Virus record (IMG/VR): IMGVR_UViG_3300043391_000113
Location: 660-64,659 of that record
Strand: one strand, 5' to 3'
Source: a virus
Lineage: Duplodnaviria; Caudoviricetes
DNA length: 64,000 nucleotides
Part shown: piece by piece, positions 1 to 64,000 of the stretch
How positions within the stretch are numbered: position 1 is the first letter of the stretch
Layout: every line of letters starts with the position of its first letter
Translations under genes and position numbers: made by a program
Notes under the pieces: model-generated
Database searches by the model: none
What the model was told of the DNA's origin: nothing
Seen by the model: the letters and a program-made list of their open reading frames with translations, nothing else

Positions 1-144
1 GTGACCAACGACGCGAAGCTGGAGCAAGCCCGCAAGAAGTTGGAGAGTGCGCTTGTAGGGGTGGACGCTAACGCCCTGCGTAAGGACGACGACCTGCGGC
101 TTGACGTGAAAGCCAAGGTCGATGAGATCCTGTCGATGTTCTAA
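1..144 (+). CDS. 3' end of a conserved phage early protein (DUF3150-like); 5' part probably at 63794-64000
   Basis: Open frame ...KLEQARKKLESALVGVDANALRKDDDLRLDVKAKVDEILSMF*; resembles the C-terminus of the protein that usually follows phage AAA/VWA pairs (recognition from memory). Confidence 0.6.
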   Translation: MTNDAKLEQARKKLESALVGVDANALRKDDDLRLDVKAKVDEILSMF

Positions 145-148
145 GCAT

Positions 149-167
149 TTAATAACAGTGTTATCAA
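149..167. promoter_or_regulatory. 19-bp palindromic early-region box
   Basis: TTAATAACAGTGTTATCAA, 4 nt after a stop codon. Confidence 0.8.
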
Positions 168-170
168 TTA

Positions 171-188
171 GGGGGACAGCCGTCCCCC
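171..188 (+). other. GC-rich hairpin upstream of RBS
   Basis: GGGGGAC-AGCC-GTCCCCC, 7-bp stem, no U-tract. Confidence 0.5.
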
Positions 189-206
189 GCCTACCGGAGA
201 GTGCAA

Positions 207-1052
207 GTGTTAGAGATTCGCAATATCGAGAAGCTGAAAGATCCAGTCATGACATCATTGCTCAAGGACTTCCAGCGTACTTTTGGCAGTAAGTATAAAG
301 TCATCGCTCATGTGCATGGGGATGAGGGCTACGAGAACACGGTGGTGTTCATCGACTCACGCAAGCCATTTAACTTTGTTACTGGCGATTCCCTGCCCAG
401 ACTCAGGGACATGCTTGGCTACATCGAGCAAGGTGGGAAGAACGACCACGGCAAGATGACGTACAAGATCACGTCGCGCCTAATTGAGAACGAGAAGTTC
501 AGATCACACAGTCATGACCATCGCGTGCGTAAGTGTGTGAGTATCCCCGTGTTTCTCAAGCACATGAAGACGTATCTCACCGAGTTCTCCCCCCAAGAGA
601 TGGTTGAGTTCACCCGACGTGACGCTACCCGAGGGTTTCAGCAATGGGTGTACGCGGCGAGCAACACATGGGACAAGATCGTGGGCGCAATCAATGGCCG
701 TGCCATCTTGGAAGAGGTGCAGAAGCTCAAAGCTATGGGTATAACACCACAGACCAAGGCGTTTGAGGATGTGTACGAGCATGGTGTAGATGCGTTTGAG
801 GAGTACAAGCGACGGAGCAACCGTCTATTTGAGAACATGTCTAACGTGTTCATCAACCCGGACGAGACTGTGACGGTCACGAGGCTAGAGGACAGTAAGG
901 CTATGACTACGGAGTACCAATCCTTGGGCGAGTGCGAAGCGTACATACAGGAGGGGATCACCATGCTACATATGGTTGAGCCGAATACGTACGTAGGCGA
1001 CGTAGGCTTACGAACATCCCACAACACGTACTGGATTGACAAACTAGAATAA
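207..1052 (+). CDS. hypothetical early protein
   Basis: Long ORF (track starts 201); GGAGAG at 196-201 fits the GTG at 207. Confidence 0.75.
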   Translation: MLEIRNIEKLKDPVMTSLLKDFQRTFGSKYKVIAHVHGDEGYENTVVFIDSRKPFNFVTGDSLPRLRDMLGYIEQGGKNDHGKMTYKITSRLIENEKFRSHSHDHRVRKCVSIPVFLKHMKTYLTEFSPQEMVEFTRRDATRGFQQWVYAASNTWDKIVGAINGRAILEEVQKLKAMGITPQTKAFEDVYEHGVDAFEEYKRRSNRLFENMSNVFINPDETVTVTRLEDSKAMTTEYQSLGECEAYIQEGITMLHMVEPNTYVGDVGLRTSHNTYWIDKLE

Positions 1053-1070
1053 CAACAGAACAGAAAATAC

Positions 1071-1099
1071 TTGACGACCTAAGAAAGGTTTGATACATT
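1071..1099 (+). promoter_or_regulatory. sigma70-type promoter
   Basis: TTGACG-17 bp-TACATT with TG extended -10. Confidence 0.6.
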
Positions 1100-1134
1100 G
1101 GCGGCGTGGACTTCGGTCCCGCCGCCTTTTTTTT
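1100..1134 (+). terminator. intrinsic terminator
   Basis: GGCGGCG-T-GGAC-TTCG-GTCC-CGCCGCC followed by T8. Confidence 0.8.
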
Positions 1135-1151
1135 ATCTTAGGAGAGTACAA

Positions 1152-1586
1152 GTGTTAGTCAGCGAAAAGATCATCGCCGCGCTCAAGGATTCAGACAAGC
1201 CGCTTACCACGTTAGAACTGGTGAAGCGCACGGGTGTAACTGTTCCCCAAACCTACCTGCCACTGTTCCGGCTAAAACAGGCAGGAACTATCACGCGCAA
1301 CCAAAACGGGGAAGGCCATTACATCTACGCAATTGATAACACTGTTATCAATTCCAACCCCGCACCAAAAACAGACGCGCCCAAGCCCAAGAAGAAAGTA
1401 GGACGCCCACTGGGGTCAACGACCAAACCCAAGCTAGTCGAAGAAAAAGCCAAAGCACCCGTGTCCTCGTGGGTTACTACTGCCGTGTATGAGGCATTGA
1501 AAAAGAAAACCGAAGCATACGAGAAGCAGTGGTTGGACTCGCTCGCTGTGATCGACTACCTCGAAAGAAAGCTCAAGGGGCAATGA
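1152..1586 (+). CDS. winged-helix DNA-binding protein with basic linker
   Basis: IIAALKDSDKPLTTLELVKRTGVTVPQTYLPLFRLKQAGTITR fits a wHTH; GGAGAG RBS at 1141 before GTG 1152. Confidence 0.65.
   Translation: MLVSEKIIAALKDSDKPLTTLELVKRTGVTVPQTYLPLFRLKQAGTITRNQNGEGHYIYAIDNTVINSNPAPKTDAPKPKKKVGRPLGSTTKPKLVEEKAKAPVSSWVTTAVYEALKKKTEAYEKQWLDSLAVIDYLERKLKGQ
1333..1351. promoter_or_regulatory. palindromic box inside wHTH gene
   Basis: AATTGATAACA-C-TGTTATCAATT (1331-1353), perfect 11-1-11 inverted repeat. Confidence 0.8.
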
Positions 1587-1589
1587 GCC

Positions 1590-1937
1590 ATGAGCACACC
1601 TGAGAAGAAAGTGAAAGAGCGGGTCAAGACAATCCTCAGGTCTGAGGGAGTCTACTTCTTCATGCCAGCTACCTACGGTTACGGCTCCTCAGGTGTGCCC
1701 GACATTGTGGCGTGTCTGGACGGTTCGTTTGTGGGTATTGAGTGCAAAGCCAACGGCAACAAGCCCACACAGTTGCAAATCACCAACCTGATGCGAATTG
1801 CTGAAACAGGTGGCATCGCGTTCGTGGTCGATGAGCACACTGTCGATCTTTTTGAGAGCCACCTCAAATCCCTGCGCACTGGGGGAGGGGGTGGCATTTT
1901 TTGGAACCTACAGGAAGAAATGAATGACGCTAAATAA
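1590..1937 (+). CDS. VRR-NUC domain nuclease
   Basis: PEKKVK...GYGSSGVPDIVAC..G.FVGIECKANGNKPTQLQ PD-(D/E)xK pattern. Confidence 0.85.
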   Translation: MSTPEKKVKERVKTILRSEGVYFFMPATYGYGSSGVPDIVACLDGSFVGIECKANGNKPTQLQITNLMRIAETGGIAFVVDEHTVDLFESHLKSLRTGGGGGIFWNLQEEMNDAK

Positions 1938-2211
1938 CCTAGCAACTGCACTACAGAAAACCCGAGATGCGGGTTTGTTCCCCGTCGATGTGATCATCAT
2001 GAACATGGTGGTAAGCAGGGGCGACCGCGTGCCTGTCATGGATGTGGTTAAAAATTGCACACACAGTTCACCAGCTACCGTGCACGCACGGATAAAGCTG
2101 TTGGTAGAAATTGAGGTGCTGAAGAAGGTCGAATCCGCTTCCGACTTACGACTCAAGTACTTAGAGAAAGGTGGACAGTTTGACTCTATGGTACAATCTC
2201 TAACTAACTAG
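1924..2211 (+). CDS. MarR-like winged-helix protein
   Basis: SPATVHARIKLLVEIEVLKKVESASDLRLKYL resembles the MarR recognition helix and wing. Confidence 0.55.
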   Translation: MTLNNLATALQKTRDAGLFPVDVIIMNMVVSRGDRVPVMDVVKNCTHSSPATVHARIKLLVEIEVLKKVESASDLRLKYLEKGGQFDSMVQSLTN

Positions 2212-2217
2212 GAGCGC

Positions 2218-2571
2218 ATGATGCAACCAGAAGAAATCAACGATGGAGTGCGGTTGCTCATTGAACGGATGGAGTCCAACCCTGAAGAGTTTAATGGTGA
2301 TGGACGGTGGGGGTATATGGAGCTAGAACAGTTTAAGGATTTCCTTCACCCTGAAGAGATGAAGATGTTGCGCGAGAAGCTGATTGAAGCCAAGCGGCAC
2401 AATTTCACGACCGAGGTTCTCAAGGTGCTGACTGGAGCAACTGAACCCGCACCAAAAACAAGGCCAAAAACTATCATTGTCCCCAAAGACATGCTGGAGG
2501 AGTCCAAAACAATGCTGGCCAAGGCTTTTAGTCAGTCCGTGAAAAAGCAATTCAAACTAGAAACCATATGA
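2218..2571 (+). CDS. hypothetical protein
   Basis: ORF with GGAG RBS, overlaps polA start. Confidence 0.7.
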   Translation: MMQPEEINDGVRLLIERMESNPEEFNGDGRWGYMELEQFKDFLHPEEMKMLREKLIEAKRHNFTTEVLKVLTGATEPAPKTRPKTIIVPKDMLEESKTMLAKAFSQSVKKQFKLETI

Positions 2572-4397
2572 ACATAATTACCCTAGACTTTGAAACCTAT
2601 TACTCTAAGGAGTTCAGCCTGTCGAAGATGACGACCGAGGAGTACATACGTGCCGATGAGTTTGAGGTTATTGGTGTAGGTGTTGCTGTCAATGATGGCC
2701 CTGCTTATTGGTACACGGGATCATTTAATTCAATTGAAGAGCACTTAACTGTGTCGTATGACTGGGACAATTCGTTCCTGCTGGCGCACAACACACAGTT
2801 CGACGGGGCCATCCTGTCATGGGTGTTCGGTATCCGACCCAAGGGCTATCTAGATACGCTCTGCATGGCGCGGGCCATTCATGGGGTGGATGCAGGAGGA
2901 AGCCTCAAGGCTCTAGCTGAACGCTATCAGATCGGCGAGAAGGGCACAGAAGTTGTCAACGCGCTGGGCAAACGCAGGAAGGATTTTGATTTTGATGAGC
3001 TTGAGCGGTACGGGGAGTACTGCAAGAACGACGTGAGGTTGACGTACGACCTGTTCAATCTGCTTGTACAGAAGTTCCCACGCGGTGAGTTGAAGGTTGT
3101 GGATACGACTTTGCGTATGTTCATCGAGCCGTCGCTTATGCTGAACCTACCCATGCTGGAGGCGCACCTTGAGAACGTGAAGGAGCGCAAGGCCAAGTTG
3201 CTGGCTGCGGCTGAAGCAGACAAAGATTCGCTGATGAGCAATGACAAATTTGCGGAGTTGCTGATGCAGTTGGGCGTTGAGCCTCCTGTGAAGATCAGCG
3301 CACGCACGGGCAAGGAGGCGTGGGCCTTCGCCAAAACCGATGAAGAGTTCAAAGAGTTGCTGGTCCATCCCGACCTGCGTGTGCAGACACTTGTTGCCGC
3401 TAGGCTCGGTAATAAAACCACCCTTGAAGAGACACGTACACAGCGGTTTATAGATATTTCACTGAGGGGTAAGTTACCAGTCCCAATCAAGTACTACGCC
3501 GCCCACACTGGGCGTTGGGGAGGTGATGACAAGATCAACCTTCAGAACCTGCCCAGCCGTGGGCAGAACGCCAACCGACTTAAGCGAGCCATCGAGGCCC
3601 CGGATGGGTACGTCATGATCGACGCTGACTCTTCGCAGATCGAGGCTCGGACGGTGGCGTGGCTGGCTGGGCAGACTGATCTGTTAACTGCTTTTACTAA
3701 TGGCGAGGACGTGTACAAAATCATGGCCTCTTCTATCTATAACAAGCCCATAGAAGAGGTGACGAAGGAGGAGCGGTTCGTTGGTAAGACGACCATTCTC
3801 GGTGCTGGGTACGGCATGGGCGCGGCTAAGTTTCAGCTACAGCTAAAGACATTCGGTGTTGATACTCCGCTGGAGGAATGCAAGCGCATCATCGACGTGT
3901 ATCGAGCAACGTATCCGCACGTACCTGCGCTGTGGCGTCAGGCACAACAATGCTTGGAAGCCATCGTGCATGGGTCTGCATCCGCATTCGGTGCTGTTGA
4001 TGCCGTTCAGTTCGATCCGAGGGAGAAGGGGTTTCTTCTGCCAAGTGGTTTATGGCAACGGTACGAAGGCTTGGTCAAGGTCTTTGACGAGAAGGGTAAC
4101 GCCCAGTTTGAGTACAAGACCCGCAAAGGCTCCGTCAAGTTATATGGTGGGAAGGTTGTGGAGAACATATGCCAAGCGGTCGCACGCTGTGTCATTGCAG
4201 AGCAGATGTTGCGCATCGCCAAGCGGTACAAGGTGGTGCTCACTGTGCATGACGCTGTAGCGTGTATCGTGAAGGAAGAGGAAGCAGCCGAGGCGCAAGC
4301 GTATGTGGAGAGTTGTATGAGATGGAGGCCCACATGGGCGGCTACCCTGCCGTTGAATTGTGAGTCGGGTATTGGCAAATCGTATGGGGACTGTTAA
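2568..4397 (+). CDS. polA: family A DNA polymerase with 3'-5' exonuclease domain
   Basis: ExoI LDFETYY; HTGRWGG..INLQNLP; motif A DADSSQIEAR; motif B KTTILGAGYG; motif C VHDA. Confidence 0.95.
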   Translation: MNIITLDFETYYSKEFSLSKMTTEEYIRADEFEVIGVGVAVNDGPAYWYTGSFNSIEEHLTVSYDWDNSFLLAHNTQFDGAILSWVFGIRPKGYLDTLCMARAIHGVDAGGSLKALAERYQIGEKGTEVVNALGKRRKDFDFDELERYGEYCKNDVRLTYDLFNLLVQKFPRGELKVVDTTLRMFIEPSLMLNLPMLEAHLENVKERKAKLLAAAEADKDSLMSNDKFAELLMQLGVEPPVKISARTGKEAWAFAKTDEEFKELLVHPDLRVQTLVAARLGNKTTLEETRTQRFIDISLRGKLPVPIKYYAAHTGRWGGDDKINLQNLPSRGQNANRLKRAIEAPDGYVMIDADSSQIEARTVAWLAGQTDLLTAFTNGEDVYKIMASSIYNKPIEEVTKEERFVGKTTILGAGYGMGAAKFQLQLKTFGVDTPLEECKRIIDVYRATYPHVPALWRQAQQCLEAIVHGSASAFGAVDAVQFDPREKGFLLPSGLWQRYEGLVKVFDEKGNAQFEYKTRKGSVKLYGGKVVENICQAVARCVIAEQMLRIAKRYKVVLTVHDAVACIVKEEEAAEAQAYVESCMRWRPTWAATLPLNCESGIGKSYGDC

Positions 4398-4583
4398 TTG
4401 AGATGCCCTGAATGCGCAGAACCAATGCGCACCAAAGATACAAGGCAGTGGAAAGATGTTGAAAGAGCTTTTGATTGGGTAGAACGACGGCGCGTATGTT
4501 CTTGCGGATATCGCGTAATGACAATTGAAATGCCCAAATTTGTTTGGGTTAAACACACGGAGAATATAGATGACCAAGGGTGA
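4398..4583 (+). CDS. zinc-ribbon protein (NrdR N-terminus-like)
   Basis: CPEC...TKDTR...RRRVCSCG. Confidence 0.6.
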   Translation: MRCPECAEPMRTKDTRQWKDVERAFDWVERRRVCSCGYRVMTIEMPKFVWVKHTENIDDQG

Positions 4584-4824
4584 AGCATGGAAAAAATGGT
4601 GGGCGGAAACGCATGGGCAGCACATGCCGATGGGTGGATATCATCCGATGGAAGGACATATCTATGATGCGTTCACAGCAGGGTGGGATGCGGCAGATAA
4701 ACAATCTCAGTCTGAGATTACGCATCTCAAAGAACAACTGATGCGGGCCAATACCAATGACGGCGCATACAAGGCGGCGTTCTTGGCTGGTCAGATGACA
4801 GCGCGGGGTGGGAGTTGGAAATGA
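4570..4824 (+). CDS. hypothetical protein
   Basis: ORF in a coupled overlapping series. Confidence 0.65.
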   Translation: MTKGEAWKKWWAETHGQHMPMGGYHPMEGHIYDAFTAGWDAADKQSQSEITHLKEQLMRANTNDGAYKAAFLAGQMTARGGSWK

Positions 4825-5117
4825 TTGACGATCTATCAGCACAAACCCCCGCATCTTGTATCAATAGATCAGACATCATCCGCATGGCGCGGGAGGCTGG
4901 GTTTGCCGATGGGGTTGTAGATATCGTTGGGTTTGAGGGGTTTGAACGCTTTGCCGCCCTTGTTGTCGCGCACACTGTGTCAGAACTTGAATATCTTCCG
5001 GGTCGGCAACCAGTTCAGGTTCCGGTAGCAGAGTTTGTCGAGATGGTTTTGGAGAAAGAACACTTGGTAGGCAAGCCGTTGGTGTGGGCGCAGTGGCCGA
5101 ATGAGGAGCAGAAATGA
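4821..5117 (+). CDS. hypothetical protein
   Basis: IIRMAREAGF motif typical of small phage accessory genes; ATGA overlaps. Confidence 0.65.
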   Translation: MIDDLSAQTPASCINRSDIIRMAREAGFADGVVDIVGFEGFERFAALVVAHTVSELEYLPGRQPVQVPVAEFVEMVLEKEHLVGKPLVWAQWPNEEQK

Positions 5118-5293
5118 CTGACTCCGAAAGATTGCACTGTGAAGCCGCTGATTATGCCGATGACCGTATGGACGCGCATAAAAAAGCAAGTAAAAAACAA
5201 CCTGAAGAAGTTTACAAAGGAAACTGGATAGCTCATTACGAAGGTTACATAGCGGGATATAACGCCAAGAAAAAGGAGAAGAGCAGTGCATGA
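5114..5293 (+). CDS. hypothetical protein (59 aa, not in ORF track)
   Basis: MTDSERLHCEAADYADDRMDAHKK...YEGYIAGYNAKKKEKSSA*; ATGA overlap with upstream gene. Confidence 0.6.
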   Translation: MTDSERLHCEAADYADDRMDAHKKASKKQPEEVYKGNWIAHYEGYIAGYNAKKKEKSSA

Positions 5294-5294
5294 G

Positions 5295-5516
5295 ATGGAC
5301 TACACCGTTACGCTTACGGTTAAAGACCTTGAGTTTCGCAAACGCGCTCGCACGGCAGGGATACCAAGCATAGTGGTGTCGATGTACGCAGGAGCGTTGC
5401 AACGGTTAGTAGAAGATGAGCGGGAAGAGTGCGCCAAGTTTTGTGATGAGCAGTATGAGTTCTATGGGTTTGACCATGTGTTTGCCGCTGGCATCCGCGC
5501 AAGGGGAGAGAAATGA
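5295..5516 (+). CDS. hypothetical protein
   Basis: EREECAKFCDE...AAGIRARGEK C-terminus common in small phage proteins. Confidence 0.65.
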   Translation: MDYTVTLTVKDLEFRKRARTAGIPSIVVSMYAGALQRLVEDEREECAKFCDEQYEFYGFDHVFAAGIRARGEK

Positions 5517-5956
5517 AATACAAAGACATAAAAGATTTTTGGGAGCGATGCAACGAACACCCCGATCATCAGAACGGCATGATTTCGTACAGAATGATTG
5601 AGCGGCGACTTCAAGAAGAGATTCAAGAGTTGCGCCAATACATTGAACAACGAGAGCAGTCGCTACAAAAACCCGTGGCTTGGATGCATACGAGCATCGA
5701 AGACAACATCATTTCTCACAAACCAGCAGATCTAAAGAAACACCCAGAGCGTTGGACTGCGTTGTACGCCGTTCAATCACCATGCTTAACATGCGAAGCA
5801 CTGGCCTGTACAGTTATGATGGACCAGACATCGCATGACAAAAAGCGTGAGTGGGTTGGGCTGACAGATGAGGATTTGGTGGATTGCGAGTCTGAAGAAG
5901 ATGTGCGGTTTGTCCGAGCCATCGAAGCCAAACTCAAGGAGAAAAACAATGGCTAA
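5513..5956 (+). CDS. hypothetical protein
   Basis: KPVAWM and REWVGLTDE...RAIEAKLKEKN segments. Confidence 0.7.
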   Translation: MKYKDIKDFWERCNEHPDHQNGMISYRMIERRLQEEIQELRQYIEQREQSLQKPVAWMHTSIEDNIISHKPADLKKHPERWTALYAVQSPCLTCEALACTVMMDQTSHDKKREWVGLTDEDLVDCESEEDVRFVRAIEAKLKEKNNG

Positions 5957-6095
5957 GATTCTGTGCTGGCTATTCGGCCACAAAAACATCATCTCTTGCA
6001 TAGACGCACATTACCGATACACGCATGACCGATGCGAGCGGTGCGGCGTTAATCTGCAACTTGGACAACACAAATTCTATGAGGACTGGTCATGA
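5949..6095 (+). CDS. small Cys/His protein
   Basis: MAKILCWLFGHK...CERCG. Confidence 0.6.
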   Translation: MAKILCWLFGHKNIISCIDAHYRYTHDRCERCGVNLQLGQHKFYEDWS

Positions 6096-6355
6096 GCGGT
6101 GGATACTTTAAATACGAGCAGTTCAAGCTGCAACAGATCGCTGACGATATAGAACAGCTTATTTTGGAGAATGACGAAACCGACTGGGATTACAAGTTCA
6201 AACCGGAAACGATATATGAATTTGAAACGGCAGTGAACATGTTGCGTAGGGCGTACATTTACGTACAGCGTATTGACTATCTTGTTTCTTCAGATGATTC
6301 CGAAGCTACGTTTCTACGGCGTCTTAATGAACAACTAAAGGATCAAGATGTTTAA
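6092..6355 (+). CDS. hypothetical protein
   Basis: MSGGYFKY... ORF with ATGA overlap. Confidence 0.7.
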   Translation: MSGGYFKYEQFKLQQIADDIEQLILENDETDWDYKFKPETIYEFETAVNMLRRAYIYVQRIDYLVSSDDSEATFLRRLNEQLKDQDV

Positions 6356-6457
6356 TGCGTATGCCGGATTCCCCAACGATGAATTTTTTGCTGTGCTGTT
6401 GGATAGCGTGGAGAATAGTTCTATTCATATGGCTTCTTTTTTACTTGGTTACGGGCA

Positions 6458-6733
6458 ATGAACGATACAGAACTAAGAGATAAGATATTAGATTTTTTAT
6501 TAGAGAACGGAGAAACAAAATCAAGAGATGTTCAGGTTGTAGGGTCATCTAAAAAAACTGTAGGTAATAACCTTGTCAGGATGTTTGACGTTGGGATTTT
6601 AGACCGCAGAAAAATTGACAAGAAGTTTGCCTACAGCATCAGGGACAGAGAAAATTTTTATTTGAACAATGAGCCGGGGTATGCGTACTACCTTAGAAAT
6701 TTGCCAAGAGAGATGAGTCATGAACAACGATGA
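6458..6733 (+). CDS. putative winged-helix protein
   Basis: KILDFLLENGETKSRDV...KKTVGNNLVRMFDVGILDR. Confidence 0.5.
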   Translation: MNDTELRDKILDFLLENGETKSRDVQVVGSSKKTVGNNLVRMFDVGILDRRKIDKKFAYSIRDRENFYLNNEPGYAYYLRNLPREMSHEQR

Positions 6734-6896
6734 ACTACGCGATTTATTTGCCGCAATATCCATGCTTGGACTGATTGCTAACGGGGACTACGGACTTGCA
6801 GAAATCCCCATCCGGGCGTACAAAATGGCAGATGACATGATTCGGGAACGCATTATACAAGAAGATGGTATTGCCTCGATCAAACCGAGACGTTAA
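6720..6896 (+). CDS. hypothetical protein (58 aa, not in ORF track)
   Basis: MNNDELRDLFAAISMLGLIA...AYKMADDMIRER; stop overlaps the next start. Confidence 0.65.
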   Translation: MNNDELRDLFAAISMLGLIANGDYGLAEIPIRAYKMADDMIRERIIQEDGIASIKPRR

Positions 6897-7714
6897 TGGC
6901 CGATAACTTCCCCAAAAAGAAGTTTGTGCTCGCAAAAGGGTTTCTGGGGTTTGGAGATCGGTTGCAAGCCCTGTCCTACTCCCTAGAAATTGCCAAACGA
7001 TACAACCGCAATCTGTATGTAGATTGGTTGGATGATGACTGGGGTAAATCTTTTTATGACTACTTTTATTTAGATGGATTTCCTCCGATCCTACCAACTG
7101 GTAGCGCATACCCAGAGGTGTGGACAGATGATCTACACAGACCCGCAGGGAAATGGATTGTTGAACACGCAAAAGGAAAGCCAATATTTGAACTGAACAT
7201 TGAGGGACTAGCCAACGCGACGGGGAATGAGGATGTATGGGTACATCCGAGTATTGGGTACAGGAGCACTCACTTCCCCACGCTTGTGCGCACCTTAAAG
7301 ATCACCTGCATGGACAAGATAAAACCCATGATGGCTCCCGAAGGTACGCGGACAGTTGTTCATCTGCGAGGCACGGACAGAAAGGTTGATGAAACACGTT
7401 TGTTGAAGTTGATGGACGACCATCCTGAGGCGATAGTCATTTCGGATGACGCTGTATTGGTTGATAGGTGGAAGGAGCGTCACCCTCATGCTTTGATTTT
7501 GTCTGACACTCTAGTCAGGGAGACTGATACTGGGTCACACAACATGGACTTCAGCCTATTGGCACAAAAGTATAACTTCACCAAACGACAACTACACTAT
7601 AGAACCATTGCGGATTTTTTGACTTTGGCGTATGCTCCAGAGGCGCACGCTCTGAATACCGACAGTAGGTATTTCATGATGGCGCGTCTCTGGGGAAGGT
7701 GCATGCCCAAATGA
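6896..7714 (+). CDS. NodZ/FUT8-like (GT-B, GT23-type) glycosyltransferase
   Basis: GFGDRL N-terminal motif, VHLRGTDRK, IVISDD and ADFLTLAY match the three fucosyltransferase motifs. Confidence 0.65.
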   Translation: MADNFPKKKFVLAKGFLGFGDRLQALSYSLEIAKRYNRNLYVDWLDDDWGKSFYDYFYLDGFPPILPTGSAYPEVWTDDLHRPAGKWIVEHAKGKPIFELNIEGLANATGNEDVWVHPSIGYRSTHFPTLVRTLKITCMDKIKPMMAPEGTRTVVHLRGTDRKVDETRLLKLMDDHPEAIVISDDAVLVDRWKERHPHALILSDTLVRETDTGSHNMDFSLLAQKYNFTKRQLHYRTIADFLTLAYAPEAHALNTDSRYFMMARLWGRCMPK

Positions 7715-8379
7715 CAGACTACAAGTGGTCGTATTCCTCGCTGGACCTGTTCAAACAGTGTCCTCATAAGTTCTACCGCATCCGGGTCAAGAAGGATGTG
7801 GTCGAGCCACCTGCCGCGCATCTGACTTACGGGCTGGAAGTACACAAAGCCGCTGAAGATTTCATCGGTAGTGGCGTGCCTATCCCAGAGAAGTTTGCGT
7901 TCATTAGAGAACCATTGGAGATGCTACGTAGCCGCGAAGGGGAACATCTTGTGGAGTACAAGATGGGTTTGCGCAGGGATATGACTGCTTGTGACTTCTC
8001 AGATGCAAAAGCATGGTGGCGGGGGATTGCCGATTTAATCACCCTGCAAGGTGAGAAGGCGTATGTTGTTGACTACAAGACAGGCAAGTCATCCAAGTAC
8101 GCAGACACCAAGCAGTTGGAGATTCTGTCGCTGGCGGTGTTCAAGCACTTCCCGCAGGTCAAGAAGATCAAGGCTGGGCTACTCTTCGTAGTAGCCAAAG
8201 ATTTTGTCAAAGCAGAGTTCGACGCTGGCGATCAGCACATCTACTGGGTGCGCTGGCTGGCAGACACGGGGCGTCTTGAGAAGGCGTTTGAAACGGACGT
8301 TTGGAACCCCAAGCCAAACTTCACATGTAAGGGCTGGTGCCCAGTAACTGATTGTACACACAACACGAAGGGTAAATAA
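7711..8379 (+). CDS. Cas4-like PD-(D/E)XK exonuclease
   Basis: SYSSL..FKQCP, GIADL, VVDYKTGK, C-terminal CKGWCPVTDC cysteine cluster. Confidence 0.85.
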   Translation: MTDYKWSYSSLDLFKQCPHKFYRIRVKKDVVEPPAAHLTYGLEVHKAAEDFIGSGVPIPEKFAFIREPLEMLRSREGEHLVEYKMGLRRDMTACDFSDAKAWWRGIADLITLQGEKAYVVDYKTGKSSKYADTKQLEILSLAVFKHFPQVKKIKAGLLFVVAKDFVKAEFDAGDQHIYWVRWLADTGRLEKAFETDVWNPKPNFTCKGWCPVTDCTHNTKGK

Positions 8380-8646
8380 ATGCCATACGTGAACAAGCCC
8401 CGTCCATATAAGCGTGAGTATGAGGAGTATCAGGGTACACCTGAGCAAATCAAAAAGCGTGCTGCCCGTAACAAGGCTCGCGCTACGCTGGCCAAAGAGG
8501 GGCGTGTTCACAAAGGCGACGGCAAAGATGTAGACCACAAGACCCCGCTGAGCAAAGGCGGGTCTACGGGGAAAGAAAACCTCCGCGTTCAATCAACACA
8601 CGACAACAGGTCGTACGCACGCAGGTCAGACCACAAACCAAAGTAG
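8380..8646 (+). CDS. HNH endonuclease
   Basis: DVDHKTPLSKGGSTGKENLRVQSTHDN. Confidence 0.85.
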   Translation: MPYVNKPRPYKREYEEYQGTPEQIKKRAARNKARATLAKEGRVHKGDGKDVDHKTPLSKGGSTGKENLRVQSTHDNRSYARRSDHKPK

Positions 8647-8656
8647 CGGGGAAAGA

Positions 8657-10204
8657 GTGCAGATAATTGATAACAAAGCGTTACTAATAAGAACAAAAGA
8701 TCCCAGCCGAATTACCGCAGTCATCCCCAAGGCTGAGTTGGTAGGCGAAAACGAAGTGCTAGTGAATTGGGGGTTGGAAGAGGCGCAGGTACTTAAAAAC
8801 CTCCGCATCAAGAATGTTCCATCGCCTATTGATTCGCGCTACGAGTGGACTGGGGTCTACAAACCGTTTGAGCATCAGAAGACAACCGCATCGTTTCTGA
8901 CAATGCACCGCCGTGCGTTCTGCTTCAATGAACAGGGCACAGGCAAAACGTCGAGCGTCATCTGGGCTGCTGACTACCTGCTCAACATTGGGTTGATCAA
9001 ACGGGTGCTGGTGCTATGCCCCCTGTCCATCATGCAGTCAGCATGGGAGCAGGACTTGTTTAAGTTTGCCATGCACCGTACGGTAGCCATCGCTCATAGC
9101 CACTCTCGTGAGAAGCGGGCCAAGGCAGTTAAGAGTGAGGCTGAGTTTGTGATCTGTAACTTCGATGGGCTGGAGATAGTCAAAGACGAGGTTACCAAGG
9201 GTGGATTTGATTTAGTTGTTGTTGATGAAGCCAACGCTTACAAGAACGTGAGCACCAAGCGGTGGAAGATTCTGAACTCTGTCCTGACCCCAAACACATG
9301 GGTATGGATGCTGACAGGAACCCCTGCCTCACAGTGCCCGACAGACGCATACGGGCTGGCTAAGATCATCAACCCCGGTGGTGTACCCAAGTACTCAGGT
9401 GCATTCCGAGATATGGTGCTCTACAAGCTGACGCAGTTCAAATGGATACCCAAGCCGTCTTCAGAAAAAGTAGTGCACGAGGCCCTACAACCAGCAATAC
9501 GTTTTACCAAAGCTGAATGTCTAGATCTGCCGGAGATGACATACGTCACCCGCGATGTGCCGCTGACTACACAGCAGACTAAGTACTACGAGCAGCTACG
9601 CAAACACATGGTCACGGTTGCGGCAGGGGAGGACATCACCACAGTCAACGCGGCGGCAAACCTCAACAAGCTGCTTCAGCTATCGTGTGGCGCGGTCTAC
9701 TCGGATAGTGGAGAGGTCGTAGCGTTTGACGCCAAGAACCGCATGTCTGCCCTGCTTGAGGTGATTGAGGAAGCCAGCCACAAAGTCATCATCTTCGTGC
9801 CCTTCAGGCATGCCATCGAGATCATCGCGGCAGAATTAACCAAACAGAAGATACCCAACGAGGTCATTCACGGTGGCGTTTCTGCAACACGACGCACAGA
9901 AGTATTTGCTCAGTTTCAGAACGACAAGAACCCGCAGGTGTTAGTCATCCAGCCACAAGCTGCTGCGCACGGTGTGACGCTACATGCCGCCAACGTGGTG
10001 GTGTGGTGGGGGCCAATCACATCGACAGAAACCTACCTCCAAGCCAACGCCCGAGTGCACCGCGCAGGGCAACACAACCCCTGCACCGTGGTGCATTTGC
10101 AGGGCAGTCCGGTTGAACACCGTGTGTACAAGATGCTCTCAGAGAAGGTCAGCGTCCACACCCGCCTCATCGACCTCTATAAAAATGTGATGGAAGACAC
10201 TTGA
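8657..10204 (+). CDS. SNF2-like SF2 helicase
   Basis: EQGTGKT, VVDEA, LTGTP, GVTLHAA, QANARVHRAGQ. Confidence 0.9.
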   Translation: MQIIDNKALLIRTKDPSRITAVIPKAELVGENEVLVNWGLEEAQVLKNLRIKNVPSPIDSRYEWTGVYKPFEHQKTTASFLTMHRRAFCFNEQGTGKTSSVIWAADYLLNIGLIKRVLVLCPLSIMQSAWEQDLFKFAMHRTVAIAHSHSREKRAKAVKSEAEFVICNFDGLEIVKDEVTKGGFDLVVVDEANAYKNVSTKRWKILNSVLTPNTWVWMLTGTPASQCPTDAYGLAKIINPGGVPKYSGAFRDMVLYKLTQFKWIPKPSSEKVVHEALQPAIRFTKAECLDLPEMTYVTRDVPLTTQQTKYYEQLRKHMVTVAAGEDITTVNAAANLNKLLQLSCGAVYSDSGEVVAFDAKNRMSALLEVIEEASHKVIIFVPFRHAIEIIAAELTKQKIPNEVIHGGVSATRRTEVFAQFQNDKNPQVLVIQPQAAAHGVTLHAANVVVWWGPITSTETYLQANARVHRAGQHNPCTVVHLQGSPVEHRVYKMLSEKVSVHTRLIDLYKNVMEDT

Positions 10205-10229
10205 CAATGTAAATTCGTGAGAGTAAGAT
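10201..10229 (+). promoter_or_regulatory. sigma70-type promoter
   Basis: TTGACA-17 bp-TAAGAT; -35 overlaps the helicase stop codon. Confidence 0.75.
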
Positions 10230-10255
10230 AGTCAGACTAACTAAAGGAGAGTGCA

Positions 10256-10636
10256 ATGTCCGAACTGACTGCCGACAAGCTGGCAAAGATATACGTAAAG
10301 ATCCGCGAAAAGCGGCGAGAGCTATCCAAGCAAGACGATGCGTTGAAGGAGCAACTGGATGCGGTGGCTTCTCAACTGCTTGAGATTTGCAAGGAGCAGG
10401 GTGCAACCACGATCCGTACCGAGCACGGGACGGTATCACGAAGGACAACCAAGAACTTCTGGACGAGTGACTGGGAATCCTTCTACAAGTTCATCAAGGA
10501 TAACGATGCCTTTTCGTTGATGTTCCAACGCATCAACAACACGAACATGGCCCAGTACCTTGAGGAAAACCCCGATGTCCATCCGCCGGGGCTAAACGCG
10601 GATGTTACCCAGTCCATTGTTATTGTTAAACGCTAA
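10256..10636 (+). CDS. conserved phage replication-module protein
   Basis: Coiled N-terminus then IRTEHGTVSR...DWESFYKFI; AAGGAG RBS. Confidence 0.7.
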   Translation: MSELTADKLAKIYVKIREKRRELSKQDDALKEQLDAVASQLLEICKEQGATTIRTEHGTVSRRTTKNFWTSDWESFYKFIKDNDAFSLMFQRINNTNMAQYLEENPDVHPPGLNADVTQSIVIVKR

Positions 10637-10647
10637 GGAGAATATTC

Positions 10648-11514
10648 GTGAGTAACGAATTAGCTATGCTTGAACTGCCTTCGTACCTTGCCACTGTCGA
10701 ATTGGACGACGCAACCAAAGCCCTAATGGGTAATGGTGGTGGTTCGTTCAAGAGTATTGGTATCGACGGGGGTGCATTCCGTCTGAATGTGAATGGAAAA
10801 GAAGTCACCAAGATTGATGACCGTGCGCTTAATGTCGTCATCGTGGGAGCGGGGAAAGTCTACAAGCGGTTTTACGCCAGTGCGTACGTGCAAGGTCAGG
10901 CTCTGACTGCGCCCGACTGCTGGTCACCAGATGGTGAGTTTCCTGATGCTAAAGCCCAATCGCCTCAGTCCAAGCGGTGTATTGACTGTCCTCAGGCTGA
11001 GAAAGGTTCGGGTCAGGGTGAAGGTAAGGCTTGCAAGTCACGGCAACGTATTGCTGTGACTCTGGCCAACGACATGCGCGGCGACGTTATGTCGGTGGAC
11101 CTTCCCGGTGCGTCCGTGTTCGGTGCTGGCACTCCGGGCAAGTGGCCGTTGCAGACCTACGCTAAGATGGTTGGTAGCAAGGGCATCCCCATCACTGCCG
11201 TGGTGACGGAGATGCGGTTTGATACGGACGCCAAGTTCCCTAAGCTGACCTTTAAGCCCGTGCGTGTCATGACTGCTGATGAGCATCAGACCGCTATTGA
11301 GCAAGGCCAGACGGAAGCCGCGAAGCGTGCGATCAAGAACACCGTGTATGAGTCAAACGGCACGAAGCCAGTTGCAGGGCCTCGTCTGTCCGCCCCAGTT
11401 ACGGATGTGGTGGTTGAGACAATTTCTGAGCCTACGAAAAAAGTAGCTAAGCAGGAAGAAGCGGCTCCTAAGAAGGACCTGTCGAAGATTCTTGCAGAGT
11501 GGGACGATGAGTAA
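10648..11514 (+). CDS. putative ssDNA-binding/annealing protein
   Basis: CW..DG...CIDCPQ...ACK cysteine motif, acidic C-terminus EWDDE, position in the replication module. Confidence 0.55.
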   Translation: MSNELAMLELPSYLATVELDDATKALMGNGGGSFKSIGIDGGAFRLNVNGKEVTKIDDRALNVVIVGAGKVYKRFYASAYVQGQALTAPDCWSPDGEFPDAKAQSPQSKRCIDCPQAEKGSGQGEGKACKSRQRIAVTLANDMRGDVMSVDLPGASVFGAGTPGKWPLQTYAKMVGSKGIPITAVVTEMRFDTDAKFPKLTFKPVRVMTADEHQTAIEQGQTEAAKRAIKNTVYESNGTKPVAGPRLSAPVTDVVVETISEPTKKVAKQEEAAPKKDLSKILAEWDDE

Positions 11515-11741
11515 TGGCTGGATATTCCAGACGGACAGCGTGGCTGATTAAGCAAGCTGACCCTCACCTTTTGGGTGTTCGACTCGGTGTGATGTGTGTT
11601 GACAGGGATATACCTGTTGCAGATATCGCTGAGTGGGTGGGGGTCAGCCGCATGGCAGTTTATGCGTGGTTTCGTGGGGAATCCGTGGTGTCAAACACTC
11701 ACGAAGCAAAGGTCAAAGAGTTGATCCGCAGATTGACTTGA
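11514..11741 (+). CDS. Cro/XRE-like HTH protein
   Basis: IPVADIAEWVGVSRMAVYAWFRG. Confidence 0.75.
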   Translation: MAGYSRRTAWLIKQADPHLLGVRLGVMCVDRDIPVADIAEWVGVSRMAVYAWFRGESVVSNTHEAKVKELIRRLT

Positions 11742-11749
11742 TGAGTACG

Positions 11750-11831
11750 GAAGGGCTAGGCTAGCTACCAAAAAGAGTGTTCGCCGTCACATTCCTGCCC
11801 TTCTTACACAACGACGGATACAAGGACGGCT
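11750..11831 (+). promoter_or_regulatory. candidate structured leader of primase gene
   Basis: GAAGGGC(11750)/GCCCTTC(11797) stem; loop GCCGTC(11783) complementary to GACGG(11813) and GACGGC(11825). Confidence 0.45.
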
Positions 11832-14705
11832 ATGGTGTCGCGCAAAGAGTTTCTTGCGTTGGTGCTCGCACCCCTGCAAGAAAGCGAACACTACTGTACC
11901 TTCGGGATCAAGGTTATACCCACTCCCGATGGGGAAGGTAAAGAAGTTATACGGCAACGGTTTGTAGGTAGTACCGAAGAGATAAGCGCACAAGCAGATG
12001 CGTTGGTTGAGGAGCAGTTCAATGTTTTCTACGGTATGGCGAAGTACGGGGACCCTCAGAAAGGTCGCACCCGAAACAATGCGATAGCCCTCAAGTCATT
12101 CTTCCTTGACTTGGATTGTGGACCAACCAAACCTTTTGCCGATCTGGGCGAAGGACTGACTGCGCTCAAGACTTTTTGCAGAGCAACAAAACTGCCACGC
12201 CCGACGATTGTGAAGTCTGGGCGCGGGGCGCACGTGTACTGGGTGATGGACGAGGCGATGCCTCGCACTCAGTGGAAGGGGCATGCCGAGCAACTTAAAG
12301 CCCTGTGCGAGCACCACAAGTTTAACGTTGACCCAGCGGTTACGGCTGAAGCCGCACGGGTGTTGCGCGTACCTGAGACTTACCACGTCAAGGATGCAGA
12401 CAACCCCATGCTGGTGGAGGTGTTACATGTAGCGCCCGTGCTGTCATGGGTAGAAATCGAGGCCCTGCTTCCCCCTACCGACAACATCCTCAAGGCTATC
12501 CAGAAGTCGGAGTTCAAACGCCCACTGGACGCGACAACGCTCGCACTCATGGGCAACAACGAGTCGCGGTTTCGCACCATCCTGATTAAGTCCGTTGAGG
12601 GCACGGGGTGTAAACAGATCTTTGACATATACGAGAACCAAGCAACGCTTGAAGAGCCGTTGTGGCGTGCTGGGTTAAGCATTGCTCAACATTGCATGGA
12701 CCGGGACAAAGCGATCCATGTGCTGTCTAACAAGCACCCCGGTTACTCAGCCGAAGCGACTGACGCTAAGGCAAACGAGACAAAAGGTCCGTACACCTGC
12801 GAGACGTTTAAGAAGCTCAACGCTGCTGGCTGCGAAGGCTGCACACACAAAATCACGTCACCCATTCAGCTAGGCAAGGAGATTGCCAGAGCAGATACCG
12901 AAGAAGAAAACACGGTGCTGGACTTGGAGCCAGCGACTAAGGAGCTAAAACGCTTCGTCATCCCCAAGCTGCCGTTTCCCTTTTTCCGGGGGAAGAACGG
13001 CGGTATCTATATAACCAACAAAGACAAGGACGACAATGACAAAGAGGAACTAATTTACCCATACGACTTCTATGTCGTTAAACGGATGCACGACCCGGAC
13101 TTGGGGGAAACCCTACTACTGAGACTGCATCTTCCGAAGGATGGCGTTCGAGAGTTCATCATGACACTCCCCAACGTCTTGTCTAAGGAAAAATTTATTA
13201 GCACGGTGGCATCGTTCGGTGTCGCCGTAATTGGCAAAAAACAGGACGCCCTTATGTGGTACGTAACACGCTGGGTTGAGGAACTACAAATGACTTCAGA
13301 AGCAGAGATCGCACGTAAACAATTTGGTTGGGTAGAGGACGAGTCGGCTATTGTGATTGGCGACCGGGAGGTTCGTGCTACAGAGACGGTCTACAGTCCG
13401 CCATCGTCAGCCACGCTACCACTTATTCCACTGTTCCAGCCCAAGGGCGACTTCCACATTTGGAAGGATGTCATCAATACTTATGGCCGGGAGGGTATGG
13501 AGCACAGGGCGTTTGCTTTCTTCATGGGGTTTGGCACGCTGCTCATGAAGTTCACTACGCTTGATGGGTTCCTGCTCAACCTGTTTAGCCGAGAGTCTGG
13601 TTCGGGCAAGACCACGATTCTCCAAGCCATCAACAGCATTTACGGGCGACCCAAAGAACTGATGCTTGCACCCAAGGACACATACAACGCACGTATGAAC
13701 CGGATGGGTGTGATGCAGAGTTTTGCCCTCACGATGGATGAGATCACCAACATGGACCCAGCGCAGATGTCGCAACAGGTCTACGACGTGACCTCGGGAC
13801 GAGCTAAGAACCGACTCAAGCAGCATGAAAATGCCGAGCGCCTGAACCACACCAAGTGGCAGACTGGGATGATCACATCGTCCAACCGCTCAATCACCGA
13901 TGCCCTGCTATCTATTAAGGGTTTTCCCGATGGTGAACTGAAGCGGATCATGGAGATCAACGTCAAGCCTGACCCGTTGGATGACGCAACGTGGGCACGG
14001 CAACACTTTGGTCGCTTGATGGACAACTATGGCCATGCCATCGAACCCTATCTTCAAGCGATAGTATCCCAGCTTCCTATGGTCAAGACCAAACTGGCTG
14101 AGATGCAAATACGAATTGAGCAAGCCGCATCTATTAAGAACACCGAGCGGTATTGGGCGTTGAAGTCATCGTTGGCACTTGCAGGGGGCACAATTGCTAA
14201 GACACTGAACTTGCACGATATTCCGGTCAAGCCGGTTTTTGACTACGCCGTTAATCTTATTGGAGAACACCGCGCCAAGACGCAGGAGTACATGTTTGAC
14301 GTTGATGACTTCTTAGGTGCGTTCTTGCAACGTCACTTCCATGAGATCTTGGTGATCAACGGCGAGCGCGATAACCGCACAGGGTTGGAGAATGGCCCAA
14401 TCCGTGAGCCACGTGGTGCGCTGACCGTGCGGTATGAGCCAGACACTAAGCTACTATATGTAGTGAATCGCACCTACCGTGACGACTGCGCCAAGAACTT
14501 TGTGAACTACGAAGAGTCCTTGTCTGGATACCGCAAATCTGGGGCGTTGGTGGGTACTAAGAAAAAGCGGATGACCTCAGGGACGGTAGCCAATATGCAA
14601 GCGGCGGTGTCGGCTATGTGCTTTGATACTACGAAACTGGATTCGTTCCGAGAGGACGTGCTACTTGAAACTTTTAGATCAAACCCTGCTGATCGAGTGG
14701 AATAA
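11832..14705 (+). CDS. primase-helicase (AEP/RepB-like primase, Cys domain, DUF927 and P-loop helicase)
   Basis: FFLDLD, KSGRGAHVYW, RVLRVP, CEGC cluster, SGSGKTT, TMDE. Confidence 0.85.
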   Translation: MVSRKEFLALVLAPLQESEHYCTFGIKVIPTPDGEGKEVIRQRFVGSTEEISAQADALVEEQFNVFYGMAKYGDPQKGRTRNNAIALKSFFLDLDCGPTKPFADLGEGLTALKTFCRATKLPRPTIVKSGRGAHVYWVMDEAMPRTQWKGHAEQLKALCEHHKFNVDPAVTAEAARVLRVPETYHVKDADNPMLVEVLHVAPVLSWVEIEALLPPTDNILKAIQKSEFKRPLDATTLALMGNNESRFRTILIKSVEGTGCKQIFDIYENQATLEEPLWRAGLSIAQHCMDRDKAIHVLSNKHPGYSAEATDAKANETKGPYTCETFKKLNAAGCEGCTHKITSPIQLGKEIARADTEEENTVLDLEPATKELKRFVIPKLPFPFFRGKNGGIYITNKDKDDNDKEELIYPYDFYVVKRMHDPDLGETLLLRLHLPKDGVREFIMTLPNVLSKEKFISTVASFGVAVIGKKQDALMWYVTRWVEELQMTSEAEIARKQFGWVEDESAIVIGDREVRATETVYSPPSSATLPLIPLFQPKGDFHIWKDVINTYGREGMEHRAFAFFMGFGTLLMKFTTLDGFLLNLFSRESGSGKTTILQAINSIYGRPKELMLAPKDTYNARMNRMGVMQSFALTMDEITNMDPAQMSQQVYDVTSGRAKNRLKQHENAERLNHTKWQTGMITSSNRSITDALLSIKGFPDGELKRIMEINVKPDPLDDATWARQHFGRLMDNYGHAIEPYLQAIVSQLPMVKTKLAEMQIRIEQAASIKNTERYWALKSSLALAGGTIAKTLNLHDIPVKPVFDYAVNLIGEHRAKTQEYMFDVDDFLGAFLQRHFHEILVINGERDNRTGLENGPIREPRGALTVRYEPDTKLLYVVNRTYRDDCAKNFVNYEESLSGYRKSGALVGTKKKRMTSGTVANMQAAVSAMCFDTTKLDSFREDVLLETFRSNPADRVE

Positions 14706-14898
14706 GTTTAAGCCGGGGACATCGTTCTTCGTCCCATGTTGGGACCGACGCGGTATGGCGATTTATCTACACAAAGAAGCAAGGCGCTTACACGTAGACA
14801 TTGTGATGAAATCGGTCGTTGAACGTGGGATGTACGGTATACGGGTATGGCGTGTTGATGCTACACTCGACCCCGCACTCTCTCCTCTCCCCCGGTGA
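14665..14898 (+). CDS. small conserved phage protein
   Basis: IEWNKFKPGTSFFVPC...GIRVWRV; GAGGAC RBS 7 nt before TTG 14665. Confidence 0.65.
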   Translation: MKLLDQTLLIEWNKFKPGTSFFVPCWDRRGMAIYLHKEARRLHVDIVMKSVVERGMYGIRVWRVDATLDPALSPLPR

Positions 14899-14909
14899 AG
14901 GGGGTTGGC

Positions 14910-14943
14910 CCCCCTGATGGCTCCGCCTCGGGGGGATTTTTTT
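14910..14943 (+). terminator. intrinsic terminator at the convergence of replication and virion modules
   Basis: CCCCCTGA...TCGGGGGG 8-bp stem then T7. Confidence 0.55.
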
Positions 14944-17900
14944 AGTTTTCGTCGAAGAACTTGTCTTCGATACCGGCCTTCAACTTCTTGTTGAATGTCA
15001 CACCGTGCAGCATAGTGCGCTCTGCGGCTTGACGTGCCTTGATGGACTTCATGAGAGTGGAACCCGTGATCATGTACTCGGGTCTGGCTTCGTTAAATGC
15101 CATGATCTCATCCCGTGCACGGTCCATCAGATCCCCGTCCATGCCTGTGTATCCCATGTTATACATGTTGAGCAGCTTAGTCCGGCGCTGGATAACTTCG
15201 CGCTCATAGCTCTTGGCACCAGAGATTTTTTCATACGTGCTGGAGAGGTCTGCTGGAGAAAACCCTATCATCTGCATCAGCCCGTTGTAGGCACTGATGT
15301 CCTCATCTACTGGGTCACCTTTGAGAGTCAACGCACCCTCACTTAAATAGCGTGCGCCTTTCAACACGTTACGGGCTGCGCTGGGGAGAATCCCTTCAAT
15401 TGCACGCTCCACATTCCCTTCTTGGAACATTTTGATGGAGTTGCCCACATTGACGGCATACGTACCGGCGGGGCCAAAGGCTTGCTGCATAGCTGACAAT
15501 ACATAGCCATGTTCTGCAATACCACGGGGGTCATCACGGAAGATCAGATCCGTTGCCAGTCCTGAACGATTGGCGACTTCCAAGTTGGTGATGTAGTTGA
15601 ACGCGCCCTTGTACAAGAACTCACCAAACGCTTGACGCAGTTCTTCATGCACATCAAACGGCTCATCATCGTCCCCTGCAAGTGCTTGCAGCATGGTGGC
15701 CAGAGTAGTCAGCGCCCCGTAGAACGGCATGCCTTTGATGCCAAGGAACATTGTGGACATGCCATAAGTGGCTAGCAGTTGCCGTCTGGCAGCGGCACGT
15801 ATATCTGCATTTTGCCCCTTGAACGCCTGATGAAACGCACGGGCAAGAATGAACGCGCTGTTCCACGCAAACGATTTGAATGTCGCAAAGACTCGGCCAA
15901 CTGGGTGTTGCATCCAGCGTGGGGCGGTTGCCGCCATACCAGACGTATGAATGTCTTTAACCGTCCGCACCGCAAATCTAATTGCGGCATCTGGGTCCAT
16001 ACCGTCTTCAATTGCCAGATCAAACGCAGCAACTGCCGTGACGCCACGGTTGTACTTCTCTGCTGCTGAGAACGGTAGTGCGATGCCATCAAGAATCTTG
16101 GCTTTTAGCCCAAGATAATCAGACGTTTTTTGCCTGCGCCCTTCTAAAACTTCCCGTGCCATCGTGTGTTCAAGCTGGCCATGATCCATCAAAGCCGCAT
16201 ATAAACCGGCATAGCGCAGATTGCCTTTTTGCCCACCCAACTGATTGTTCACCATAACCCTGTGCGCATTAGCCATTTTGGCTGATGTCGTACCAAACCC
16301 AAATTGCCCACCCAACATGGGCCATGCAAGCAGGGGCAGAGAAGTCAAGTTGATGATGGCAGAGGAGATGTTTCCGGCGATGTACTCGTAATAGCTAAGT
16401 GCCGTAGCCCCGTGTACAAAGTCGTTGTATGTTGGGTTGTGGAAAAAGTTGCTTTGCCCTTTGATGTTCTGAGCAACCACATCTAGGTCAATGTCGTTAG
16501 CGTTTGCAGCTTGTGCTTCTATCTCACTGATTGCTTTGTCAATCTGTGGGGAGTATTCGGAGTTGGCCAGTTTGCGTTTCCAGCGAACCATCACATCGCC
16601 GTAGCCACGCACAATGTCCTTCTCCATACCCAACACGTTTTTGGACTTGAGGAACTGCTTGGCAATTGAGTCGGCTGGGAACAGGGAGATGTACGCTTGA
16701 TACGCAGCATCAACTTGTTGCTGGCTTGCCCCATTGGCACGCAAATCTTCTATTACTTTGCCAATGAATGAAGTAGTCGGCACCGCGTTTGGATCAAACG
16801 AAATGTCTTCCAAATTTTGGTAAGACTTGTGTTGGATGTTTTGTGGTACCAACATCTGGTTAATGAACTGCTGACGCTCCCGAATAGACTCAAACGCTGT
16901 AGCCGTACGATCCCCAGTTTGGGGGTCAGCGTATTCCACCCAAAACTCACCCCGGCGCAAAAATGGGATGTACCCCGGAATGCGTTTACGGGTTTGAAAT
17001 TCGCTAACAAGTTTTGCTTTGAGGCTGGGAGTCACACTTTTGAGCACCAGCGTTTCATACGCCTTTAACGCAGCGTCGTATTCTTCCCGAATGTCTTTGT
17101 AGACTTGTTGGACTTCTGGGTCCAACGCAGCAAACTCCCGGCGCAACCGTGAATAGGTTGGCATTTGTGTGCTGGTTGGGTTAAACCCAGCATTAAGAAT
17201 ATCCAACTCTTGTAGCCGCGCTTCAACAGCTATGTCGTTGAGCTTATTCATCTGTTGCGGATGTTTTTTCTCAACGTCCAAAAATTCTTGGTATTTTTTG
17301 TTTACCTCTGCAATTGACTGTTCCTGCACGCCATTGCGCTTCTCCAGTGCATCAAGCAGTTTTTGGATGGAAGGAAGCTGGTCGCCGTAGATCGTATTGA
17401 TGTTATCGAGCCGCAGCAGGCCCATAGCAATCTGCTTCCACGTCACATCCTTGACGTTGGAGATCGTATTCGCTGCGCTGTTAGCTGCTTGCTTGGTCAA
17501 CTGGGGCATTGCCTGCGCGACTTGCCCAACTACCCCAAAGTTACCCAAAAAGAACAAGTCATCAGTAGGCGTAGGCTTAACGTCAGATGAGATGTCAATG
17601 GCATCGCTGACAAACTTCATCCCTGCTTCGTACGCGGACTGACCTTTGCGCAGCCCAAAGAACTCTGCAATCGCTTGCACGATGCGCTGGAACATGTTGC
17701 CGCTGCGTGGGGCTTTGATGCCCTTGAGCAGTGCTTGGAACTCTGGGTTACCAACAAGCTCGGATGCAAACTCTTGCAGGTTAGTAGCACCGTAGGCTGC
17801 ACCGAGTCGGTCTTGGACTTGTACGAAGAAGTTCTGGAACTCTTTGGTCAGCGGGTGGTTAGGGTTACGCAGCACGTGAGAAATGGCTGCATGGATTACC

Positions 17901-20900
17901 TCGTGGATAACCGTGTGTGCGTTCAGCCCATTCTCGTAGTGCAGCGTAATCGTGTCGGTGGTAGGGCTGTACACCCCAGCGTTGTCGTTCTCAACAACGC
18001 CCACTTCAATTTTGGTTTTCAGCCCCAGTGCTTGAATTTTGCGCAGCACACGGGCGACATCGGAGTTACCAATTGTCTTGGCCAAATGCCCTAGCAGATC
18101 ATTCAAGTCGCCGTGGTGTGCAAATGACTTGCCCAGTGCGTCTAGGTCTGGCCCGACATAGGAGGTCAGAGGCAGGTCAAGATTACGTCTGACGTATGAC
18201 TCGGTTTCAGCGGATACACGGTCCTTGTTGACCTTCTTCTCCCCGCGCTGTACTACATATCCAGAGAACAGCTTGTCTGCAAATTTCTCAATGTCATCAA
18301 GCCCAGAAGTGCGCCGTGGTCGCCGTTCTTCTGGCGGGGTAGCGTCCAACACATCATTGACGGTTTTATGGGCGCCCTTGGCAAATTCTTTGATTGCGTG
18401 CTTATTGATCTCTGAATACATCGCCCCGCGCTGAGCGGGCGTAGCCTTGAGAAGCGCAGCAAATAAGGGCTTCATATCCGCGCCTAACCCAGCAATCTCT
18501 TTCTGGATGACGCCAAGTTGTGCTTTGTTGCGTTTTACCCGTTCCGCGTAATCGGCTTTTTGCTTTTGCGTAGCCGCAGTTTCTGGATGTTGTAGAGCAT
18601 CCATGATGCGTACGTACTCGTTGAAGAGTCCGGGGATGCGCAACAGTTTGTGTGGTTCCGTGCCCGTGTAGTTTTCACGGGGCAAATACTTAAAAGGAAC
18701 CCCAAACTCAACTGCGGTTTGTAGAAGCGCCCTGCCTAAAAGTACGCTAACACGCAGGGAGTTATGCTTGACAATTCTCTTTTGAAGAGCAACGTACTTG
18801 TCTTCTACTGTAGGCGGCTCAGTGTCTTCTCGTACATCAGTTGATTCAGCAGTTGTTTGAGATGTACCCAGTCGTTCGCGTCCAGCTTCGTTAACTCGTC
18901 CGGCACCAATACTTCTTTGACCCTGTTCTCGTTGTAGTACTGGTCCAGTACCCGAAACGCCGCGCTTAGACTTTCCAGCGATAGGCCCCGTAATTGCGGA
19001 CTCATTGGTAGCTCCTTGTCCTTCAAGGGCACGGAACTCTGGCCGTGCTAAATAGGCTTCGATACGGTTACGTTGATTTTCACTTGCACGGTCAGCGAGC
19101 GCCTCAAGCATAGTCTTGGCAAGACTTGCATCTTCAATCTTGGTGATATCCAAACCAAGCAGGGGAGAACCTTCACGGCGCAAAACAGCCGTAGGTCCAA
19201 TCCCCAAAGTTGCAAGGACATTTTGATCAATAACAACTGGAACAGTTGCCGGGGTAAGCTTCGCCAAGGCCGTGGATTTTTTGACCACCGCCGGAGTAGC
19301 GTATTTGATTTCCGTTATTGGGTTACCAATGTGGGTGTTTGAAGTCCCATCATCGTTGTACAACTTTTCAACCGGCTGCAACCCAACTTTTGGGGCAGTC
19401 TCCGCGTCGTACAGATTTACGGTAGCTCCGGTTTTATTGTTGAGTACCCCAACAACAGGGCGCATTCCTTCCGGTATTTGGCTTACGTCCGTGACGGGCG
19501 TAAATTTGCCGTCCTGTTCATACCCCAAACGGACAGAATGGTTGCCAAACCCGGCCTGTAAATCGTAGAGAATTTCCTGCCCATCTTCATTTTTTACGTA
19601 CAGCGCAGCGTGTGGGGCATAAGTCTTACCCTGCCCCTTGCCCGGAGATCCTTTTGTACGACTTGTTCTACCGTTCTCATCAACAGCGTACGTACTGCCC
19701 TTGGCAGTGGTAAAGCCAACTATTGGCCCCGTAGGAGTTGCCGCTGCTTCTGCTGGGGCGGCACTGGGCGCTGCCGTAGGAACCGTACCCCCAAGCTCTT
19801 GGATTTTCTGTTGCAGCGCAGCAATAAAGTCTGGGTTCTGGTCCTTTGCAGACTTGATGAACTCCCCTTTTAAGAAGCCTTCAAGCGCGGGAAGCTGTGC
19901 AGTCTTAACAAGATTTGCTTGCCACGGCAGAAGATTTGTCGGGGGCGGTGCTGGAGCAACAGCAGGTGGAACTCCCGAAACGGGAGTTTGCCCCGGAGTT
20001 TGCCCCAAAGGTGGAGTTTGAGGCGCAGCGGGGGTTTGCGGGGGTACTTGGGGCGGGACTTGGGGCGGAACAGGAGTTTGCCCCGGAGTTTGACCGGGAG
20101 TTTGCTGTTGAGTTGGAGTTTGCTGTGGAGTTCGCGCACGTTCAGCCGCTCCACCTACTCCGCCAAATGCACCACCCGCAGCCGCCCCGCGAATCGTAGA
20201 CTCTAGGATACGGTTCCAGCCTTCGCTGTTGAAGACTTCGCGGTTTGCATCAACAAACTTCTCAGCAGCAAGACCAATTGTTTCCTGCGCACCTTCGGTC
20301 AGGCCCTCTGTACTAACACCCTTTAGAACTCCAGAGGTAACAGAGCGCAACAAGCCCTGCTGCATTCCTGATTTTTCAAGGAGCTTCTCAACAACTCCTA
20401 CTTTGACTGGACCCGTCAGGCTTTTGAGGACTTGTGCAGGAAGAACGGAATCCAACGCAGCGGAAGCCGAACCAAATAGCAGTGCTGCTCCGGGTTCAAA
20501 CTCACCAGTCTGGTTGTAAATGTTCTCAAAGATCTCTGGCGCAGCTTGCGCGTAAGACCCAAGGTACACACCAACGCCTTGAGCAGCGGCTTTTTTGCCA
20601 GCGCTTGCTGCTACCGTTTGCTCAATATACTGTTTGGCTGCGGCACCAGTAAGCCCACGAACAGCAGCTTCTTTGGCAGCGGCACCAGCAATCCCACGGG
20701 CAGCAGCCACCTCAAGTCCAACACCGGGGATAAGTGTAGTCAGAAGATTGGGTACTTGCTCCGCTGCGGTCTCAAAAACAAAACCGGGAACATCACCAAT
20801 CCCACGTACATCTTTGAGTTCTTTGTACTGCGGTGAATAGTACGCATCAATCTCTCGCTGCGTCTGCGCAGCCTCTTCCATCTGCCGCTTGGCGTAATCA

Positions 20901-21127
20901 TCAAAGCCAAGCATGCTGGCTCCCATCGCGGGGAGCACATCACCAAAAGCAGAACTGAGTTGTTTAGCGCCGCGCTTGAGCGCACGGCCACCCATCTCCC
21001 CGAAGGATAAATCCGACATAGGGAGGTTGTGTTTTTTATAAAGTTCCCTTAACTGAGACGAAACTTCCTCTTGCGATAAAGAATCATCAATCCGAGTTGG
21101 CCCAAAATGTGGGAGATCTATGATCAT
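14942..21127 (-). CDS. large internal virion (ejection) protein, polyvalent type, with HExxH motif
   Basis: 2061 aa; Ala/Gly-rich N-terminus, Pro/Gln linker, HEVIH at 17891-17905, last gene of the virion operon. Confidence 0.75.
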   Translation of the reverse strand: MIIDLPHFGPTRIDDSLSQEEVSSQLRELYKKHNLPMSDLSFGEMGGRALKRGAKQLSSAFGDVLPAMGASMLGFDDYAKRQMEEAAQTQREIDAYYSPQYKELKDVRGIGDVPGFVFETAAEQVPNLLTTLIPGVGLEVAAARGIAGAAAKEAAVRGLTGAAAKQYIEQTVAASAGKKAAAQGVGVYLGSYAQAAPEIFENIYNQTGEFEPGAALLFGSASAALDSVLPAQVLKSLTGPVKVGVVEKLLEKSGMQQGLLRSVTSGVLKGVSTEGLTEGAQETIGLAAEKFVDANREVFNSEGWNRILESTIRGAAAGGAFGGVGGAAERARTPQQTPTQQQTPGQTPGQTPVPPQVPPQVPPQTPAAPQTPPLGQTPGQTPVSGVPPAVAPAPPPTNLLPWQANLVKTAQLPALEGFLKGEFIKSAKDQNPDFIAALQQKIQELGGTVPTAAPSAAPAEAAATPTGPIVGFTTAKGSTYAVDENGRTSRTKGSPGKGQGKTYAPHAALYVKNEDGQEILYDLQAGFGNHSVRLGYEQDGKFTPVTDVSQIPEGMRPVVGVLNNKTGATVNLYDAETAPKVGLQPVEKLYNDDGTSNTHIGNPITEIKYATPAVVKKSTALAKLTPATVPVVIDQNVLATLGIGPTAVLRREGSPLLGLDITKIEDASLAKTMLEALADRASENQRNRIEAYLARPEFRALEGQGATNESAITGPIAGKSKRGVSGTGPVLQREQGQRSIGAGRVNEAGRERLGTSQTTAESTDVREDTEPPTVEDKYVALQKRIVKHNSLRVSVLLGRALLQTAVEFGVPFKYLPRENYTGTEPHKLLRIPGLFNEYVRIMDALQHPETAATQKQKADYAERVKRNKAQLGVIQKEIAGLGADMKPLFAALLKATPAQRGAMYSEINKHAIKEFAKGAHKTVNDVLDATPPEERRPRRTSGLDDIEKFADKLFSGYVVQRGEKKVNKDRVSAETESYVRRNLDLPLTSYVGPDLDALGKSFAHHGDLNDLLGHLAKTIGNSDVARVLRKIQALGLKTKIEVGVVENDNAGVYSPTTDTITLHYENGLNAHTVIHEVIHAAISHVLRNPNHPLTKEFQNFFVQVQDRLGAAYGATNLQEFASELVGNPEFQALLKGIKAPRSGNMFQRIVQAIAEFFGLRKGQSAYEAGMKFVSDAIDISSDVKPTPTDDLFFLGNFGVVGQVAQAMPQLTKQAANSAANTISNVKDVTWKQIAMGLLRLDNINTIYGDQLPSIQKLLDALEKRNGVQEQSIAEVNKKYQEFLDVEKKHPQQMNKLNDIAVEARLQELDILNAGFNPTSTQMPTYSRLRREFAALDPEVQQVYKDIREEYDAALKAYETLVLKSVTPSLKAKLVSEFQTRKRIPGYIPFLRRGEFWVEYADPQTGDRTATAFESIRERQQFINQMLVPQNIQHKSYQNLEDISFDPNAVPTTSFIGKVIEDLRANGASQQQVDAAYQAYISLFPADSIAKQFLKSKNVLGMEKDIVRGYGDVMVRWKRKLANSEYSPQIDKAISEIEAQAANANDIDLDVVAQNIKGQSNFFHNPTYNDFVHGATALSYYEYIAGNISSAIINLTSLPLLAWPMLGGQFGFGTTSAKMANAHRVMVNNQLGGQKGNLRYAGLYAALMDHGQLEHTMAREVLEGRRQKTSDYLGLKAKILDGIALPFSAAEKYNRGVTAVAAFDLAIEDGMDPDAAIRFAVRTVKDIHTSGMAATAPRWMQHPVGRVFATFKSFAWNSAFILARAFHQAFKGQNADIRAAARRQLLATYGMSTMFLGIKGMPFYGALTTLATMLQALAGDDDEPFDVHEELRQAFGEFLYKGAFNYITNLEVANRSGLATDLIFRDDPRGIAEHGYVLSAMQQAFGPAGTYAVNVGNSIKMFQEGNVERAIEGILPSAARNVLKGARYLSEGALTLKGDPVDEDISAYNGLMQMIGFSPADLSSTYEKISGAKSYEREVIQRRTKLLNMYNMGYTGMDGDLMDRARDEIMAFNEARPEYMITGSTLMKSIKARQAAERTMLHGVTFNKKLKAGIEDKFFDEN
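18805..19005 (-). CDS. nested out-of-frame ORF (66 aa) within the large virion protein gene
   Basis: AAGGAG 6 nt upstream of ATG; MSPQLRGLSLESL...MYEKTLSRLQ; host frame here is linker-like. Confidence 0.55.
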   Translation of the reverse strand: MSPQLRGLSLESLSAAFRVLDQYYNENRVKEVLVPDELTKLDANDWVHLKQLLNQLMYEKTLSRLQ

Positions 21128-23115
21128 GGGGTTGGAGCACTGAGTCTTTGGTCCAAACTGGGAATATTATCTTCATCCGGCAACATCATTTTGCCAGCCC
21201 GTTCGCTAATTCCATTAAGTCTGGCACGTTCATACATGGTCAGCAATTCTGGATTCGTTCTCCAGTTATCCCCCCCACGTTTTTTCATATCTGCAACCAA
21301 AGCACCAAGCCCAAACTGACTCTCTTCAAAGTCTTTGGTAGCTTTCGCCCAGTTCGCCCCAAGCAGGGCATTTACTTTGGCTTTGTCAATACCAAGTTTC
21401 TGTGCGTAGTATGCAGCCTTTTGAGAAAGCTCTGCGTTACGGGCTGCGTTCAGATCGCCACGTGCAAGAGCTTTCTCTTTAATGCTCTCAAGGTGCATAT
21501 CGCGGTACAGGCCCATCTTAGCCTGACCAAGCTGGCCAGCCATGATTGAGTTTTCTTCCGCAGCACGCTGCTTGTTGGACGCCATAAGAGCAGCCACACC
21601 AGTGCTTGCACCCTGACCAATATTGGCAGCGGCAAACGGAGACGTGCCACCCATCATACCCAGACCGGCTTGGAGCAACGCAAGATACTTGTCCTGCTCA
21701 CGGCTGGACTCAACACCTTTCTCACGTTTGTCCAACGATGCGCCAATTTTCTCCAACAGCTTGTCGTATGGCGTTTCGGTTGGTGCTGCTGGCTCATCGA
21801 CGGGTTTGAACGAAGTGGGAGCTTCTGGAGGTTTAGCTACGTTCTGTTTTTCCCGTGCTTTTACTGACTCCCGAACGGATGCAGTATCAGGATAGGGGGC
21901 GTTGGATATAGGTGGCGGAGATGGTGTTTTTTCCGCAGCTACACGTTCTTTTGCTTTTTCCAATTTTTGGCGACGTGCGGCTTCAGCCGCTTCAGATTCC
22001 CAAGGAAAACTAAATTGCTGTCTTAAAACTTCGTCTTCCGCTTCCGTGCGCGTAGGAGGAAGATTTGCAGGGATGTCTCTTGGGTCGGCTTCGTAGTCTG
22101 TACCTAGCCCAAGGATAGAGGGAATAGGCCCTCTTGACCCCGCAGCAAACCTCGGCACCTCGCCTCCCTGCGCCAACCCAGTGACATAACCCTGAGTCTC
22201 ACGGAAAGGAGGTATACCACCATACTTCTGCACGTTGCCCGGACCAGCATTGTATGCAGCCGCAATAAGTTTGGGATCGTTGAACATCTTGCTTAGCTGC
22301 GCAAGATACTTAACCCCGCCGTTGATGTTCTCATCTGGATTGAACGGGTCGGTCACACCAAGTTGTTTGGCAGTGGCGGGCATCAACTGCATGACGCCCA
22401 TCGCCCCAGCGGGAGACACAGCGGTTGCTGGGTTTTTAAGCCCACCCGTTTCTTTATTGAGCACATGCAGAGCAAGGCGCGGGTCAACCCCATACTTCTC
22501 AGCCGCTGCAAGTACTTTGGACTCGTACGCATGACTACCCATACCGCGAGTCATGGGCGCAGCAAGTCGTCCAATCCCTTCGCGTGGCGTTCTACCCGCA
22601 GCTTCAGCAGGAGTGCGGGCGTTAACTTCTGGGCGGTACTCTGATTCAGGCATCATCTCAGAGCTTTCTGCACCCTGACCCGTCTGCGACAAGAAATGCC
22701 TGAAGATCTGCTGATCTTCCTTGCTCATACTGGCAAGGTCTAACTCATCTTCACCATCGTCCTCCTCGTCGTCAGTTTCACCGCCCGACGCAAAAGCTAC
22801 GATGCCGCCCGAAGCGGCTTGTACAGGCAGGTTGCTAGGAAGTGAAGGGACACCTTGGGACATCGGCGCTTGGGGCATCCCTTGGGGCATCCCTTGGGGC
22901 ATCGGAGGGGCAGGATTGTTTGCCGCCGCAAGAACTTGCGCAGCAACAGGAGGTGCAGCGGGGGCGGTAGGTGCAGCCGAGTTACGTTCTTTGACCTTCT
23001 CCGCAATCATCGGAATTGCAATGTATGCAGGGATAACCCCGTCCTGCATACCCTTCTGGAGCATATCAATAGAGAATGCTTCAGGACGATTGAGCAACTT
23101 CTGGATAGCGGACAT
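21124..23115 (-). CDS. internal virion protein with lytic transglycosylase (SLT) domain
   Basis: KETGG...SPAGAMGVMQLMPATA...AAAYNAGPGNV...ETQGYV. Confidence 0.9.
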   Translation of the reverse strand: MSAIQKLLNRPEAFSIDMLQKGMQDGVIPAYIAIPMIAEKVKERNSAAPTAPAAPPVAAQVLAAANNPAPPMPQGMPQGMPQAPMSQGVPSLPSNLPVQAASGGIVAFASGGETDDEEDDGEDELDLASMSKEDQQIFRHFLSQTGQGAESSEMMPESEYRPEVNARTPAEAAGRTPREGIGRLAAPMTRGMGSHAYESKVLAAAEKYGVDPRLALHVLNKETGGLKNPATAVSPAGAMGVMQLMPATAKQLGVTDPFNPDENINGGVKYLAQLSKMFNDPKLIAAAYNAGPGNVQKYGGIPPFRETQGYVTGLAQGGEVPRFAAGSRGPIPSILGLGTDYEADPRDIPANLPPTRTEAEDEVLRQQFSFPWESEAAEAARRQKLEKAKERVAAEKTPSPPPISNAPYPDTASVRESVKAREKQNVAKPPEAPTSFKPVDEPAAPTETPYDKLLEKIGASLDKREKGVESSREQDKYLALLQAGLGMMGGTSPFAAANIGQGASTGVAALMASNKQRAAEENSIMAGQLGQAKMGLYRDMHLESIKEKALARGDLNAARNAELSQKAAYYAQKLGIDKAKVNALLGANWAKATKDFEESQFGLGALVADMKKRGGDNWRTNPELLTMYERARLNGISERAGKMMLPDEDNIPSLDQRLSAPTP

Positions 23116-23124
23116 GACCGTACC

Positions 23125-24099
23125 TTATTTATTCATTGTATTGTACAAGCCCAAACCGGCAATACCAGCCGTGCCCAGACCTGCAGCTTGCGATACAAAA
23201 CTAGGAGGTGCTTGGTAGCTGGATGTGGTTGTGGCTTGCATCGGCAGACCACGAAGCTGGGCGTTGAGGAACGCCAATTGCTGCTGTGGATACTGCTGAC
23301 CAGTCGCATAGTTGCTAATTGCTTGATTGATGAGGTTTTGCTGCTGTTGCTGTTGTACACCACCAAGACTAGATTGCAGGTTAACAATCCCCTGCTGCGA
23401 TTGCTGTTGTAGATTCCCAAGGTTGCCCAACTGCCCAGCCGCACCCAGCGCTTGCCCGTAACCTTGCATACCAAGGTTGGCACCAAACTGTTGGTTCTTA
23501 ATAGCTTGTTCGTATGCGTTGTTCAGACCTGTTGCTTGAATATTGCCAAGCTGGGTCTGCAAGTTACGATTGGCCTCGGCGTTCTCAATAGCTTGACGCC
23601 CACCCCCAAAAGCACCAGCCTGTGCGAACCCAGCACCGCGTTTAGTCCCGGCAATATCAGCCTGACGCATAGCTTCTTGCTGCTGAATACCCACCACATT
23701 TTGCATGTAGGGGTTCATGTACGAAGCTACTTCGTACGGATTGCGTACGCCTTGCGAATATTGCTGCCCCGCACCAAGAGCACCTTGACCTGCCATGTAG
23801 GCAATGTCACTACCCGCTCCAATCTGTCCGGGGGTTTGCATCTGCTCTGCGTTAGCTTGAGCAGCTTGTTGCAAGGGGCTAAATCCAGCTACATAATCTT
23901 CTGGGCTTTGGCTGTACGGCTTGTACGGCTGCGTGCCGGTAATATCTACCTCACCTGTCGTAGACCCAGCTTTTGGTTGGGTCGTGAACATTTGCTGCAT
24001 CGTTGCGCCGAGCATTGACTCGACATATGGACGCGCATAATCAGGGATGTTGGTATTCGTTACCGTTGAAGAGGTTGGACCTCCGCCGCCACCAGCCAT
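23125..24099 (-). CDS. putative ejection/DNA-transfer protein
   Basis: Gln/Gly/Ala-rich, C-terminal hydrophobic GLGTAGIAGLGLY, upstream of SLT protein. Confidence 0.6.
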   Translation of the reverse strand: MAGGGGGPTSSTVTNTNIPDYARPYVESMLGATMQQMFTTQPKAGSTTGEVDITGTQPYKPYSQSPEDYVAGFSPLQQAAQANAEQMQTPGQIGAGSDIAYMAGQGALGAGQQYSQGVRNPYEVASYMNPYMQNVVGIQQQEAMRQADIAGTKRGAGFAQAGAFGGGRQAIENAEANRNLQTQLGNIQATGLNNAYEQAIKNQQFGANLGMQGYGQALGAAGQLGNLGNLQQQSQQGIVNLQSSLGGVQQQQQQNLINQAISNYATGQQYPQQQLAFLNAQLRGLPMQATTTSSYQAPPSFVSQAAGLGTAGIAGLGLYNTMNK

Positions 24100-24108
24100 G
24101 ATGTTTCC

Positions 24109-24540
24109 TTAGATTAAGACTTCTACCAAGGTGTTCCTTGGTTCAAAGTTGTAGCGTTTCCAAAGGCGCACGATAGCCGGTCTGCCGTAGCCTTGAATTT
24201 TAGTAGCGCCGTTATGTTTCAACAGCAGTTTGAACTGCTCAAATGTGTTTTGATTGGAGATTAGCGTCCCCCCAATTGTCGTCACAAATGCCACTCGGTG
24301 CAACGGATAGTTGATAAAAGAGATCGTTGCCGACCCATGAATCTCACCTTGTTCATCTACCGCAACGACAAGCAGCCACTGCCCACTAGCCAAGAACGCT
24401 TGGACGTGATCGACGTTATACGATGCTGCCCAATCAGGGAAATCTCCACCTTTCTCAAGAGCTTCCGCAATAAACGGTCTGACCTTGGGCCAGATCTGAT
24501 GTATATACATCGTTTCTACATGGCGGATGCTTAGCTCCAT
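24109..24540 (-). CDS. conserved late protein, possibly GNAT-fold
   Basis: Position typical of podovirus acetyltransferase-like genes; GATKIQGYGRPAIVRLW. Confidence 0.5.
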   Translation of the reverse strand: MELSIRHVETMYIHQIWPKVRPFIAEALEKGGDFPDWAASYNVDHVQAFLASGQWLLVVAVDEQGEIHGSATISFINYPLHRVAFVTTIGGTLISNQNTFEQFKLLLKHNGATKIQGYGRPAIVRLWKRYNFEPRNTLVEVLI

Positions 24541-26969
24541 CAGCGGCGTACCTTTTTCAACATGCGGCGAACAGTGGCCATATCCCCCGCACGATGTGCG
24601 GCTAATAGCTTTTGACCGGGAGACTTGGGTAGGGCAGCGATACCCCCACGGGCAAACGCCGACATTTGATAATCGTCATCTCTCCACCCCCCACCGCCGC
24701 CAGTAGAGCCACCCACCATTTTTATGTTGTGCGACACAAAACCAGACGACACATAAGTATGTGCATCATGCACTGTGATCTTCACAACTGCACCGGATTC
24801 GGCAGGTTCGGATGACAGAACAATTCCAAACCCTTCTGGCTGCACAAGTTTGGCTCCGGGTTTGAGATTTTGAATCTCTTCCCAACCCTTGTCGGTTAGC
24901 ACGCGGTGATTGGACGTACCTACGAAGTCGTTGCCATTTGTGAGTTCAATCTTCCAGCGGTTTGCGTAGTCCAATGAGACCGCAGTAATAGGGAATGCGC
25001 CCCACTCACCCGTTTTCTCGTGCTGTGTCCAGACCTGCATCCCCGGCTCAACAACCCCGGCTTCTCTGGTCGAACCATCAGCAAGCAGGATGGGAACCCA
25101 AGGCGCAGGGCAACCACCATCGCCACCAAAACCCCCACTATAAGCATCCCCGTAATCGTAATTACCTCCGCCGCCGTAATCAATACTACCGCCCGTAACT
25201 GGGAAAACATTTGGAGCAACATCAGGAATAACGCTAGTTATGCCACGTCCATAGTCATCTCCGTATCGTGGAGAATTTGGGTTGGCTGCGTAGAAATCAT
25301 TTAATGTGTTTTGATAATCATTCATCGCACCTTCGTAATTTGCTTGGCGTCCCGCATAATCAGCCAGCGCAGTATTTGCCGCTTCTTGATTAGCCGCTGC
25401 TATGTTATCCGCGTTAATTTGGTTAACGTTTAGCGCATCATTGTCGTCTTTTTGGGATTGGTTGTTTTCGGCATTTACCGCATTTACTGCATCAACATAA
25501 TCTCCTTGGGCTATGTCATACCTTGCGTTTTCTATGTTGTTGACGTTCAGGTCGTCCTGATACCCCGCGTTGATATCGTTTTGCCTTTGCTCCGCAAGAT
25601 CATCTGCGGTAAGAAGTAACCCATCAGTTGACCCAAAAATTGTAGTGCCGACATTTGCTGGATTGTTTTGCCAATTTGAGTCGTAGTCAGTACCTTGACC
25701 AAGTGGCCCAACGATTACCGTCCCCTTGCCCGAATCGGATCGCCAACTTGTATCGTAGTCAGTACCTTGACCAAGTGGCCCAACATCAACCCTTCCCCGG
25801 TCGTATCCACTAATCCATTCAGGTTGTTCCGTAGTTGGCCCAAACGTAAACGTATCTCGTAAATTTGCAGGGTCGTTTGTATCTACATCACCAATTCCAT
25901 CAGGATCTACCCAATCTGTTTGGCTAATACTTGGCCGTGTAATTACTGATGTGGTTGCTTCTTCAGTTGGGCCAGTCGGGCCAGTATCGTAAGTCGTACT
26001 AGTCGGACCAGTGTCGTAAGTCGTCTCAGTCGGACCAGTGTCGTAAGTTGTTTCAGTTGGCTCAGTGTCTTCAGTCGGCTCAGTATCGTACGTTGGTACA
26101 GTTGGCTCAGTGTCTTCGGTCGGATTGGTGTCGTACGTTGGTACAGTTGGCTCAGTCGGCTCAGTGTCTTCGGTCGGATTGGTGTCGTACGTTGGTACAG
26201 TTGGCTCAGTCGGCTCAGTGTCTTCGGTCGGATTGGTGTCGTACGTTGGCTCAGTCGGCTCAGTGTCTTCAGTTGGACTGGTGTCGTACGTTGGTACAGT
26301 TGGTACAGTCGGCTCAGTCGGCTCAGTGTCTTCAGTCGAATTGGTGTCGTACGTTGGTACAGTCGGCTCAGTCGGCTCAGTGTCTTCAGTCGGATTGGTG
26401 TCGTACGTTGGTACAGTCGGCTCAGTCGGCTCAGTGTCTTCAGTCGGATTGGTGTCGTACGTAGGAAAAGTTTCGTATGTAGGAAAAGTTGGGTCGGTAT
26501 AGAATGTGGGAAAGGTCGGGTTGTACGTGTCCACAGTCGGATCAACGTCGTACGTATCCGTGTCCTCAGTCGGATACGTAGGAGTAACCGGAGGTTGTGG
26601 TGGAGGAGGCGGTGGCGGGGGAGGCGGTGGTGGAGGCCCCGGAGGTTGGGGTTGCTGCCCACGTGGGCCAAAGAAATAGCTATAGCGCGGTGCAACCATT
26701 GGCGCAATGCCACGGCTGTACGGGTTGTAGTAACTAGGGTTGTACCGGACTGGCTGGTACGCTTCTGGAGTGAAAGCAGTGATGCCCGTATTGCCGGGAG
26801 CGCGGGGGGCTACGGGTTGGTAACCTTGAAATTGGGCTGTGCTAGCGTACGGATCGCCTTGGCTGCGGTCACGTAAAAAATTGCTATACCCTCTTTGCTG
26901 ACGGCGAACTTCGCGGTTAAACCCACCGCCGTAATCATCGCCACCACCGAAGTTACCACCACCCGCCAT
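24540..26969 (-). CDS. low-complexity late protein with Thr/Glu/Pro repeats and Hint domain
   Basis: PolyPro tract, TYDTNPTEDTEPTEPTVP repeats, Hint C...TSNH...SHN encoded at 24726-25112. Confidence 0.8.
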   Translation of the reverse strand: MAGGGNFGGGDDYGGGFNREVRRQQRGYSNFLRDRSQGDPYASTAQFQGYQPVAPRAPGNTGITAFTPEAYQPVRYNPSYYNPYSRGIAPMVAPRYSYFFGPRGQQPQPPGPPPPPPPPPPPPPQPPVTPTYPTEDTDTYDVDPTVDTYNPTFPTFYTDPTFPTYETFPTYDTNPTEDTEPTEPTVPTYDTNPTEDTEPTEPTVPTYDTNSTEDTEPTEPTVPTVPTYDTSPTEDTEPTEPTYDTNPTEDTEPTEPTVPTYDTNPTEDTEPTEPTVPTYDTNPTEDTEPTVPTYDTEPTEDTEPTETTYDTGPTETTYDTGPTSTTYDTGPTGPTEEATTSVITRPSISQTDWVDPDGIGDVDTNDPANLRDTFTFGPTTEQPEWISGYDRGRVDVGPLGQGTDYDTSWRSDSGKGTVIVGPLGQGTDYDSNWQNNPANVGTTIFGSTDGLLLTADDLAEQRQNDINAGYQDDLNVNNIENARYDIAQGDYVDAVNAVNAENNQSQKDDNDALNVNQINADNIAAANQEAANTALADYAGRQANYEGAMNDYQNTLNDFYAANPNSPRYGDDYGRGITSVIPDVAPNVFPVTGGSIDYGGGGNYDYGDAYSGGFGGDGGCPAPWVPILLADGSTREAGVVEPGMQVWTQHEKTGEWGAFPITAVSLDYANRWKIELTNGNDFVGTSNHRVLTDKGWEEIQNLKPGAKLVQPEGFGIVLSSEPAESGAVVKITVHDAHTYVSSGFVSHNIKMVGGSTGGGGGWRDDDYQMSAFARGGIAALPKSPGQKLLAAHRAGDMATVRRMLKKVRR
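25980..26500 (-). repeat. coding tandem repeat, about 54-nt unit, then shorter TYDTGPT units
   Basis: Repeated GTCGTACGTTGGTACAGTYGGCTCAGTCGGCTCAGTGTCTTC; boundaries approximate. Confidence 0.85.
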
Positions 26970-26979
26970 CGTGATCTCC

Positions 26980-27972
26980 TTACGCAGGCATGTACTTGCG
27001 TGGGTTTATTTGCTTGCCTTGGCGCGGATTGCCCGTGCGTGCGTGACGAACTTTGTTCATCATTGCGTACAACTGCTTGGCACCTGCGTCTGTAGATCCA
27101 TTACCCAAGTGGGAGACGACATCGGCAGGCACGACAAACTCACCTTCAGCCAATCGTGCAGGTTGTTTGCGACCTATCCGTGCTGGGATATTATCAGACA
27201 TCCCGTCGCCGGGGCCTTTTAACAGCCGTCCGCCATCAGAATAACCACCCAATGTGCTTACTCCACCACCAGCCGCCATAGTCTGCATGTTGCTGGATGG
27301 CCCACCAACCATGATTGGGCCTTGATTTAGCCCAGCAATACCACCTTCTGCATAGAACCTTGGGGTGTAGTTGGCTGGGTCATATCGAAACTTGCTCAAT
27401 GGCCCGGAGTACTTCTCTTCCTTTGGCACTTTGTACTTGGCCTGATCGGCCAGCATGAGCGCACCGATACCAGCACCGCCACCATAGAGTGCTTTTTCTG
27501 GAGTGGATAGTCCTTTCCACCATGCTTTGGTGTCAGAAATTGGACCACCGGGAGCTTGCGGCATGCCCGCACCAGCGGACTGTGCCACGGGAGCAGATGC
27601 AGAGGACATAGGCCCTGCACCAACTTGAGCACCAATAGGCTGGTTCATCCCCGGCACAGTAGACATAGGGCCGGGACCAGCGCTCGCAACAGACAATGCA
27701 TTAGGGGTATATGGAACCCCCGCCGCGCTACCTCCGGGTACTGCACCATTAATAATAGGTGCGGCTCCGCCGCCACCAGCACCACCAGCGGCTCCAGCTT
27801 CGGCAGCACCAGCGCCACCGCCAAATACGGCACCACCAATTCCAGCACCAGCGCCACCAGTGGCCGCACCAAGTAATGCTCCTTTCAGCGGGTCACCGCC
27901 TTGGATGGCCGCGCTTCCACCACCTAGTGCTGCGCCAATCAGTGCGCCTTCAACAATTCCACCACCTGCCAT
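26980..27972 (-). CDS. Gly/Ala-rich virion protein
   Basis: C-terminal GPGDGMSDNIPAR...LAEGEFVVPADVV segment resembles those of phage tail/internal proteins. Confidence 0.65.
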   Translation of the reverse strand: MAGGGIVEGALIGAALGGGSAAIQGGDPLKGALLGAATGGAGAGIGGAVFGGGAGAAEAGAAGGAGGGGAAPIINGAVPGGSAAGVPYTPNALSVASAGPGPMSTVPGMNQPIGAQVGAGPMSSASAPVAQSAGAGMPQAPGGPISDTKAWWKGLSTPEKALYGGGAGIGALMLADQAKYKVPKEEKYSGPLSKFRYDPANYTPRFYAEGGIAGLNQGPIMVGGPSSNMQTMAAGGGVSTLGGYSDGGRLLKGPGDGMSDNIPARIGRKQPARLAEGEFVVPADVVSHLGNGSTDAGAKQLYAMMNKVRHARTGNPRQGKQINPRKYMPA

Positions 27973-27985
27973 GATAGTTCCTTAG

Positions 27986-28279
27986 TTATCCAACTTTCCA
28001 ATTCGTGCCGTCTGAATATACAGGCACTTTAGTTGACCCGCCACCGGCTACCGTGGAGCCAAATGTAGACACAGAAGAGTCAATAACAAACCCTCTAGCA
28101 CCTACACCCGATACAGCCGCGCTTGATAACTGGGCTACCCTTAACGGAGTACTTGGCCGATTAACCGCGCTATCAATCTGATTGAAGTACAACCGTAAGA
28201 TGTTAGTAAGATCGTTAATATAGTTCTGGTCGTACTCAACAGTTGAGTTGGGTAGGCGCGGAGCTACGATATTACTCAT
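27986..28279 (-). CDS. hypothetical tail-associated protein
   Basis: Coupled to upstream tail gene (ATGA overlap). Confidence 0.6.
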   Translation of the reverse strand: MSNIVAPRLPNSTVEYDQNYINDLTNILRLYFNQIDSAVNRPSTPLRVAQLSSAAVSGVGARGFVIDSSVSTFGSTVAGGGSTKVPVYSDGTNWKVG

Positions 28280-30420
28280 CTGCGACCGTCATTACGAATA
28301 TCAATTCGTGGCGAGCCAAGCTGCCATTGCAGCCCAAGCTGGTTTCCTTCAATCTTAAACGCCATCTGGCGCCCGCGCACGCGGGTGTATACCTGCCCAG
28401 TATACTGCTCAATTGGATACGTGGCTGTACGGGTGGCCGTAGCGTAAGCGTTGCCCCCCACTGATAGTGGGCTATTGTACCCGGAACCTGAGTTTTGCAG
28501 GGGGTACAGCGTCATGGTTACTTGGGGTGCTGCGGCAGTAGAACCATTAAATTTAAGGTCTGGCAGCATACGCCATACAAACCCAAAGTTGTGCCCGTCA
28601 TCAATATCAAACTCGGACGACAGGATGTACGACTCGATTGGTACGCCCGTAATTGAATCCGTGCAGTCGTTTACGCCGTTCTCATGCCAGACAAGATTAC
28701 GTGAGTAAGTTGCAGCAATCGGGTAGTTGTTTAACCCACTATCAAGCCAAGCCGTACGCCCCATCGTGCCGTAGTACCAGATGTTTTCCAAGTAGTTATA
28801 TATAACATAGCGGTCTATTACTGTGCTGTTAGACGAACAATAGAACCACCAGACTTCGTTAAAGCCTTCGTTTGTGCTAGCGAAAAACTGTTGGGACTGC
28901 GTTTGATTTATGTCATTAAATACATATTGACGAAGATCGCAGCTTAGCGTCTGTACACGCCCGTCATACTTGTAGAACTTGTCCGTGCCCAACCAGTATA
29001 TGACCCCAGAGGCTAACGTAACAGCGTTTGGCCCGGCGATTGAAATGCCATCACCAAGAAGTTGTGAACCCCACACTATCGGCGGGCCGAGATACTGTAA
29101 AGAGTATAGAGATGAATCAGTAAAAACAACGATCTCTTGCCGACTCTGCACGGTCGTAACAATTTCAGAACCGTGTGACAACCGCAAACTACCAGCTTGG
29201 TTAGTAATAGCAGGGAACCACGTAGTCAATGATTCTTGGTCAGACCACCGGATAAGCATAGGGTCAAGCGTGGTGCTACCGTAATCATTTGTACCAAACA
29301 CCAAGATAAACCGACTAGCGTCCGATACCGTAAATGAGTTTTGATACAGCGGAGCGTACCCATCAGACCCGCCTATACTGGCGAGAGGGTAACCCCGAGC
29401 AGAGACATAATGCGTGCCAGACTGTGTGCCCGTTGTATTGATAGCCGATCCGTTATACGTGGCGGATAAGTTGCAAGTGGTAGCGCCAGAGTTGACAACG
29501 TAATAAACAGTGCCCGGAATCAACCCAGTGGGCAAATACCCCGTGGTTGTTAGTGTAATAGCGGTCCCGTTTGGTATTGCAATACCGACTGTAAGAACAG
29601 CGGGGCTGGCAACAGTTACCGTAAAGATAAAATTCTGGTAGCCAATAACCGCATCCCAGTAATACAGCGGTGACCCACGAATGCCATACAGCAAATTCTG
29701 CCCATAGTTAATCTGATTCCAAAGCTGCAGCGCCGCGCTTATTGATGTGCTACCGTATCCCCAAGTACCTATAAGCGATGGTGGCGCAAACGTCGGCGGA
29801 GTGCCCCATGATCCAGCGCCCCACCCAACAATTGGCACAGCATATTCTGGCCCCGAATTGATTTGGTACGAAATGTAGACCGTACCGCCGCCAGAAGTAT
29901 TAGATGATGCAATGCCAGTGAGCGTGATGCTGTAGGTACTGGTTGTCAAGTACGTGATGACATATTCACCAACCGGAACAGTTACACCTCCCACTGTGGG
30001 AGCCGCGCCAGAGTAGTAAATATTGATGTATGCGCCGTTTACGGCCCCGTGGTTGGCATCAGTAATTGTTATTGTCGTGTTGCCACCAGAATTGGACGCT
30101 GTGGAGGTAGCAAACGGATTGGTCAGCGTGCTGGTCTTGCGGATTGGGGTAACGTCATAGTACGCCCCACCGTTCTCAATATAGAACTTCAGGTTTGTAC
30201 CAACACCCGTCAGGCTCTGAGCAGCAAGCGTCACCCAAGACCAGAGCGACCGGCAGACCCCAAGAAATGTATTGGCCGAGATTTGTAACCAACCGCCTAT
30301 TTTTTCAGGCGTGCCTTGCCGGAAGCGGATTTTTTCCGACTCGTAGTATCCACCCTCGTTGGTGTACCGCGTGTTTTCGCGGTTAACTCCCGGCCTGAAC
30401 AGTATCTTCTTGAGTGGCAT
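28276..30420 (-). CDS. tail nozzle / packaged-DNA stabilisation protein (P22 gp10 or T7 gp12-like)
   Basis: PGVNRENTRY...KIGGW start, LIRWSDQE, beta-rich 714 aa. Confidence 0.65.
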   Translation of the reverse strand: MPLKKILFRPGVNRENTRYTNEGGYYESEKIRFRQGTPEKIGGWLQISANTFLGVCRSLWSWVTLAAQSLTGVGTNLKFYIENGGAYYDVTPIRKTSTLTNPFATSTASNSGGNTTITITDANHGAVNGAYINIYYSGAAPTVGGVTVPVGEYVITYLTTSTYSITLTGIASSNTSGGGTVYISYQINSGPEYAVPIVGWGAGSWGTPPTFAPPSLIGTWGYGSTSISAALQLWNQINYGQNLLYGIRGSPLYYWDAVIGYQNFIFTVTVASPAVLTVGIAIPNGTAITLTTTGYLPTGLIPGTVYYVVNSGATTCNLSATYNGSAINTTGTQSGTHYVSARGYPLASIGGSDGYAPLYQNSFTVSDASRFILVFGTNDYGSTTLDPMLIRWSDQESLTTWFPAITNQAGSLRLSHGSEIVTTVQSRQEIVVFTDSSLYSLQYLGPPIVWGSQLLGDGISIAGPNAVTLASGVIYWLGTDKFYKYDGRVQTLSCDLRQYVFNDINQTQSQQFFASTNEGFNEVWWFYCSSNSTVIDRYVIYNYLENIWYYGTMGRTAWLDSGLNNYPIAATYSRNLVWHENGVNDCTDSITGVPIESYILSSEFDIDDGHNFGFVWRMLPDLKFNGSTAAAPQVTMTLYPLQNSGSGYNSPLSVGGNAYATATRTATYPIEQYTGQVYTRVRGRQMAFKIEGNQLGLQWQLGSPRIDIRNDGRR

Positions 30421-30857
30421 TACTTGCTCGCTACGCCTTTGTGCTTCTCAAAGGAACGCATACCACCAAACCCAAGCAGACCGGCCAGCAACGTCATGAG
30501 TTGTTCAACTTGCAGGTCAGGAGGCGGGTTTAAACCTTTTGGAATGATATCGTAACCTTGACCAAAAGCCCACAACCACTGCATCAGGGGGTAACCCAAA
30601 AATTGGTAAGCCAACCCAAGAACGCCCACCCACCCCACAGCAGGGCGCCACCCAGCGACAAAAAAGTTAGAAGACGCCGCTTCAATTTTATTGACTTCAA
30701 CCTGAGCCAAGTCGGTGGCTTGGTCAATGCGTTTTTCCTCAAGGTCGAGCTTGCGCTCCTCCAACGCCATCTCCGCCCGTTCTTTATCCGTTGTGATGAG
30801 CGAATCCGCAACTTTGCCAACGCCTTCAATGATTGAACCTATACCTATCAGATCCAT
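30420..30857 (-). CDS. holin (3TM, GTA-type)
   Basis: EAASSNFFVAGWRPAVGWVG...LLGFGGMRSFEK; adjacent to endolysin. Confidence 0.85.
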   Translation of the reverse strand: MDLIGIGSIIEGVGKVADSLITTDKERAEMALEERKLDLEEKRIDQATDLAQVEVNKIEAASSNFFVAGWRPAVGWVGVLGLAYQFLGYPLMQWLWAFGQGYDIIPKGLNPPPDLQVEQLMTLLAGLLGFGGMRSFEKHKGVASK

Positions 30858-31372
30858 TACTTCAGCCCTTTCAAAGTGCGATTTATCCAGCCGAGGAGGA
30901 ACTTGGACTGGGTACGGTTTTTATTGCAAATGTCCGCGTAGCGAGTGATCTTTGCCAGCGCGTAGGCTTTCCGAAACGCTTCTGGTTCAACACTGTTGAA
31001 CTTTTCCACGGTCTTGTCGCCAACTGCGCCGTCTGGTGTAGCGCCCACGATCAACTGCGCGAGCTTAACCGCGACGCCCATGCCGGTGTTTACGCCAAAG
31101 TTGAAAACCGATTCCGCAACAACTTGGTTCGTAATTTCATCGCCTCGTAAACGATCCCAAAACTCAGCTTTATAGAATCCACGTACCATTCCAGTAAGGA
31201 GCGGATTGTTGATTTCTTTGTGATCAATGAGGTTCCATCCGCCCCACTGGGGGTTTTTGTTTCGTGCAATTCCAGCATAAGTCATCCCTCCGGTATCACC
31301 GGGAATAGTGTGTAGAACGTAGCCGCCTTCGTCGCGGATCATCTGTTCAAAGGCTTGCTCAAAGTTAGCCAT
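30857..31372 (-). CDS. endolysin, glycosyl hydrolase 108 with peptidoglycan-binding domain
   Basis: EGGYV...GDTGGMTYAGI; KFLLGWINR. Confidence 0.9.
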   Translation of the reverse strand: MANFEQAFEQMIRDEGGYVLHTIPGDTGGMTYAGIARNKNPQWGGWNLIDHKEINNPLLTGMVRGFYKAEFWDRLRGDEITNQVVAESVFNFGVNTGMGVAVKLAQLIVGATPDGAVGDKTVEKFNSVEPEAFRKAYALAKITRYADICNKNRTQSKFLLGWINRTLKGLK

Positions 31373-31683
31373 TATTTCCTCGCCATTCTGTCTTCGATGA
31401 TACTGATGTGCTTCTGGTTGTCATGGATCATGTCGCGGTTGCGCTGAATCTCTTTCTCAAGCTCTTGCCGCAGTTTTTCCCTTGCTAGTTCAGCCCCAGA
31501 GTTAGTGGCCTGTTTGTTGTCGCTGGTAACAACAAGGGAGATTTTGGCGTTGAGTACAGTGACCTCATGCGTAAGTTTGTCTAACGCAGACATCAGGTAG
31601 ACCACGCAGGTGAACAAAATTGGAAGAACAGCAAAGGCCGTCTTCTCGATAAGCTGACTCTTGGCTTCAAGTTTTTCGCTCAT
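31372..31683 (-). CDS. membrane-anchored coiled-coil protein in lysis module
   Basis: N-terminal TM FAVLPILFTCVVYLM then coiled coil. Confidence 0.65.
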   Translation of the reverse strand: MSEKLEAKSQLIEKTAFAVLPILFTCVVYLMSALDKLTHEVTVLNAKISLVVTSDNKQATNSGAELAREKLRQELEKEIQRNRDMIHDNQKHISIIEDRMARK

Positions 31684-31838
31684 TGCTTATCCTTTACCTT
31701 GTTGATCTGCTCCCAAGCAGACTTCATTTTTTCCTCAAGGACCGCAACCCGTAGGTCCAACTTAGACAGCACGATGATAAGCGTTACGAGACCGAGCAAC
31801 ACCGGCCATGCTTTCAGAAAGAGTTCAGCTATTTCCAT
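31680..31838 (-). CDS. small TM protein (52 aa, not in ORF track)
   Basis: MEIAELFLKAWPVLLGLVTLIIVLSKLDLRVAVLEEKMKSAWEQINKVKDKQ*; ATGA overlap with next gene. Confidence 0.65.
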   Translation of the reverse strand: MEIAELFLKAWPVLLGLVTLIIVLSKLDLRVAVLEEKMKSAWEQINKVKDKQ

Positions 31839-32265
31839 CACCGTGCCTCCTGATGTGCTCGTTCCGAAGGAATGTCACTTTTTTGCGCCCGTCGTGTCGT
31901 TTGACTCTACCCAAAGCGGGCGGGTTGTTCAAGTATTCTGCGGCTCGCAGGATCAAATCAGGGTCGTCATCAAAAATACCAAGCGCCGTGTTGCATCGTT
32001 TGCACAGCACCCCCCGAACATCATCAGAGTCGTGGCAGTGGTCTACCGCAAACTTGTACTGTTTAAGTTTGAGGGGGTTGTCACAGATAGCACAATTATA
32101 CCCCTGAAGTTTCAACAGGAAGTCATAATCTGATGGGGACAATCCGAAACGATCAAGACGGTTTACGTCCGCTTTGCACGGACTACACAGAAAGTAGTCC
32201 CTACGCCCGTGGATGATCAAGTCATCTTTGGCAAACTCGCCAGCACATACAGCGCAAAAGGGCAT
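31825..32265 (-). CDS. endonuclease VII-family nuclease
   Basis: CAIC...AVDHCH...VRGVLCKRCNTALG. Confidence 0.9.
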   Translation of the reverse strand: MPFCAVCAGEFAKDDLIIHGRRDYFLCSPCKADVNRLDRFGLSPSDYDFLLKLQGYNCAICDNPLKLKQYKFAVDHCHDSDDVRGVLCKRCNTALGIFDDDPDLILRAAEYLNNPPALGRVKRHDGRKKVTFLRNEHIRRHGDGNS

Positions 32266-32300
32266 TTGAATACCCCGGTGGGTCGCACCGGGGCCGGACC

Positions 32301-32543
32301 TTAGTTGTCGGTCTGTTCGTCTTCGTCTTCTTCAGCGTCGTCTTCTTCTTCAGCGTCGTCTGCTTCAGCAACTGCATTTGCAGCAACTTCAAACTGCGCT
32401 TCAATGTGTGAAGAGAAGAGGCTGCTCAGCGTAAATTCGTTGATGCCGCTTTCAATAGCAACAGCAAACGCGACAGAGAACAAACCGTTCAGCGCATCAA
32501 TCGGCTCAGAACCATCAATGGCGGCAATGATCAAGTCTTTCAT
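32301..32543 (-). CDS. small very acidic protein
   Basis: 80 aa, about 24 D/E against 1 K; GGAG RBS. Confidence 0.7.
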   Translation of the reverse strand: MKDLIIAAIDGSEPIDALNGLFSVAFAVAIESGINEFTLSSLFSSHIEAQFEVAANAVAEADDAEEEDDAEEDEDEQTDN

Positions 32544-32611
32544 GAGAATCTCCGGGGTTGATAGGCGGTTGCCCACCGCAATTTTAAAGTGGTTTTTATA
32601 CAGGACTGTTA

Positions 32612-33706
32612 CTACGTGTTGGATACGTTTGTTGACGGGAATTGACGTGCGTTACCGGGGTAAACAATACGGACTGCGCCTCCAGCGCCGCCTCCGCCCG
32701 GACCACCACTTGCTGGCCCTCCACCCCCACCACCAAACAATGCGCCACTACCGCCTGCGCCGTTGCCATACGGCGAAGTTGCTTGCCCTGAACCACCTGT
32801 AGAGCCGCCCGAACCTCCGCCGCCACCGTTATCCAAAGCGCCTATCCCGCCAGCGGGCGACCCGCCGCCACCACTTGCACCTTGGCCGTAAAGCCCAACA
32901 CCGCCGCCACCACCACCGCCAGAGGCAATATATGGTCCGGTAGTGAAGAACCCACAACCGCCACCGCCACCTCCGCCACCAGAGCCACTAGAGCCAGCAC
33001 CTGAATTCGATCCCGCGCCGCCGTCGCCGCTATACCCACCAGCACCGCCGCCGCCGGGGCCGATATAGTTTGGCGCTAAATATCCCTGCCCAGCCCCACC
33101 GTTGCCACCACCAGAGCCAACACAGTTAGTACTACCAAGACCGGCAGAAAGTATGATGGTTGAGCTTGCCGTTAGGGACGATGTGTATCCGTCGCCTCCG
33201 TTGACCTGTACCGTAATAGATTGACCCGGAGTTACTGAGTAGTTGTTTAGGTAGCGCAGCGCACCACCAGTACCACTTTGAATACCATCAAAGCCCGATG
33301 AACCCGCACCGACAGCCACGGCAGAAATTGATGTGACCCCGGCAGGAACAATAAATGTGAAGGTTCCACCAGACGTATATTCGTTTGCGCCGCCAGTGAG
33401 GATTGAATTGCTTGCCGCGCTTGGCGCACCTGACCCAAGCCCGTTGTTTGCAGTGACAGTGAATGTGTAAGAAGTAAGCGAAGACAGCCCAGTAACAGTA
33501 ATTGGCCCTGAACTTGCCGTACCCGTGAACCCACCCGGACTAGACGTTGCCGTGTAGCTGGTAATTGGCGACCCACCATTGTTTGCCGGGGCGGTGTAGG
33601 AAACCGACGCAGTATAAGAACCTATTGTAGAAGCCGTAACCCCCGTGGGCGCATCGGGCGTGCGCCCATAGCTCAGCCCAACAACTGAACTAAGAATGCC
33701 ACTCAT
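32612..33706 (-). CDS. fibre/receptor-binding-like protein, FN3 plus Gly-rich domain
   Basis: PDAPTGVTA...ANNGGSPITSYT...YTFTVTANN FN3; Gly-rich block ending GAVRIVYPG. Confidence 0.7.
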   Translation of the reverse strand: MSGILSSVVGLSYGRTPDAPTGVTASTIGSYTASVSYTAPANNGGSPITSYTATSSPGGFTGTASSGPITVTGLSSLTSYTFTVTANNGLGSGAPSAASNSILTGGANEYTSGGTFTFIVPAGVTSISAVAVGAGSSGFDGIQSGTGGALRYLNNYSVTPGQSITVQVNGGDGYTSSLTASSTIILSAGLGSTNCVGSGGGNGGAGQGYLAPNYIGPGGGGAGGYSGDGGAGSNSGAGSSGSGGGGGGGGCGFFTTGPYIASGGGGGGGVGLYGQGASGGGGSPAGGIGALDNGGGGGSGGSTGGSGQATSPYGNGAGGSGALFGGGGGGPASGGPGGGGAGGAVRIVYPGNARQFPSTNVSNT

Positions 33707-34593
33707 GTCAGCGCGGTCCCCGTGATAATCCAAGTTGTGCTTGTTACTTTTAGCGCATTGGCAACGCCATACTGACCAAGTGTGCGCGTACCTGCCGTAC
33801 CAAAATATCCCCAGTACATCGTGTCTGCGTTCGCAATACTGATCGCAGTAGACGACAAGTTCACAAACGAAATAACAGTGCCAATTGGGTAAGCCACGGA
33901 ACTATTTGCGGGGATAGAGTACGTCGCAGAACCAGCGCCAACAGCGTGGTAAATATGTTTGCCAGCATCACTCAGTACAGTTGTGTAGTTACCAGTCTGA
34001 GCGTTCTGCGGGATATTCAGGTAGCCTGCCGAGTTAGTCCCATCAATCGTGCAGTTTGAAAGCGTGCCAGAAGCTGGCGTCCCAAGCGCAGGGGTTACGA
34101 GCGTGGGGCTGTTTGAAAGTACTACTGAACCAGAACCAGTCGAAGAAGTTACCCCAGTGCCTCCGTTGACAACCGGCACAACCCCCGCTGTGAAGGGGGG
34201 AGAAATCTTTACGAAGTCCGTACCATTAAAAGCAACGGTACACCGCTCATTGGCAGCAAGCACAACGCCTGTTTGCCCTGTTGCTCTGAACGTGACTGTG
34301 TACGTACCGGAGGTGTTGAGAACAACGTAGGTTTTGCTGGCTGCTGGGGCTGTGATGGTGATGTTAACGGAAGCCGGGGACGCAATAATGACGGCATACT
34401 GGGAAGATGTGGCACCAAGCGCACCACCAGTTGTTTTGGTTAGCGTTGTGTCCGCAGTTATCGTCAACGCCCCGGCAATACATGCGTCAAGATAGGTTGT
34501 GATGTTGTTGTTAACTATGTCTCCCCAAGTACCAGACAACTCCCCGGTGGCAGGGAGCGCAAGCCCAAGAAGCGTGGTGTATGTGGTTGCCAT
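33703..34593 (-). CDS. tail fibre-like protein
   Basis: LPATGELSGTWG N-terminus; beta-rich; C-terminal IPQNAQTGNYT...YPIGT. Confidence 0.6.
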   Translation of the reverse strand: MATTYTTLLGLALPATGELSGTWGDIVNNNITTYLDACIAGALTITADTTLTKTTGGALGATSSQYAVIIASPASVNITITAPAASKTYVVLNTSGTYTVTFRATGQTGVVLAANERCTVAFNGTDFVKISPPFTAGVVPVVNGGTGVTSSTGSGSVVLSNSPTLVTPALGTPASGTLSNCTIDGTNSAGYLNIPQNAQTGNYTTVLSDAGKHIYHAVGAGSATYSIPANSSVAYPIGTVISFVNLSSTAISIANADTMYWGYFGTAGTRTLGQYGVANALKVTSTTWIITGTALT

Positions 34594-34602
34594 TAAAAGT
34601 CC

Positions 34603-36240
34603 TTACGCGGCTATTTGTGTCCAGTACGGGTTTTGGCTGTCATCAACCTGAACCCAATTGGGTGTTTGTGGGTTACTTATAAGCGTCCAGTTTGGATTTT
34701 GTGGGGTTGGGATCGGAATCCAGCCGTTGTATGGGAGAGCTACTTGTCCTACTGCGCCAACGCCCTGTACACCACTTGGGTATACTATAACATTCTGATT
34801 GAACGAAACTTGCCCAATCGCGCCTGTACCAGAAACCCCGGTAACAGTTGTCGCAGAAGAGAATACTACTGTGATTGTGCCAAGTACACCTGTAGCTTGA
34901 ACTCCGTTAACGGCAACTGATGTAGGAACCTGAGTTGTACCGATTGCCCCGTTAGCCTGTACGCCTGTGACGTATGGGATGGTTCCAACCTGACCGTTAC
35001 CCTGTACCCCAGTTGGAGATACAACTGCCCCTGCAATGATTGAGACAGAACCGATTGCGCCGGTAGCACCGACTCCGGTAGCAACAACATTTGATGCGCC
35101 GGTAGCAACTACAGAACCGACACTAGCTGTCCCTTGGACCCCGGTAACAGTAAAGATGATTGGATTAACAACAGCACCAATCTGCCCGTTACCCTGAACT
35201 CCATCTGGAAAGACAACAAAACCAAATACGTTGGTGACCTGCCCTATCTGTCCGTTGCCCTGAACCCCGGCAACAGTTAGCCCAGCGACGTTAAACGCAT
35301 CGTTTTGGAATGCGGTTGATTCAAAGGCACCTTCTGTACCTACAAGCTGGACATAACCAAGTTGCCCTGTAGCGGATACGCCGTCTACAAGAACCAGCGC
35401 AGGGACAACAACTGTTGACGTTCCGACTGCACCCGTGCCCTGCACCCCGTTTACATACGGGATGATTCCAACCTGACCATTACCTTGAACGCCGGTAACA
35501 GCAAAGTTCTGCCCTGCAATGATGGATACAGAACCAATAGAACCTGTTGCCGCGACTCCGGTAAGAGATACCGCTGCCGCGCCCGTGGCGGTTACCGTTC
35601 CTACTGAACCTGTGCCTGATACCCCGGTTACGTTAACAAAGACAGGGTTGACCGTTTGCCCGATTTGTCCGTTGCCTTGCACCCCATCTGGGAAAACAAC
35701 GAAGCCAAAAGCATTGGTGACTTGACCGACTTGTCCGTTGCCTTGGACCCCGCTAACAGTTAGACCGGCAACAAAGAACGCAGTAGGTTCAAATGCAGTG
35801 GCTTCAAACGCACCGTCTGTACTGATTGCGCGAATAGTTCCAACATCACCCGTGGCAGATACGCCGGTAACAGGGACAATAATTGGAACTGCTGCGGAAC
35901 CAATTGCTCCAGTACCAGCAACGCCGGTAACAGAGACGGTAGCGGGGATTGCAACTGTGACGGTGCCGACTGAGCCTGTACCGGATACGCCGTCTACAGT
36001 GAATACATAGCCATAGGCTAGGGTGACGGTTCCAATTGCTCCAGTGCCTTGCACACCAGAGGCGGTGAGTGCGTTAACAAAGAACGCATCACCGTAGAAC
36101 GCACCAGAATCAAATGCACCGTCTAAGTTGACGGCTTGGATAGTCCCTACTGCGCCGGTAGCACCGACGCCCGTGACAAAGGTTCCGGACTCGGCTTCAA
36201 ATGCGTTCGAATCAAACGCAATACTGAAAGCCGCAGCCAC
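34603..36240 (-). CDS. repetitive Val/Gly/Thr-rich virion protein
   Basis: Many VxGVxxTGxVG repeats, recurring AFxxxAFxxxAF blocks. Confidence 0.7.
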   Translation of the reverse strand: MAAAFSIAFDSNAFEAESGTFVTGVGATGAVGTIQAVNLDGAFDSGAFYGDAFFVNALTASGVQGTGAIGTVTLAYGYVFTVDGVSGTGSVGTVTVAIPATVSVTGVAGTGAIGSAAVPIIVPVTGVSATGDVGTIRAISTDGAFEATAFEPTAFFVAGLTVSGVQGNGQVGQVTNAFGFVVFPDGVQGNGQIGQTVNPVFVNVTGVSGTGSVGTVTATGAAAVSLTGVAATGSIGSVSIIAGQNFAVTGVQGNGQVGIIPYVNGVQGTGAVGTSTVVVPALVLVDGVSATGQLGYVQLVGTEGAFESTAFQNDAFNVAGLTVAGVQGNGQIGQVTNVFGFVVFPDGVQGNGQIGAVVNPIIFTVTGVQGTASVGSVVATGASNVVATGVGATGAIGSVSIIAGAVVSPTGVQGNGQVGTIPYVTGVQANGAIGTTQVPTSVAVNGVQATGVLGTITVVFSSATTVTGVSGTGAIGQVSFNQNVIVYPSGVQGVGAVGQVALPYNGWIPIPTPQNPNWTLISNPQTPNWVQVDDSQNPYWTQIAA

Positions 36241-36243
36241 AGT

Positions 36244-36369
36244 TTAAACCTCAGTTTCGCAGGCAACTCCAGTCACTTCGACTACACAAGAGATAACAGG
36301 AACCCACACTTGGTTCTCTTCATCCCAGATGTACTCGTTCCCGTCTTCGGGTTTTTCAATATTTACCAT
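36244..36369 (-). CDS. small protein (41 aa, not in ORF track)
   Basis: MVNIEKPEDGNEYIWDEENQVWVPVISCVVEVTGVACETEV*; shares the PxDGxxYxWDE motif with 38118-38540. Confidence 0.55.
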   Translation of the reverse strand: MVNIEKPEDGNEYIWDEENQVWVPVISCVVEVTGVACETEV

Positions 36370-38111
36370 GTTACCGTTCCAGTTCCAGATGTAAATGTGT
36401 AAATTTTATACCCAGCCCGACTTGATGTATCGGGCGTTGGTACAGACGGTCCAGTAGTTCCGTTACACACAAGTGAGGAGGTCATTGCAGTGATGCTTGG
36501 CAACGAGCTTGGGTAAGCAATGATTACAACGCCAGAACCACCGTTGCCGCCAGCACCGTCGCTACTTCCGTTATAACCGCCGCCACCACCACCACCGCCA
36601 GTATTTGTAGCTCCAGCACTACCGGCTCCACCTTGACCACCAGCGCCACCAGTTGTTGGAGAAGCTGGTGTAGTAACTGTGCCGGAATAACCGCCGCCGT
36701 TTCTTGCGCCGCCAGAGCCACCACCAGCATAAGTTACTGAAGTGCCAGTAATACTGGATGCAATACCTGCGCCCCCGCCACCAGACGCAGAACCAGAACC
36801 CGCGCCGCCAACTCCAAACGCTCCGCCGCCGCCACCAGAAGGATATGGAGAAGCCGCAGTTGCAAGTCCATTACCTCCAACTTGTCCTTGACCAGCTATG
36901 GCCGTGCCGCCAACAAGACCGTTTATGCCAGCAGTAGCCGCGCCGCCGCCAGAAGCACCAGCTAAACCGTTTGCAGCTCCCCCGCCACCACCGCCACCAC
37001 CGGTTGCGGTAATACTGCTAAATACAGAACTAGAACCATTAGTCCCGCTTCCTTGAGATACTCCTCCGGTCCCGTTTGCGCCAACAGTGATGGTAATTGC
37101 GGAGCCAGAAACAACGCCAAAGTTGCTATGCGCTAAATAACCACCAGCGCCGCCTCCGCCACCTAAACTACCGCCACCGCCTCCGCCACCAACAACAAGC
37201 AAGTCCATGCCGGTAACAGCAAAAGGAAGCGGGGTTGTCCTTGGGGCTAATGTGCTGGTCGTTGTAAACACATGCTCAACAAAGTTACCGGACACATAAA
37301 CCGTGCCACCATCAAAATACTGAGTTGTACCGGGATAGCGAATAACTACGATACCGGAGCCACCTGCTGCCGAAGACCCAGCCGACCGTAGACCGCCACC
37401 GCCGCCACCCGTGTTTGCTTGTCCTGCGATTGGGCCAACACTCCCGGTGCCACCATTACCGCCGCCCCCAACACCGCCAGTTCCTCCAGTTGTATCCGCA
37501 CCGCCACCGCCACCGCCAGCATAAACAACCCTAGTGCCAGTAATATCAGACGCAATACCAGCGCCGCCGTTGCCGCCAACATCAGTTACTGCTTGATTTA
37601 AACCAACTGTTCCGGCTCCACCGCCGCCGCCGCCGTCAAACTGAAAACTGTTATTTGCTACGCCGCCCGCATTACCTTGTCCAGAAATCCCTGCCCCCGC
37701 CGTTCCAGCGGAACCTGCTGTTGCTTGCGCCCCGCCGCCGCCTGACCCACCTGACCCGCCACCGTTTGCGCTTGCTGCCCCAGTGCCAGACCCTCCAAAA
37801 CCACCCCCAGCGGCAACAATTCGTCCCGTAAATGCCCCAGAGCTTGCGGCGTCAAATACAGATGCCTGCCCCGCAGCGCCCCCTGCGCCACCACCACCAA
37901 CAGTTACAAAATAAGAAGCCCCCGGTGCAACGCCAGCATATCCTTGAAGAACTCCACCGCCTCCGCCGCCAGCACCGTTAGAAGTACCACCACCGCCACC
38001 ACCGGCAACAAGCAGATACTCCACAGTCGTTGGAGGCACATTAGTCCATGTCCCTTGCTTAATTGCAAGGGCGACCTGTGAGAGCGTCCAGATACCCGAA
38101 TAGGCGGCCAT
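36363..38111 (-). CDS. Gly-rich fibre-like protein, two Gly-rich domains
   Basis: EYLLVAGGGGGG...GGSGIVVIRYP, then LLVVGGGGGGG...GGSGVVIIAYP. Confidence 0.7.
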   Translation of the reverse strand: MAAYSGIWTLSQVALAIKQGTWTNVPPTTVEYLLVAGGGGGGTSNGAGGGGGGVLQGYAGVAPGASYFVTVGGGGAGGAAGQASVFDAASSGAFTGRIVAAGGGFGGSGTGAASANGGGSGGSGGGGAQATAGSAGTAGAGISGQGNAGGVANNSFQFDGGGGGGAGTVGLNQAVTDVGGNGGAGIASDITGTRVVYAGGGGGGADTTGGTGGVGGGGNGGTGSVGPIAGQANTGGGGGGLRSAGSSAAGGSGIVVIRYPGTTQYFDGGTVYVSGNFVEHVFTTTSTLAPRTTPLPFAVTGMDLLVVGGGGGGGSLGGGGGAGGYLAHSNFGVVSGSAITITVGANGTGGVSQGSGTNGSSSVFSSITATGGGGGGGGAANGLAGASGGGAATAGINGLVGGTAIAGQGQVGGNGLATAASPYPSGGGGGAFGVGGAGSGSASGGGGAGIASSITGTSVTYAGGGSGGARNGGGYSGTVTTPASPTTGGAGGQGGAGSAGATNTGGGGGGGGYNGSSDGAGGNGGSGVVIIAYPSSLPSITAMTSSLVCNGTTGPSVPTPDTSSRAGYKIYTFTSGTGTVTW

Positions 38112-38117
38112 GTGTTT

Positions 38118-38540
38118 TTACTCTGCTGCGGGCGTTTCGACTGGGGCTTCTGCGGGCGTTTCAGCAACAACTTCTTCAACTACTTCTTCAACTACGACAA
38201 ACTCAATCCATGAGGTTGTTGGCTCATCCCAGTTGTAGATTTTACCGTCAGTCGGCATAGGCGTGGGGGCGTTCCACAGACAAGTCTCTTCGTCCAAGAC
38301 CCATGATGGGAATGGAGACGGCGGGATGAAGGCGTCACGCTGTGCGTCGTAAGAAAAACCAATACCGGCGTAGTTTTTACGCAGTGGCGTTCCACCTAAA
38401 AGATGTTTGCCGCCTTGGGTATTGTAGCTGGTCTGAAAATACTCAGCAGGGTCGCCCCAATGACCAAGGTCAAGAACTTCTTTCTCAATGACTATGACGT
38501 TTACAACAACGCCGTTCTGGACTCGTGCAAAATGGCTCAA
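38118..38540 (-). CDS. conserved fibre-associated protein
   Basis: HFARVQNG...QTSYN...LRKNYAGIG...DAFIPP; TTG start with GGAG RBS. Confidence 0.7.
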   Translation of the reverse strand: MSHFARVQNGVVVNVIVIEKEVLDLGHWGDPAEYFQTSYNTQGGKHLLGGTPLRKNYAGIGFSYDAQRDAFIPPSPFPSWVLDEETCLWNAPTPMPTDGKIYNWDEPTTSWIEFVVVEEVVEEVVAETPAEAPVETPAAE

Positions 38541-38550
38541 AATAAACTCC

Positions 38551-39429
38551 TTAGAAAGTAATGGTTCCGGAACTTGTCCAGATATACACACGATAACCGT
38601 TGGCAATACTGCCCTGAACACCTTGGAGAGTGCCCACTACTGATGCCGGGGGGTCAAAGTTTGCTGGGTAACGAATGATAACGATGCCAGAACCGCCGTT
38701 TCCACCTGCCCTACTTACTTTACCCGCTGCGCCGCCGCCACCGGAACCCGAATTAGACAGTGCGCTTGTTGGCGCGGTTTCAGTAGCAGAAACATAACTA
38801 CCGCCATTACCTGCGCCCGCTGCTCCCAAACCCCCTGTTGAAGCGTATGCACCGCCCCCACCGCCTCCGGCATACTGAATTGGACTTCCGGTAATTGTAG
38901 AAACTGTTCCAGTACCGCCGTTTCCTCCGGTAGTCGTTGATGCACCTGTCGTAGAAAGTCCTACGCTTCCAGAGCCACCACCGCCACCGCCAGCATTAGT
39001 TCCGCTTGAAGAAGAACCGCCGCTATTGCCTTGCCCCGCAGTACCTGCGCCCCCTGCGCCAGTGCTTCCACCTCCACCACCAGAACCACCAGCACCACCG
39101 GCGGCGTTATAAAGACCGCCTGCGCCACCTCCTGAACAAGATATTGTCGTACCGCCAGCAATACTTGAAGTGGAACCTTGCGTCCCAGCACCAGTAGAAC
39201 CAGACGCTCCGCCACCCACAGTAATAGTGATTGACGAACCAACAGTGACGTTAAACCCGGAAGCAGATAAAAGACCGCCGCCACCACCGCCGCCACACCC
39301 GTTTGTATCCGCCGCAACGCCAGCACCAGACCCCCCGCCAGCGACGATAAGGTACTCAATCGTTGGGGTAGGTCCAGCAAACGGGTTGTATGTTGCGGAG
39401 TTGAACCCGCCAAGCAGCGTAATACTCAT
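38551..39429 (-). CDS. Gly-rich fibre-like protein
   Basis: EYLIVAGGGSG...GGSGIVIIRYP...WTSSGTITF. Confidence 0.7.
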   Translation of the reverse strand: MSITLLGGFNSATYNPFAGPTPTIEYLIVAGGGSGAGVAADTNGCGGGGGGGLLSASGFNVTVGSSITITVGGGASGSTGAGTQGSTSSIAGGTTISCSGGGAGGLYNAAGGAGGSGGGGGSTGAGGAGTAGQGNSGGSSSSGTNAGGGGGGSGSVGLSTTGASTTTGGNGGTGTVSTITGSPIQYAGGGGGGAYASTGGLGAAGAGNGGSYVSATETAPTSALSNSGSGGGGAAGKVSRAGGNGGSGIVIIRYPANFDPPASVVGTLQGVQGSIANGYRVYIWTSSGTITF

Positions 39430-41021
39430 ACTGTGAACGTCCCCGTAGCTGTACCACCCGCCGATACCGTGGGTGCCCATGTGTAAACGCGGTTCTTATA
39501 CCCAAGCCCTGTGGCAAAGGGAGACTGTTGGTTCCAAACAGGCACAACTGACGGGGAGGGCGGTGCAACAGGGGCATAACTGTTTGTTGAACCATCAGCC
39601 AAATACGAACCCGACACAGAACCTAAAAGCAACGAAGTTTGTGTACCTGTGATTGCGGCAATGTTAGTCCCTGCCGATTGAGTCACTTGTAAAGGAGAAG
39701 TTGGCGGAGTAAACGTACCCGTATAAACACCAACACCTTTGACTACACGCAAGTTAGAAATATACCCGTTTATGTAAGCACCAATAGCAGTACCGTTTGC
39801 ACCAATCACAGGAGAAGCAGCGCCACAAGTGTAACTTGTTGAATCAGAGTAAGTGGAACCAGTTTGTGTACCATTGAGGTACATTTTTGTACTGCTGGAT
39901 ATTCTGCATACGGCTATGTGATACCACTGGCCTGTAGATAAAGCGGAACCGGTAATCCTATCTGCGCTATTGCCAAAATACAATAAAGTACCGCCGGAAT
40001 TAAAATAAATTAGCGGTCCGTTTCCTGATGGAGTGGAATCTCTGCTTTCATAAATAGTTGGGCTTCCGGAAAAAGCGTTTGCATAGAACCAACACTCAAT
40101 TGTGAAATCACCAGTACCGAATACAAACGGGGTTTGCCCAGCGTACCTAAAACACTGACTGCTTCCATTAAAACTAATACTCCCCGACCCGCTGGTGCTT
40201 ACCGTTGGTGAGGTTGCCCCGCCCGTGGTCAGTGCTGGGTAGATGTCTGGGTAACTGATAATGACAATACCGGAGCCGCCTGCTGCGCCGCTTGCTGCGG
40301 CGTTCCCCCCTCCGCCACCACCTGTGCTTGCTTGACCGGCAGTTGCTGCGGTTGAAGTGTTTTGGTTTGCGCCATTCCCCCCGCCACCTGCTCCACCCGG
40401 AGCCGTAAAGTTTACAGAGCTATGGCTTGCGCCACCACCACCACCACCATAGGGAGTGACTGTCCCAGAAATAGCGGAAGAAATCCCTGCTCCACCGCTG
40501 CCACCATAGGCAAAAGTTCCACCACCATTTGGACTTAACCCAACAGTACCAGCACCACCGCCGCCAGCACCACCATAAGGATACGTTGCTGTTCCGCTTA
40601 CAGCCGCACTACCGCCAGCATTGCCTTGCCCAAATACTCCTTGACCGCCCGGAAGTCCAGTTCCGCTTGATGCTTGACCTCCGCCGCCACCCGAAGCACC
40701 TGCTGAACCTGCTCCACCATAGGTTCCGCCAGCACCTCCGCCAACGGCAGTAACAGAACCAATTAATGAGTTTTGCCCTGATGTGCTGTATGCGCCACCA
40801 CCACCAATAGTTACTGTGTAAGAAGTTCCAGTTGTGACAGGTAGCAGCCCAGTGACTACACCGCCTCCGCCGCCTCCGCCACAAGATGCCGAACCCTGTC
40901 CGCCACCACCCCCACCACCGGCAACAACCAAATACTCGACGTATGGCGTTTTAGTTCCGGGCCAGTTCTTACTCAACAACCCTCTAAGTTGTTGGCGCAG
41001 GGTGAATATTCCGATAGCCAT
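39426..41021 (-). CDS. Gly-rich protein with ConA/LamG-like lectin domain
   Basis: EYLVVAGGGGG domain plus DFTIECWFY...QWYHIAVCR...YINGYISNLRVVKG. Confidence 0.75.
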   Translation of the reverse strand: MAIGIFTLRQQLRGLLSKNWPGTKTPYVEYLVVAGGGGGGGQGSASCGGGGGGGVVTGLLPVTTGTSYTVTIGGGGAYSTSGQNSLIGSVTAVGGGAGGTYGGAGSAGASGGGGGQASSGTGLPGGQGVFGQGNAGGSAAVSGTATYPYGGAGGGGAGTVGLSPNGGGTFAYGGSGGAGISSAISGTVTPYGGGGGGASHSSVNFTAPGGAGGGGNGANQNTSTAATAGQASTGGGGGGNAAASGAAGGSGIVIISYPDIYPALTTGGATSPTVSTSGSGSISFNGSSQCFRYAGQTPFVFGTGDFTIECWFYANAFSGSPTIYESRDSTPSGNGPLIYFNSGGTLLYFGNSADRITGSALSTGQWYHIAVCRISSSTKMYLNGTQTGSTYSDSTSYTCGAASPVIGANGTAIGAYINGYISNLRVVKGVGVYTGTFTPPTSPLQVTQSAGTNIAAITGTQTSLLLGSVSGSYLADGSTNSYAPVAPPSPSVVPVWNQQSPFATGLGYKNRVYTWAPTVSAGGTATGTFTV

Positions 41022-41022
41022 A

Positions 41023-41889
41023 TTAGAAAGTGATTGAGCCAGAAGAAACCCATACATACACACGGTATGGGCCAGAAATGTATGTGTTTGCGCCGACTGC
41101 CGTGGGTGCCGGGGCTAGATACGCTGGGTAACGGATAACTACAATGCCACTGCCGCCTGCTCCTGCGGGGCCACCTGAAGTCACCCAAGCGCCGCCGCCA
41201 CCACCACCGCCTGTGTTAGCAAACCCAGCAGCACCAGCCGCAGGACCCGGACCACCACCTGCTCCGCCGCCACCTCCAGAACCAAGACCGCCAGCTACGT
41301 TCTGACCACCGCCACCTCCACCGCCAGCGTAAAAAATTTGTGCGCCAGTGATAGAAGATGCCAATCCAGTGCCGCCAGACCCGCCGGTAGTTAAACTTGG
41401 TCCTGTTCCTGTAGAACCTGCACCACCACCGCCACCCCCGTTTGCCCCACCGCTTGAGTTCCCTTGAACTCCAGCGTTACCTTGACCCGCCGTTCCAGTT
41501 CCGGCGGTTCCACTACTAACACTATATCCACCACCGCCAGAACCACCGCTGGTTCCAGTAGTCCCAGTTGCCGCTCCACGACCGCCGCCAATAGCAGTAA
41601 TGACTGAGGAAGACGAACTTAAAACAGAATGTGAACCGTTTGTGCCTGCGGTATCAGAACTTCCAGAACCCCCATTCCCGCCGCCACCTACAGTAACAGT
41701 GATGGCTGACCCCGCAACAACAGGGTACCCGGTTCCAGTTAATAAACCTCCAGCACCCCCGCCGCCACCTCCACCGCCAATTGCGCCACCACCCCCACCA
41801 GCAACTACCAAATACTCAATGGTAGTTACGGGCGTACTTAGCCCGTCAACGGTATCGGAGAGAATCCCACCCGTGTAGCGAATGGACAT
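41023..41889 (-). CDS. Gly-rich fibre-like protein
   Basis: EYLVVAGGGGG...GGSGIVVIRYP...WVSSGSITF. Confidence 0.7.
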   Translation of the reverse strand: MSIRYTGGILSDTVDGLSTPVTTIEYLVVAGGGGGAIGGGGGGGGAGGLLTGTGYPVVAGSAITVTVGGGGNGGSGSSDTAGTNGSHSVLSSSSSVITAIGGGRGAATGTTGTSGGSGGGGYSVSSGTAGTGTAGQGNAGVQGNSSGGANGGGGGGAGSTGTGPSLTTGGSGGTGLASSITGAQIFYAGGGGGGGQNVAGGLGSGGGGGAGGGPGPAAGAAGFANTGGGGGGGAWVTSGGPAGAGGSGIVVIRYPAYLAPAPTAVGANTYISGPYRVYVWVSSGSITF

Positions 41890-41891
41890 GA

Positions 41892-42284
41892 TTAGCTGAT
41901 GTTTTCGTAGCTGACGGTGAAGGTCAATGCACTACCAGTGCTTGACGTAATAGAGATTGAAGTTCCTTCCATCAGGTAAAAGGAAGTGGATTTGTCCACA
42001 GCCACCAGCGAAGCATTTGGTGGAACTGATACCGCGCTAACAATTGGATAAGCCGTGCCGCCAGCAGGAGCAGAACCTTGAGCGACTGCGCCGTTGGTGT
42101 AGATACTTACTGTTGCGCTTGCTGCGGATGAAGTGGTGTTTGATACAACCACATTCTCAATCTTGTAGACCAGACCACTTGATGCAGCATTAGGTACAAG
42201 AACAACCGCAGTAGTACCGGACGGGGTGTAATACGTCGTGGTGCCGTAAATGGCACTGACGTTAACAATATTTGGATTTGCCAT
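41892..42284 (-). CDS. conserved virion protein
   Basis: MANPNIVNV..., beta-rich. Confidence 0.65.
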   Translation of the reverse strand: MANPNIVNVSAIYGTTTYYTPSGTTAVVLVPNAASSGLVYKIENVVVSNTTSSAASATVSIYTNGAVAQGSAPAGGTAYPIVSAVSVPPNASLVAVDKSTSFYLMEGTSISITSSTGSALTFTVSYENIS

Positions 42285-42293
42285 CTGAGTTCC

Positions 42294-42812
42294 TTAACTA
42301 AATACGATGGCAACGGCAATTGCCTTGCCTGTTGATGCGCCCGTGCCAGTCAACGTCCCTGAAGCCAACGACAAAGACCCCGCTACAGCAATCTCTTCTG
42401 CTACGCCCGTTGCCGCCCCAGTCACAGTACCACCTGAAGTGTAAGCTGTGTATGAAGTGGTGTTTAAAGCAGACCCTTGGAAGATAACCGTGAACGTCGT
42501 CGTCAGCGGGGTTGTATTAACAACGTAGGTATTCCCGTTGACTTGGGTCATACCCACAACACCAGAGATGGTTACCAACTGACCAACCGTTAACCCGTGC
42601 GCCCCGGTTGTCGTAAACACCCCCGGATTTGCCTGACTAATCCCAGACAAAGACGATGGCGTTGTTGAACCAATCGTGGAGGTTCTCCCAAACAGCTTTG
42701 GGGAACCAATAGCAAGAACGTGGTCAGAGTTCCAATTTGATGGCTGGACTAGAGTTGCGTCCGTACCATCAAGCTTTCCACTGCCAAAGCCGTGTTTAAG
42801 GGAGATAGCCAT
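42294..42812 (-). CDS. virion protein with E1-FCCH-like beta domain
   Basis: ISQANPGVFTTTGAHGLTVGQLVTISGVVGMTQVNG. Confidence 0.6.
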   Translation of the reverse strand: MAISLKHGFGSGKLDGTDATLVQPSNWNSDHVLAIGSPKLFGRTSTIGSTTPSSLSGISQANPGVFTTTGAHGLTVGQLVTISGVVGMTQVNGNTYVVNTTPLTTTFTVIFQGSALNTTSYTAYTSGGTVTGAATGVAEEIAVAGSLSLASGTLTGTGASTGKAIAVAIVFS

Positions 42813-43300
42813 TATGCAATCCGAAGAATCGCCGTAGAACCAACTGGGCCACTGCCGATTGCCGGGAACTGAATCGTGAAGTTTGACGCGCTCGATGACT
42901 TGTCAGAACCAAAGTCCAAAATTGCAATCACAGGTTTAACAACTGAAGCTCCGCCAATCGTTAGGGTGCTGTTCTTGTAAATCAACGCACCGCGAGCGGT
43001 AATCGTTGCGGTCGTCCAAGTGGTATCAGCAAAATTGATGTACGCAGTTGTACTAGCGGTGAAAGGAGAAAGCGGTGCTGGAACACTGGCAGAAACGGTT
43101 AAAAGGTTTCCACCTGCCGTATAACCTGTACCAACCACTTCGTTAGTGGCTGTGTATGCGCTAGTTGTTGCGTCAAACGTTGCCGAGTTAGTATACAGAG
43201 CAATGTAGTATGCGTCGCCGGTGCCGGGAGTAAACGAAAACACCCCGTTCAGCAATCCAACCTTGAATGAGGTTGGCATGTAGTTACCAGTAAAAGCCAT
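42812..43300 (-). CDS. conserved virion protein
   Basis: SFKVGLL...IALYT...LDFGSDK. Confidence 0.65.
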   Translation of the reverse strand: MAFTGNYMPTSFKVGLLNGVFSFTPGTGDAYYIALYTNSATFDATTSAYTATNEVVGTGYTAGGNLLTVSASVPAPLSPFTASTTAYINFADTTWTTATITARGALIYKNSTLTIGGASVVKPVIAILDFGSDKSSSASNFTIQFPAIGSGPVGSTAILRIA

Positions 43301-43315
43301 GAGAAACTCCTAAGA

Positions 43316-43966
43316 TTAAGTGACTGCTTGCCGATATTGGCCGGAACGATAGGCATCCTGCCTTTCAAGACCATCGCCCAGACGCTTGGCAAGCGCCAGT
43401 GCTTCCTTGTACTTGCCATCATACAACGCCATCATGTCGTTTTCACCTTTCATGTAAGTGTAGGCTTCGACAAGCGATCCGTACAACAGCACCGTATCAA
43501 AGTTATCCCCCAGCCAGCTTGTTCCAGCCGTGACAATTGACTCTGGGTAATAAAAATAGTGTAGCTCGACGTTATACACAGCATCCGGTGTTGGTCCCAG
43601 AATGAAGGTCAACTCCGTTAGCAATGAAGACTGTGGCCCAAACAAAGCGTAGTACTTTGGCAGCGCCGTGTCAGTTGGCTGCGGGTACGCTTCGCGGATA
43701 AAGTTAACATCCTTATTCAGCAGGTACGTGTATTCCCCGTTTGTTGGGAACACTGCCATCGAGTACACAGACAGAAAGTCTTGTGGGCAAGCAAGGTATT
43801 TGTTGCTTGCAGTAGTCAGGCCGGTCACGTTGCGACGTAGTGATGGGAACTGAATCGTGTTGTAGATGCGCTGCTCCGCCTGCTTAATGAACGTGTCCAT
43901 GTCCACAGTCGGAAACGTGTTCTCCGTATAGTCGGAGACCGCAACTACAAGCTGGGCATAGTTCAC
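43316..43966 (-). CDS. head-tail adaptor / tail tubular protein-like
   Basis: MNYAQL...FIKQAEQRIY...LLYGSLVEAY. Confidence 0.6.
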   Translation of the reverse strand: MNYAQLVVAVSDYTENTFPTVDMDTFIKQAEQRIYNTIQFPSLRRNVTGLTTASNKYLACPQDFLSVYSMAVFPTNGEYTYLLNKDVNFIREAYPQPTDTALPKYYALFGPQSSLLTELTFILGPTPDAVYNVELHYFYYPESIVTAGTSWLGDNFDTVLLYGSLVEAYTYMKGENDMMALYDGKYKEALALAKRLGDGLERQDAYRSGQYRQAVT

Positions 43967-44232
43967 GCCATCGGTCCCCGAGACATCGTACCTTTAGTAG
44001 CACAGCCGGTCCCACGCATTTTTATGCCGGTGGTCTTGACTTCAGCGTATGGTTTGCTGCGAGCCGCGCCAATGCTGACAGCCATATCCTCAAGCTTTTC
44101 ACGCTTGGCGTTAGTGCCATAGCCGTTGTTGCTCAAGTCCGTCCCAGCTTTGCCCGTCATGTCGTGGGGTTCTGCGTAAACAGCAGCGGGGCCAACTTCT
44201 TTGCCGCTTTTTTTCATGCTGAAAGTAGCCAT
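43963..44232 (-). CDS. small late protein
   Basis: C-terminal GIKMRGTGCATKG. Confidence 0.65.
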   Translation of the reverse strand: MATFSMKKSGKEVGPAAVYAEPHDMTGKAGTDLSNNGYGTNAKREKLEDMAVSIGAARSKPYAEVKTTGIKMRGTGCATKGTMSRGPMA

Positions 44233-44384
44233 TACCGACTCCGCTGGTTTGCCGCCCGAGCCATGTTACGGCCCATTTTCTTCATGGCAAGGGAGGTTAC
44301 CCCACCCTTCTTCATACCATGCAACCGCTTCTCGTGGGCTTTCACCTCCGTATCAGCAATGCGTTTGACTTCCTTCTTGTCCAT
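44232..44384 (-). CDS. small basic late protein (50 aa)
   Basis: MDKKEVKRIADTEVKAHEKRLHGMKKGG...; GGAG RBS. Confidence 0.65.
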   Translation of the reverse strand: MDKKEVKRIADTEVKAHEKRLHGMKKGGVTSLAMKKMGRNMARAANQRSR

Positions 44385-44392
44385 GATGACTC

Positions 44393-44815
44393 CTATGTCG
44401 TCACAACCGTAACTGTACCAATTTGACCCTGTAAAACCAAGTTGTTTGGGGTTAAACCAAAATCTCTTGGCCCACCAACAGGATTCCAGCCCCACTGAAT
44501 AACCCTACTTCCACCTTCAGGATACCCAACCGAATCGGGGGCTGTTGTAGAAGTAAGCGCAATCTGCAATCCGCTTGTGCCAGATTGGTAGTAGCTCAAA
44601 TCAGGACGTGGTTCACGAACCGCTTGTGGGTCGTACACAGGATACATACCAAGCTGTAGCTGCGGGTGGTCTGGATTCCAACACTCCGGGCAAGCCTTGA
44701 TACTAACCTGTTTTGTCTTGATTGTGAGCTTGCGAAGCTCCTTCAATTTGTACCGCTGGCCACATATATCGCACTCCGCGATACTGAATTTGCCAGAAGC
44801 GTATTTCGTGGACAT
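44393..44815 (-). CDS. Zn-finger-containing late protein
   Basis: CDICG...CPECWNPDHPQL. Confidence 0.65.
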   Translation of the reverse strand: MSTKYASGKFSIAECDICGQRYKLKELRKLTIKTKQVSIKACPECWNPDHPQLQLGMYPVYDPQAVREPRPDLSYYQSGTSGLQIALTSTTAPDSVGYPEGGSRVIQWGWNPVGGPRDFGLTPNNLVLQGQIGTVTVVTT

Positions 44816-45537
44816 TAGTAGAACAAGACTCGCGGTACATAGCGATTGTTCGCTTTTTCGCGGTCCTCGTCAGCGGCGAGTTGGAACTGCTGTTCGTACT
44901 CCGCCTTCAATCCCGTAGCCCGCTGCATATCAATATTAGGCAGCTTCATTGACAGGTAGTACGCCAGCCCCGCAACCATGCAGTTGAGGAACCGGAATGG
45001 AATATCTTGAGTCTTGACGCCGGTCCCAGCATCTTGGATACGCCGCATACGCCAATACACAAACGTGTAATAGGGAGATGCTTGGCTACCTAGGTCTGGC
45101 GAAGGCCACACATTGATCTGTGGATACTGCACGCCACTGGGAGTGGTAGCTCCCGAACGTCGATTGACCCAGACCTGAATTGGCCGACCAGTCGCGTTTT
45201 TGTTTGGAATCGTGGAGTACGTAGACTCTGAGATACGATTGATGTTCAGATCTTGTTGATTTAATCCCGTACCTGTACGGGTTACTTGGTCCAACAGATC
45301 AATCGTATCTACAGGCAAATCATAGGTGATAGTTCCCATGTATAGCGGGATACTGCCCTGCTCAATTGTCCAGAGATTGATGCCCCGGTTTGCCCACTCA
45401 ATCGTTAGCAGATTGAGGGAACGGCGAGCAGTACGAAAGTCGTAGCCGCTACGAAGCTCTTGCCCACAACGCTCAAACGCTTCTTCAATAAGATCGTTTA
45501 TATCAAGATTGAAGGAGGACGTGCCGGTAGTCGTCAT
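44815..45537 (-). CDS. head-tail adaptor / tail tubular protein-like
   Basis: DLIEEAFERCG...ARRSLNLL..EWANRGINLWT...GLAYYL. Confidence 0.6.
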   Translation of the reverse strand: MTTTGTSSFNLDINDLIEEAFERCGQELRSGYDFRTARRSLNLLTIEWANRGINLWTIEQGSIPLYMGTITYDLPVDTIDLLDQVTRTGTGLNQQDLNINRISESTYSTIPNKNATGRPIQVWVNRRSGATTPSGVQYPQINVWPSPDLGSQASPYYTFVYWRMRRIQDAGTGVKTQDIPFRFLNCMVAGLAYYLSMKLPNIDMQRATGLKAEYEQQFQLAADEDREKANNRYVPRVLFY

Positions 45538-45770
45538 TATCTGAACCTAGCTGTTTTCTTTGCTATCGACTTTGGCTGTGCTACAAACTGTTTGCCAGAT
45601 GCTTTACCAGCACGTTTGGCTTTGGTTGTTGCGGCGTATTCTGCGGGGCTAAGACTTGCAATCGCCTTCTCAGGCAAGTACCTTTCTCCAGTTTTACTGG
45701 ATGGTTTGCCACTCTTGGTGCGCCACTTCTGGTCGCCCCAATCTTTAAGAGACTGCTGAGGTGGTTTCAA
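45537..45770 (-). CDS. small basic late protein
   Basis: QSLKDWGDQKWRTKSGKPSSKTGERYLP. Confidence 0.7.
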   Translation of the reverse strand: MKPPQQSLKDWGDQKWRTKSGKPSSKTGERYLPEKAIASLSPAEYAATTKAKRAGKASGKQFVAQPKSIAKKTARFR

Positions 45771-46045
45771 TCTCTGTACCCCCCACCCGCCGCCTTATAC
45801 TTCTTGGCAACAAGTTGGGCTTTGCGAGCAGACCACTGTCCTGCTCCGGTGCCTTGAGTTGCCGCAGCTTTTACTTGAGACACAATCCGCTTACGTAGAC
45901 TGGGTTTCGTGTAGTTGCCAGCGGCATTTACTTTACCACCTTCCGCATACATATCCACAGTGTTGGGATCATCCTTGCGGGTAATCTCACGCTTTTTGGG
46001 CATTTTGCTGGGGGCAATCGCCCCCATACCCCGGCTGGGCATCAT
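45767..46045 (-). CDS. small basic late protein
   Basis: YAEGG...GQWSARKAQL. Confidence 0.7.
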   Translation of the reverse strand: MMPSRGMGAIAPSKMPKKREITRKDDPNTVDMYAEGGKVNAAGNYTKPSLRKRIVSQVKAAATQGTGAGQWSARKAQLVAKKYKAAGGGYRD

Positions 46046-46266
46046 ACAAATTTGCCTCGGGTTTTACCCCGCTGCGCACACCCATCCGCACGAGAAGAAG
46101 CGGAAGAAACTTTGCCACCTTTGTTCATATAACTAGGTTTCTTGCGCTTCTCTTCTTCCTCGTCTTCTTGGTCATTTGAGATCTCATTGGCAACTGGGCC
46201 TAAGATACCGTTTTCAGCCAAGGTCCTTCTGATATGCAACGGATCAATGATGTCGATGTATTTCAT
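46042..46266 (-). CDS. small late protein with shared C-terminal tag
   Basis: MNKGGKVSSASSRADGCAQRGKTRGKFV. Confidence 0.7.
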   Translation of the reverse strand: MKYIDIIDPLHIRRTLAENGILGPVANEISNDQEDEEEEKRKKPSYMNKGGKVSSASSRADGCAQRGKTRGKFV

Positions 46267-46547
46267 TACACAATCCTTCCACGAGTTTTACCGCGTTGTG
46301 CACAACCATCAGCACGGGAAGAAGCCGTTCCACCAGCCGCCATTTTCTTTGGCTTTTTGATGTTTTTTGTTGGGCCTTCGTCTGGCATGGGGGGTTGTCC
46401 CATGTCAGCCGTATAAATATCGGCCTGACCTTCCCGTTTCTTGGGCTTAGGCGGAGTCGGTGGAGGCGTTGAAGTCGTTGGACCTTCGTCTGGCATGGGG
46501 GGTTGCCCCATCTTAGCCGTGTAGATTTCAGCTTGTCCGGTAGCCAT
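46266..46547 (-). CDS. Pro-rich late protein with internal duplication and shared C-terminal tag
   Basis: GQAxIYTAxMGQPPMPDEGPT twice; MAAGGTASSRADGCAQRGKTRGRIV. Confidence 0.7.
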   Translation of the reverse strand: MATGQAEIYTAKMGQPPMPDEGPTTSTPPPTPPKPKKREGQADIYTADMGQPPMPDEGPTKNIKKPKKMAAGGTASSRADGCAQRGKTRGRIV

Positions 46548-46549
46548 GA

Positions 46550-47350
46550 TTACATCATCCTTCCACGAGTTTTGCCACGTTGTGCACAGCCATCCCCACG
46601 GGAGGACGCCGAAGAAACAGAACCACCTTTGGCGAAAGCTTTGACCTTGCCACCCTTCTTCATGTCGGGGTTGCGGTCTTCGCTACGACTCATACCACGT
46701 GGGTTTTTGGTTGCGCCCTGCCCAAACCGCGAAGCTTCTCCCGCCGAAACACCGCCCGAATCACCAGCAGCGGGACCACGGCTAAACCCTTTAGATTCAC
46801 GTTTGAGTTCAAACCCAAGCTCATTTGCGGCTGGACCTTTGTCCATATCCTTAACTTCGCGGCCTGACTGTTTGATCGCAGGATTTGATCCAACAGCACC
46901 CTCACTACGAGGGGTATATCCGCGCTCAGCTTTTGGCCCACTCAACGCTTTGGGTTCTGAGCGAGGTGCTGGTAATGCTGGGGTTTCCCGGCGAGGGGCT
47001 GGAAGTGCTCTGGTTTCACCACGCAAAGTTGGTTCGATCCGATCACGAATTTCATCAACAGCTTTCCCAGCACCCATCAAACTCCGAAGACCACGCAGGG
47101 CGGGAATAGCCGTTTCCGGATAAACCCCTTCCAACGGTTTGTCTTCAGCCTGCAAACGCTCAATTTCCGCACGCTTTTCGCTATCAGAAGGCCCTGATTT
47201 GGGGGCCTCCCCCATACTAGGCTTCCCAGATTTTGGCGCGGACATATCTTCTTTAAGTTTCGTGTTGTACTTCTTACCACGAAACTCAAACTCTGTGTCG
47301 CCCAAAGCGCGATGCGCTTTGAATGCGCGTTCAAATTCACTGAGTGCCAT
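46550..47350 (-). CDS. late protein with shared C-terminal tag
   Basis: FEFRGKKYNT N-terminal motif; FAKGGSVSSASSRGDGCAQRGKTRGRMM. Confidence 0.75.
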   Translation of the reverse strand: MALSEFERAFKAHRALGDTEFEFRGKKYNTKLKEDMSAPKSGKPSMGEAPKSGPSDSEKRAEIERLQAEDKPLEGVYPETAIPALRGLRSLMGAGKAVDEIRDRIEPTLRGETRALPAPRRETPALPAPRSEPKALSGPKAERGYTPRSEGAVGSNPAIKQSGREVKDMDKGPAANELGFELKRESKGFSRGPAAGDSGGVSAGEASRFGQGATKNPRGMSRSEDRNPDMKKGGKVKAFAKGGSVSSASSRGDGCAQRGKTRGRMM

Positions 47351-47359
47351 AATTATTCC

Positions 47360-47713
47360 TTAGCAGGTCCTGCCGCCCTTAGTCATCTTGACCATCTTGG
47401 TATCGGTTTTGCCCTTTTTGGCAACCCCATCAGCGCGGGAAGAGACGGAACCGCCCTTCTTCATACCCATCATCTCAGACTTTTCGTGTTTCATCATGGC
47501 GGCAGGAGCACCTTTCTTCTTCATAAAAGCCACTTCTTTGCCCACCATCTTCTTTGACTCAGCCATATCACCACCTTTTGAAAACTTGCGACCCTTGTCA
47601 GCCGCTGCAAAGTCCTTGCCCACGGACTGAGGAACGCCAGCTTTCTTGGCAAAATTGGGGCTGTGGGCTACAGCCTCCATGAAATTGTGTTGCTTAGAAC
47701 TGTGACTAGGCAT
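47360..47713 (-). CDS. small basic late protein
   Basis: SSKQHNFMEAVAHSPNFAKKAGVPQSVGKDF; three GG motifs; SSRADGVAKKGKT. Confidence 0.7.
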   Translation of the reverse strand: MPSHSSKQHNFMEAVAHSPNFAKKAGVPQSVGKDFAAADKGRKFSKGGDMAESKKMVGKEVAFMKKKGAPAAMMKHEKSEMMGMKKGGSVSSRADGVAKKGKTDTKMVKMTKGGRTC

Positions 47714-47942
47714 GCTTTTCTACCAGTCGGTCAATCTTAGCCTCAAGCCGGTCAAGCCGATCAAAGATGCGATTGATGTCCGCGTCCAACTGTGTTTTGG
47801 TCACATACTCTTTGGCAATCTCTTCGCGGGTCTTGTTAATCAGCACTTGAAGGCGTTTTACCTCGTCATACATGCTTTTGAGGAAGAATCCCGCAACGCT
47901 AACACCTACCGAAAGAACTGCGTTCCAAATAGTGTGTTCCAT
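47706..47942 (-). CDS. TM plus coiled-coil small protein
   Basis: IWNAVLSVGVSVAGFFL then EEIAKEYVTK...RLDRLEAKIDRL. Confidence 0.7.
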   Translation of the reverse strand: MEHTIWNAVLSVGVSVAGFFLKSMYDEVKRLQVLINKTREEIAKEYVTKTQLDADINRIFDRLDRLEAKIDRLVEKHA

Positions 47943-47949
47943 ACCCACC

Positions 47950-48210
47950 TCAGCACTTCCACGCCCGAAGGCTTTTGTTAATCCGGGAGTCGGGGTCGTT
48001 GGCTGTTTTGGAGGAAGTAAGTTTCGATTTCATGCCGCTCATTCGCGCACAAAAGCTCTTCCTTCTCCCGGCGTCTTCTTTCGTTTTTGGTTTCGGGGCG
48101 GGGGGCTTTAAGTTCATCCCTTGTGATTTCGCGGACGCGCGTCCCTTCGCATTCAGACCCCCCTTGGGGTCCTTTCCTTCTGCTCTTTGCCAAGCTGGGG
48201 ACTTAGCCAT
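47950..48210 (-). CDS. small basic late protein
   Basis: MAKSPAWQRAEGKDPKGGLNAKGRAS...RRKSFCARM. Confidence 0.7.
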   Translation of the reverse strand: MAKSPAWQRAEGKDPKGGLNAKGRASAKSQGMNLKPPAPKPKTKEDAGRRKSFCARMSGMKSKLTSSKTANDPDSRINKSLRAWKC

Positions 48211-48487
48211 AAAACACCGTGATAGACGCGCTAGTTGGCAAAACCACATAAAACCCGTTTTGAAATAGCACACCTTCACCGGGTATCAACGTCGCAATAA
48301 CTGCAGTGTTGGTAGTAACGTGCAGCGTTAAAGAGTTTGTACCGGCGTTCGTAGTCGCGTTATCAAAAAATTGTATCTCCCCGGCGGTTCCACCGGGGGC
48401 TACTTGATAACCTTTAACTCGGGTACGCCCAGCAAAGCCTACGCCACTTGCATCTAAATGCACGGCTTTTACATCAGTTTGCTGCAT
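48203..48487 (-). CDS. putative virion protein
   Basis: Beta-rich 94 aa, IPGEGVLF motif. Confidence 0.6.
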   Translation of the reverse strand: MQQTDVKAVHLDASGVGFAGRTRVKGYQVAPGGTAGEIQFFDNATTNAGTNSLTLHVTTNTAVIATLIPGEGVLFQNGFYVVLPTSASITVFYG

Positions 48488-48500
48488 TGCAGCCCCCTAC

Positions 48501-48992
48501 TTAGTTTTGGGTGCTGGTTGGGTACATTACGCCGTTAGAACCTTTGACGATATACAGACAAGTAATCGTTGCGGCTCCACCGCTGGCAGTGCCAGCACAG
48601 GCATAAATGACGTTAACAATCAGATCCGTAGAACCGACGTTAAGCATCGTGCCGACTTGAGCGCCCGTGTAGGTGGTCGTTGCGCGTCCAACAGCTAGAG
48701 GGGTCGTGGTTGCACCACCAACTGTAGCCAGCGAATTGCCCGCAGCGGTTTGAATAGTAATTGTGTTGCCCGTGGTGCCAGCATAAGCAGTCGTGATGTC
48801 GACAACAAACTCAAGAATTTGAGCGCCAGCAGGGATACAAAACGCAAAAGTTGCGGTGGTATCAGCAACGGTCGTGGTGTCAGTTTGGGCAACAACAGTT
48901 GCGCCCATGTTCTGAATTGTGCCAGCGGTCGTGCCAGTGGTGTACTTGTTAGTGCCAAGCAGCCAAGGGCCAAGGTGGGAAGCGAAACCCAT
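48501..48992 (-). CDS. putative head decoration protein
   Basis: Thr/Ala/Gly-rich beta protein right after the major capsid gene. Confidence 0.55.
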   Translation of the reverse strand: MGFASHLGPWLLGTNKYTTGTTAGTIQNMGATVVAQTDTTTVADTTATFAFCIPAGAQILEFVVDITTAYAGTTGNTITIQTAAGNSLATVGGATTTPLAVGRATTTYTGAQVGTMLNVGSTDLIVNVIYACAGTASGGAATITCLYIVKGSNGVMYPTSTQN

Positions 48993-48999
48993 GATAAAT

Positions 49000-49070
49000 C
49001 CTCAAATTAAAACTTGCTGTCTCTTGAGGGAAGTCTGCCTAGTCAGTCAGCAAGTCGGTGGTCTAGGTAT
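49000..49070 (-). ncRNA. structured element downstream of major capsid gene (possibly Mu-gpT-DE-like motif)
   Basis: On the - strand CCTAG/CTAGG and ACTTGCTG/CAGCAAGT interleave as an H-type pseudoknot; CCTCAA can pair with SD TTGAGG. Confidence 0.5.
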
Positions 49071-49094
49071 GCCACTTTATAACACAACACATTG

Positions 49095-49125
49095 AAAAAG
49101 AAAAGGGGGCTTTTGGCCCCCTTCT
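49095..49125 (-). terminator. intrinsic terminator after major capsid gene
   Basis: - strand GGGGGC-CAAAA-GCCCCC then TTTTCTTTTT. Confidence 0.75.
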
Positions 49126-49139
49126 CCTACTACCCTAGA

Positions 49140-50051
49140 TCAGGTCGATCCGGGCGAACCGTACATACCAAGCGGATCAGACCAACCGAACGAATAACGC
49201 TCGCGGGACTTGTAACGGACGTTGCCCGTGTCAAAGTCACCATCCATGCTATTCGACAACGGCGTACGAACAAAGTGCTTCATGCCGTTTGGAACATCGG
49301 TAGTCAGATACCAGCCGTTCGTGTCCGTCAGGAAGTGATTGATCGTGTAGCCTTCTGGGATCGAACCGTTGTTCTTCAGAGCGTTCACGTCGTTGTCAGT
49401 GGTGCCGACACGGAGTTCGGTTTCCAACAAACGAGTAGCAACGAACTGGAGAGCGGGCGGAACAATCAGCTTCTTCGGTTTAGCTGCGATCAGCAGACCA
49501 CGTTCGTCAGTCCATGCAGCGATCTGGATTACTGCGTTTTCCAACGAGGTTTCATTCAGGTCAGCACCCGTCGAAGGACGATTGCTGTTAGTACCACCCG
49601 AAACCAGTGGGTGAGCCGTGCTGAAAAGAGCAACACCATCACCACCAGTGTAAGCCGCAGAGAAGCCGTTATTGATAACAGCCGCTGCTTTGACTTGCTT
49701 GGTGTACGCCATAGCACGAGCCAGACCTTTGGTGTAACGAGCAGACAAGCTGTCGTACAGGTTGTCCTCGATGGCCTCTTCGGTCAGCGAGAACCCCAAA
49801 GCAATGGTTTCGTGGTTGTAGCGAGCGGTCCATGCTTCCTGTGCATTGTCATACGCGATGGCAGAACCTTCGTTTTTGACAGGTGCAGCAGAGAAACCAG
49901 ACAGCTTGGTCTCTTCTTCAAAAGAACGCTCGGAAGTCTCGGTGTCGTAGATTTCCTTGTGCTCTTCGCCGTAGCGGGCATACTCCAAGCCAAACAGAGC
50001 ATTAAGCCCCGGCAAGAGTTCCTTAAGTAGTTGGGCGCGTGAAATTGCCAT
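49140..50051 (-). CDS. major capsid protein (Mu gpT-like, HK97 fold)
   Basis: MAISRAQLLKELLPGLNALFG...EAIEDNLY...RYKSRERYSFGWSDP; follows scaffold; own terminator. Confidence 0.9.
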   Translation of the reverse strand: MAISRAQLLKELLPGLNALFGLEYARYGEEHKEIYDTETSERSFEEETKLSGFSAAPVKNEGSAIAYDNAQEAWTARYNHETIALGFSLTEEAIEDNLYDSLSARYTKGLARAMAYTKQVKAAAVINNGFSAAYTGGDGVALFSTAHPLVSGGTNSNRPSTGADLNETSLENAVIQIAAWTDERGLLIAAKPKKLIVPPALQFVATRLLETELRVGTTDNDVNALKNNGSIPEGYTINHFLTDTNGWYLTTDVPNGMKHFVRTPLSNSMDGDFDTGNVRYKSRERYSFGWSDPLGMYGSPGST

Positions 50052-50064
50052 TTTAAGTTACTCC

Positions 50065-50889
50065 TTAGGCGATGCTTGTGCCAGCATAATACTGATGCTG
50101 ACCAAAGTTAATCTTAACCAAAATCTCTGGGTACTGCATGAACACAATAGTTGAGTTCAAAGTAGCAACAGGAGCTTGGTTCAAAATAAACGAGGTAGCA
50201 CCGGCAGAAGCGGCAGTGTCAACAAAAGAACCCGAAGAAACGTAGTTTCCGTTTGAGTCCAGCGAACCAACATCAGTACCAACCGGCAACGCGAACGGCA
50301 ACGCCGAACAAGTTACAGTAGCGGTAGAAATGCTGCTATAGGTTGCAGTCCCAAGAGAAACAGCCGTATCAGGCACTAAACCAAGCACGCGAACGGGCAA
50401 GGATGAAGTAGTGGCGGGAGTATCACTAGGAGCCAAGATAGCGTTCTTGGAGTTGCCGGTTGCAGTGCTACCCGTGTTGTTAATCATAGCCAAATTTTGG
50501 CCGATCATGGCGCGAGCGCCAGAAGCAACAACGGTAGTAGCAGAGCAAACAACACCCTTGAACACTTGATCAGGATCGTCAGCAACAATAGCTACTGCAT
50601 CACCAGCCGCAGTTGATGCTGGCCAGTATTGTTGGAATTGCTTTTGTTTTGTGACGGGGTTGGTAAACGAACATCCCAAAAAGATGCCAGTTTGGTTACC
50701 TGCTGTGCCAGTAGACACAGACAAGCGAACGATTTCACCACGGGACAATCCTACATAATCACCGTAAAAGATTGCCGTGCTGTAACCATTAGTAATCGGG
50801 TACTCACGGGTAGACCCCGCAAATACCTGACCGCCAATCAAATTGATTGGCTTTAGCCCATAGGGCGCATCAACAACTGGATAAGCCAT
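50065..50889 (-). CDS. capsid-associated protein
   Basis: APYGLKP...IFYGD...ADDPD; between scaffold and capsid. Confidence 0.6.
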   Translation of the reverse strand: MAYPVVDAPYGLKPINLIGGQVFAGSTREYPITNGYSTAIFYGDYVGLSRGEIVRLSVSTGTAGNQTGIFLGCSFTNPVTKQKQFQQYWPASTAAGDAVAIVADDPDQVFKGVVCSATTVVASGARAMIGQNLAMINNTGSTATGNSKNAILAPSDTPATTSSLPVRVLGLVPDTAVSLGTATYSSISTATVTCSALPFALPVGTDVGSLDSNGNYVSSGSFVDTAASAGATSFILNQAPVATLNSTIVFMQYPEILVKINFGQHQYYAGTSIA

Positions 50890-50906
50890 TTAAAGCTCCA
50901 AAAAAG

Positions 50907-51356
50907 TTAAATACCTTTGCCGAACCGAACCTCGGACTTGCCTTCTCGGAAGAGTGGCATCCGGGGATCACTTTGTCTCATCAGGTTATTGTTCACTGCA
51001 TCCGTTTGAGCTTGGGTTTGCTTAGCGTAATACTCATCGCGCTGTTGCGTAAACTCAGCCGGGGTTTTGCAAAGCAACAACCCACCAACTTCGATGTTGT
51101 CTTTATATTGACTCGTCGGGTCAGCTAACAGTTTGAATTTTGGTTGTTCCGTGATATCGACTGGTTCCCAACCTTCCCGTAATTTGGACGAGACATTGCG
51201 GGGATCTGCCTTCGATAGCGTCGAAACACGAATCCAGCGATACGAATACCCATCCGCTTTGTCAGGTTCGGGTAATAGTTCGGGGGGCATCCACTGTTTG
51301 GGGCGCTCCGCCATCGCTCGGGTTGCAAGTTCACGTGTCAGTCGGTTATCGGCCAT
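50907..51356 (-). CDS. conserved head-module protein
   Basis: YRWIRVS...LREGWEPV...VGGLLLCK. Confidence 0.7.
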   Translation of the reverse strand: MADNRLTRELATRAMAERPKQWMPPELLPEPDKADGYSYRWIRVSTLSKADPRNVSSKLREGWEPVDITEQPKFKLLADPTSQYKDNIEVGGLLLCKTPAEFTQQRDEYYAKQTQAQTDAVNNNLMRQSDPRMPLFREGKSEVRFGKGI

Positions 51357-52317
51357 TTGTGTTCTCCAATTTCAAAACTTCTCTAGCGTATTGCTCGGGT
51401 GTAATTCCAAATTTTTTGGCAAGTTGGACTTGGCTCGTTTTCAGCTTCACTTTGTTGGGAGCCGTACTACGAGTTGCCGGAGCTACGACAGTGCTTGGTT
51501 TTGAACGGTTAGCTTCCGCAGCAGCTTTTTGACGCTGTTCTTCAGCCCACTTGGGGAATCGTTCGATAAACCGGCGACGAATTGTATTGTCCAACTCGTT
51601 GTAATACCCATCAGACCCGATTTCCACCCCATTACGGCGGAGCTTTTCGTGTAGCCCCAACGCTGCGGCAGTCATCTCTTCGTCCTGACCGAACCACGGA
51701 TTGCGTTTTTGCCACGCTACCGCTTTGTCATCTGGCCGAGGGGGCTGCTGATATTGCTCTGGTTGTGTTTGTACAGGAGTTTCTTGCTCTTGTAAAGCAG
51801 GTATCCTGAAATTTTTGGCTTGTACCAACTTCAGATTGGCTTCTTGCAACGCTTGTTGCGCTTCAATCAGCCTATCCGCATCCCCGGCATCATAGGCTTC
51901 TTTGAAAGCCCGCTTTGCCATTTCCAATTCCATGCCCGCTGCATTCTGGATCGTGGAGGCATACTCCTTCTCTCCAGACGAAATCAAACTACGCATGCGC
52001 TTGTTTTCTTCATACAAGCGTTGAGCAGCCGTTACGGCTTCTTGCTGCTCCCGAAGCGCGGCTTCTTTCTCCCGGCGCTCGTCATGCCAGACCTTGCGCA
52101 TCTGTTTGAGCTTGGTTTTGACTGCCTCGTCATACCCATCAAGCTCATCTTTCTCAAGTTCTTTGGCAATCGGCTCGGGCATTGGGGTCTTACCCCGATC
52201 CGCCTCCGGCGTATCGTCTTCAATCTCAATCTCAAGCTTTTCTTCCTGCGCTGTTTCGGGGGCTTTTATCTCCACCTCGTCAGGAAACTTGAATTCGTTG
52301 CGCTCCATTTCAGGCAT
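51346..52317 (-). CDS. putative scaffolding protein
   Basis: Acidic coiled coil, NPWFG, C-terminal QLAKKFGITPEQYA; AAGGAGG RBS. Confidence 0.7.
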   Translation of the reverse strand: MPEMERNEFKFPDEVEIKAPETAQEEKLEIEIEDDTPEADRGKTPMPEPIAKELEKDELDGYDEAVKTKLKQMRKVWHDERREKEAALREQQEAVTAAQRLYEENKRMRSLISSGEKEYASTIQNAAGMELEMAKRAFKEAYDAGDADRLIEAQQALQEANLKLVQAKNFRIPALQEQETPVQTQPEQYQQPPRPDDKAVAWQKRNPWFGQDEEMTAAALGLHEKLRRNGVEIGSDGYYNELDNTIRRRFIERFPKWAEEQRQKAAAEANRSKPSTVVAPATRSTAPNKVKLKTSQVQLAKKFGITPEQYAREVLKLENTNGR

Positions 52318-52327
52318 TTTGTCCTCC

Positions 52328-52699
52328 TTATTTGCGCTTGATGCCACGTGGATCGTCAACCGTACCCTCAACGGAATCATCGTTGATGATGCGGAACTCA
52401 CGCCCGTGGATGACTAATCGTGTCCCGGCATGCGGACGGATTAGGATGAAGTCCCCTTCTTTGCACCAAGCACCACTCGGGAACCGATTTGGGTCTTTGT
52501 AACAATCGGGGCCGAGGGCAACTACAAAAAGAACCGTTGTGAGTAGTTCTTCGGTGTAAACGGTGGTCTCAGCTTTGATGATCCCACTCTCAAACTCCTT
52601 CTCAATCTCGGGGATTGCACACAGGATTCTGTACCCTGATGGTTTGGGGAGTTGTGTTGCTTTATCGCTGGGGTTTGTATCCAGCACTGGGTCAGTCAT
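52328..52699 (-). CDS. GroES-like co-chaperonin
   Basis: PSGYRIL...ESGII...VVALGP...KEGDFIL...FRIINDDSVEG. Confidence 0.8.
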   Translation of the reverse strand: MTDPVLDTNPSDKATQLPKPSGYRILCAIPEIEKEFESGIIKAETTVYTEELLTTVLFVVALGPDCYKDPNRFPSGAWCKEGDFILIRPHAGTRLVIHGREFRIINDDSVEGTVDDPRGIKRK

Positions 52700-52883
52700 C
52701 CAAATTCTCCAATCTTTCTTTGAGGTCTATGATGATTGAGCATGCGGCTTCAAGACCTCGCAACTGGCCGCATACAAAACGATACTCGTCAAAACTCGTA
52801 CAATTACCGCGTCCAACTGCGTCTTGGAGCATTACCATACGGTCTTTGTACTGAGCTAAAAGGTATTCAAGGTTCTTATCCAC
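52692..52883 (-). CDS. small conserved protein downstream of portal
   Basis: FDEYRFVCGQLRGL. Confidence 0.7.
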   Translation of the reverse strand: MDKNLEYLLAQYKDRMVMLQDAVGRGNCTSFDEYRFVCGQLRGLEAACSIIIDLKERLENLDD

Positions 52884-55362
52884 CGTCTACTCCCGGTTGT
52901 GGGGTGTTTCTGTCCATCTGGTGTTTACCCATCTCTTGGTCTTGATCCGCCTTCTGGGTATTTTTCTGATGTACTTGGTTTGACATCGTTTTGAACACTT
53001 CAGCACCAGTGCGGATCATGCTGTCCTCCTTGGTGTTGCGCATCTGAGCCACGGACTTGAGCGCATCAATCTGGATCTGCTTCTCTTTGAGAGCCGCATC
53101 AGTCTGGTCCTTGATCTCTTTGCGCTTCTGATCGGCTTGTTTGATCTGAAGCTCCTGCATTTGGATCTGCACCAACGGATCTTGCATCTTCTGCTGGGCT
53201 TGCTGTTGTGCCGCTTGTCCTTTGTTCATATTGAGCAGTTGCTGAGACGCCTGCGCCAAGAGTGGCGACAGACGCGCTTCAACTTCTGGGTCCATCGGCA
53301 CTTCTTCGCCCGACGCATCAAACTGAGGCGGCAAAGACATACCAAGCTGTTCTTCGATCTGCCGACGATACTGGAACCCAAGGTGCTCGTTCACATGGTT
53401 CATCATCATTGCTTGCATCTGCTGAGCCATCGGATTGCCCTGCAATAGCGACTGAATCTTTGGGTCCTGCATCGCAGACATATGGACCATGATGTGAGCT
53501 TGGTGGTCCTGATAGAGGAACGCTTTGACCGGCTTCATGCGCAGCACGTTCTGGTTCTCAGTCACTGGATCGGTTGGCTTCTGATCCTCGTCCATCGGGA
53601 CAAGTTTCTCAGCGTTCTTGATCCCCAGCACATCTAGCATCTGGCGGTGCAACAACGGAAGGTTGTACAACTGCGGGGCACCCTGCGCCAACTGAAGAAC
53701 GGCTTGGTACTGCACGATCTTCTGGGCCATTGTCGAAGCGTTGGGGTCGCTGACCGGGATGACATCCACGTTGTCATAGTCAGACTTCTTAGCCCTGCGG
53801 CTCCCAACGTCTGGCTCGTAGCTGTACTCCTCGGGCGTATAGGCCGCGATGATATGTTTGAGAAGCCGAAGCTCCTGCTTCATGGAGTAGTGGATGCGTG
53901 CCTGAATGGCACTCATGGTCTTAAGCGTACGCTCCAGAATGGCCAGCGTCGTACCAACCGGAGCTTGTCCGGACATATCGCTGATCTGAAGATCTGCCGT
54001 GTTGGCGAAGCGACGACCCTCGTCGATGATCTGCCCAAGCAACTGGATGAGGGTCTGGCTCGGCTCCTTATATGGAAGCGGCAACAGGTTGTCACGGATG
54101 GTGCCGCTTGGCACGTCCACGTCACGCCACTCGCCCGGAGCGATGGGAGTGTCATCTCCCTTGACCCGCAACCCACGGGCTTTGAACCCTCCCGGCAGGT
54201 TGGCCAGCGTACCCGCGTCAACAAGCTGCCTAATAAGAGAGGTGCCAGATTTGGCAAAAGCCCCAATCAGGTGGATCAAACCGAAACAGTAGAAGCCAAA
54301 CCCCGGCACGTATCCGTAGTGCACAAAGTGCTGACGGGGGGCATACATCTCGTCGTCTGGTTCCCAGTTACGGCGAATCCCCAGAACGGTTTGGGTCCCT
54401 TTCTCGATGGTTACTATATAAGGAAGGGCGATGCCAGTTAGCTCTCCATCCTCCTTGTGCTCGTACCCTTTGAGGTCGAGATGGACGTTCATCTCCAGAA
54501 TCTTGAACCGATCATCAGAGTTCGCCCGGAACCCCATCTTCTCGGCAATCTTCTTCTCAATCTCATCCATCGTCATCTGGGGTTCGCCCAGATCCACATC
54601 CCGGTAGAAGCCAGCCACCTGCAAGCGACGTAGCTCGTTCTCGGTTTTGCGCATCACGTGGGTGATCCGCTCGGCTGCTTCTAGATTAGAAGCCCCGTAC
54701 GGCACCACGAGGTCATCGGACGGTACATATATAGATACCTGACGCCCCAAGTGTGGGTCGTAGTAAATCTTCTTGAAGGCATTACCCGACAGCCCCAGAC
54801 CCCACAGCATGCGCTCATGCTCGGGCCGATACTCCTGCATCACGTCCGTCAGTTGGTAATTCATATCCTCTTGGACACGAACCGACGCTTCTTTCTTGGC
54901 AGGGGTCTCTTTACCAACGATCTGAGTCTTGACCGGCCCCGCAGCGGGGAAGGTGCTCATCATTGTCTCGGACTGGAACTTGACCAACGCCTCGGAGAGC
55001 AGTGGGTGATACACCCCGCATGCGCCCTCCCACGGTTCGGAGCGCTCCTCAATCTTCATCCCAAGCAGTTCTAACCCATCTACATAGGTCTGCATCCAAT
55101 CTTTGCGGGAATTGATATCTGAATCAAAGTCGCCCAATAGCTCGGACGCAAGGGATTGCAACTCCTGCTCACTTATAGATTCGGCAAGATTGGCATCGAA
55201 ATCATCAGCCATTTCTCGATCTGGAGTTAGCTCAATCTCCATCCCATCAATCCCAATTGACATAGATTCGGGATTCTCAACCTCAATCTCAATGTCTGGG
55301 GCCTCATCCATAAGACTGTCCAAACCTTGCGGTGCCGCATAAAGCGATTTTGCGATTGCCAT
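52876..55362 (-). CDS. portal protein
   Basis: 828 aa after terL; EPWEGACGVYHP, GFYCFGLIHLIG, Gln-rich helical C-terminus. Confidence 0.85.
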   Translation of the reverse strand: MAIAKSLYAAPQGLDSLMDEAPDIEIEVENPESMSIGIDGMEIELTPDREMADDFDANLAESISEQELQSLASELLGDFDSDINSRKDWMQTYVDGLELLGMKIEERSEPWEGACGVYHPLLSEALVKFQSETMMSTFPAAGPVKTQIVGKETPAKKEASVRVQEDMNYQLTDVMQEYRPEHERMLWGLGLSGNAFKKIYYDPHLGRQVSIYVPSDDLVVPYGASNLEAAERITHVMRKTENELRRLQVAGFYRDVDLGEPQMTMDEIEKKIAEKMGFRANSDDRFKILEMNVHLDLKGYEHKEDGELTGIALPYIVTIEKGTQTVLGIRRNWEPDDEMYAPRQHFVHYGYVPGFGFYCFGLIHLIGAFAKSGTSLIRQLVDAGTLANLPGGFKARGLRVKGDDTPIAPGEWRDVDVPSGTIRDNLLPLPYKEPSQTLIQLLGQIIDEGRRFANTADLQISDMSGQAPVGTTLAILERTLKTMSAIQARIHYSMKQELRLLKHIIAAYTPEEYSYEPDVGSRRAKKSDYDNVDVIPVSDPNASTMAQKIVQYQAVLQLAQGAPQLYNLPLLHRQMLDVLGIKNAEKLVPMDEDQKPTDPVTENQNVLRMKPVKAFLYQDHQAHIMVHMSAMQDPKIQSLLQGNPMAQQMQAMMMNHVNEHLGFQYRRQIEEQLGMSLPPQFDASGEEVPMDPEVEARLSPLLAQASQQLLNMNKGQAAQQQAQQKMQDPLVQIQMQELQIKQADQKRKEIKDQTDAALKEKQIQIDALKSVAQMRNTKEDSMIRTGAEVFKTMSNQVHQKNTQKADQDQEMGKHQMDRNTPQPGVDGG

Positions 55363-55370
55363 GATGTGCC

Positions 55371-56882
55371 TTAGTAGTATTCGCGTTTGCGCCGGAAGGA
55401 AGGTAACTCGTCTGGCTCATCTGTTTGGAGCCGAAGGAACCCACCACGCCGGTATCGTAGAAGTGCTTGAGTCATGGAGTCCACCATGTCATCGTGTTCA
55501 CCGGAAGGGAAGCTGGCGACTTCTTCAACCAACTCCTCGGCCCAGTGAGTATTAGGCACCCACACGCGCCCGGATGCAAATATATCTGCAACGGCGTTCA
55601 AACGAGCAATCTTGTCGTTACCTTTGCTGGGGGTGAACTCTTGCACGGGGATGCCCATCGCTCGTAGCTCAAATATTAGAGGCGACCCCGCTGCCTTGGC
55701 CTCGACGATCAAACTGTCTGGTTCCCACTCTTTGAACTCTTCCTGCGCCCGTTTCTTGAGTTCGGGGAACTCCATACGCTTTTTGAACGCATTGAGCAGG
55801 ATGATATTGGCCTGACTGATGCCCGTATCATCATCTTGATAGAAGATTCCCCATGTTGTACAGGCCGAATAGTCAGCCCGTTCCGTCTTGAGGAAGGCGG
55901 TATCCCACGACTGGATCTTGAATTCGCAGTACGGAGGGTCGTCGTGCTCCCAAACCTGCCACCACTCCCTCTTAATAATAGCGGAAACGTCAGAAGTGGG
56001 GCTTTGCTGGTACTGCGCCTGCCATTTTGAGTTCGGAAGCTCCAGTTTTAGGGCTTCCAACTCCTTCAACGACCAAAATTCGGGCCAAAGTGGCCTTCCA
56101 GACGGCAAAAGTGCAGGAAATTCAATCACTTCCCAGTCTTCACCCGATCTTTGGGCCGCAGCCTTCAAAACTTGCCCAGTTAGGTCCTTTTTGGACCACC
56201 GAGTCATGATTATGGCAATGGCCCCGCCCGGTTGCAGACGCTGCCGAGGCCCAGATGTGTACCACTCGTACGTTTTATCGTAGATTTCGGGGTTCACTTC
56301 GGCCAAAGTGGCCTCTTGCTCTGAGTGCGGGTCGTCAATAATGAGCAGGTCCGCACCTTTACCAGTCACCGCGCCCCCCACACCGATAGCAAAGTACTCG
56401 CCGGAGTAGTTTGTCGCCCACCGCCCCGCAGCTTTTGAGTCAGCTTGCAGTGCAACATTGGGAAACAGGTCCTTGTATGCGTCCGAATCGACCAAGTTAC
56501 GCACTTTGCGCCCGAAACCCACAGCCAACTCACCCGTATGGGACGCTTGGATGACCTTTTTGCCCGGATACAGCCCAAGGAACCACGCAGGGAGCAGATA
56601 AGACGCGAACTCAGACTTGGTATGCCGGGGCGGCATGTTCACGATCAACCGTTTGACCTTACCCTCGGCTATGCGCTCAAAGGCAGCAGCCATCTTCTCA
56701 TGGTGCCGCCCGTGTATGAATGAGGGCCACACGTACTTCACGAAGGCCATGAAGTCTGTCTTTGCAAGCTGTTGAGTGGTGTTGCGCCGCGCTTCTGCAA
56801 TCAACGCCCCAACCTTCTGCTGGACAGCAGGGGGCAGGGTAGACAGCCGTTTTTGGGCTTCAGCTAGGAGTTGCGGGTCCAA
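55371..56882 (-). CDS. terL: terminase large subunit
   Basis: NMPPRHTKSE, LLIIDDP, QSWDTA, HDDMVDS. Confidence 0.95.
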   Translation of the reverse strand: MDPQLLAEAQKRLSTLPPAVQQKVGALIAEARRNTTQQLAKTDFMAFVKYVWPSFIHGRHHEKMAAAFERIAEGKVKRLIVNMPPRHTKSEFASYLLPAWFLGLYPGKKVIQASHTGELAVGFGRKVRNLVDSDAYKDLFPNVALQADSKAAGRWATNYSGEYFAIGVGGAVTGKGADLLIIDDPHSEQEATLAEVNPEIYDKTYEWYTSGPRQRLQPGGAIAIIMTRWSKKDLTGQVLKAAAQRSGEDWEVIEFPALLPSGRPLWPEFWSLKELEALKLELPNSKWQAQYQQSPTSDVSAIIKREWWQVWEHDDPPYCEFKIQSWDTAFLKTERADYSACTTWGIFYQDDDTGISQANIILLNAFKKRMEFPELKKRAQEEFKEWEPDSLIVEAKAAGSPLIFELRAMGIPVQEFTPSKGNDKIARLNAVADIFASGRVWVPNTHWAEELVEEVASFPSGEHDDMVDSMTQALLRYRRGGFLRLQTDEPDELPSFRRKREYY

Positions 56883-57480
56883 ACTCTTCGTCCAAATCTA
56901 TCTCGCCAATGCTCTTGGGCAGGGGAGTAACTTCCGCATCCTCTACGGCATTGCCGTATAGCTCCAAGGTCTTGCGCAGTTCCGACTCGATGTCGGTAAT
57001 GGTGCGGTTCGTCACAGTCACGTCGATGCGCTCTGAGAAGAGGCCCACGCTTGAGATCTTGCCCAGATTCTCCAGTGCCCGCATGCGCTGCTTGGGGTCC
57101 GGGTCCACGGACTCCACTATTAGTTTATTAGTGATGTAGTTGCGCAATCGACGCGCAACGTCCAAAACCTCCTGATCCCACTCATTCAGGATGGCTTCTA
57201 AATTAGCAATGGTGCCAGAAGTTAGTTCTCTTGCAGGGGGAAACTTGCCCGATGCTGCTATCTGATGTGAATGCGCTTTGTCCGAGTCCGTAATCTCGGC
57301 AGACGCACCTCTGTTTACCAATTCTTTGACAGATTCAAAGTAGGCATGCGCCTTTTCCCGAAAGCCTTCGATCTCTTCCGGGGTTGTATCAAAAGGGAAT
57401 GGAATCCCGACTTCGGGCGTAATTACGAGTGGCATGGGCTGTTTGTGGCTCCAGTTGTACGGAGTATAGGGCCTTTTCAA
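56860..57480 (-). CDS. probable terminase small subunit
   Basis: Directly upstream of and overlapping terL; RMRALENLGKISSVGLF. Confidence 0.55.
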   Translation of the reverse strand: MKRPYTPYNWSHKQPMPLVITPEVGIPFPFDTTPEEIEGFREKAHAYFESVKELVNRGASAEITDSDKAHSHQIAASGKFPPARELTSGTIANLEAILNEWDQEVLDVARRLRNYITNKLIVESVDPDPKQRMRALENLGKISSVGLFSERIDVTVTNRTITDIESELRKTLELYGNAVEDAEVTPLPKSIGEIDLDEEFGPATPS

Positions 57481-57494
57481 ATTTTTGCAAATAT

Positions 57495-57654
57495 GGGGGT
57501 GGGGGGTTGCGTTTTGGAAACATAAGGGGGGTGTTTCTATAAATACGAGTAGTTATAGTGGCTAAGAGGGGATTTGGGAAGTGGGGTATCCCGTGTGCAG
57601 ATTAGTGTGTAGGCGAGGCTGGCGGAGTCCCATCTGGCATTTGGGGGGTGGGGG
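57495..57654 (+). other. G-tract-rich intergenic segment
   Basis: Eight runs of 3-6 G; GGGGGTGGGGGG at 57495 mirrored by GGGGGGTGGGGG at 57643. Confidence 0.7.
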
Positions 57655-57681
57655 TCCTGTCCCTATGGGATATCAAATAGT

Positions 57682-57709
57682 TTGACTTTTCCTACCATTC
57701 AGGTAATAT
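57682..57709 (+). promoter_or_regulatory. sigma70-type promoter
   Basis: TTGACT-16 bp-TAATAT. Confidence 0.5.
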
Positions 57710-57736
57710 ACACACATCGACCAGCAATTCCGCTGA

Positions 57737-57755
57737 TTGATAACAGTGTTACTAA
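57737..57755. promoter_or_regulatory. 19-bp palindromic early-region box
   Basis: TTGATAACAGTGTTACTAA. Confidence 0.8.
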
Positions 57756-57769
57756 ATGGAGCAAACACT

Positions 57770-58480
57770 ATGAAAGCAACCAAAGCAACCAACGCCTCGA
57801 CCATCACCACCGAAAACCAATTGGTGGTAGCCATTGCGGACGCAATGAGCGTAGAAGGTCAGGCAACCAAGAAGTGGCGCAATATCGTTGCACCCGGAAT
57901 GATCAAGGTCTATAAGACCTTCGAAGGTGCAACGCAAGCACGCGACCGTCTCATTGAGCGTGCGATCACGCCTAACCTTGGCGAACCGTACAAACTGGCA
58001 TTGGCAACGACCCTTCCAGATACTCGTTCCAAGACTGGCAAGACAATTGCGGATCAAAATGCGAAGGCATGGAAGGCTGACCAATTGCCTACTTGGTTGG
58101 CTGATTTCGTGGAGACAATGCCAGTGTCAACGCCGAAAGAAAAGGCGGATCGTACGAAGGCAATGCGCAACAAGAAAACGTACAAAGGCTACGTTGAATT
58201 GATCCAAGCGTTGAAGGCGTCCGCACGGTCGCAAGGTAAGATCCAATTCTCTCGCATTTGCGAGTATGCATGGCCGAAACCCAAGACTGCTAAGCCCAAG
58301 ACTGCTAAGCCCAAGGCAGAGGCAGAGGCCAAACCCGAGGATAGCAAACTGAATCCGCGTCAGACACTGGTGCAGTTATTGAACAATGCGAAAGCGTACG
58401 CGCAGAAGCATGAGGACCTGCCCTCGCAGGTCGCAACGATTGCCGCGATCTCGAAAGCAATCGAGCTACTTGGTAGCTAA
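57770..58480 (+). CDS. hypothetical early protein
   Basis: Lys/Ala-rich ORF, GGAG RBS, PKTAK duplication. Confidence 0.75.
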   Translation: MKATKATNASTITTENQLVVAIADAMSVEGQATKKWRNIVAPGMIKVYKTFEGATQARDRLIERAITPNLGEPYKLALATTLPDTRSKTGKTIADQNAKAWKADQLPTWLADFVETMPVSTPKEKADRTKAMRNKKTYKGYVELIQALKASARSQGKIQFSRICEYAWPKPKTAKPKTAKPKAEAEAKPEDSKLNPRQTLVQLLNNAKAYAQKHEDLPSQVATIAAISKAIELLGS

Positions 58481-58499
58481 TTAGTAACAGTGTTACTAA
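58481..58499. promoter_or_regulatory. 19-bp palindromic early-region box
   Basis: TTAGTAACAGTGTTACTAA, perfect 9-1-9, abuts stop codon. Confidence 0.8.
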
Positions 58500-58500
58500 A

Positions 58501-58534
58501 CCCCACAGGACTCTGGTTCTGTGGGGTTTTTTTT
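58501..58534 (+). terminator. intrinsic terminator
   Basis: CCCCACAG...CTGTGGGG then T8. Confidence 0.85.
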
Positions 58535-58597
58535 CGCCCAGAGTTTTTATGATAGTTCTATGATAGTTCTCTGGGGATGATGCGGATGATGCTGTGG

Positions 58598-59073
58598 GAC
58601 CGCAGTACACGAAGTGTACTGCGCTTTTGCGCAAGCCGTCAAGCAGGGGTCTGTTCCATTGTTCCAGCCTGTTCCAGAGAATGGAACAGAGCTAAACCCA
58701 GCATCCATGCGGGTTGCAGGGGTGTTTTTCTCTCTTTGTTCCATTGTTCCATTAAAAAATTATACATACGGTGGGGAAAAATTTATCTCAACACAGAAAA
58801 AACGTGTTGTCACGTGATGAGAAAAGAGCGGATCTCGGCAAGTTGTATTTTTTCTGGAACAATGGAACACGAAACTTGACACGCAGTACGTATGTATATG
58901 ATTCCATTGCTCTTTTTCTTTGTTCCACGACGGAACAAATGGCCCTTTTTTGGAACAAACCCCCGTTTTTCGGAACAAACTACCATTCCGGGGCATTTGA
59001 TAACACTGTTATCACTACCGCTAGTGCTCTTTTCGCCTTCCCGACCGCAGTACACCTAGTGTACTGCGCTTTT
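58598..59073. repeat. twin hairpin direct repeats enclosing 12 GGAACA/TGTTCC repeats
   Basis: GACCGCAGTACAC-NNN-GTGTACTGCGCTTTT at 58598 and 59043; hexamers between 58652 and 58977. Confidence 0.8.
58997..59015. promoter_or_regulatory. 19-bp palindromic early-region box
   Basis: TTGATAACACTGTTATCAC. Confidence 0.8.
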
Positions 59074-59124
59074 CTGCGCCTCGTCAACAACTACTTGCTT
59101 CGCTTCGCTACAACAGTTAGGGAC

Positions 59125-59153
59125 TTGACAAACGTCTTGACTTGTGGTATAAT
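59125..59153 (+). promoter_or_regulatory. consensus sigma70 promoter
   Basis: TTGACA-17 bp-TATAAT with TG extension. Confidence 0.9.
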
Positions 59154-59222
59154 AGAGTCTTCAGTAGGAGTTCGCCTACTGAACGGGAGGCTACGCGAAG
59201 CGTGCCCCCGAGGCAGGGGTGT

Positions 59223-59241
59223 TTGATAACACTGTTAACTT
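59223..59241. promoter_or_regulatory. 19-bp palindromic early-region box
   Basis: TTGATAACACTGTTAACTT. Confidence 0.75.
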
Positions 59242-59257
59242 TTACGAGGATAGAGAT

Positions 59258-59350
59258 ATGAAATCTGACGACTGGGACGCAATCATTGGGTACATCAGCG
59301 TGATTGGCATTTGCGTGATCTGCATCATGTTGATCGTGGGGTGTCTATGA
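59258..59350 (+). CDS. 30-aa single-TM peptide
   Basis: MKSDDWDAIIGYISVIGICVICIMLIVGCL*; GAGGA RBS; ATGA overlap. Confidence 0.55.
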   Translation: MKSDDWDAIIGYISVIGICVICIMLIVGCL

Positions 59351-59550
59351 AGTATTGCAACAAGTGTGGAGATGATGTTCCTGCTAAGCGTCATCGACTC
59401 GGGTACAGGACATGCCACGCATGTGGTGAGTCAGATGCCCGTGCTCGCAAACGCACAGTAGCCCCGCTGAGCAAATCAAATTACTACTACTTCACCGAAG
59501 ACTCGGTGCGTGATGGTGATCTTGCTCGGCTCAACCCGAAACGTGTTTGA
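59347..59550 (+). CDS. C4 zinc-finger protein
   Basis: CNKCGDDVPAKRHRLGYRTCHAC. Confidence 0.7.
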   Translation: MKYCNKCGDDVPAKRHRLGYRTCHACGESDARARKRTVAPLSKSNYYYFTEDSVRDGDLARLNPKRV

Positions 59551-59565
59551 TAACAGTGTTAATAA
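59547..59565. promoter_or_regulatory. 19-bp palindromic early-region box
   Basis: TTGATAACAGTGTTAATAA; supplies the TGA stop of the upstream gene. Confidence 0.8.
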
Positions 59566-59599
59566 ACCCGTAGATAAGAGCGCGTTAGCGCGAGGAGAG

Positions 59600-59812
59600 A
59601 TGAAGATGGTGAAAGGGAAAAGAGACTACGAAATGGTTCGTGCCCTGCGCGACAGGCGTGATGAGTTGGAGGAACGGTTAGCACTGCTACAGGCTAGGGA
59701 TGATCTGATATCCAAAGCCTTTCTGTCGTACAGAGAATCAGTATTGGCCGCGACGGCTGAACTAGCCAACATATTCAAACCAATCAAACCGGAGAGCGAA
59801 GATGACAAATGA
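59600..59812 (+). CDS. hypothetical coiled-coil protein
   Basis: GAGGAG RBS. Confidence 0.65.
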   Translation: MKMVKGKRDYEMVRALRDRRDELEERLALLQARDDLISKAFLSYRESVLAATAELANIFKPIKPESEDDK

Positions 59813-59993
59813 CCTATCAATAACTGTCCGTGTGCGTAACGTGTACGGCAACAAAACAATCTATCCCGTATGCGATAAGGCGAAGATCTTCGCCCAACTC
59901 GCAGGACATTCAACCCTCACGTCGATGACGCTCGACTGCATACGCAGACTGGGCTACTTGGTCGAGGTTGAGCAACAACTGGTGGAGGTGTGA
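59802..59993 (+). CDS. hypothetical protein
   Basis: VRNVYGNKTIYPVCDKAKIFAQLAG. Confidence 0.7.
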   Translation: MTNDLSITVRVRNVYGNKTIYPVCDKAKIFAQLAGHSTLTSMTLDCIRRLGYLVEVEQQLVEV

Positions 59994-59994
59994 C

Positions 59995-60162
59995 ATGGAT
60001 GAGAGGGTGATGAATAAAGATGATGAAGAGTACATCAGAACAATGCTTGAGAAAGCGGCGGTCAATGCCGAGCGTGGTAGGGCTAAAAGCGCCTCAGCAG
60101 ACTTGCGGCGTGCAATTAAATTCATAGACAAACTGATACAGGAGAAACGAGATGCTGATTAA
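59995..60162 (+). CDS. hypothetical protein
   Basis: GGAGG RBS, helical. Confidence 0.6.
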   Translation: MDERVMNKDDEEYIRTMLEKAAVNAERGRAKSASADLRRAIKFIDKLIQEKRDAD

Positions 60163-60361
60163 AACAGAGAAGGGGATCGAGGTGCGCAAGGATTGGGGGC
60201 CAACCCTAATCGGGATTGCGTACAAGCGTCCCGGTCCAACGAGTTGCAGGATCATTAGTTGGGACATGGAGCGACTTCAATCATCGCTCCTGCGCAAGTT
60301 CAAACCCAACTTCAGGGATCGCATACTCACCGTGCTGCGCATCCAGCGCATGTACTTTTGA
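60152..60361 (+). CDS. hypothetical protein
   Basis: AGGAG RBS. Confidence 0.6.
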   Translation: MLIKTEKGIEVRKDWGPTLIGIAYKRPGPTSCRIISWDMERLQSSLLRKFKPNFRDRILTVLRIQRMYF

Positions 60362-60362
60362 T

Positions 60363-60381
60363 TTGATAACAGTGTTAACAA
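60363..60381. promoter_or_regulatory. 19-bp palindromic early-region box
   Basis: TTGATAACAGTGTTAACAA. Confidence 0.8.
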
Positions 60382-60423
60382 ATGAATTCAGCAAAGTTTT
60401 ACGGAACACATAAGGAGTTCAGA

Positions 60424-61347
60424 ATGAACGGTTTCTTTACGTATGCTGGCATGCGTGCCAAGCATGAATCGACCAAGCCCATCCGGGGCGATGGTGCAAA
60501 CGCGGGTTTGATCCCGCTGGGCAAACGCAACAAGACCCAAGAGCAGTTGATACGCAAAGTAATTGGTGACCAAGTGGTGTATGCGTGTCGCTTGTACGAC
60601 ACCGACTGCATCGAGTATTGGCCAGACGGGTCCGTGCTCATCAGGGACGGTGGGCACAACACCCAAACCACTGGCAAGTTTATTCATGAGTGGTCGCCAT
60701 TCGCATGCTGGAGACAGTACAGCCAGTTGTGGGTGCGCTTCACCAAGCTCAACAGGGACGTAGTTAATTACCCAGTGAGTGCGGTGGGGGATAGGTACGA
60801 GCCGTACATCACCGTGGATATGAACGGCTCACGTCAGTGGAAACGTGTGGGCAAGCAGACTGTGACCAAGCAGATCGTGGACCGTACAGCAATGGCAAAC
60901 GCACGTGCGCCTATGAAACCGTTCCTCGACTACGCCAAGGCTACGCTCAACATGAGTGATGGCTGGATCATGCACGGCACACGCAAGGAGGTGTTTGTAG
61001 AACAGGGCACGAGGATCACGGCATTACATAGGAACAGCATAGGATTCAACAAGCAGTTGTACCTTGCGATCAAAGAGGACTCGGACTTCTACGTCCCCGC
61101 CCTGTGCTTGCTCCTGCCCGATCACATGGCTAGGGAGACGAGGCTGTCTGATATAGAAGTAGTAGATGAGCGCATGCCCAAGTTCGGCAACATACCTACG
61201 TTCAAACGAGTCTTCGATACCAAGCACACGTACGTACAACTGCGTGATGCCGTGGACGTGATGATCAAGAAAGCATGCGACGTGATGATGCTAGTGGAAG
61301 AGGAGCCGCGTAACCCTACACGTTCCGTGAAACGTGTTGAGACTTGA
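60424..61347 (+). CDS. hypothetical early protein
   Basis: AAGGAG RBS at 60412; YACRLYDTDCIEY. Confidence 0.75.
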   Translation: MNGFFTYAGMRAKHESTKPIRGDGANAGLIPLGKRNKTQEQLIRKVIGDQVVYACRLYDTDCIEYWPDGSVLIRDGGHNTQTTGKFIHEWSPFACWRQYSQLWVRFTKLNRDVVNYPVSAVGDRYEPYITVDMNGSRQWKRVGKQTVTKQIVDRTAMANARAPMKPFLDYAKATLNMSDGWIMHGTRKEVFVEQGTRITALHRNSIGFNKQLYLAIKEDSDFYVPALCLLLPDHMARETRLSDIEVVDERMPKFGNIPTFKRVFDTKHTYVQLRDAVDVMIKKACDVMMLVEEEPRNPTRSVKRVET

Positions 61348-61372
61348 CAACAGGTCCTAGATGTGTTATAAT
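61344..61372 (+). promoter_or_regulatory. consensus sigma70 promoter
   Basis: TTGACA-17 bp-TATAAT with TG extension; overlaps upstream stop. Confidence 0.9.
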
Positions 61373-61409
61373 ATGTCTTATGGTGAGAGATCGCCATGTG
61401 TTTGTGTGT

Positions 61410-61428
61410 TTGATAACAGTGTTACTAT
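61410..61428. promoter_or_regulatory. 19-bp palindromic early-region box
   Basis: TTGATAACAGTGTTACTAT between promoter and RBS. Confidence 0.8.
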
Positions 61429-61447
61429 TTAACTAAGGAAGAGTGCC

Positions 61448-62572
61448 ATGTCTGTAATTAATTTTGGTTCGAGCATTTCCCTCAACGAGTTTGCACAAGC
61501 CGTTCACACGGTGGGCCGCGACGTGACCATCATTGGTCAAGGTGAGCCGGGGATCGGCAAGTCTGCAATGGGTTCGTTGCTTGCCAGTTGGAACCCCGAC
61601 TATGAGTTTGCGTATATCGACTGCACGTTGCTCGACTTGGGTGACTTCGCTCTGCCCTACACCGAGACAATTGATAACAGTGTTAACAATTCGGGGCCGA
61701 TCCGTGTCACGAAGTTTGCACCTAGCGTGCGCTTCAAGTTTCACATGGGCAAGCCCGTCATCATCATGCTCGATGAGATAGGCAAAGCATTGAAGGCGGT
61801 GAAGAACGTGCTGTTGACTCTCATGCTGGAGCATCGCATCGGTGACCACTACCTGCCCAAGGGTTCCATTGTGTTCGGCACGACCAACCTGATGAGCGAC
61901 GGTGTGGGCGATTTGCTTGAAGGCCATGCACGTAACCGTGTGTGTATGGCGAAGATCCGCAAGCCCGAGGTGGGGATTGACTCGACTGGTGCGGTGTTGC
62001 CCAATGGCTGGGCGGCGTGGGCTATTGCCAATGACGTGGCTCCCGAGATCATCGCTTGTGTGAAGCAGTACCCACACATGCTTGCGAGCTACACAGATCC
62101 ATCGCAGAAGGACAACGGGTATATCTGGAACCCTACTCGACCGGGCGACGGTGCAGTGGTGACCCCACGCTCGCTCTACAAGGCGAGTCACATTGCCAAG
62201 CAGAGATCCACGCTGGGCGAGGAGCTAACCATCGCGCTACTGGCAGGGACTATTGGCGAGGCGGCGGCGAGAGATATGCAAGCGTTCTTCACGGTGGTGG
62301 ACAAGCTCCCGACATGGGAGGCGATTGTCGCCAACCCGCTGGGTGCGAAGCTACCCGACGACACCATCGCCAAGTGCATCCTGTGCTTCAGTGCGGTGAC
62401 ACGTGTAGAGAAAGACACACTGTCCAAGTGGTTGCAGTACATGCAGCGCATGGACAAAGAGTGGCAAGCCATGTTCGCTACGAGCGTGATGAAGTCACCA
62501 ACCAAGCAACCGTTCTGTGTCACCAACCGTGACTTCAAGGACTATGCAATCGCCAATCAATGGCTGTTTTGA
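61448..62572 (+). CDS. MoxR-like AAA+ ATPase
   Basis: GEPGIGKS, IIMLDEI, GTTN, TPRS. Confidence 0.85.
   Translation: MSVINFGSSISLNEFAQAVHTVGRDVTIIGQGEPGIGKSAMGSLLASWNPDYEFAYIDCTLLDLGDFALPYTETIDNSVNNSGPIRVTKFAPSVRFKFHMGKPVIIMLDEIGKALKAVKNVLLTLMLEHRIGDHYLPKGSIVFGTTNLMSDGVGDLLEGHARNRVCMAKIRKPEVGIDSTGAVLPNGWAAWAIANDVAPEIIACVKQYPHMLASYTDPSQKDNGYIWNPTRPGDGAVVTPRSLYKASHIAKQRSTLGEELTIALLAGTIGEAAARDMQAFFTVVDKLPTWEAIVANPLGAKLPDDTIAKCILCFSAVTRVEKDTLSKWLQYMQRMDKEWQAMFATSVMKSPTKQPFCVTNRDFKDYAIANQWLF
61671..61689. promoter_or_regulatory. palindromic box inside AAA+ gene
   Basis: TTGATAACAGTGTTAACAA. Confidence 0.75.
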
Positions 62573-62587
62573 TAACACTGTTACTAA
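62569..62587. promoter_or_regulatory. 19-bp palindromic early-region box
   Basis: TTGATAACACTGTTACTAA; supplies the ATPase TGA stop. Confidence 0.8.
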
Positions 62588-62602
62588 ATAGAGGGAAGAG
62601 TA

Positions 62603-63766
62603 ATGAAACTAAGTGCTGAACAACGAGTGCAGAAAGCCCACGTGTGGCTCATGCGTAACCCCAAGTATTGCCTGTATTCGGGCGTCATCATGATCGGTAA
62701 GACAGAGGTCAGCGATAACGTACGTACAGCATACACCAACGGACGTGACGTTAAGTATGGCCGTGCATTCGTGGACAAGATCTCCGATCAAGACATCCGT
62801 GGCTTGATTCTCCATGAGAATCTTCACAAAGCGTTCCGACATATCACTACGTGGCGCAAGTTGTACGACGAGGACGGGCGCACCGCCAACATGGCGTGTG
62901 ACTACGTGATCAACCTGATGATTCACGACAGTGATCCCAAGGGTGCAGAGGTCACGTTACCTGAGGGTGGGTTGCTCGACGAGCGGTTCCGTGGCATGGA
63001 CGCGGGTTCCGTGTATCGCATCTTGCGTCAAGAGAAAGACGACAACGATGAAGGTGAGGACGGGGGCGAAGGTGGGGAAGGCTTCGACGAGCACGACTGG
63101 GAAGGTGGGCAGGAGATGTCTGCCGAGGAGAAGGAGAAGCTCGCCAAGGAGGTTGACCAAGCCCTGCGACAGGGCAAGCTGTTGGCAGGTAAGTTATCCG
63201 GTAACGTGCCGCGTGAGGTGCAGGACGCACTAGCGTCCAAGGTGGACTGGCGTGAGGTATTGCGCGAGTTCATCACATCCTTCTGCGTGGACAAGGACGA
63301 GAGTACGTGGCGCAGACCATCCCGTAGGTGGATCGACCAAGACATATACATGCCATCACTTATAGGTGAATCGTGTGGGCGCATCGTGGTGGCTATTGAT
63401 ATGTCTGGGTCCATCGGCACGGAAGAGGTGGGTCAGTTCTTGGGTGAGGTGCGTGCTATCTGTGAGCACGTCAAGCCCGAGGGTATTGACCTGCTGTACT
63501 GGGACACGGCTATCTGTCAGCACGAGAAGTACGAGCAGGATCAGTTGGATAGCTTGTTGCAAACAACTCAGCCACGCGGTGGTGGGGGTACGCATCCTCA
63601 GTGCATCGTGGAGTACATCAAGGACAAGCGCATCAAGGCTGAGTGTTGCGTCATCCTCACGGATGGATACGTTGGAGGTTGGGGCGATGGATGGCCGTGC
63701 CCAACCCTGTGGGCTATCACCACAGATCAAGTTAGTGCCATCGGTAAGACTGTTCATATTCAATAA
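62603..63766 (+). CDS. metallopeptidase-like plus VWA domain protein (DUF2201-type)
   Basis: AYTNG, HENLH (HExxH), NMACDYVIN, acidic linker, AIDMSGS MIDAS, GGGT, ILTDG. Confidence 0.85.
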   Translation: MKLSAEQRVQKAHVWLMRNPKYCLYSGVIMIGKTEVSDNVRTAYTNGRDVKYGRAFVDKISDQDIRGLILHENLHKAFRHITTWRKLYDEDGRTANMACDYVINLMIHDSDPKGAEVTLPEGGLLDERFRGMDAGSVYRILRQEKDDNDEGEDGGEGGEGFDEHDWEGGQEMSAEEKEKLAKEVDQALRQGKLLAGKLSGNVPREVQDALASKVDWREVLREFITSFCVDKDESTWRRPSRRWIDQDIYMPSLIGESCGRIVVAIDMSGSIGTEEVGQFLGEVRAICEHVKPEGIDLLYWDTAICQHEKYEQDQLDSLLQTTQPRGGGGTHPQCIVEYIKDKRIKAECCVILTDGYVGGWGDGWPCPTLWAITTDQVSAIGKTVHIQ

Positions 63767-63778
63767 CACTGTTATCAA
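63760..63778. promoter_or_regulatory. 19-bp palindromic early-region box
   Basis: TCAATAACACTGTTATCAA; supplies the TAA stop. Confidence 0.8.
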
Positions 63779-63793
63779 TTAGAGGTGAGTATC

Positions 63794-64000
63794 ATGATTC
63801 AGAATTCCGCTACGTTGGTTGATCTCGGCATCAGCATCTGGACTGGGCGCAAGCTCGACAAGAAGGTGTCCGAGGAGATTGATCAATCCAAGAACACCCG
63901 CGCCCGTGCTGGTAACTACAACAAGATCCTGCTTGCTGGTACGAAGCGCTTAGAGGAGTTGCAGAAAACCGTGACGGTCATCCGTCAGTGGCACTACGAG
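63794..64000 (+). CDS. 5' end of conserved early protein (DUF3150-like), truncated by window end
   Basis: MIQNSATLVDLGISIWTGRKLDKKVSEEID...AGNYNKILLAG; GAGGTG RBS. Confidence 0.7.
   Translation, partial: MIQNSATLVDLGISIWTGRKLDKKVSEEIDQSKNTRARAGNYNKILLAGTKRLEELQKTVTVIRQWHYE

Follow-up and report, generated by a model that had tools for sequence, protein, structure and literature searches.

Twelve exact palindromes confined to the early arm of a tailed-phage genome form a candidate roadblock or operator array

The window analyzed here is a 64,000-nucleotide stretch of a tailed-phage record. We found that it holds 12 exact copies of TAACASTGTTA, against 0.00 expected in shuffled sequence, with cores at positions 153, 1337, 57741, 58485, 59001, 59227, 59551, 60367, 61414, 61675, 62573, and 63764. 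Scanning for TAACA(G/C)TGTTA with one mismatch allowed gave zero extra copies. The full 64,659-bp record contains the same 12 palindromes and nothing more, and a reversed control pattern had no match in it. The ends of the record overlap by 176 nt, 175 of them identical, and the copies at 153 and 1337 therefore continue the same early arm. All 12 copies fall within ~8.1 kb of 64.5 kb, and the remaining ~56 kb has none. An earlier, sequence-only reading of this DNA had described the same 12 copies (at coordinates 4 nt lower, because it started at the 19-bp flank), their absence from 1.4 to 57.7 kb, and a flank consensus; all of this was confirmed. The left flank of the core is TTGA in 9 of the 12 copies, and the right flank is NYAA-like. 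On the coding strand the central base is G in seven copies and C in five, so orientation is mixed. Thus, the 12 palindromes are real, exact, and limited to one arm, which is laid out as follows.

57682..57709, plus strand: P1, predicted sigma70-like early promoter, TTGACT-16-TAATAT
57737..57755: site 1, 5' leader of the first early gene, ~+25 from P1
57770..58480, plus strand: first early gene, encoding a helical 236-aa protein that contains a Lys/Pro/Ala-rich linker; sites 1 and 2 lie on either side
58481..58499: site 2, 4 nt past the first early gene's stop, right before a terminator (58498-58529)
58997..59015: site 3, non-coding stretch at 58.5-59.1 kb, between terminator T1 and P2
59125..59153, plus strand: P2, predicted promoter with perfect sigma70 consensus (12/12) and the TG of an extended -10
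59223..59241: site 4, leader, ~+67 from P2 and 20 nt ahead of the ATG at 59258
59547..59565: site 5, whose TGA is the stop (59548-50) of a Zn-ribbon gene (ORF 59311-59550)
60363..60381: site 6, junction ahead of a conserved 307-aa gene (60424-61347)
61344..61372, plus strand: P3, predicted promoter with perfect sigma70 consensus (12/12) and the TG of an extended -10
61410..61428: site 7, leader, ~+35 from P3, ahead of a MoxR-like ATPase gene
61671..61689: site 8, within the ATPase ORF, translated D-N-S-V-N; position kept in the relative L005 and in TAACA-NN relatives
62569..62587: site 9, whose TGA (62570-72) is the ATPase stop codon; upstream of a VWA/metallopeptidase gene
63760..63778: site 10, whose core supplies the TAA that stops 62603-63766; ahead of a DUF3150-like gene that crosses the record ends
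149..167: site 11, past the stop (142-144) of the DUF3150-like gene and followed by a GC hairpin (165-182) and a gene at 201-1052
1333..1351: site 12, within a wHTH gene (1098-1586); last of the copies and a perfect palindrome over 21 bp

The sequence-only reading had placed most copies at gene boundaries. This holds for five sites at stop-to-start junctions and three in 5' leaders; another occupies the gap between a stop codon and a terminator. It does not hold for the two sites within ORFs (cores at 61675 in the ATPase gene and 1337 in the wHTH gene) or for the one in the non-coding stretch at 58.5 to 59.1 kb. The built-in stop codons that it had assigned to three genes are present (TGA at 59548-50, TGA at 62570-72, and the core TAA that ends 62603-63766), as are three copies between a sigma70 promoter and a ribosome-binding site, the promoters being the predicted P1, P2, and P3.

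The same reading had called for a motif scan of the full genome and its relatives. While the motif stays within the arm in this record, 63 of 81 related IMG/VR loci carry a palindrome of their own in at least three copies, at the same positions as the window sites. Among the types found are TAACA-NN-TGTTA, AAACA-N(1-2)-TGTTT, CTGTC-N-GACAG, and CACAC-N-GTGTG; across the clade there are 8 to 10 half-site types, with arms of 9 to 11 bp. In six of the seven complete relatives, the genome's own palindrome (7 to 12 copies) is restricted to one 7- to 9-kb stretch, and the reversed control pattern gave 0 matches in the complete relatives. L005, which has 87% nucleotide identity to the window, keeps all six shared sites at the same places, central base included. 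In the pair L072 and L077 the proteins are 83 to 97% identical, yet the inner 11 to 13 nt alone are swapped at all eight orthologous sites. These comparisons indicate that the clade keeps site positions and that site spelling is lineage specific.

One way to account for such spellings is that the sites are boxes of a borrowed host transcription factor or nucleoid protein, the different spellings mirroring different hosts. No phage binder could be named, and the abrupt switch at every site between L072 and L077 could follow a change of host. However, that switch occurred despite 93% identity in a reference protein and altered the inner core alone, and the 8 to 10 unrelated half-site types are found among phages whose proteins are 60 to 93% identical. 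Motif type also tracks a phage gene better than it tracks overall divergence. Finally, in spacing and sequence the sites are unlike Fur, FNR, CRP, and LexA boxes when read directly against their standard consensus sequences. The FNR box is TTGAT-N4-ATCAA, compared with TTGAT-N9-ATCAA here, and the gap in GATAA..TTATC is 5 nt here, compared with 9 in the Fur box; the spacing mismatch with Fur and FNR pointed out from the sequence alone was correct. We consider host-factor boxes improbable.

We then turn to promoters. Each of P1 to P3 has a site 25 to 70 nt downstream; these are the only three promoters in the window arm, and 9 of the 12 sites lack one. Among 80 distinct strong sigma70-like promoters in the early arms of relatives, 50% had a site at +1 to +90, compared with 9% at random, and positions upstream of the relatives' early promoters showed no site enrichment. 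Sites in relatives are found downstream rather than upstream of promoters by ~4:1, that is, with a preference for being transcribed. By this geometry, the sites lie preferentially downstream of the predicted early promoters.

A location within transcripts is also what would be expected if the sites acted in early mRNAs, as a hairpin or protein-binding element 5' of the ribosome-binding site that serves processing, stability, or translational control. T7 RNase III sites, T4 RegA/RegB targets, and the Mu Com site are comparable mRNA-level cases. Besides the fourfold downstream preference, 206 of 347 sites (59%) end at most 60 nt (median, 18 nt) ahead of a start codon preceded by a Shine-Dalgarno sequence, which in some variants lies at the palindrome center, e.g., TAACAGGAGTTAATAAATG. 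The central bases are strand biased in relatives (GA 52 versus TC 6; C 28 versus G 3), and the one-base and two-base central spacers that occur together within the same genomes would be a mere change of loop size. In the window, however, the center is G in seven sites and C in five, and in many relatives (L033, L041, L050, L022, L029, and L040) the first palindrome copy precedes the first promoter.

The substitution patterns of the relatives' sites bear directly on whether the arms pair. The degeneracy of the palindrome is mirror symmetric between the two arms. Outer-arm mismatches show no strand bias, G.T being found 214 times and A.C 207 times, so G.U is not preferred over A.C. Left A/G and right T/C are anticorrelated (odds ratios, 0.44, 0.16 [p = 0.004], and 0.10 [p = 0.011]), which is the opposite of base-pair covariation, since covariation predicts an odds ratio above 1; compensatory change is thus not what is seen. 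Genuine one-mismatch sites are half-site hybrids, joining TAACA with TATCA, AAACA, or GAACA, and these hybrids break the stem. The window sites themselves fold poorly as RNA: three reach minimum free energies of -7.6, -5.8, and -4.8 kcal/mol, and none of the other nine goes below -3.9 kcal/mol. For 5 of the 12 the value is no better than -1.2 kcal/mol, and several folds ignore the palindrome altogether. No T-run was found at the stem-loops of the window sites, and Rfam gave no match at gathering score in three arm stretches (L003, L004, and L001) that cover 7 of the 12 sites. These patterns indicate that the palindromes behave as pairs of two-fold symmetric half-sites on double-stranded DNA rather than as hairpins, and we regard an mRNA element as unlikely, though worth keeping in mind.

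Hairpins are at issue again in a reading modeled on N4-like phages, in which the palindromes would be promoters used by a phage RNA polymerase that the virion delivers. N4 has three oriented hairpin promoters that work with its vRNAP and require the hairpin in one strand. The present array resembles them in its short inverted repeats, early-region location, and N4-like gene order; cultured homologues of the pair formed by the MoxR ATPase and the VWA/metallopeptidase occur in N4-like phages. Moreover, a 2,061-aa virion protein occupies the place of the N4 vRNAP and has a faint PHROG match (E = 5e-6) to the N-terminal, non-catalytic part of vRNAP. However, this protein lacks a T7-like motif B or C, a PDB sequence match, and a Pfam/RNA polymerase family match, and it has an LPD39 domain and an HExxH motif. 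Unlike those of N4, the sites number 12 and are of mixed orientation (7:5), their arms lack pairing covariation, their hairpins are weak, and the arm is driven by host-type promoters, two of them perfect sigma70 matches. A virion RNA polymerase gene was not detected, although a very remote homologue may be present. Hairpin promoters are therefore very improbable in our judgment.

The sequence-only reading had offered a further possibility, that the sites delimit cassettes and drive the shuffling of early genes in the manner of PeSLs. Short identical repeats at the borders of exchangeable cassettes would then guide recombination. In T4-type phages, a PeSL combines a sigma70 promoter with a stable stem-loop that acts as a terminator, and it has been shown to serve as a substrate for recombination (PMC2839356, PMC4122927). 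Like PeSLs, the present sites are short repeated elements between small early genes of a hypervariable region, and a GGGGG..CCCCC hairpin follows one window site. L005 has a second module of a site plus such a hairpin past the ATPase gene, and the small genes between the sites at 59551 and 60367 are without homologues in relatives. Comparison of where similarity breaks gave 17.2 breakpoints per site-bearing junction and 7.5 per junction without a site, a 2.3-fold excess that is confounded by crude gene calls. The excess did not extend to intragenic sites, which had 1.5 breakpoint ends per site against a background of 2.8 and so do not appear to be breakpoints. The sites also lack the two components that define a PeSL, having no sigma70 promoter or terminator stem-loop of their own and a stable stem-loop in only 3 of 12 (PMC2839356). 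Identity spans merely 11 to 23 bp, no recombinase was found among ~50 proteins scanned, site positions are stable clade-wide, and the variation in spelling between relatives would block exchange. Cassette borders are weakly supported at best, and we think this role quite improbable.

The same reading had also proposed a roadblock or multi-operator system comparable to stoperators. In cluster A mycobacteriophages (L5, Bxb1, and Trixie), stoperators lack symmetry and are recognized by a repressor that acts as a monomer (PMC9283540), lie mostly in one orientation relative to transcription (PMC6550527), and are spread genome-wide as part of a temperate-phage immunity system (PMC6550527, PMC9283540). 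Both arrays have many near-identical short sites, some inside transcription units and others in the short gaps between genes. The proposed action of both is to halt elongating host RNA polymerase (inferred in the present case), and in both, related phages carry differing motifs that correlate with a phage gene. Unlike stoperators, the present sites are perfectly palindromic and degenerate symmetrically in the two arms, their orientation is mixed, and they are confined to the early arm, as in six of the seven complete relatives. A repressor (including one of CI type), an integrase, and a lysogeny gene were likewise not found among the ~50 proteins scanned, a subset of the ORFs. The array thus falls outside the stoperator family. 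Another parallel is provided by the conserved inverted repeats (CIRs) of the temperate phage phiC31, reportedly described by Ingham, Wilson, and Smith in the 1990s as bound by the phiC31 repressor, the product of gene c. CIRs share with this array a highly conserved short inverted repeat with many intergenic early-region copies, many of them off promoters; they differ in that the phage studied here looks virulent and its binder is only a candidate.

The roadblock part of the earlier proposal is the one that we favor, given the double-stranded DNA half-sites, the kept positions, and the placement downstream of promoters. Our best reading, to which we assign a probability of about one half, is that the palindromes would serve a phage-encoded dimer as an array of operators or stoperator-like roadblocks. 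Several observations count against it. The coexistence of one-base and two-base spacers in one genome is awkward for a rigid dimer, the central bases are strand biased in relatives, and the proximity of 59% of sites to start codons together with the 4:1 transcribed preference could point to a role at the RNA level. We infer protein binding at the sites, its repressive effect, and the phage origin of the binder.

As the binder or specificity factor, the first early gene (57770-58480) is the best candidate, although it is unproven and we propose it tentatively. Sites lie on both sides of it in 20 of 34 loci and at its 5' side in 29 of 34, and it is the most diverged orthologue between L072 and L077 (51%). 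With overall divergence controlled, sharing a motif added 10 identity points for this gene, the largest effect, compared with ~0 for helix-turn-helix families, in a regression whose pairs are non-independent and confounded by phylogeny. Its structural models are confident (pLDDT, 83 and 94); they matched no known DNA-binding fold, with Foldseek E values of at least 1 and VIA Z of at most 6.7 for the full-length model and 5.5 for the N-terminal domain. The other candidates fit less well, since no universal wHTH family varies in step with the motif. The g1924 wHTH family has an identical recognition helix in L072 and L077 despite their different motifs, the helix of the w76 wHTH family is highly variable inside one motif class, and AAACA-type phages lack the family to which the wHTH gene of the window belongs.

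Under the roadblock or operator reading, the phage would encode a dimeric protein of two-fold symmetry that binds the 12 palindromes on double-stranded DNA, and the specificity of this protein would shift together with site spelling, lineage by lineage. The bound protein would block host RNA polymerase as a roadblock, so that the 8-kb early arm would be shut down as one block in an early-to-middle switch. If a phage of the same type superinfected the cell, its early genes would probably be silenced too, which would explain the fast diversification of site spelling. Changing spelling at kept positions thus points to a fast-evolving DNA-docking protein that may control the whole early block.

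An exact scan of the window for the palindrome core TAACA(G/C)TGTTA returned exactly 12 copies (at 153, 1337, 57741, 58485, 59001, 59227, 59551, 60367, 61414, 61675, 62573, and 63764), and dinucleotide-preserving shuffles returned 0.00. The copies lie within ~8.1 kb and none occurs in the other ~56 kb, which bears out the sequence-only reading of an invariant core present 12 times and in the early region only. A search of the window allowing one mismatch added no copy. Thus, the palindrome is all-or-none in this genome. The rest of the 64,659-bp record, of which the window is bases 660-64659, held no further copy of the core. The central base is G in seven copies and C in five. TTGA forms the left flank of 9 of the 12, and the right flank is more variable. 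The copy at 1337, inside the wHTH gene at 1098-1586, is a perfect 21-bp palindrome. We found that the two ends of the record (window 63825-64000 and record bases 1-176) share a 176-nt overlap with one mismatch, inside a gene. Therefore, the genome is circular, or was circularly permuted in assembly, though the record is labeled "linear," and the low-coordinate copies (153 and 1337) belong to the same plus-strand arm, which extends past the junction. The palindrome array itself is real and robust.

From 57.7 kb through the junction to 14.7 kb the genes are on the plus strand, and virion genes on the minus strand make up the remainder. The early arm, the plus-strand stretch of early genes bearing all 12 sites, is laid out as follows.

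57682-57709, plus strand: P1, sigma70-type promoter
57770-58480, plus strand: first early gene, fast-evolving
58498-58529: T1, strong intrinsic terminator
58530-59125: non-coding stretch of ~600 nt between T1 and P2, with no convincing gene
59125-59153, plus strand: P2, perfect TTGACA-17-TATAAT promoter with extended -10
59258-59350, plus strand: 30-aa ORF, strongly hydrophobic
Next, plus strand: Zn-ribbon protein (DksA/TraR-like)
Next, plus strand: four small orphan ORFs
Next, plus strand: conserved 307-aa protein
61344-61372, plus strand: P3, perfect TTGACA-17-TATAAT promoter with extended -10
61448-63766, plus strand: MoxR-like AAA ATPase, then VWA/HExxH protein
Next, plus strand: DUF3150-like protein
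Next, plus strand: 283-aa protein
1098-1586, plus strand: wHTH protein

Downstream of the last site are a resolvase-like nuclease, another wHTH protein, a DNA polymerase, a helicase, and a primase. The non-coding stretch, which had earlier been flagged as origin-like, contains one palindrome copy and, twice, a hairpin with a 10-bp stem (GTACAC.. at 58605 and 59050). The 30-aa ORF is the first reading frame past P2 and site 4, upstream of the Zn-ribbon gene; its product is possibly a small membrane peptide. PHROG 1314 names the VWA protein "HNH endonuclease"; it is a VWA protein that carries an HExxH metallopeptidase motif. The ATPase/VWA pair has cultured homologues in N4-like phages. An ESM Atlas search with the DUF3150-like and 307-aa genes returned only "hypothetical" entries, with a DUF3150 lead. 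Of the ~50 proteins scanned, none was identified as an RNA polymerase, an integrase, or a CI-like repressor.

We searched IMG/VR with the VWA protein, which matched 440 stretches, and fetched and examined 80 of these related loci. The array proved to be a clade-wide feature of the early stretch, but the window's own word was found, among the loci fetched, only in L005, the closest of them (87% nucleotide identity). All six sites shared by L005 and the window are at matching places with an identical central base. Nearly all remaining loci carry a multi-copy palindrome of their own in the corresponding region, for example, TAACA-NN-TGTTA, AAACA-NN-TGTTT, AAACA-N-TGTTT, CTGTC-N-GACAG, CACAC-N-GTGTG, AAGTC-N-GACTT, ATGTC-N-GACAT, CTACA-N-TGTAG, or TATCA-NN-TGATA. 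At least three copies of the source's own palindrome were present in 63 of 81 sources, and an alignment of 347 distinct sites gave arms of 9-11 bp (e.g., ATTTATTAACA-NN-TGTTAATAAAT and AAACTTCACAC-N-GTGTGAAGTTT). Six of the seven complete or near-complete relatives (records of 59-67 kb) have 7-12 copies limited to one 7-9 kb stretch; a reversed control pattern had zero copies in these genomes. The window's terminase links it to DSL-LC04 and to pelagiphages HTVC023P/027P. DSL-LC04 has no repeated palindrome; its early region is different, and it shares only virion genes with the window phage. Neither megablast nor a protein search with the 36363-38111 gene matched the phage collection, and the HTVC023P/027P papers mention neither promoters nor palindromes.

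In the window, a site follows P1, P2, and P3 at about +25, +67, and +35. The earlier statements that three copies lie between a promoter and a ribosome binding site, and that the palindrome supplies stop codons of genes, are correct. Across 80 distinct strong sigma70-like promoters in the relatives' early arms, a site was centered between +1 and +90 in 50%, versus 9% at random, with no enrichment upstream of or over the same promoters (12% versus 12%). Sites away from promoters are at gene junctions or in gene interiors. Elongation roadblocks have this geometry; a classical -35/-10 operator or an activator site does not. The intergenic region where the late operon and P1 diverge (57490-57660) has three plus-strand G-runs, GGGGGTGGGG(GG), and L033, L041, L050, L022, L029, and L040 have a comparable G-rich block ahead of their first palindrome or promoter.

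Palindromes within transcription units could act as duplex DNA or as RNA hairpins, and several independent tests favor duplex DNA recognized by a symmetric protein. Outer-arm degeneracy in the 347-site alignment is mirror-symmetric (e.g., -2 A/G versus +2 T/C; -5 T/C versus +5 A/G). Non-Watson-Crick outer-arm combinations were G.T in 214 cases and A.C in 207, with no wobble tolerance evident on the transcribed strand. At the position adjoining the core, left A/G and right T/C were not positively correlated, with odds ratios of 0.44 (TAACA-NN), 0.16 (AAACA-NN, p=0.004), and 0.10 (AAACA-N, p=0.011). Therefore, double deviation is avoided, as expected from additive half-site binding and contrary to the prediction of compensatory pairing. 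The genuine one-mismatch sites of relatives combine two half-sites, TAACA with TATCA, AAACA, or GAACA, and each of these half-sites is used elsewhere in the clade. RNA folding gave a good hairpin for 3 of the 12 window sites (-7.6, -5.8, and -4.8 kcal/mol), and 5 of the 12 reached only -1.2 kcal/mol or weaker, not better than shuffles. In six loci (L033, L041, L050, L022, L029, and L040), the first copy precedes the -35 element of the first early promoter and so lies outside the early mRNA. The mixed center of the window sites, G in seven and C in five, points the same way. An Rfam search with three early-arm stretches, which include 7 of the 12 sites, returned no match.

Other observations argue against a simple rigid dimer: mixed spacers, strand bias of the center, and proximity to start codons. 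AAACA-type genomes contain both one-base and two-base spacers, each in a zone of its own. The centers in relatives were GA in 52 cases versus TC in 6, and C in 28 versus G in 3, a bias due in part to copies that lie within coding sequence and are read as L-T-D-V-N. Fifty-nine percent of sites end before a start codon preceded by a Shine-Dalgarno sequence, at a median distance of 18 nt, which is expected of any element confined to a phage's very short intergenic gaps. As to the zones, two-base-center sites occupy the upstream half of the early arm in L033, L026, L030, L034, L054, and L060, and one-base-center sites (TGTAAACACTGTTTACA, center always C) the downstream half, which starts at the VWA gene (in L033, 5221-9966 versus 10399-12997). 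A recurrent variant, TAACAGGAGTTAATAAATG, has the Shine-Dalgarno sequence at the palindrome center and the start codon 8 nt later; it is carried by L006, L008, L010, L017, L022 (e.g., L022:6902), and L029.

The related loci L072 and L077, whose proteins are 83-97% identical (VWA protein, 93%), differ at all 8 orthologous sites (L072:3379-9724 versus L077:4372-11051), in the inner 11-13 nt only: AAACTT-CACACTGTGTG-AAGTTT versus AAACTT-ACTGTCAGACAGT-AAGTT. From the ATPase gene onward, the flanks of the junction sites are near-identical over tens of bases. We infer a long-standing divergence of a site/binder pair, which selection would keep distinct and around which recombination would homogenize the remaining genome.

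We then considered which gene might encode such a binder. The first early gene is the most diverged L072/L077 orthologue, with 51% identity and an unalignable N-terminal half. It forms its own unit: of 34 loci, 29 have a site 5' of the gene and 20 have sites flanking it. When overall divergence was controlled, sharing a motif had its largest effect on pairwise identity in this gene (+10 points), followed by the DUF3150-like gene (+7), the gene after g201, an early-gene family (+6), and the ATPase (+4). The effect was absent from both universal wHTH families, the Zn-ribbon protein, g201, and the nuclease. Because the pairs are non-independent, this regression is a lead and not a test. AlphaFold models of the first early protein were confident, with a pLDDT of 83 at full length and 94 for a relative's N-terminal domain. 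No convincing structural match was found in the PDB (Foldseek E ≥1; VIA Z ≤6.7 for the full protein and ≤5.5 for the domain), and thus the models lend no support to DNA binding; a Lys/Pro/Ala-rich linker or tails are the only hint of it.

Other candidates were rejected. The wHTH gene at 1098-1586 bears the most perfect site, though its family occurs only in TAACA-type phages and is missing from the AAACA type; in its wider family, w76, recognition helices differ freely among phages of a single motif class. In the universal g1924 wHTH family, L072 and L077 have an identical recognition helix and wing although their sites are wholly different. The Zn-ribbon protein is near-identical in the two loci bar an 11-aa insert and shows no association. 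PG201, the conserved ~100-aa gene after g201, often has a site inside but is absent from the window and L005. A reading of the palindromes through a virion RNA polymerase was also rejected, since the 2061-aa virion protein (14942-21127, minus strand) lacks RNA polymerase motifs despite its N4-like position. Its features are those of a polyvalent LPD39/HExxH protein: the LPD39 domain, HExxH near residue 1085, and a Pro/Gln/Thr-rich linker.

The sites could instead mark recombination borders. Ends of nucleotide similarity between relatives, counted within ≤30 nt, numbered 17.2 per site-bearing junction versus 7.5 at other ORF junctions, by crude gene calls; the background was 2.8, and intragenic sites had 1.5. 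The excess at site-bearing junctions is modest and is confounded by the crude gene calls and by site divergence. Intragenic sites show no such excess, which speaks against the site as a recombination hot spot. A GC-rich hairpin, GGGGGACAGCCGTCCCCC (165-182), lies directly 3' of site 153, and L005 has a second "site plus GGGGG..CCCCC hairpin" after the ATPase stop (L005:1290-1310). This extra module suggests that the unit was duplicated locally or transferred from one site to another, and it is the remaining hint of recombination. PeSL elements are defined by a promoter plus a stable terminator stem-loop (PMC2839356), and the window sites lack both.

We favor the multi-operator or roadblock alternative of the sequence-only reading: with a probability of about one-half, the array is a symmetric operator/roadblock array for a putative dimer, encoded by the phage, that would close the early arm. 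Dispersed arrays of operators are familiar chiefly from temperate actinobacteriophages. The CIR sites of phiC31 are palindromic, intergenic, and located in the early region, which makes them a closer formal analogue than stoperators, but phiC31 is temperate. The array resembles the stoperators of Cluster A mycobacteriophages in that one site recurs in many copies inside transcription units and its motif diverges alongside a phage gene (PMC6550527). However, stoperators have an asymmetric sequence and a set orientation, occur genome-wide, and bind the monomeric immunity repressor of temperate phages (PMC6550527, PMC9283540), whereas the window array is symmetric and confined to the early arm. 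The array is stoperator-like in its proposed action and is not a member of the stoperator family.

A further-reaching version, which we regard as unlikely, is that this virulent, N4-related aquatic clade has a "heteroimmunity-like" system without lysogeny, in which the first early protein is a new sequence-specific DNA-binding dimer whose specificity is selected to be distinct. The candidate dimer, all-helical and with no solved relative, would dock on ~10 palindromes and close the early arm, and it would also silence superinfecting kin. Selection would hold its specificity distinct and the remaining genome would recombine freely. If this were true, it would account for the "islands of divergence" in L072/L077, namely, the inner 11-13 bases of each site and the first early gene.

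These data place operator-array logic in a large uncultured clade of apparently virulent, Gram-negative-type phages. The clade is a natural experiment on how the specificity of a regulator and that of some ten targets shift in concert. Once found, the binder would provide a set of orthogonal protein/operator pairs and a test of whether lytic phages exclude their relatives transcriptionally.
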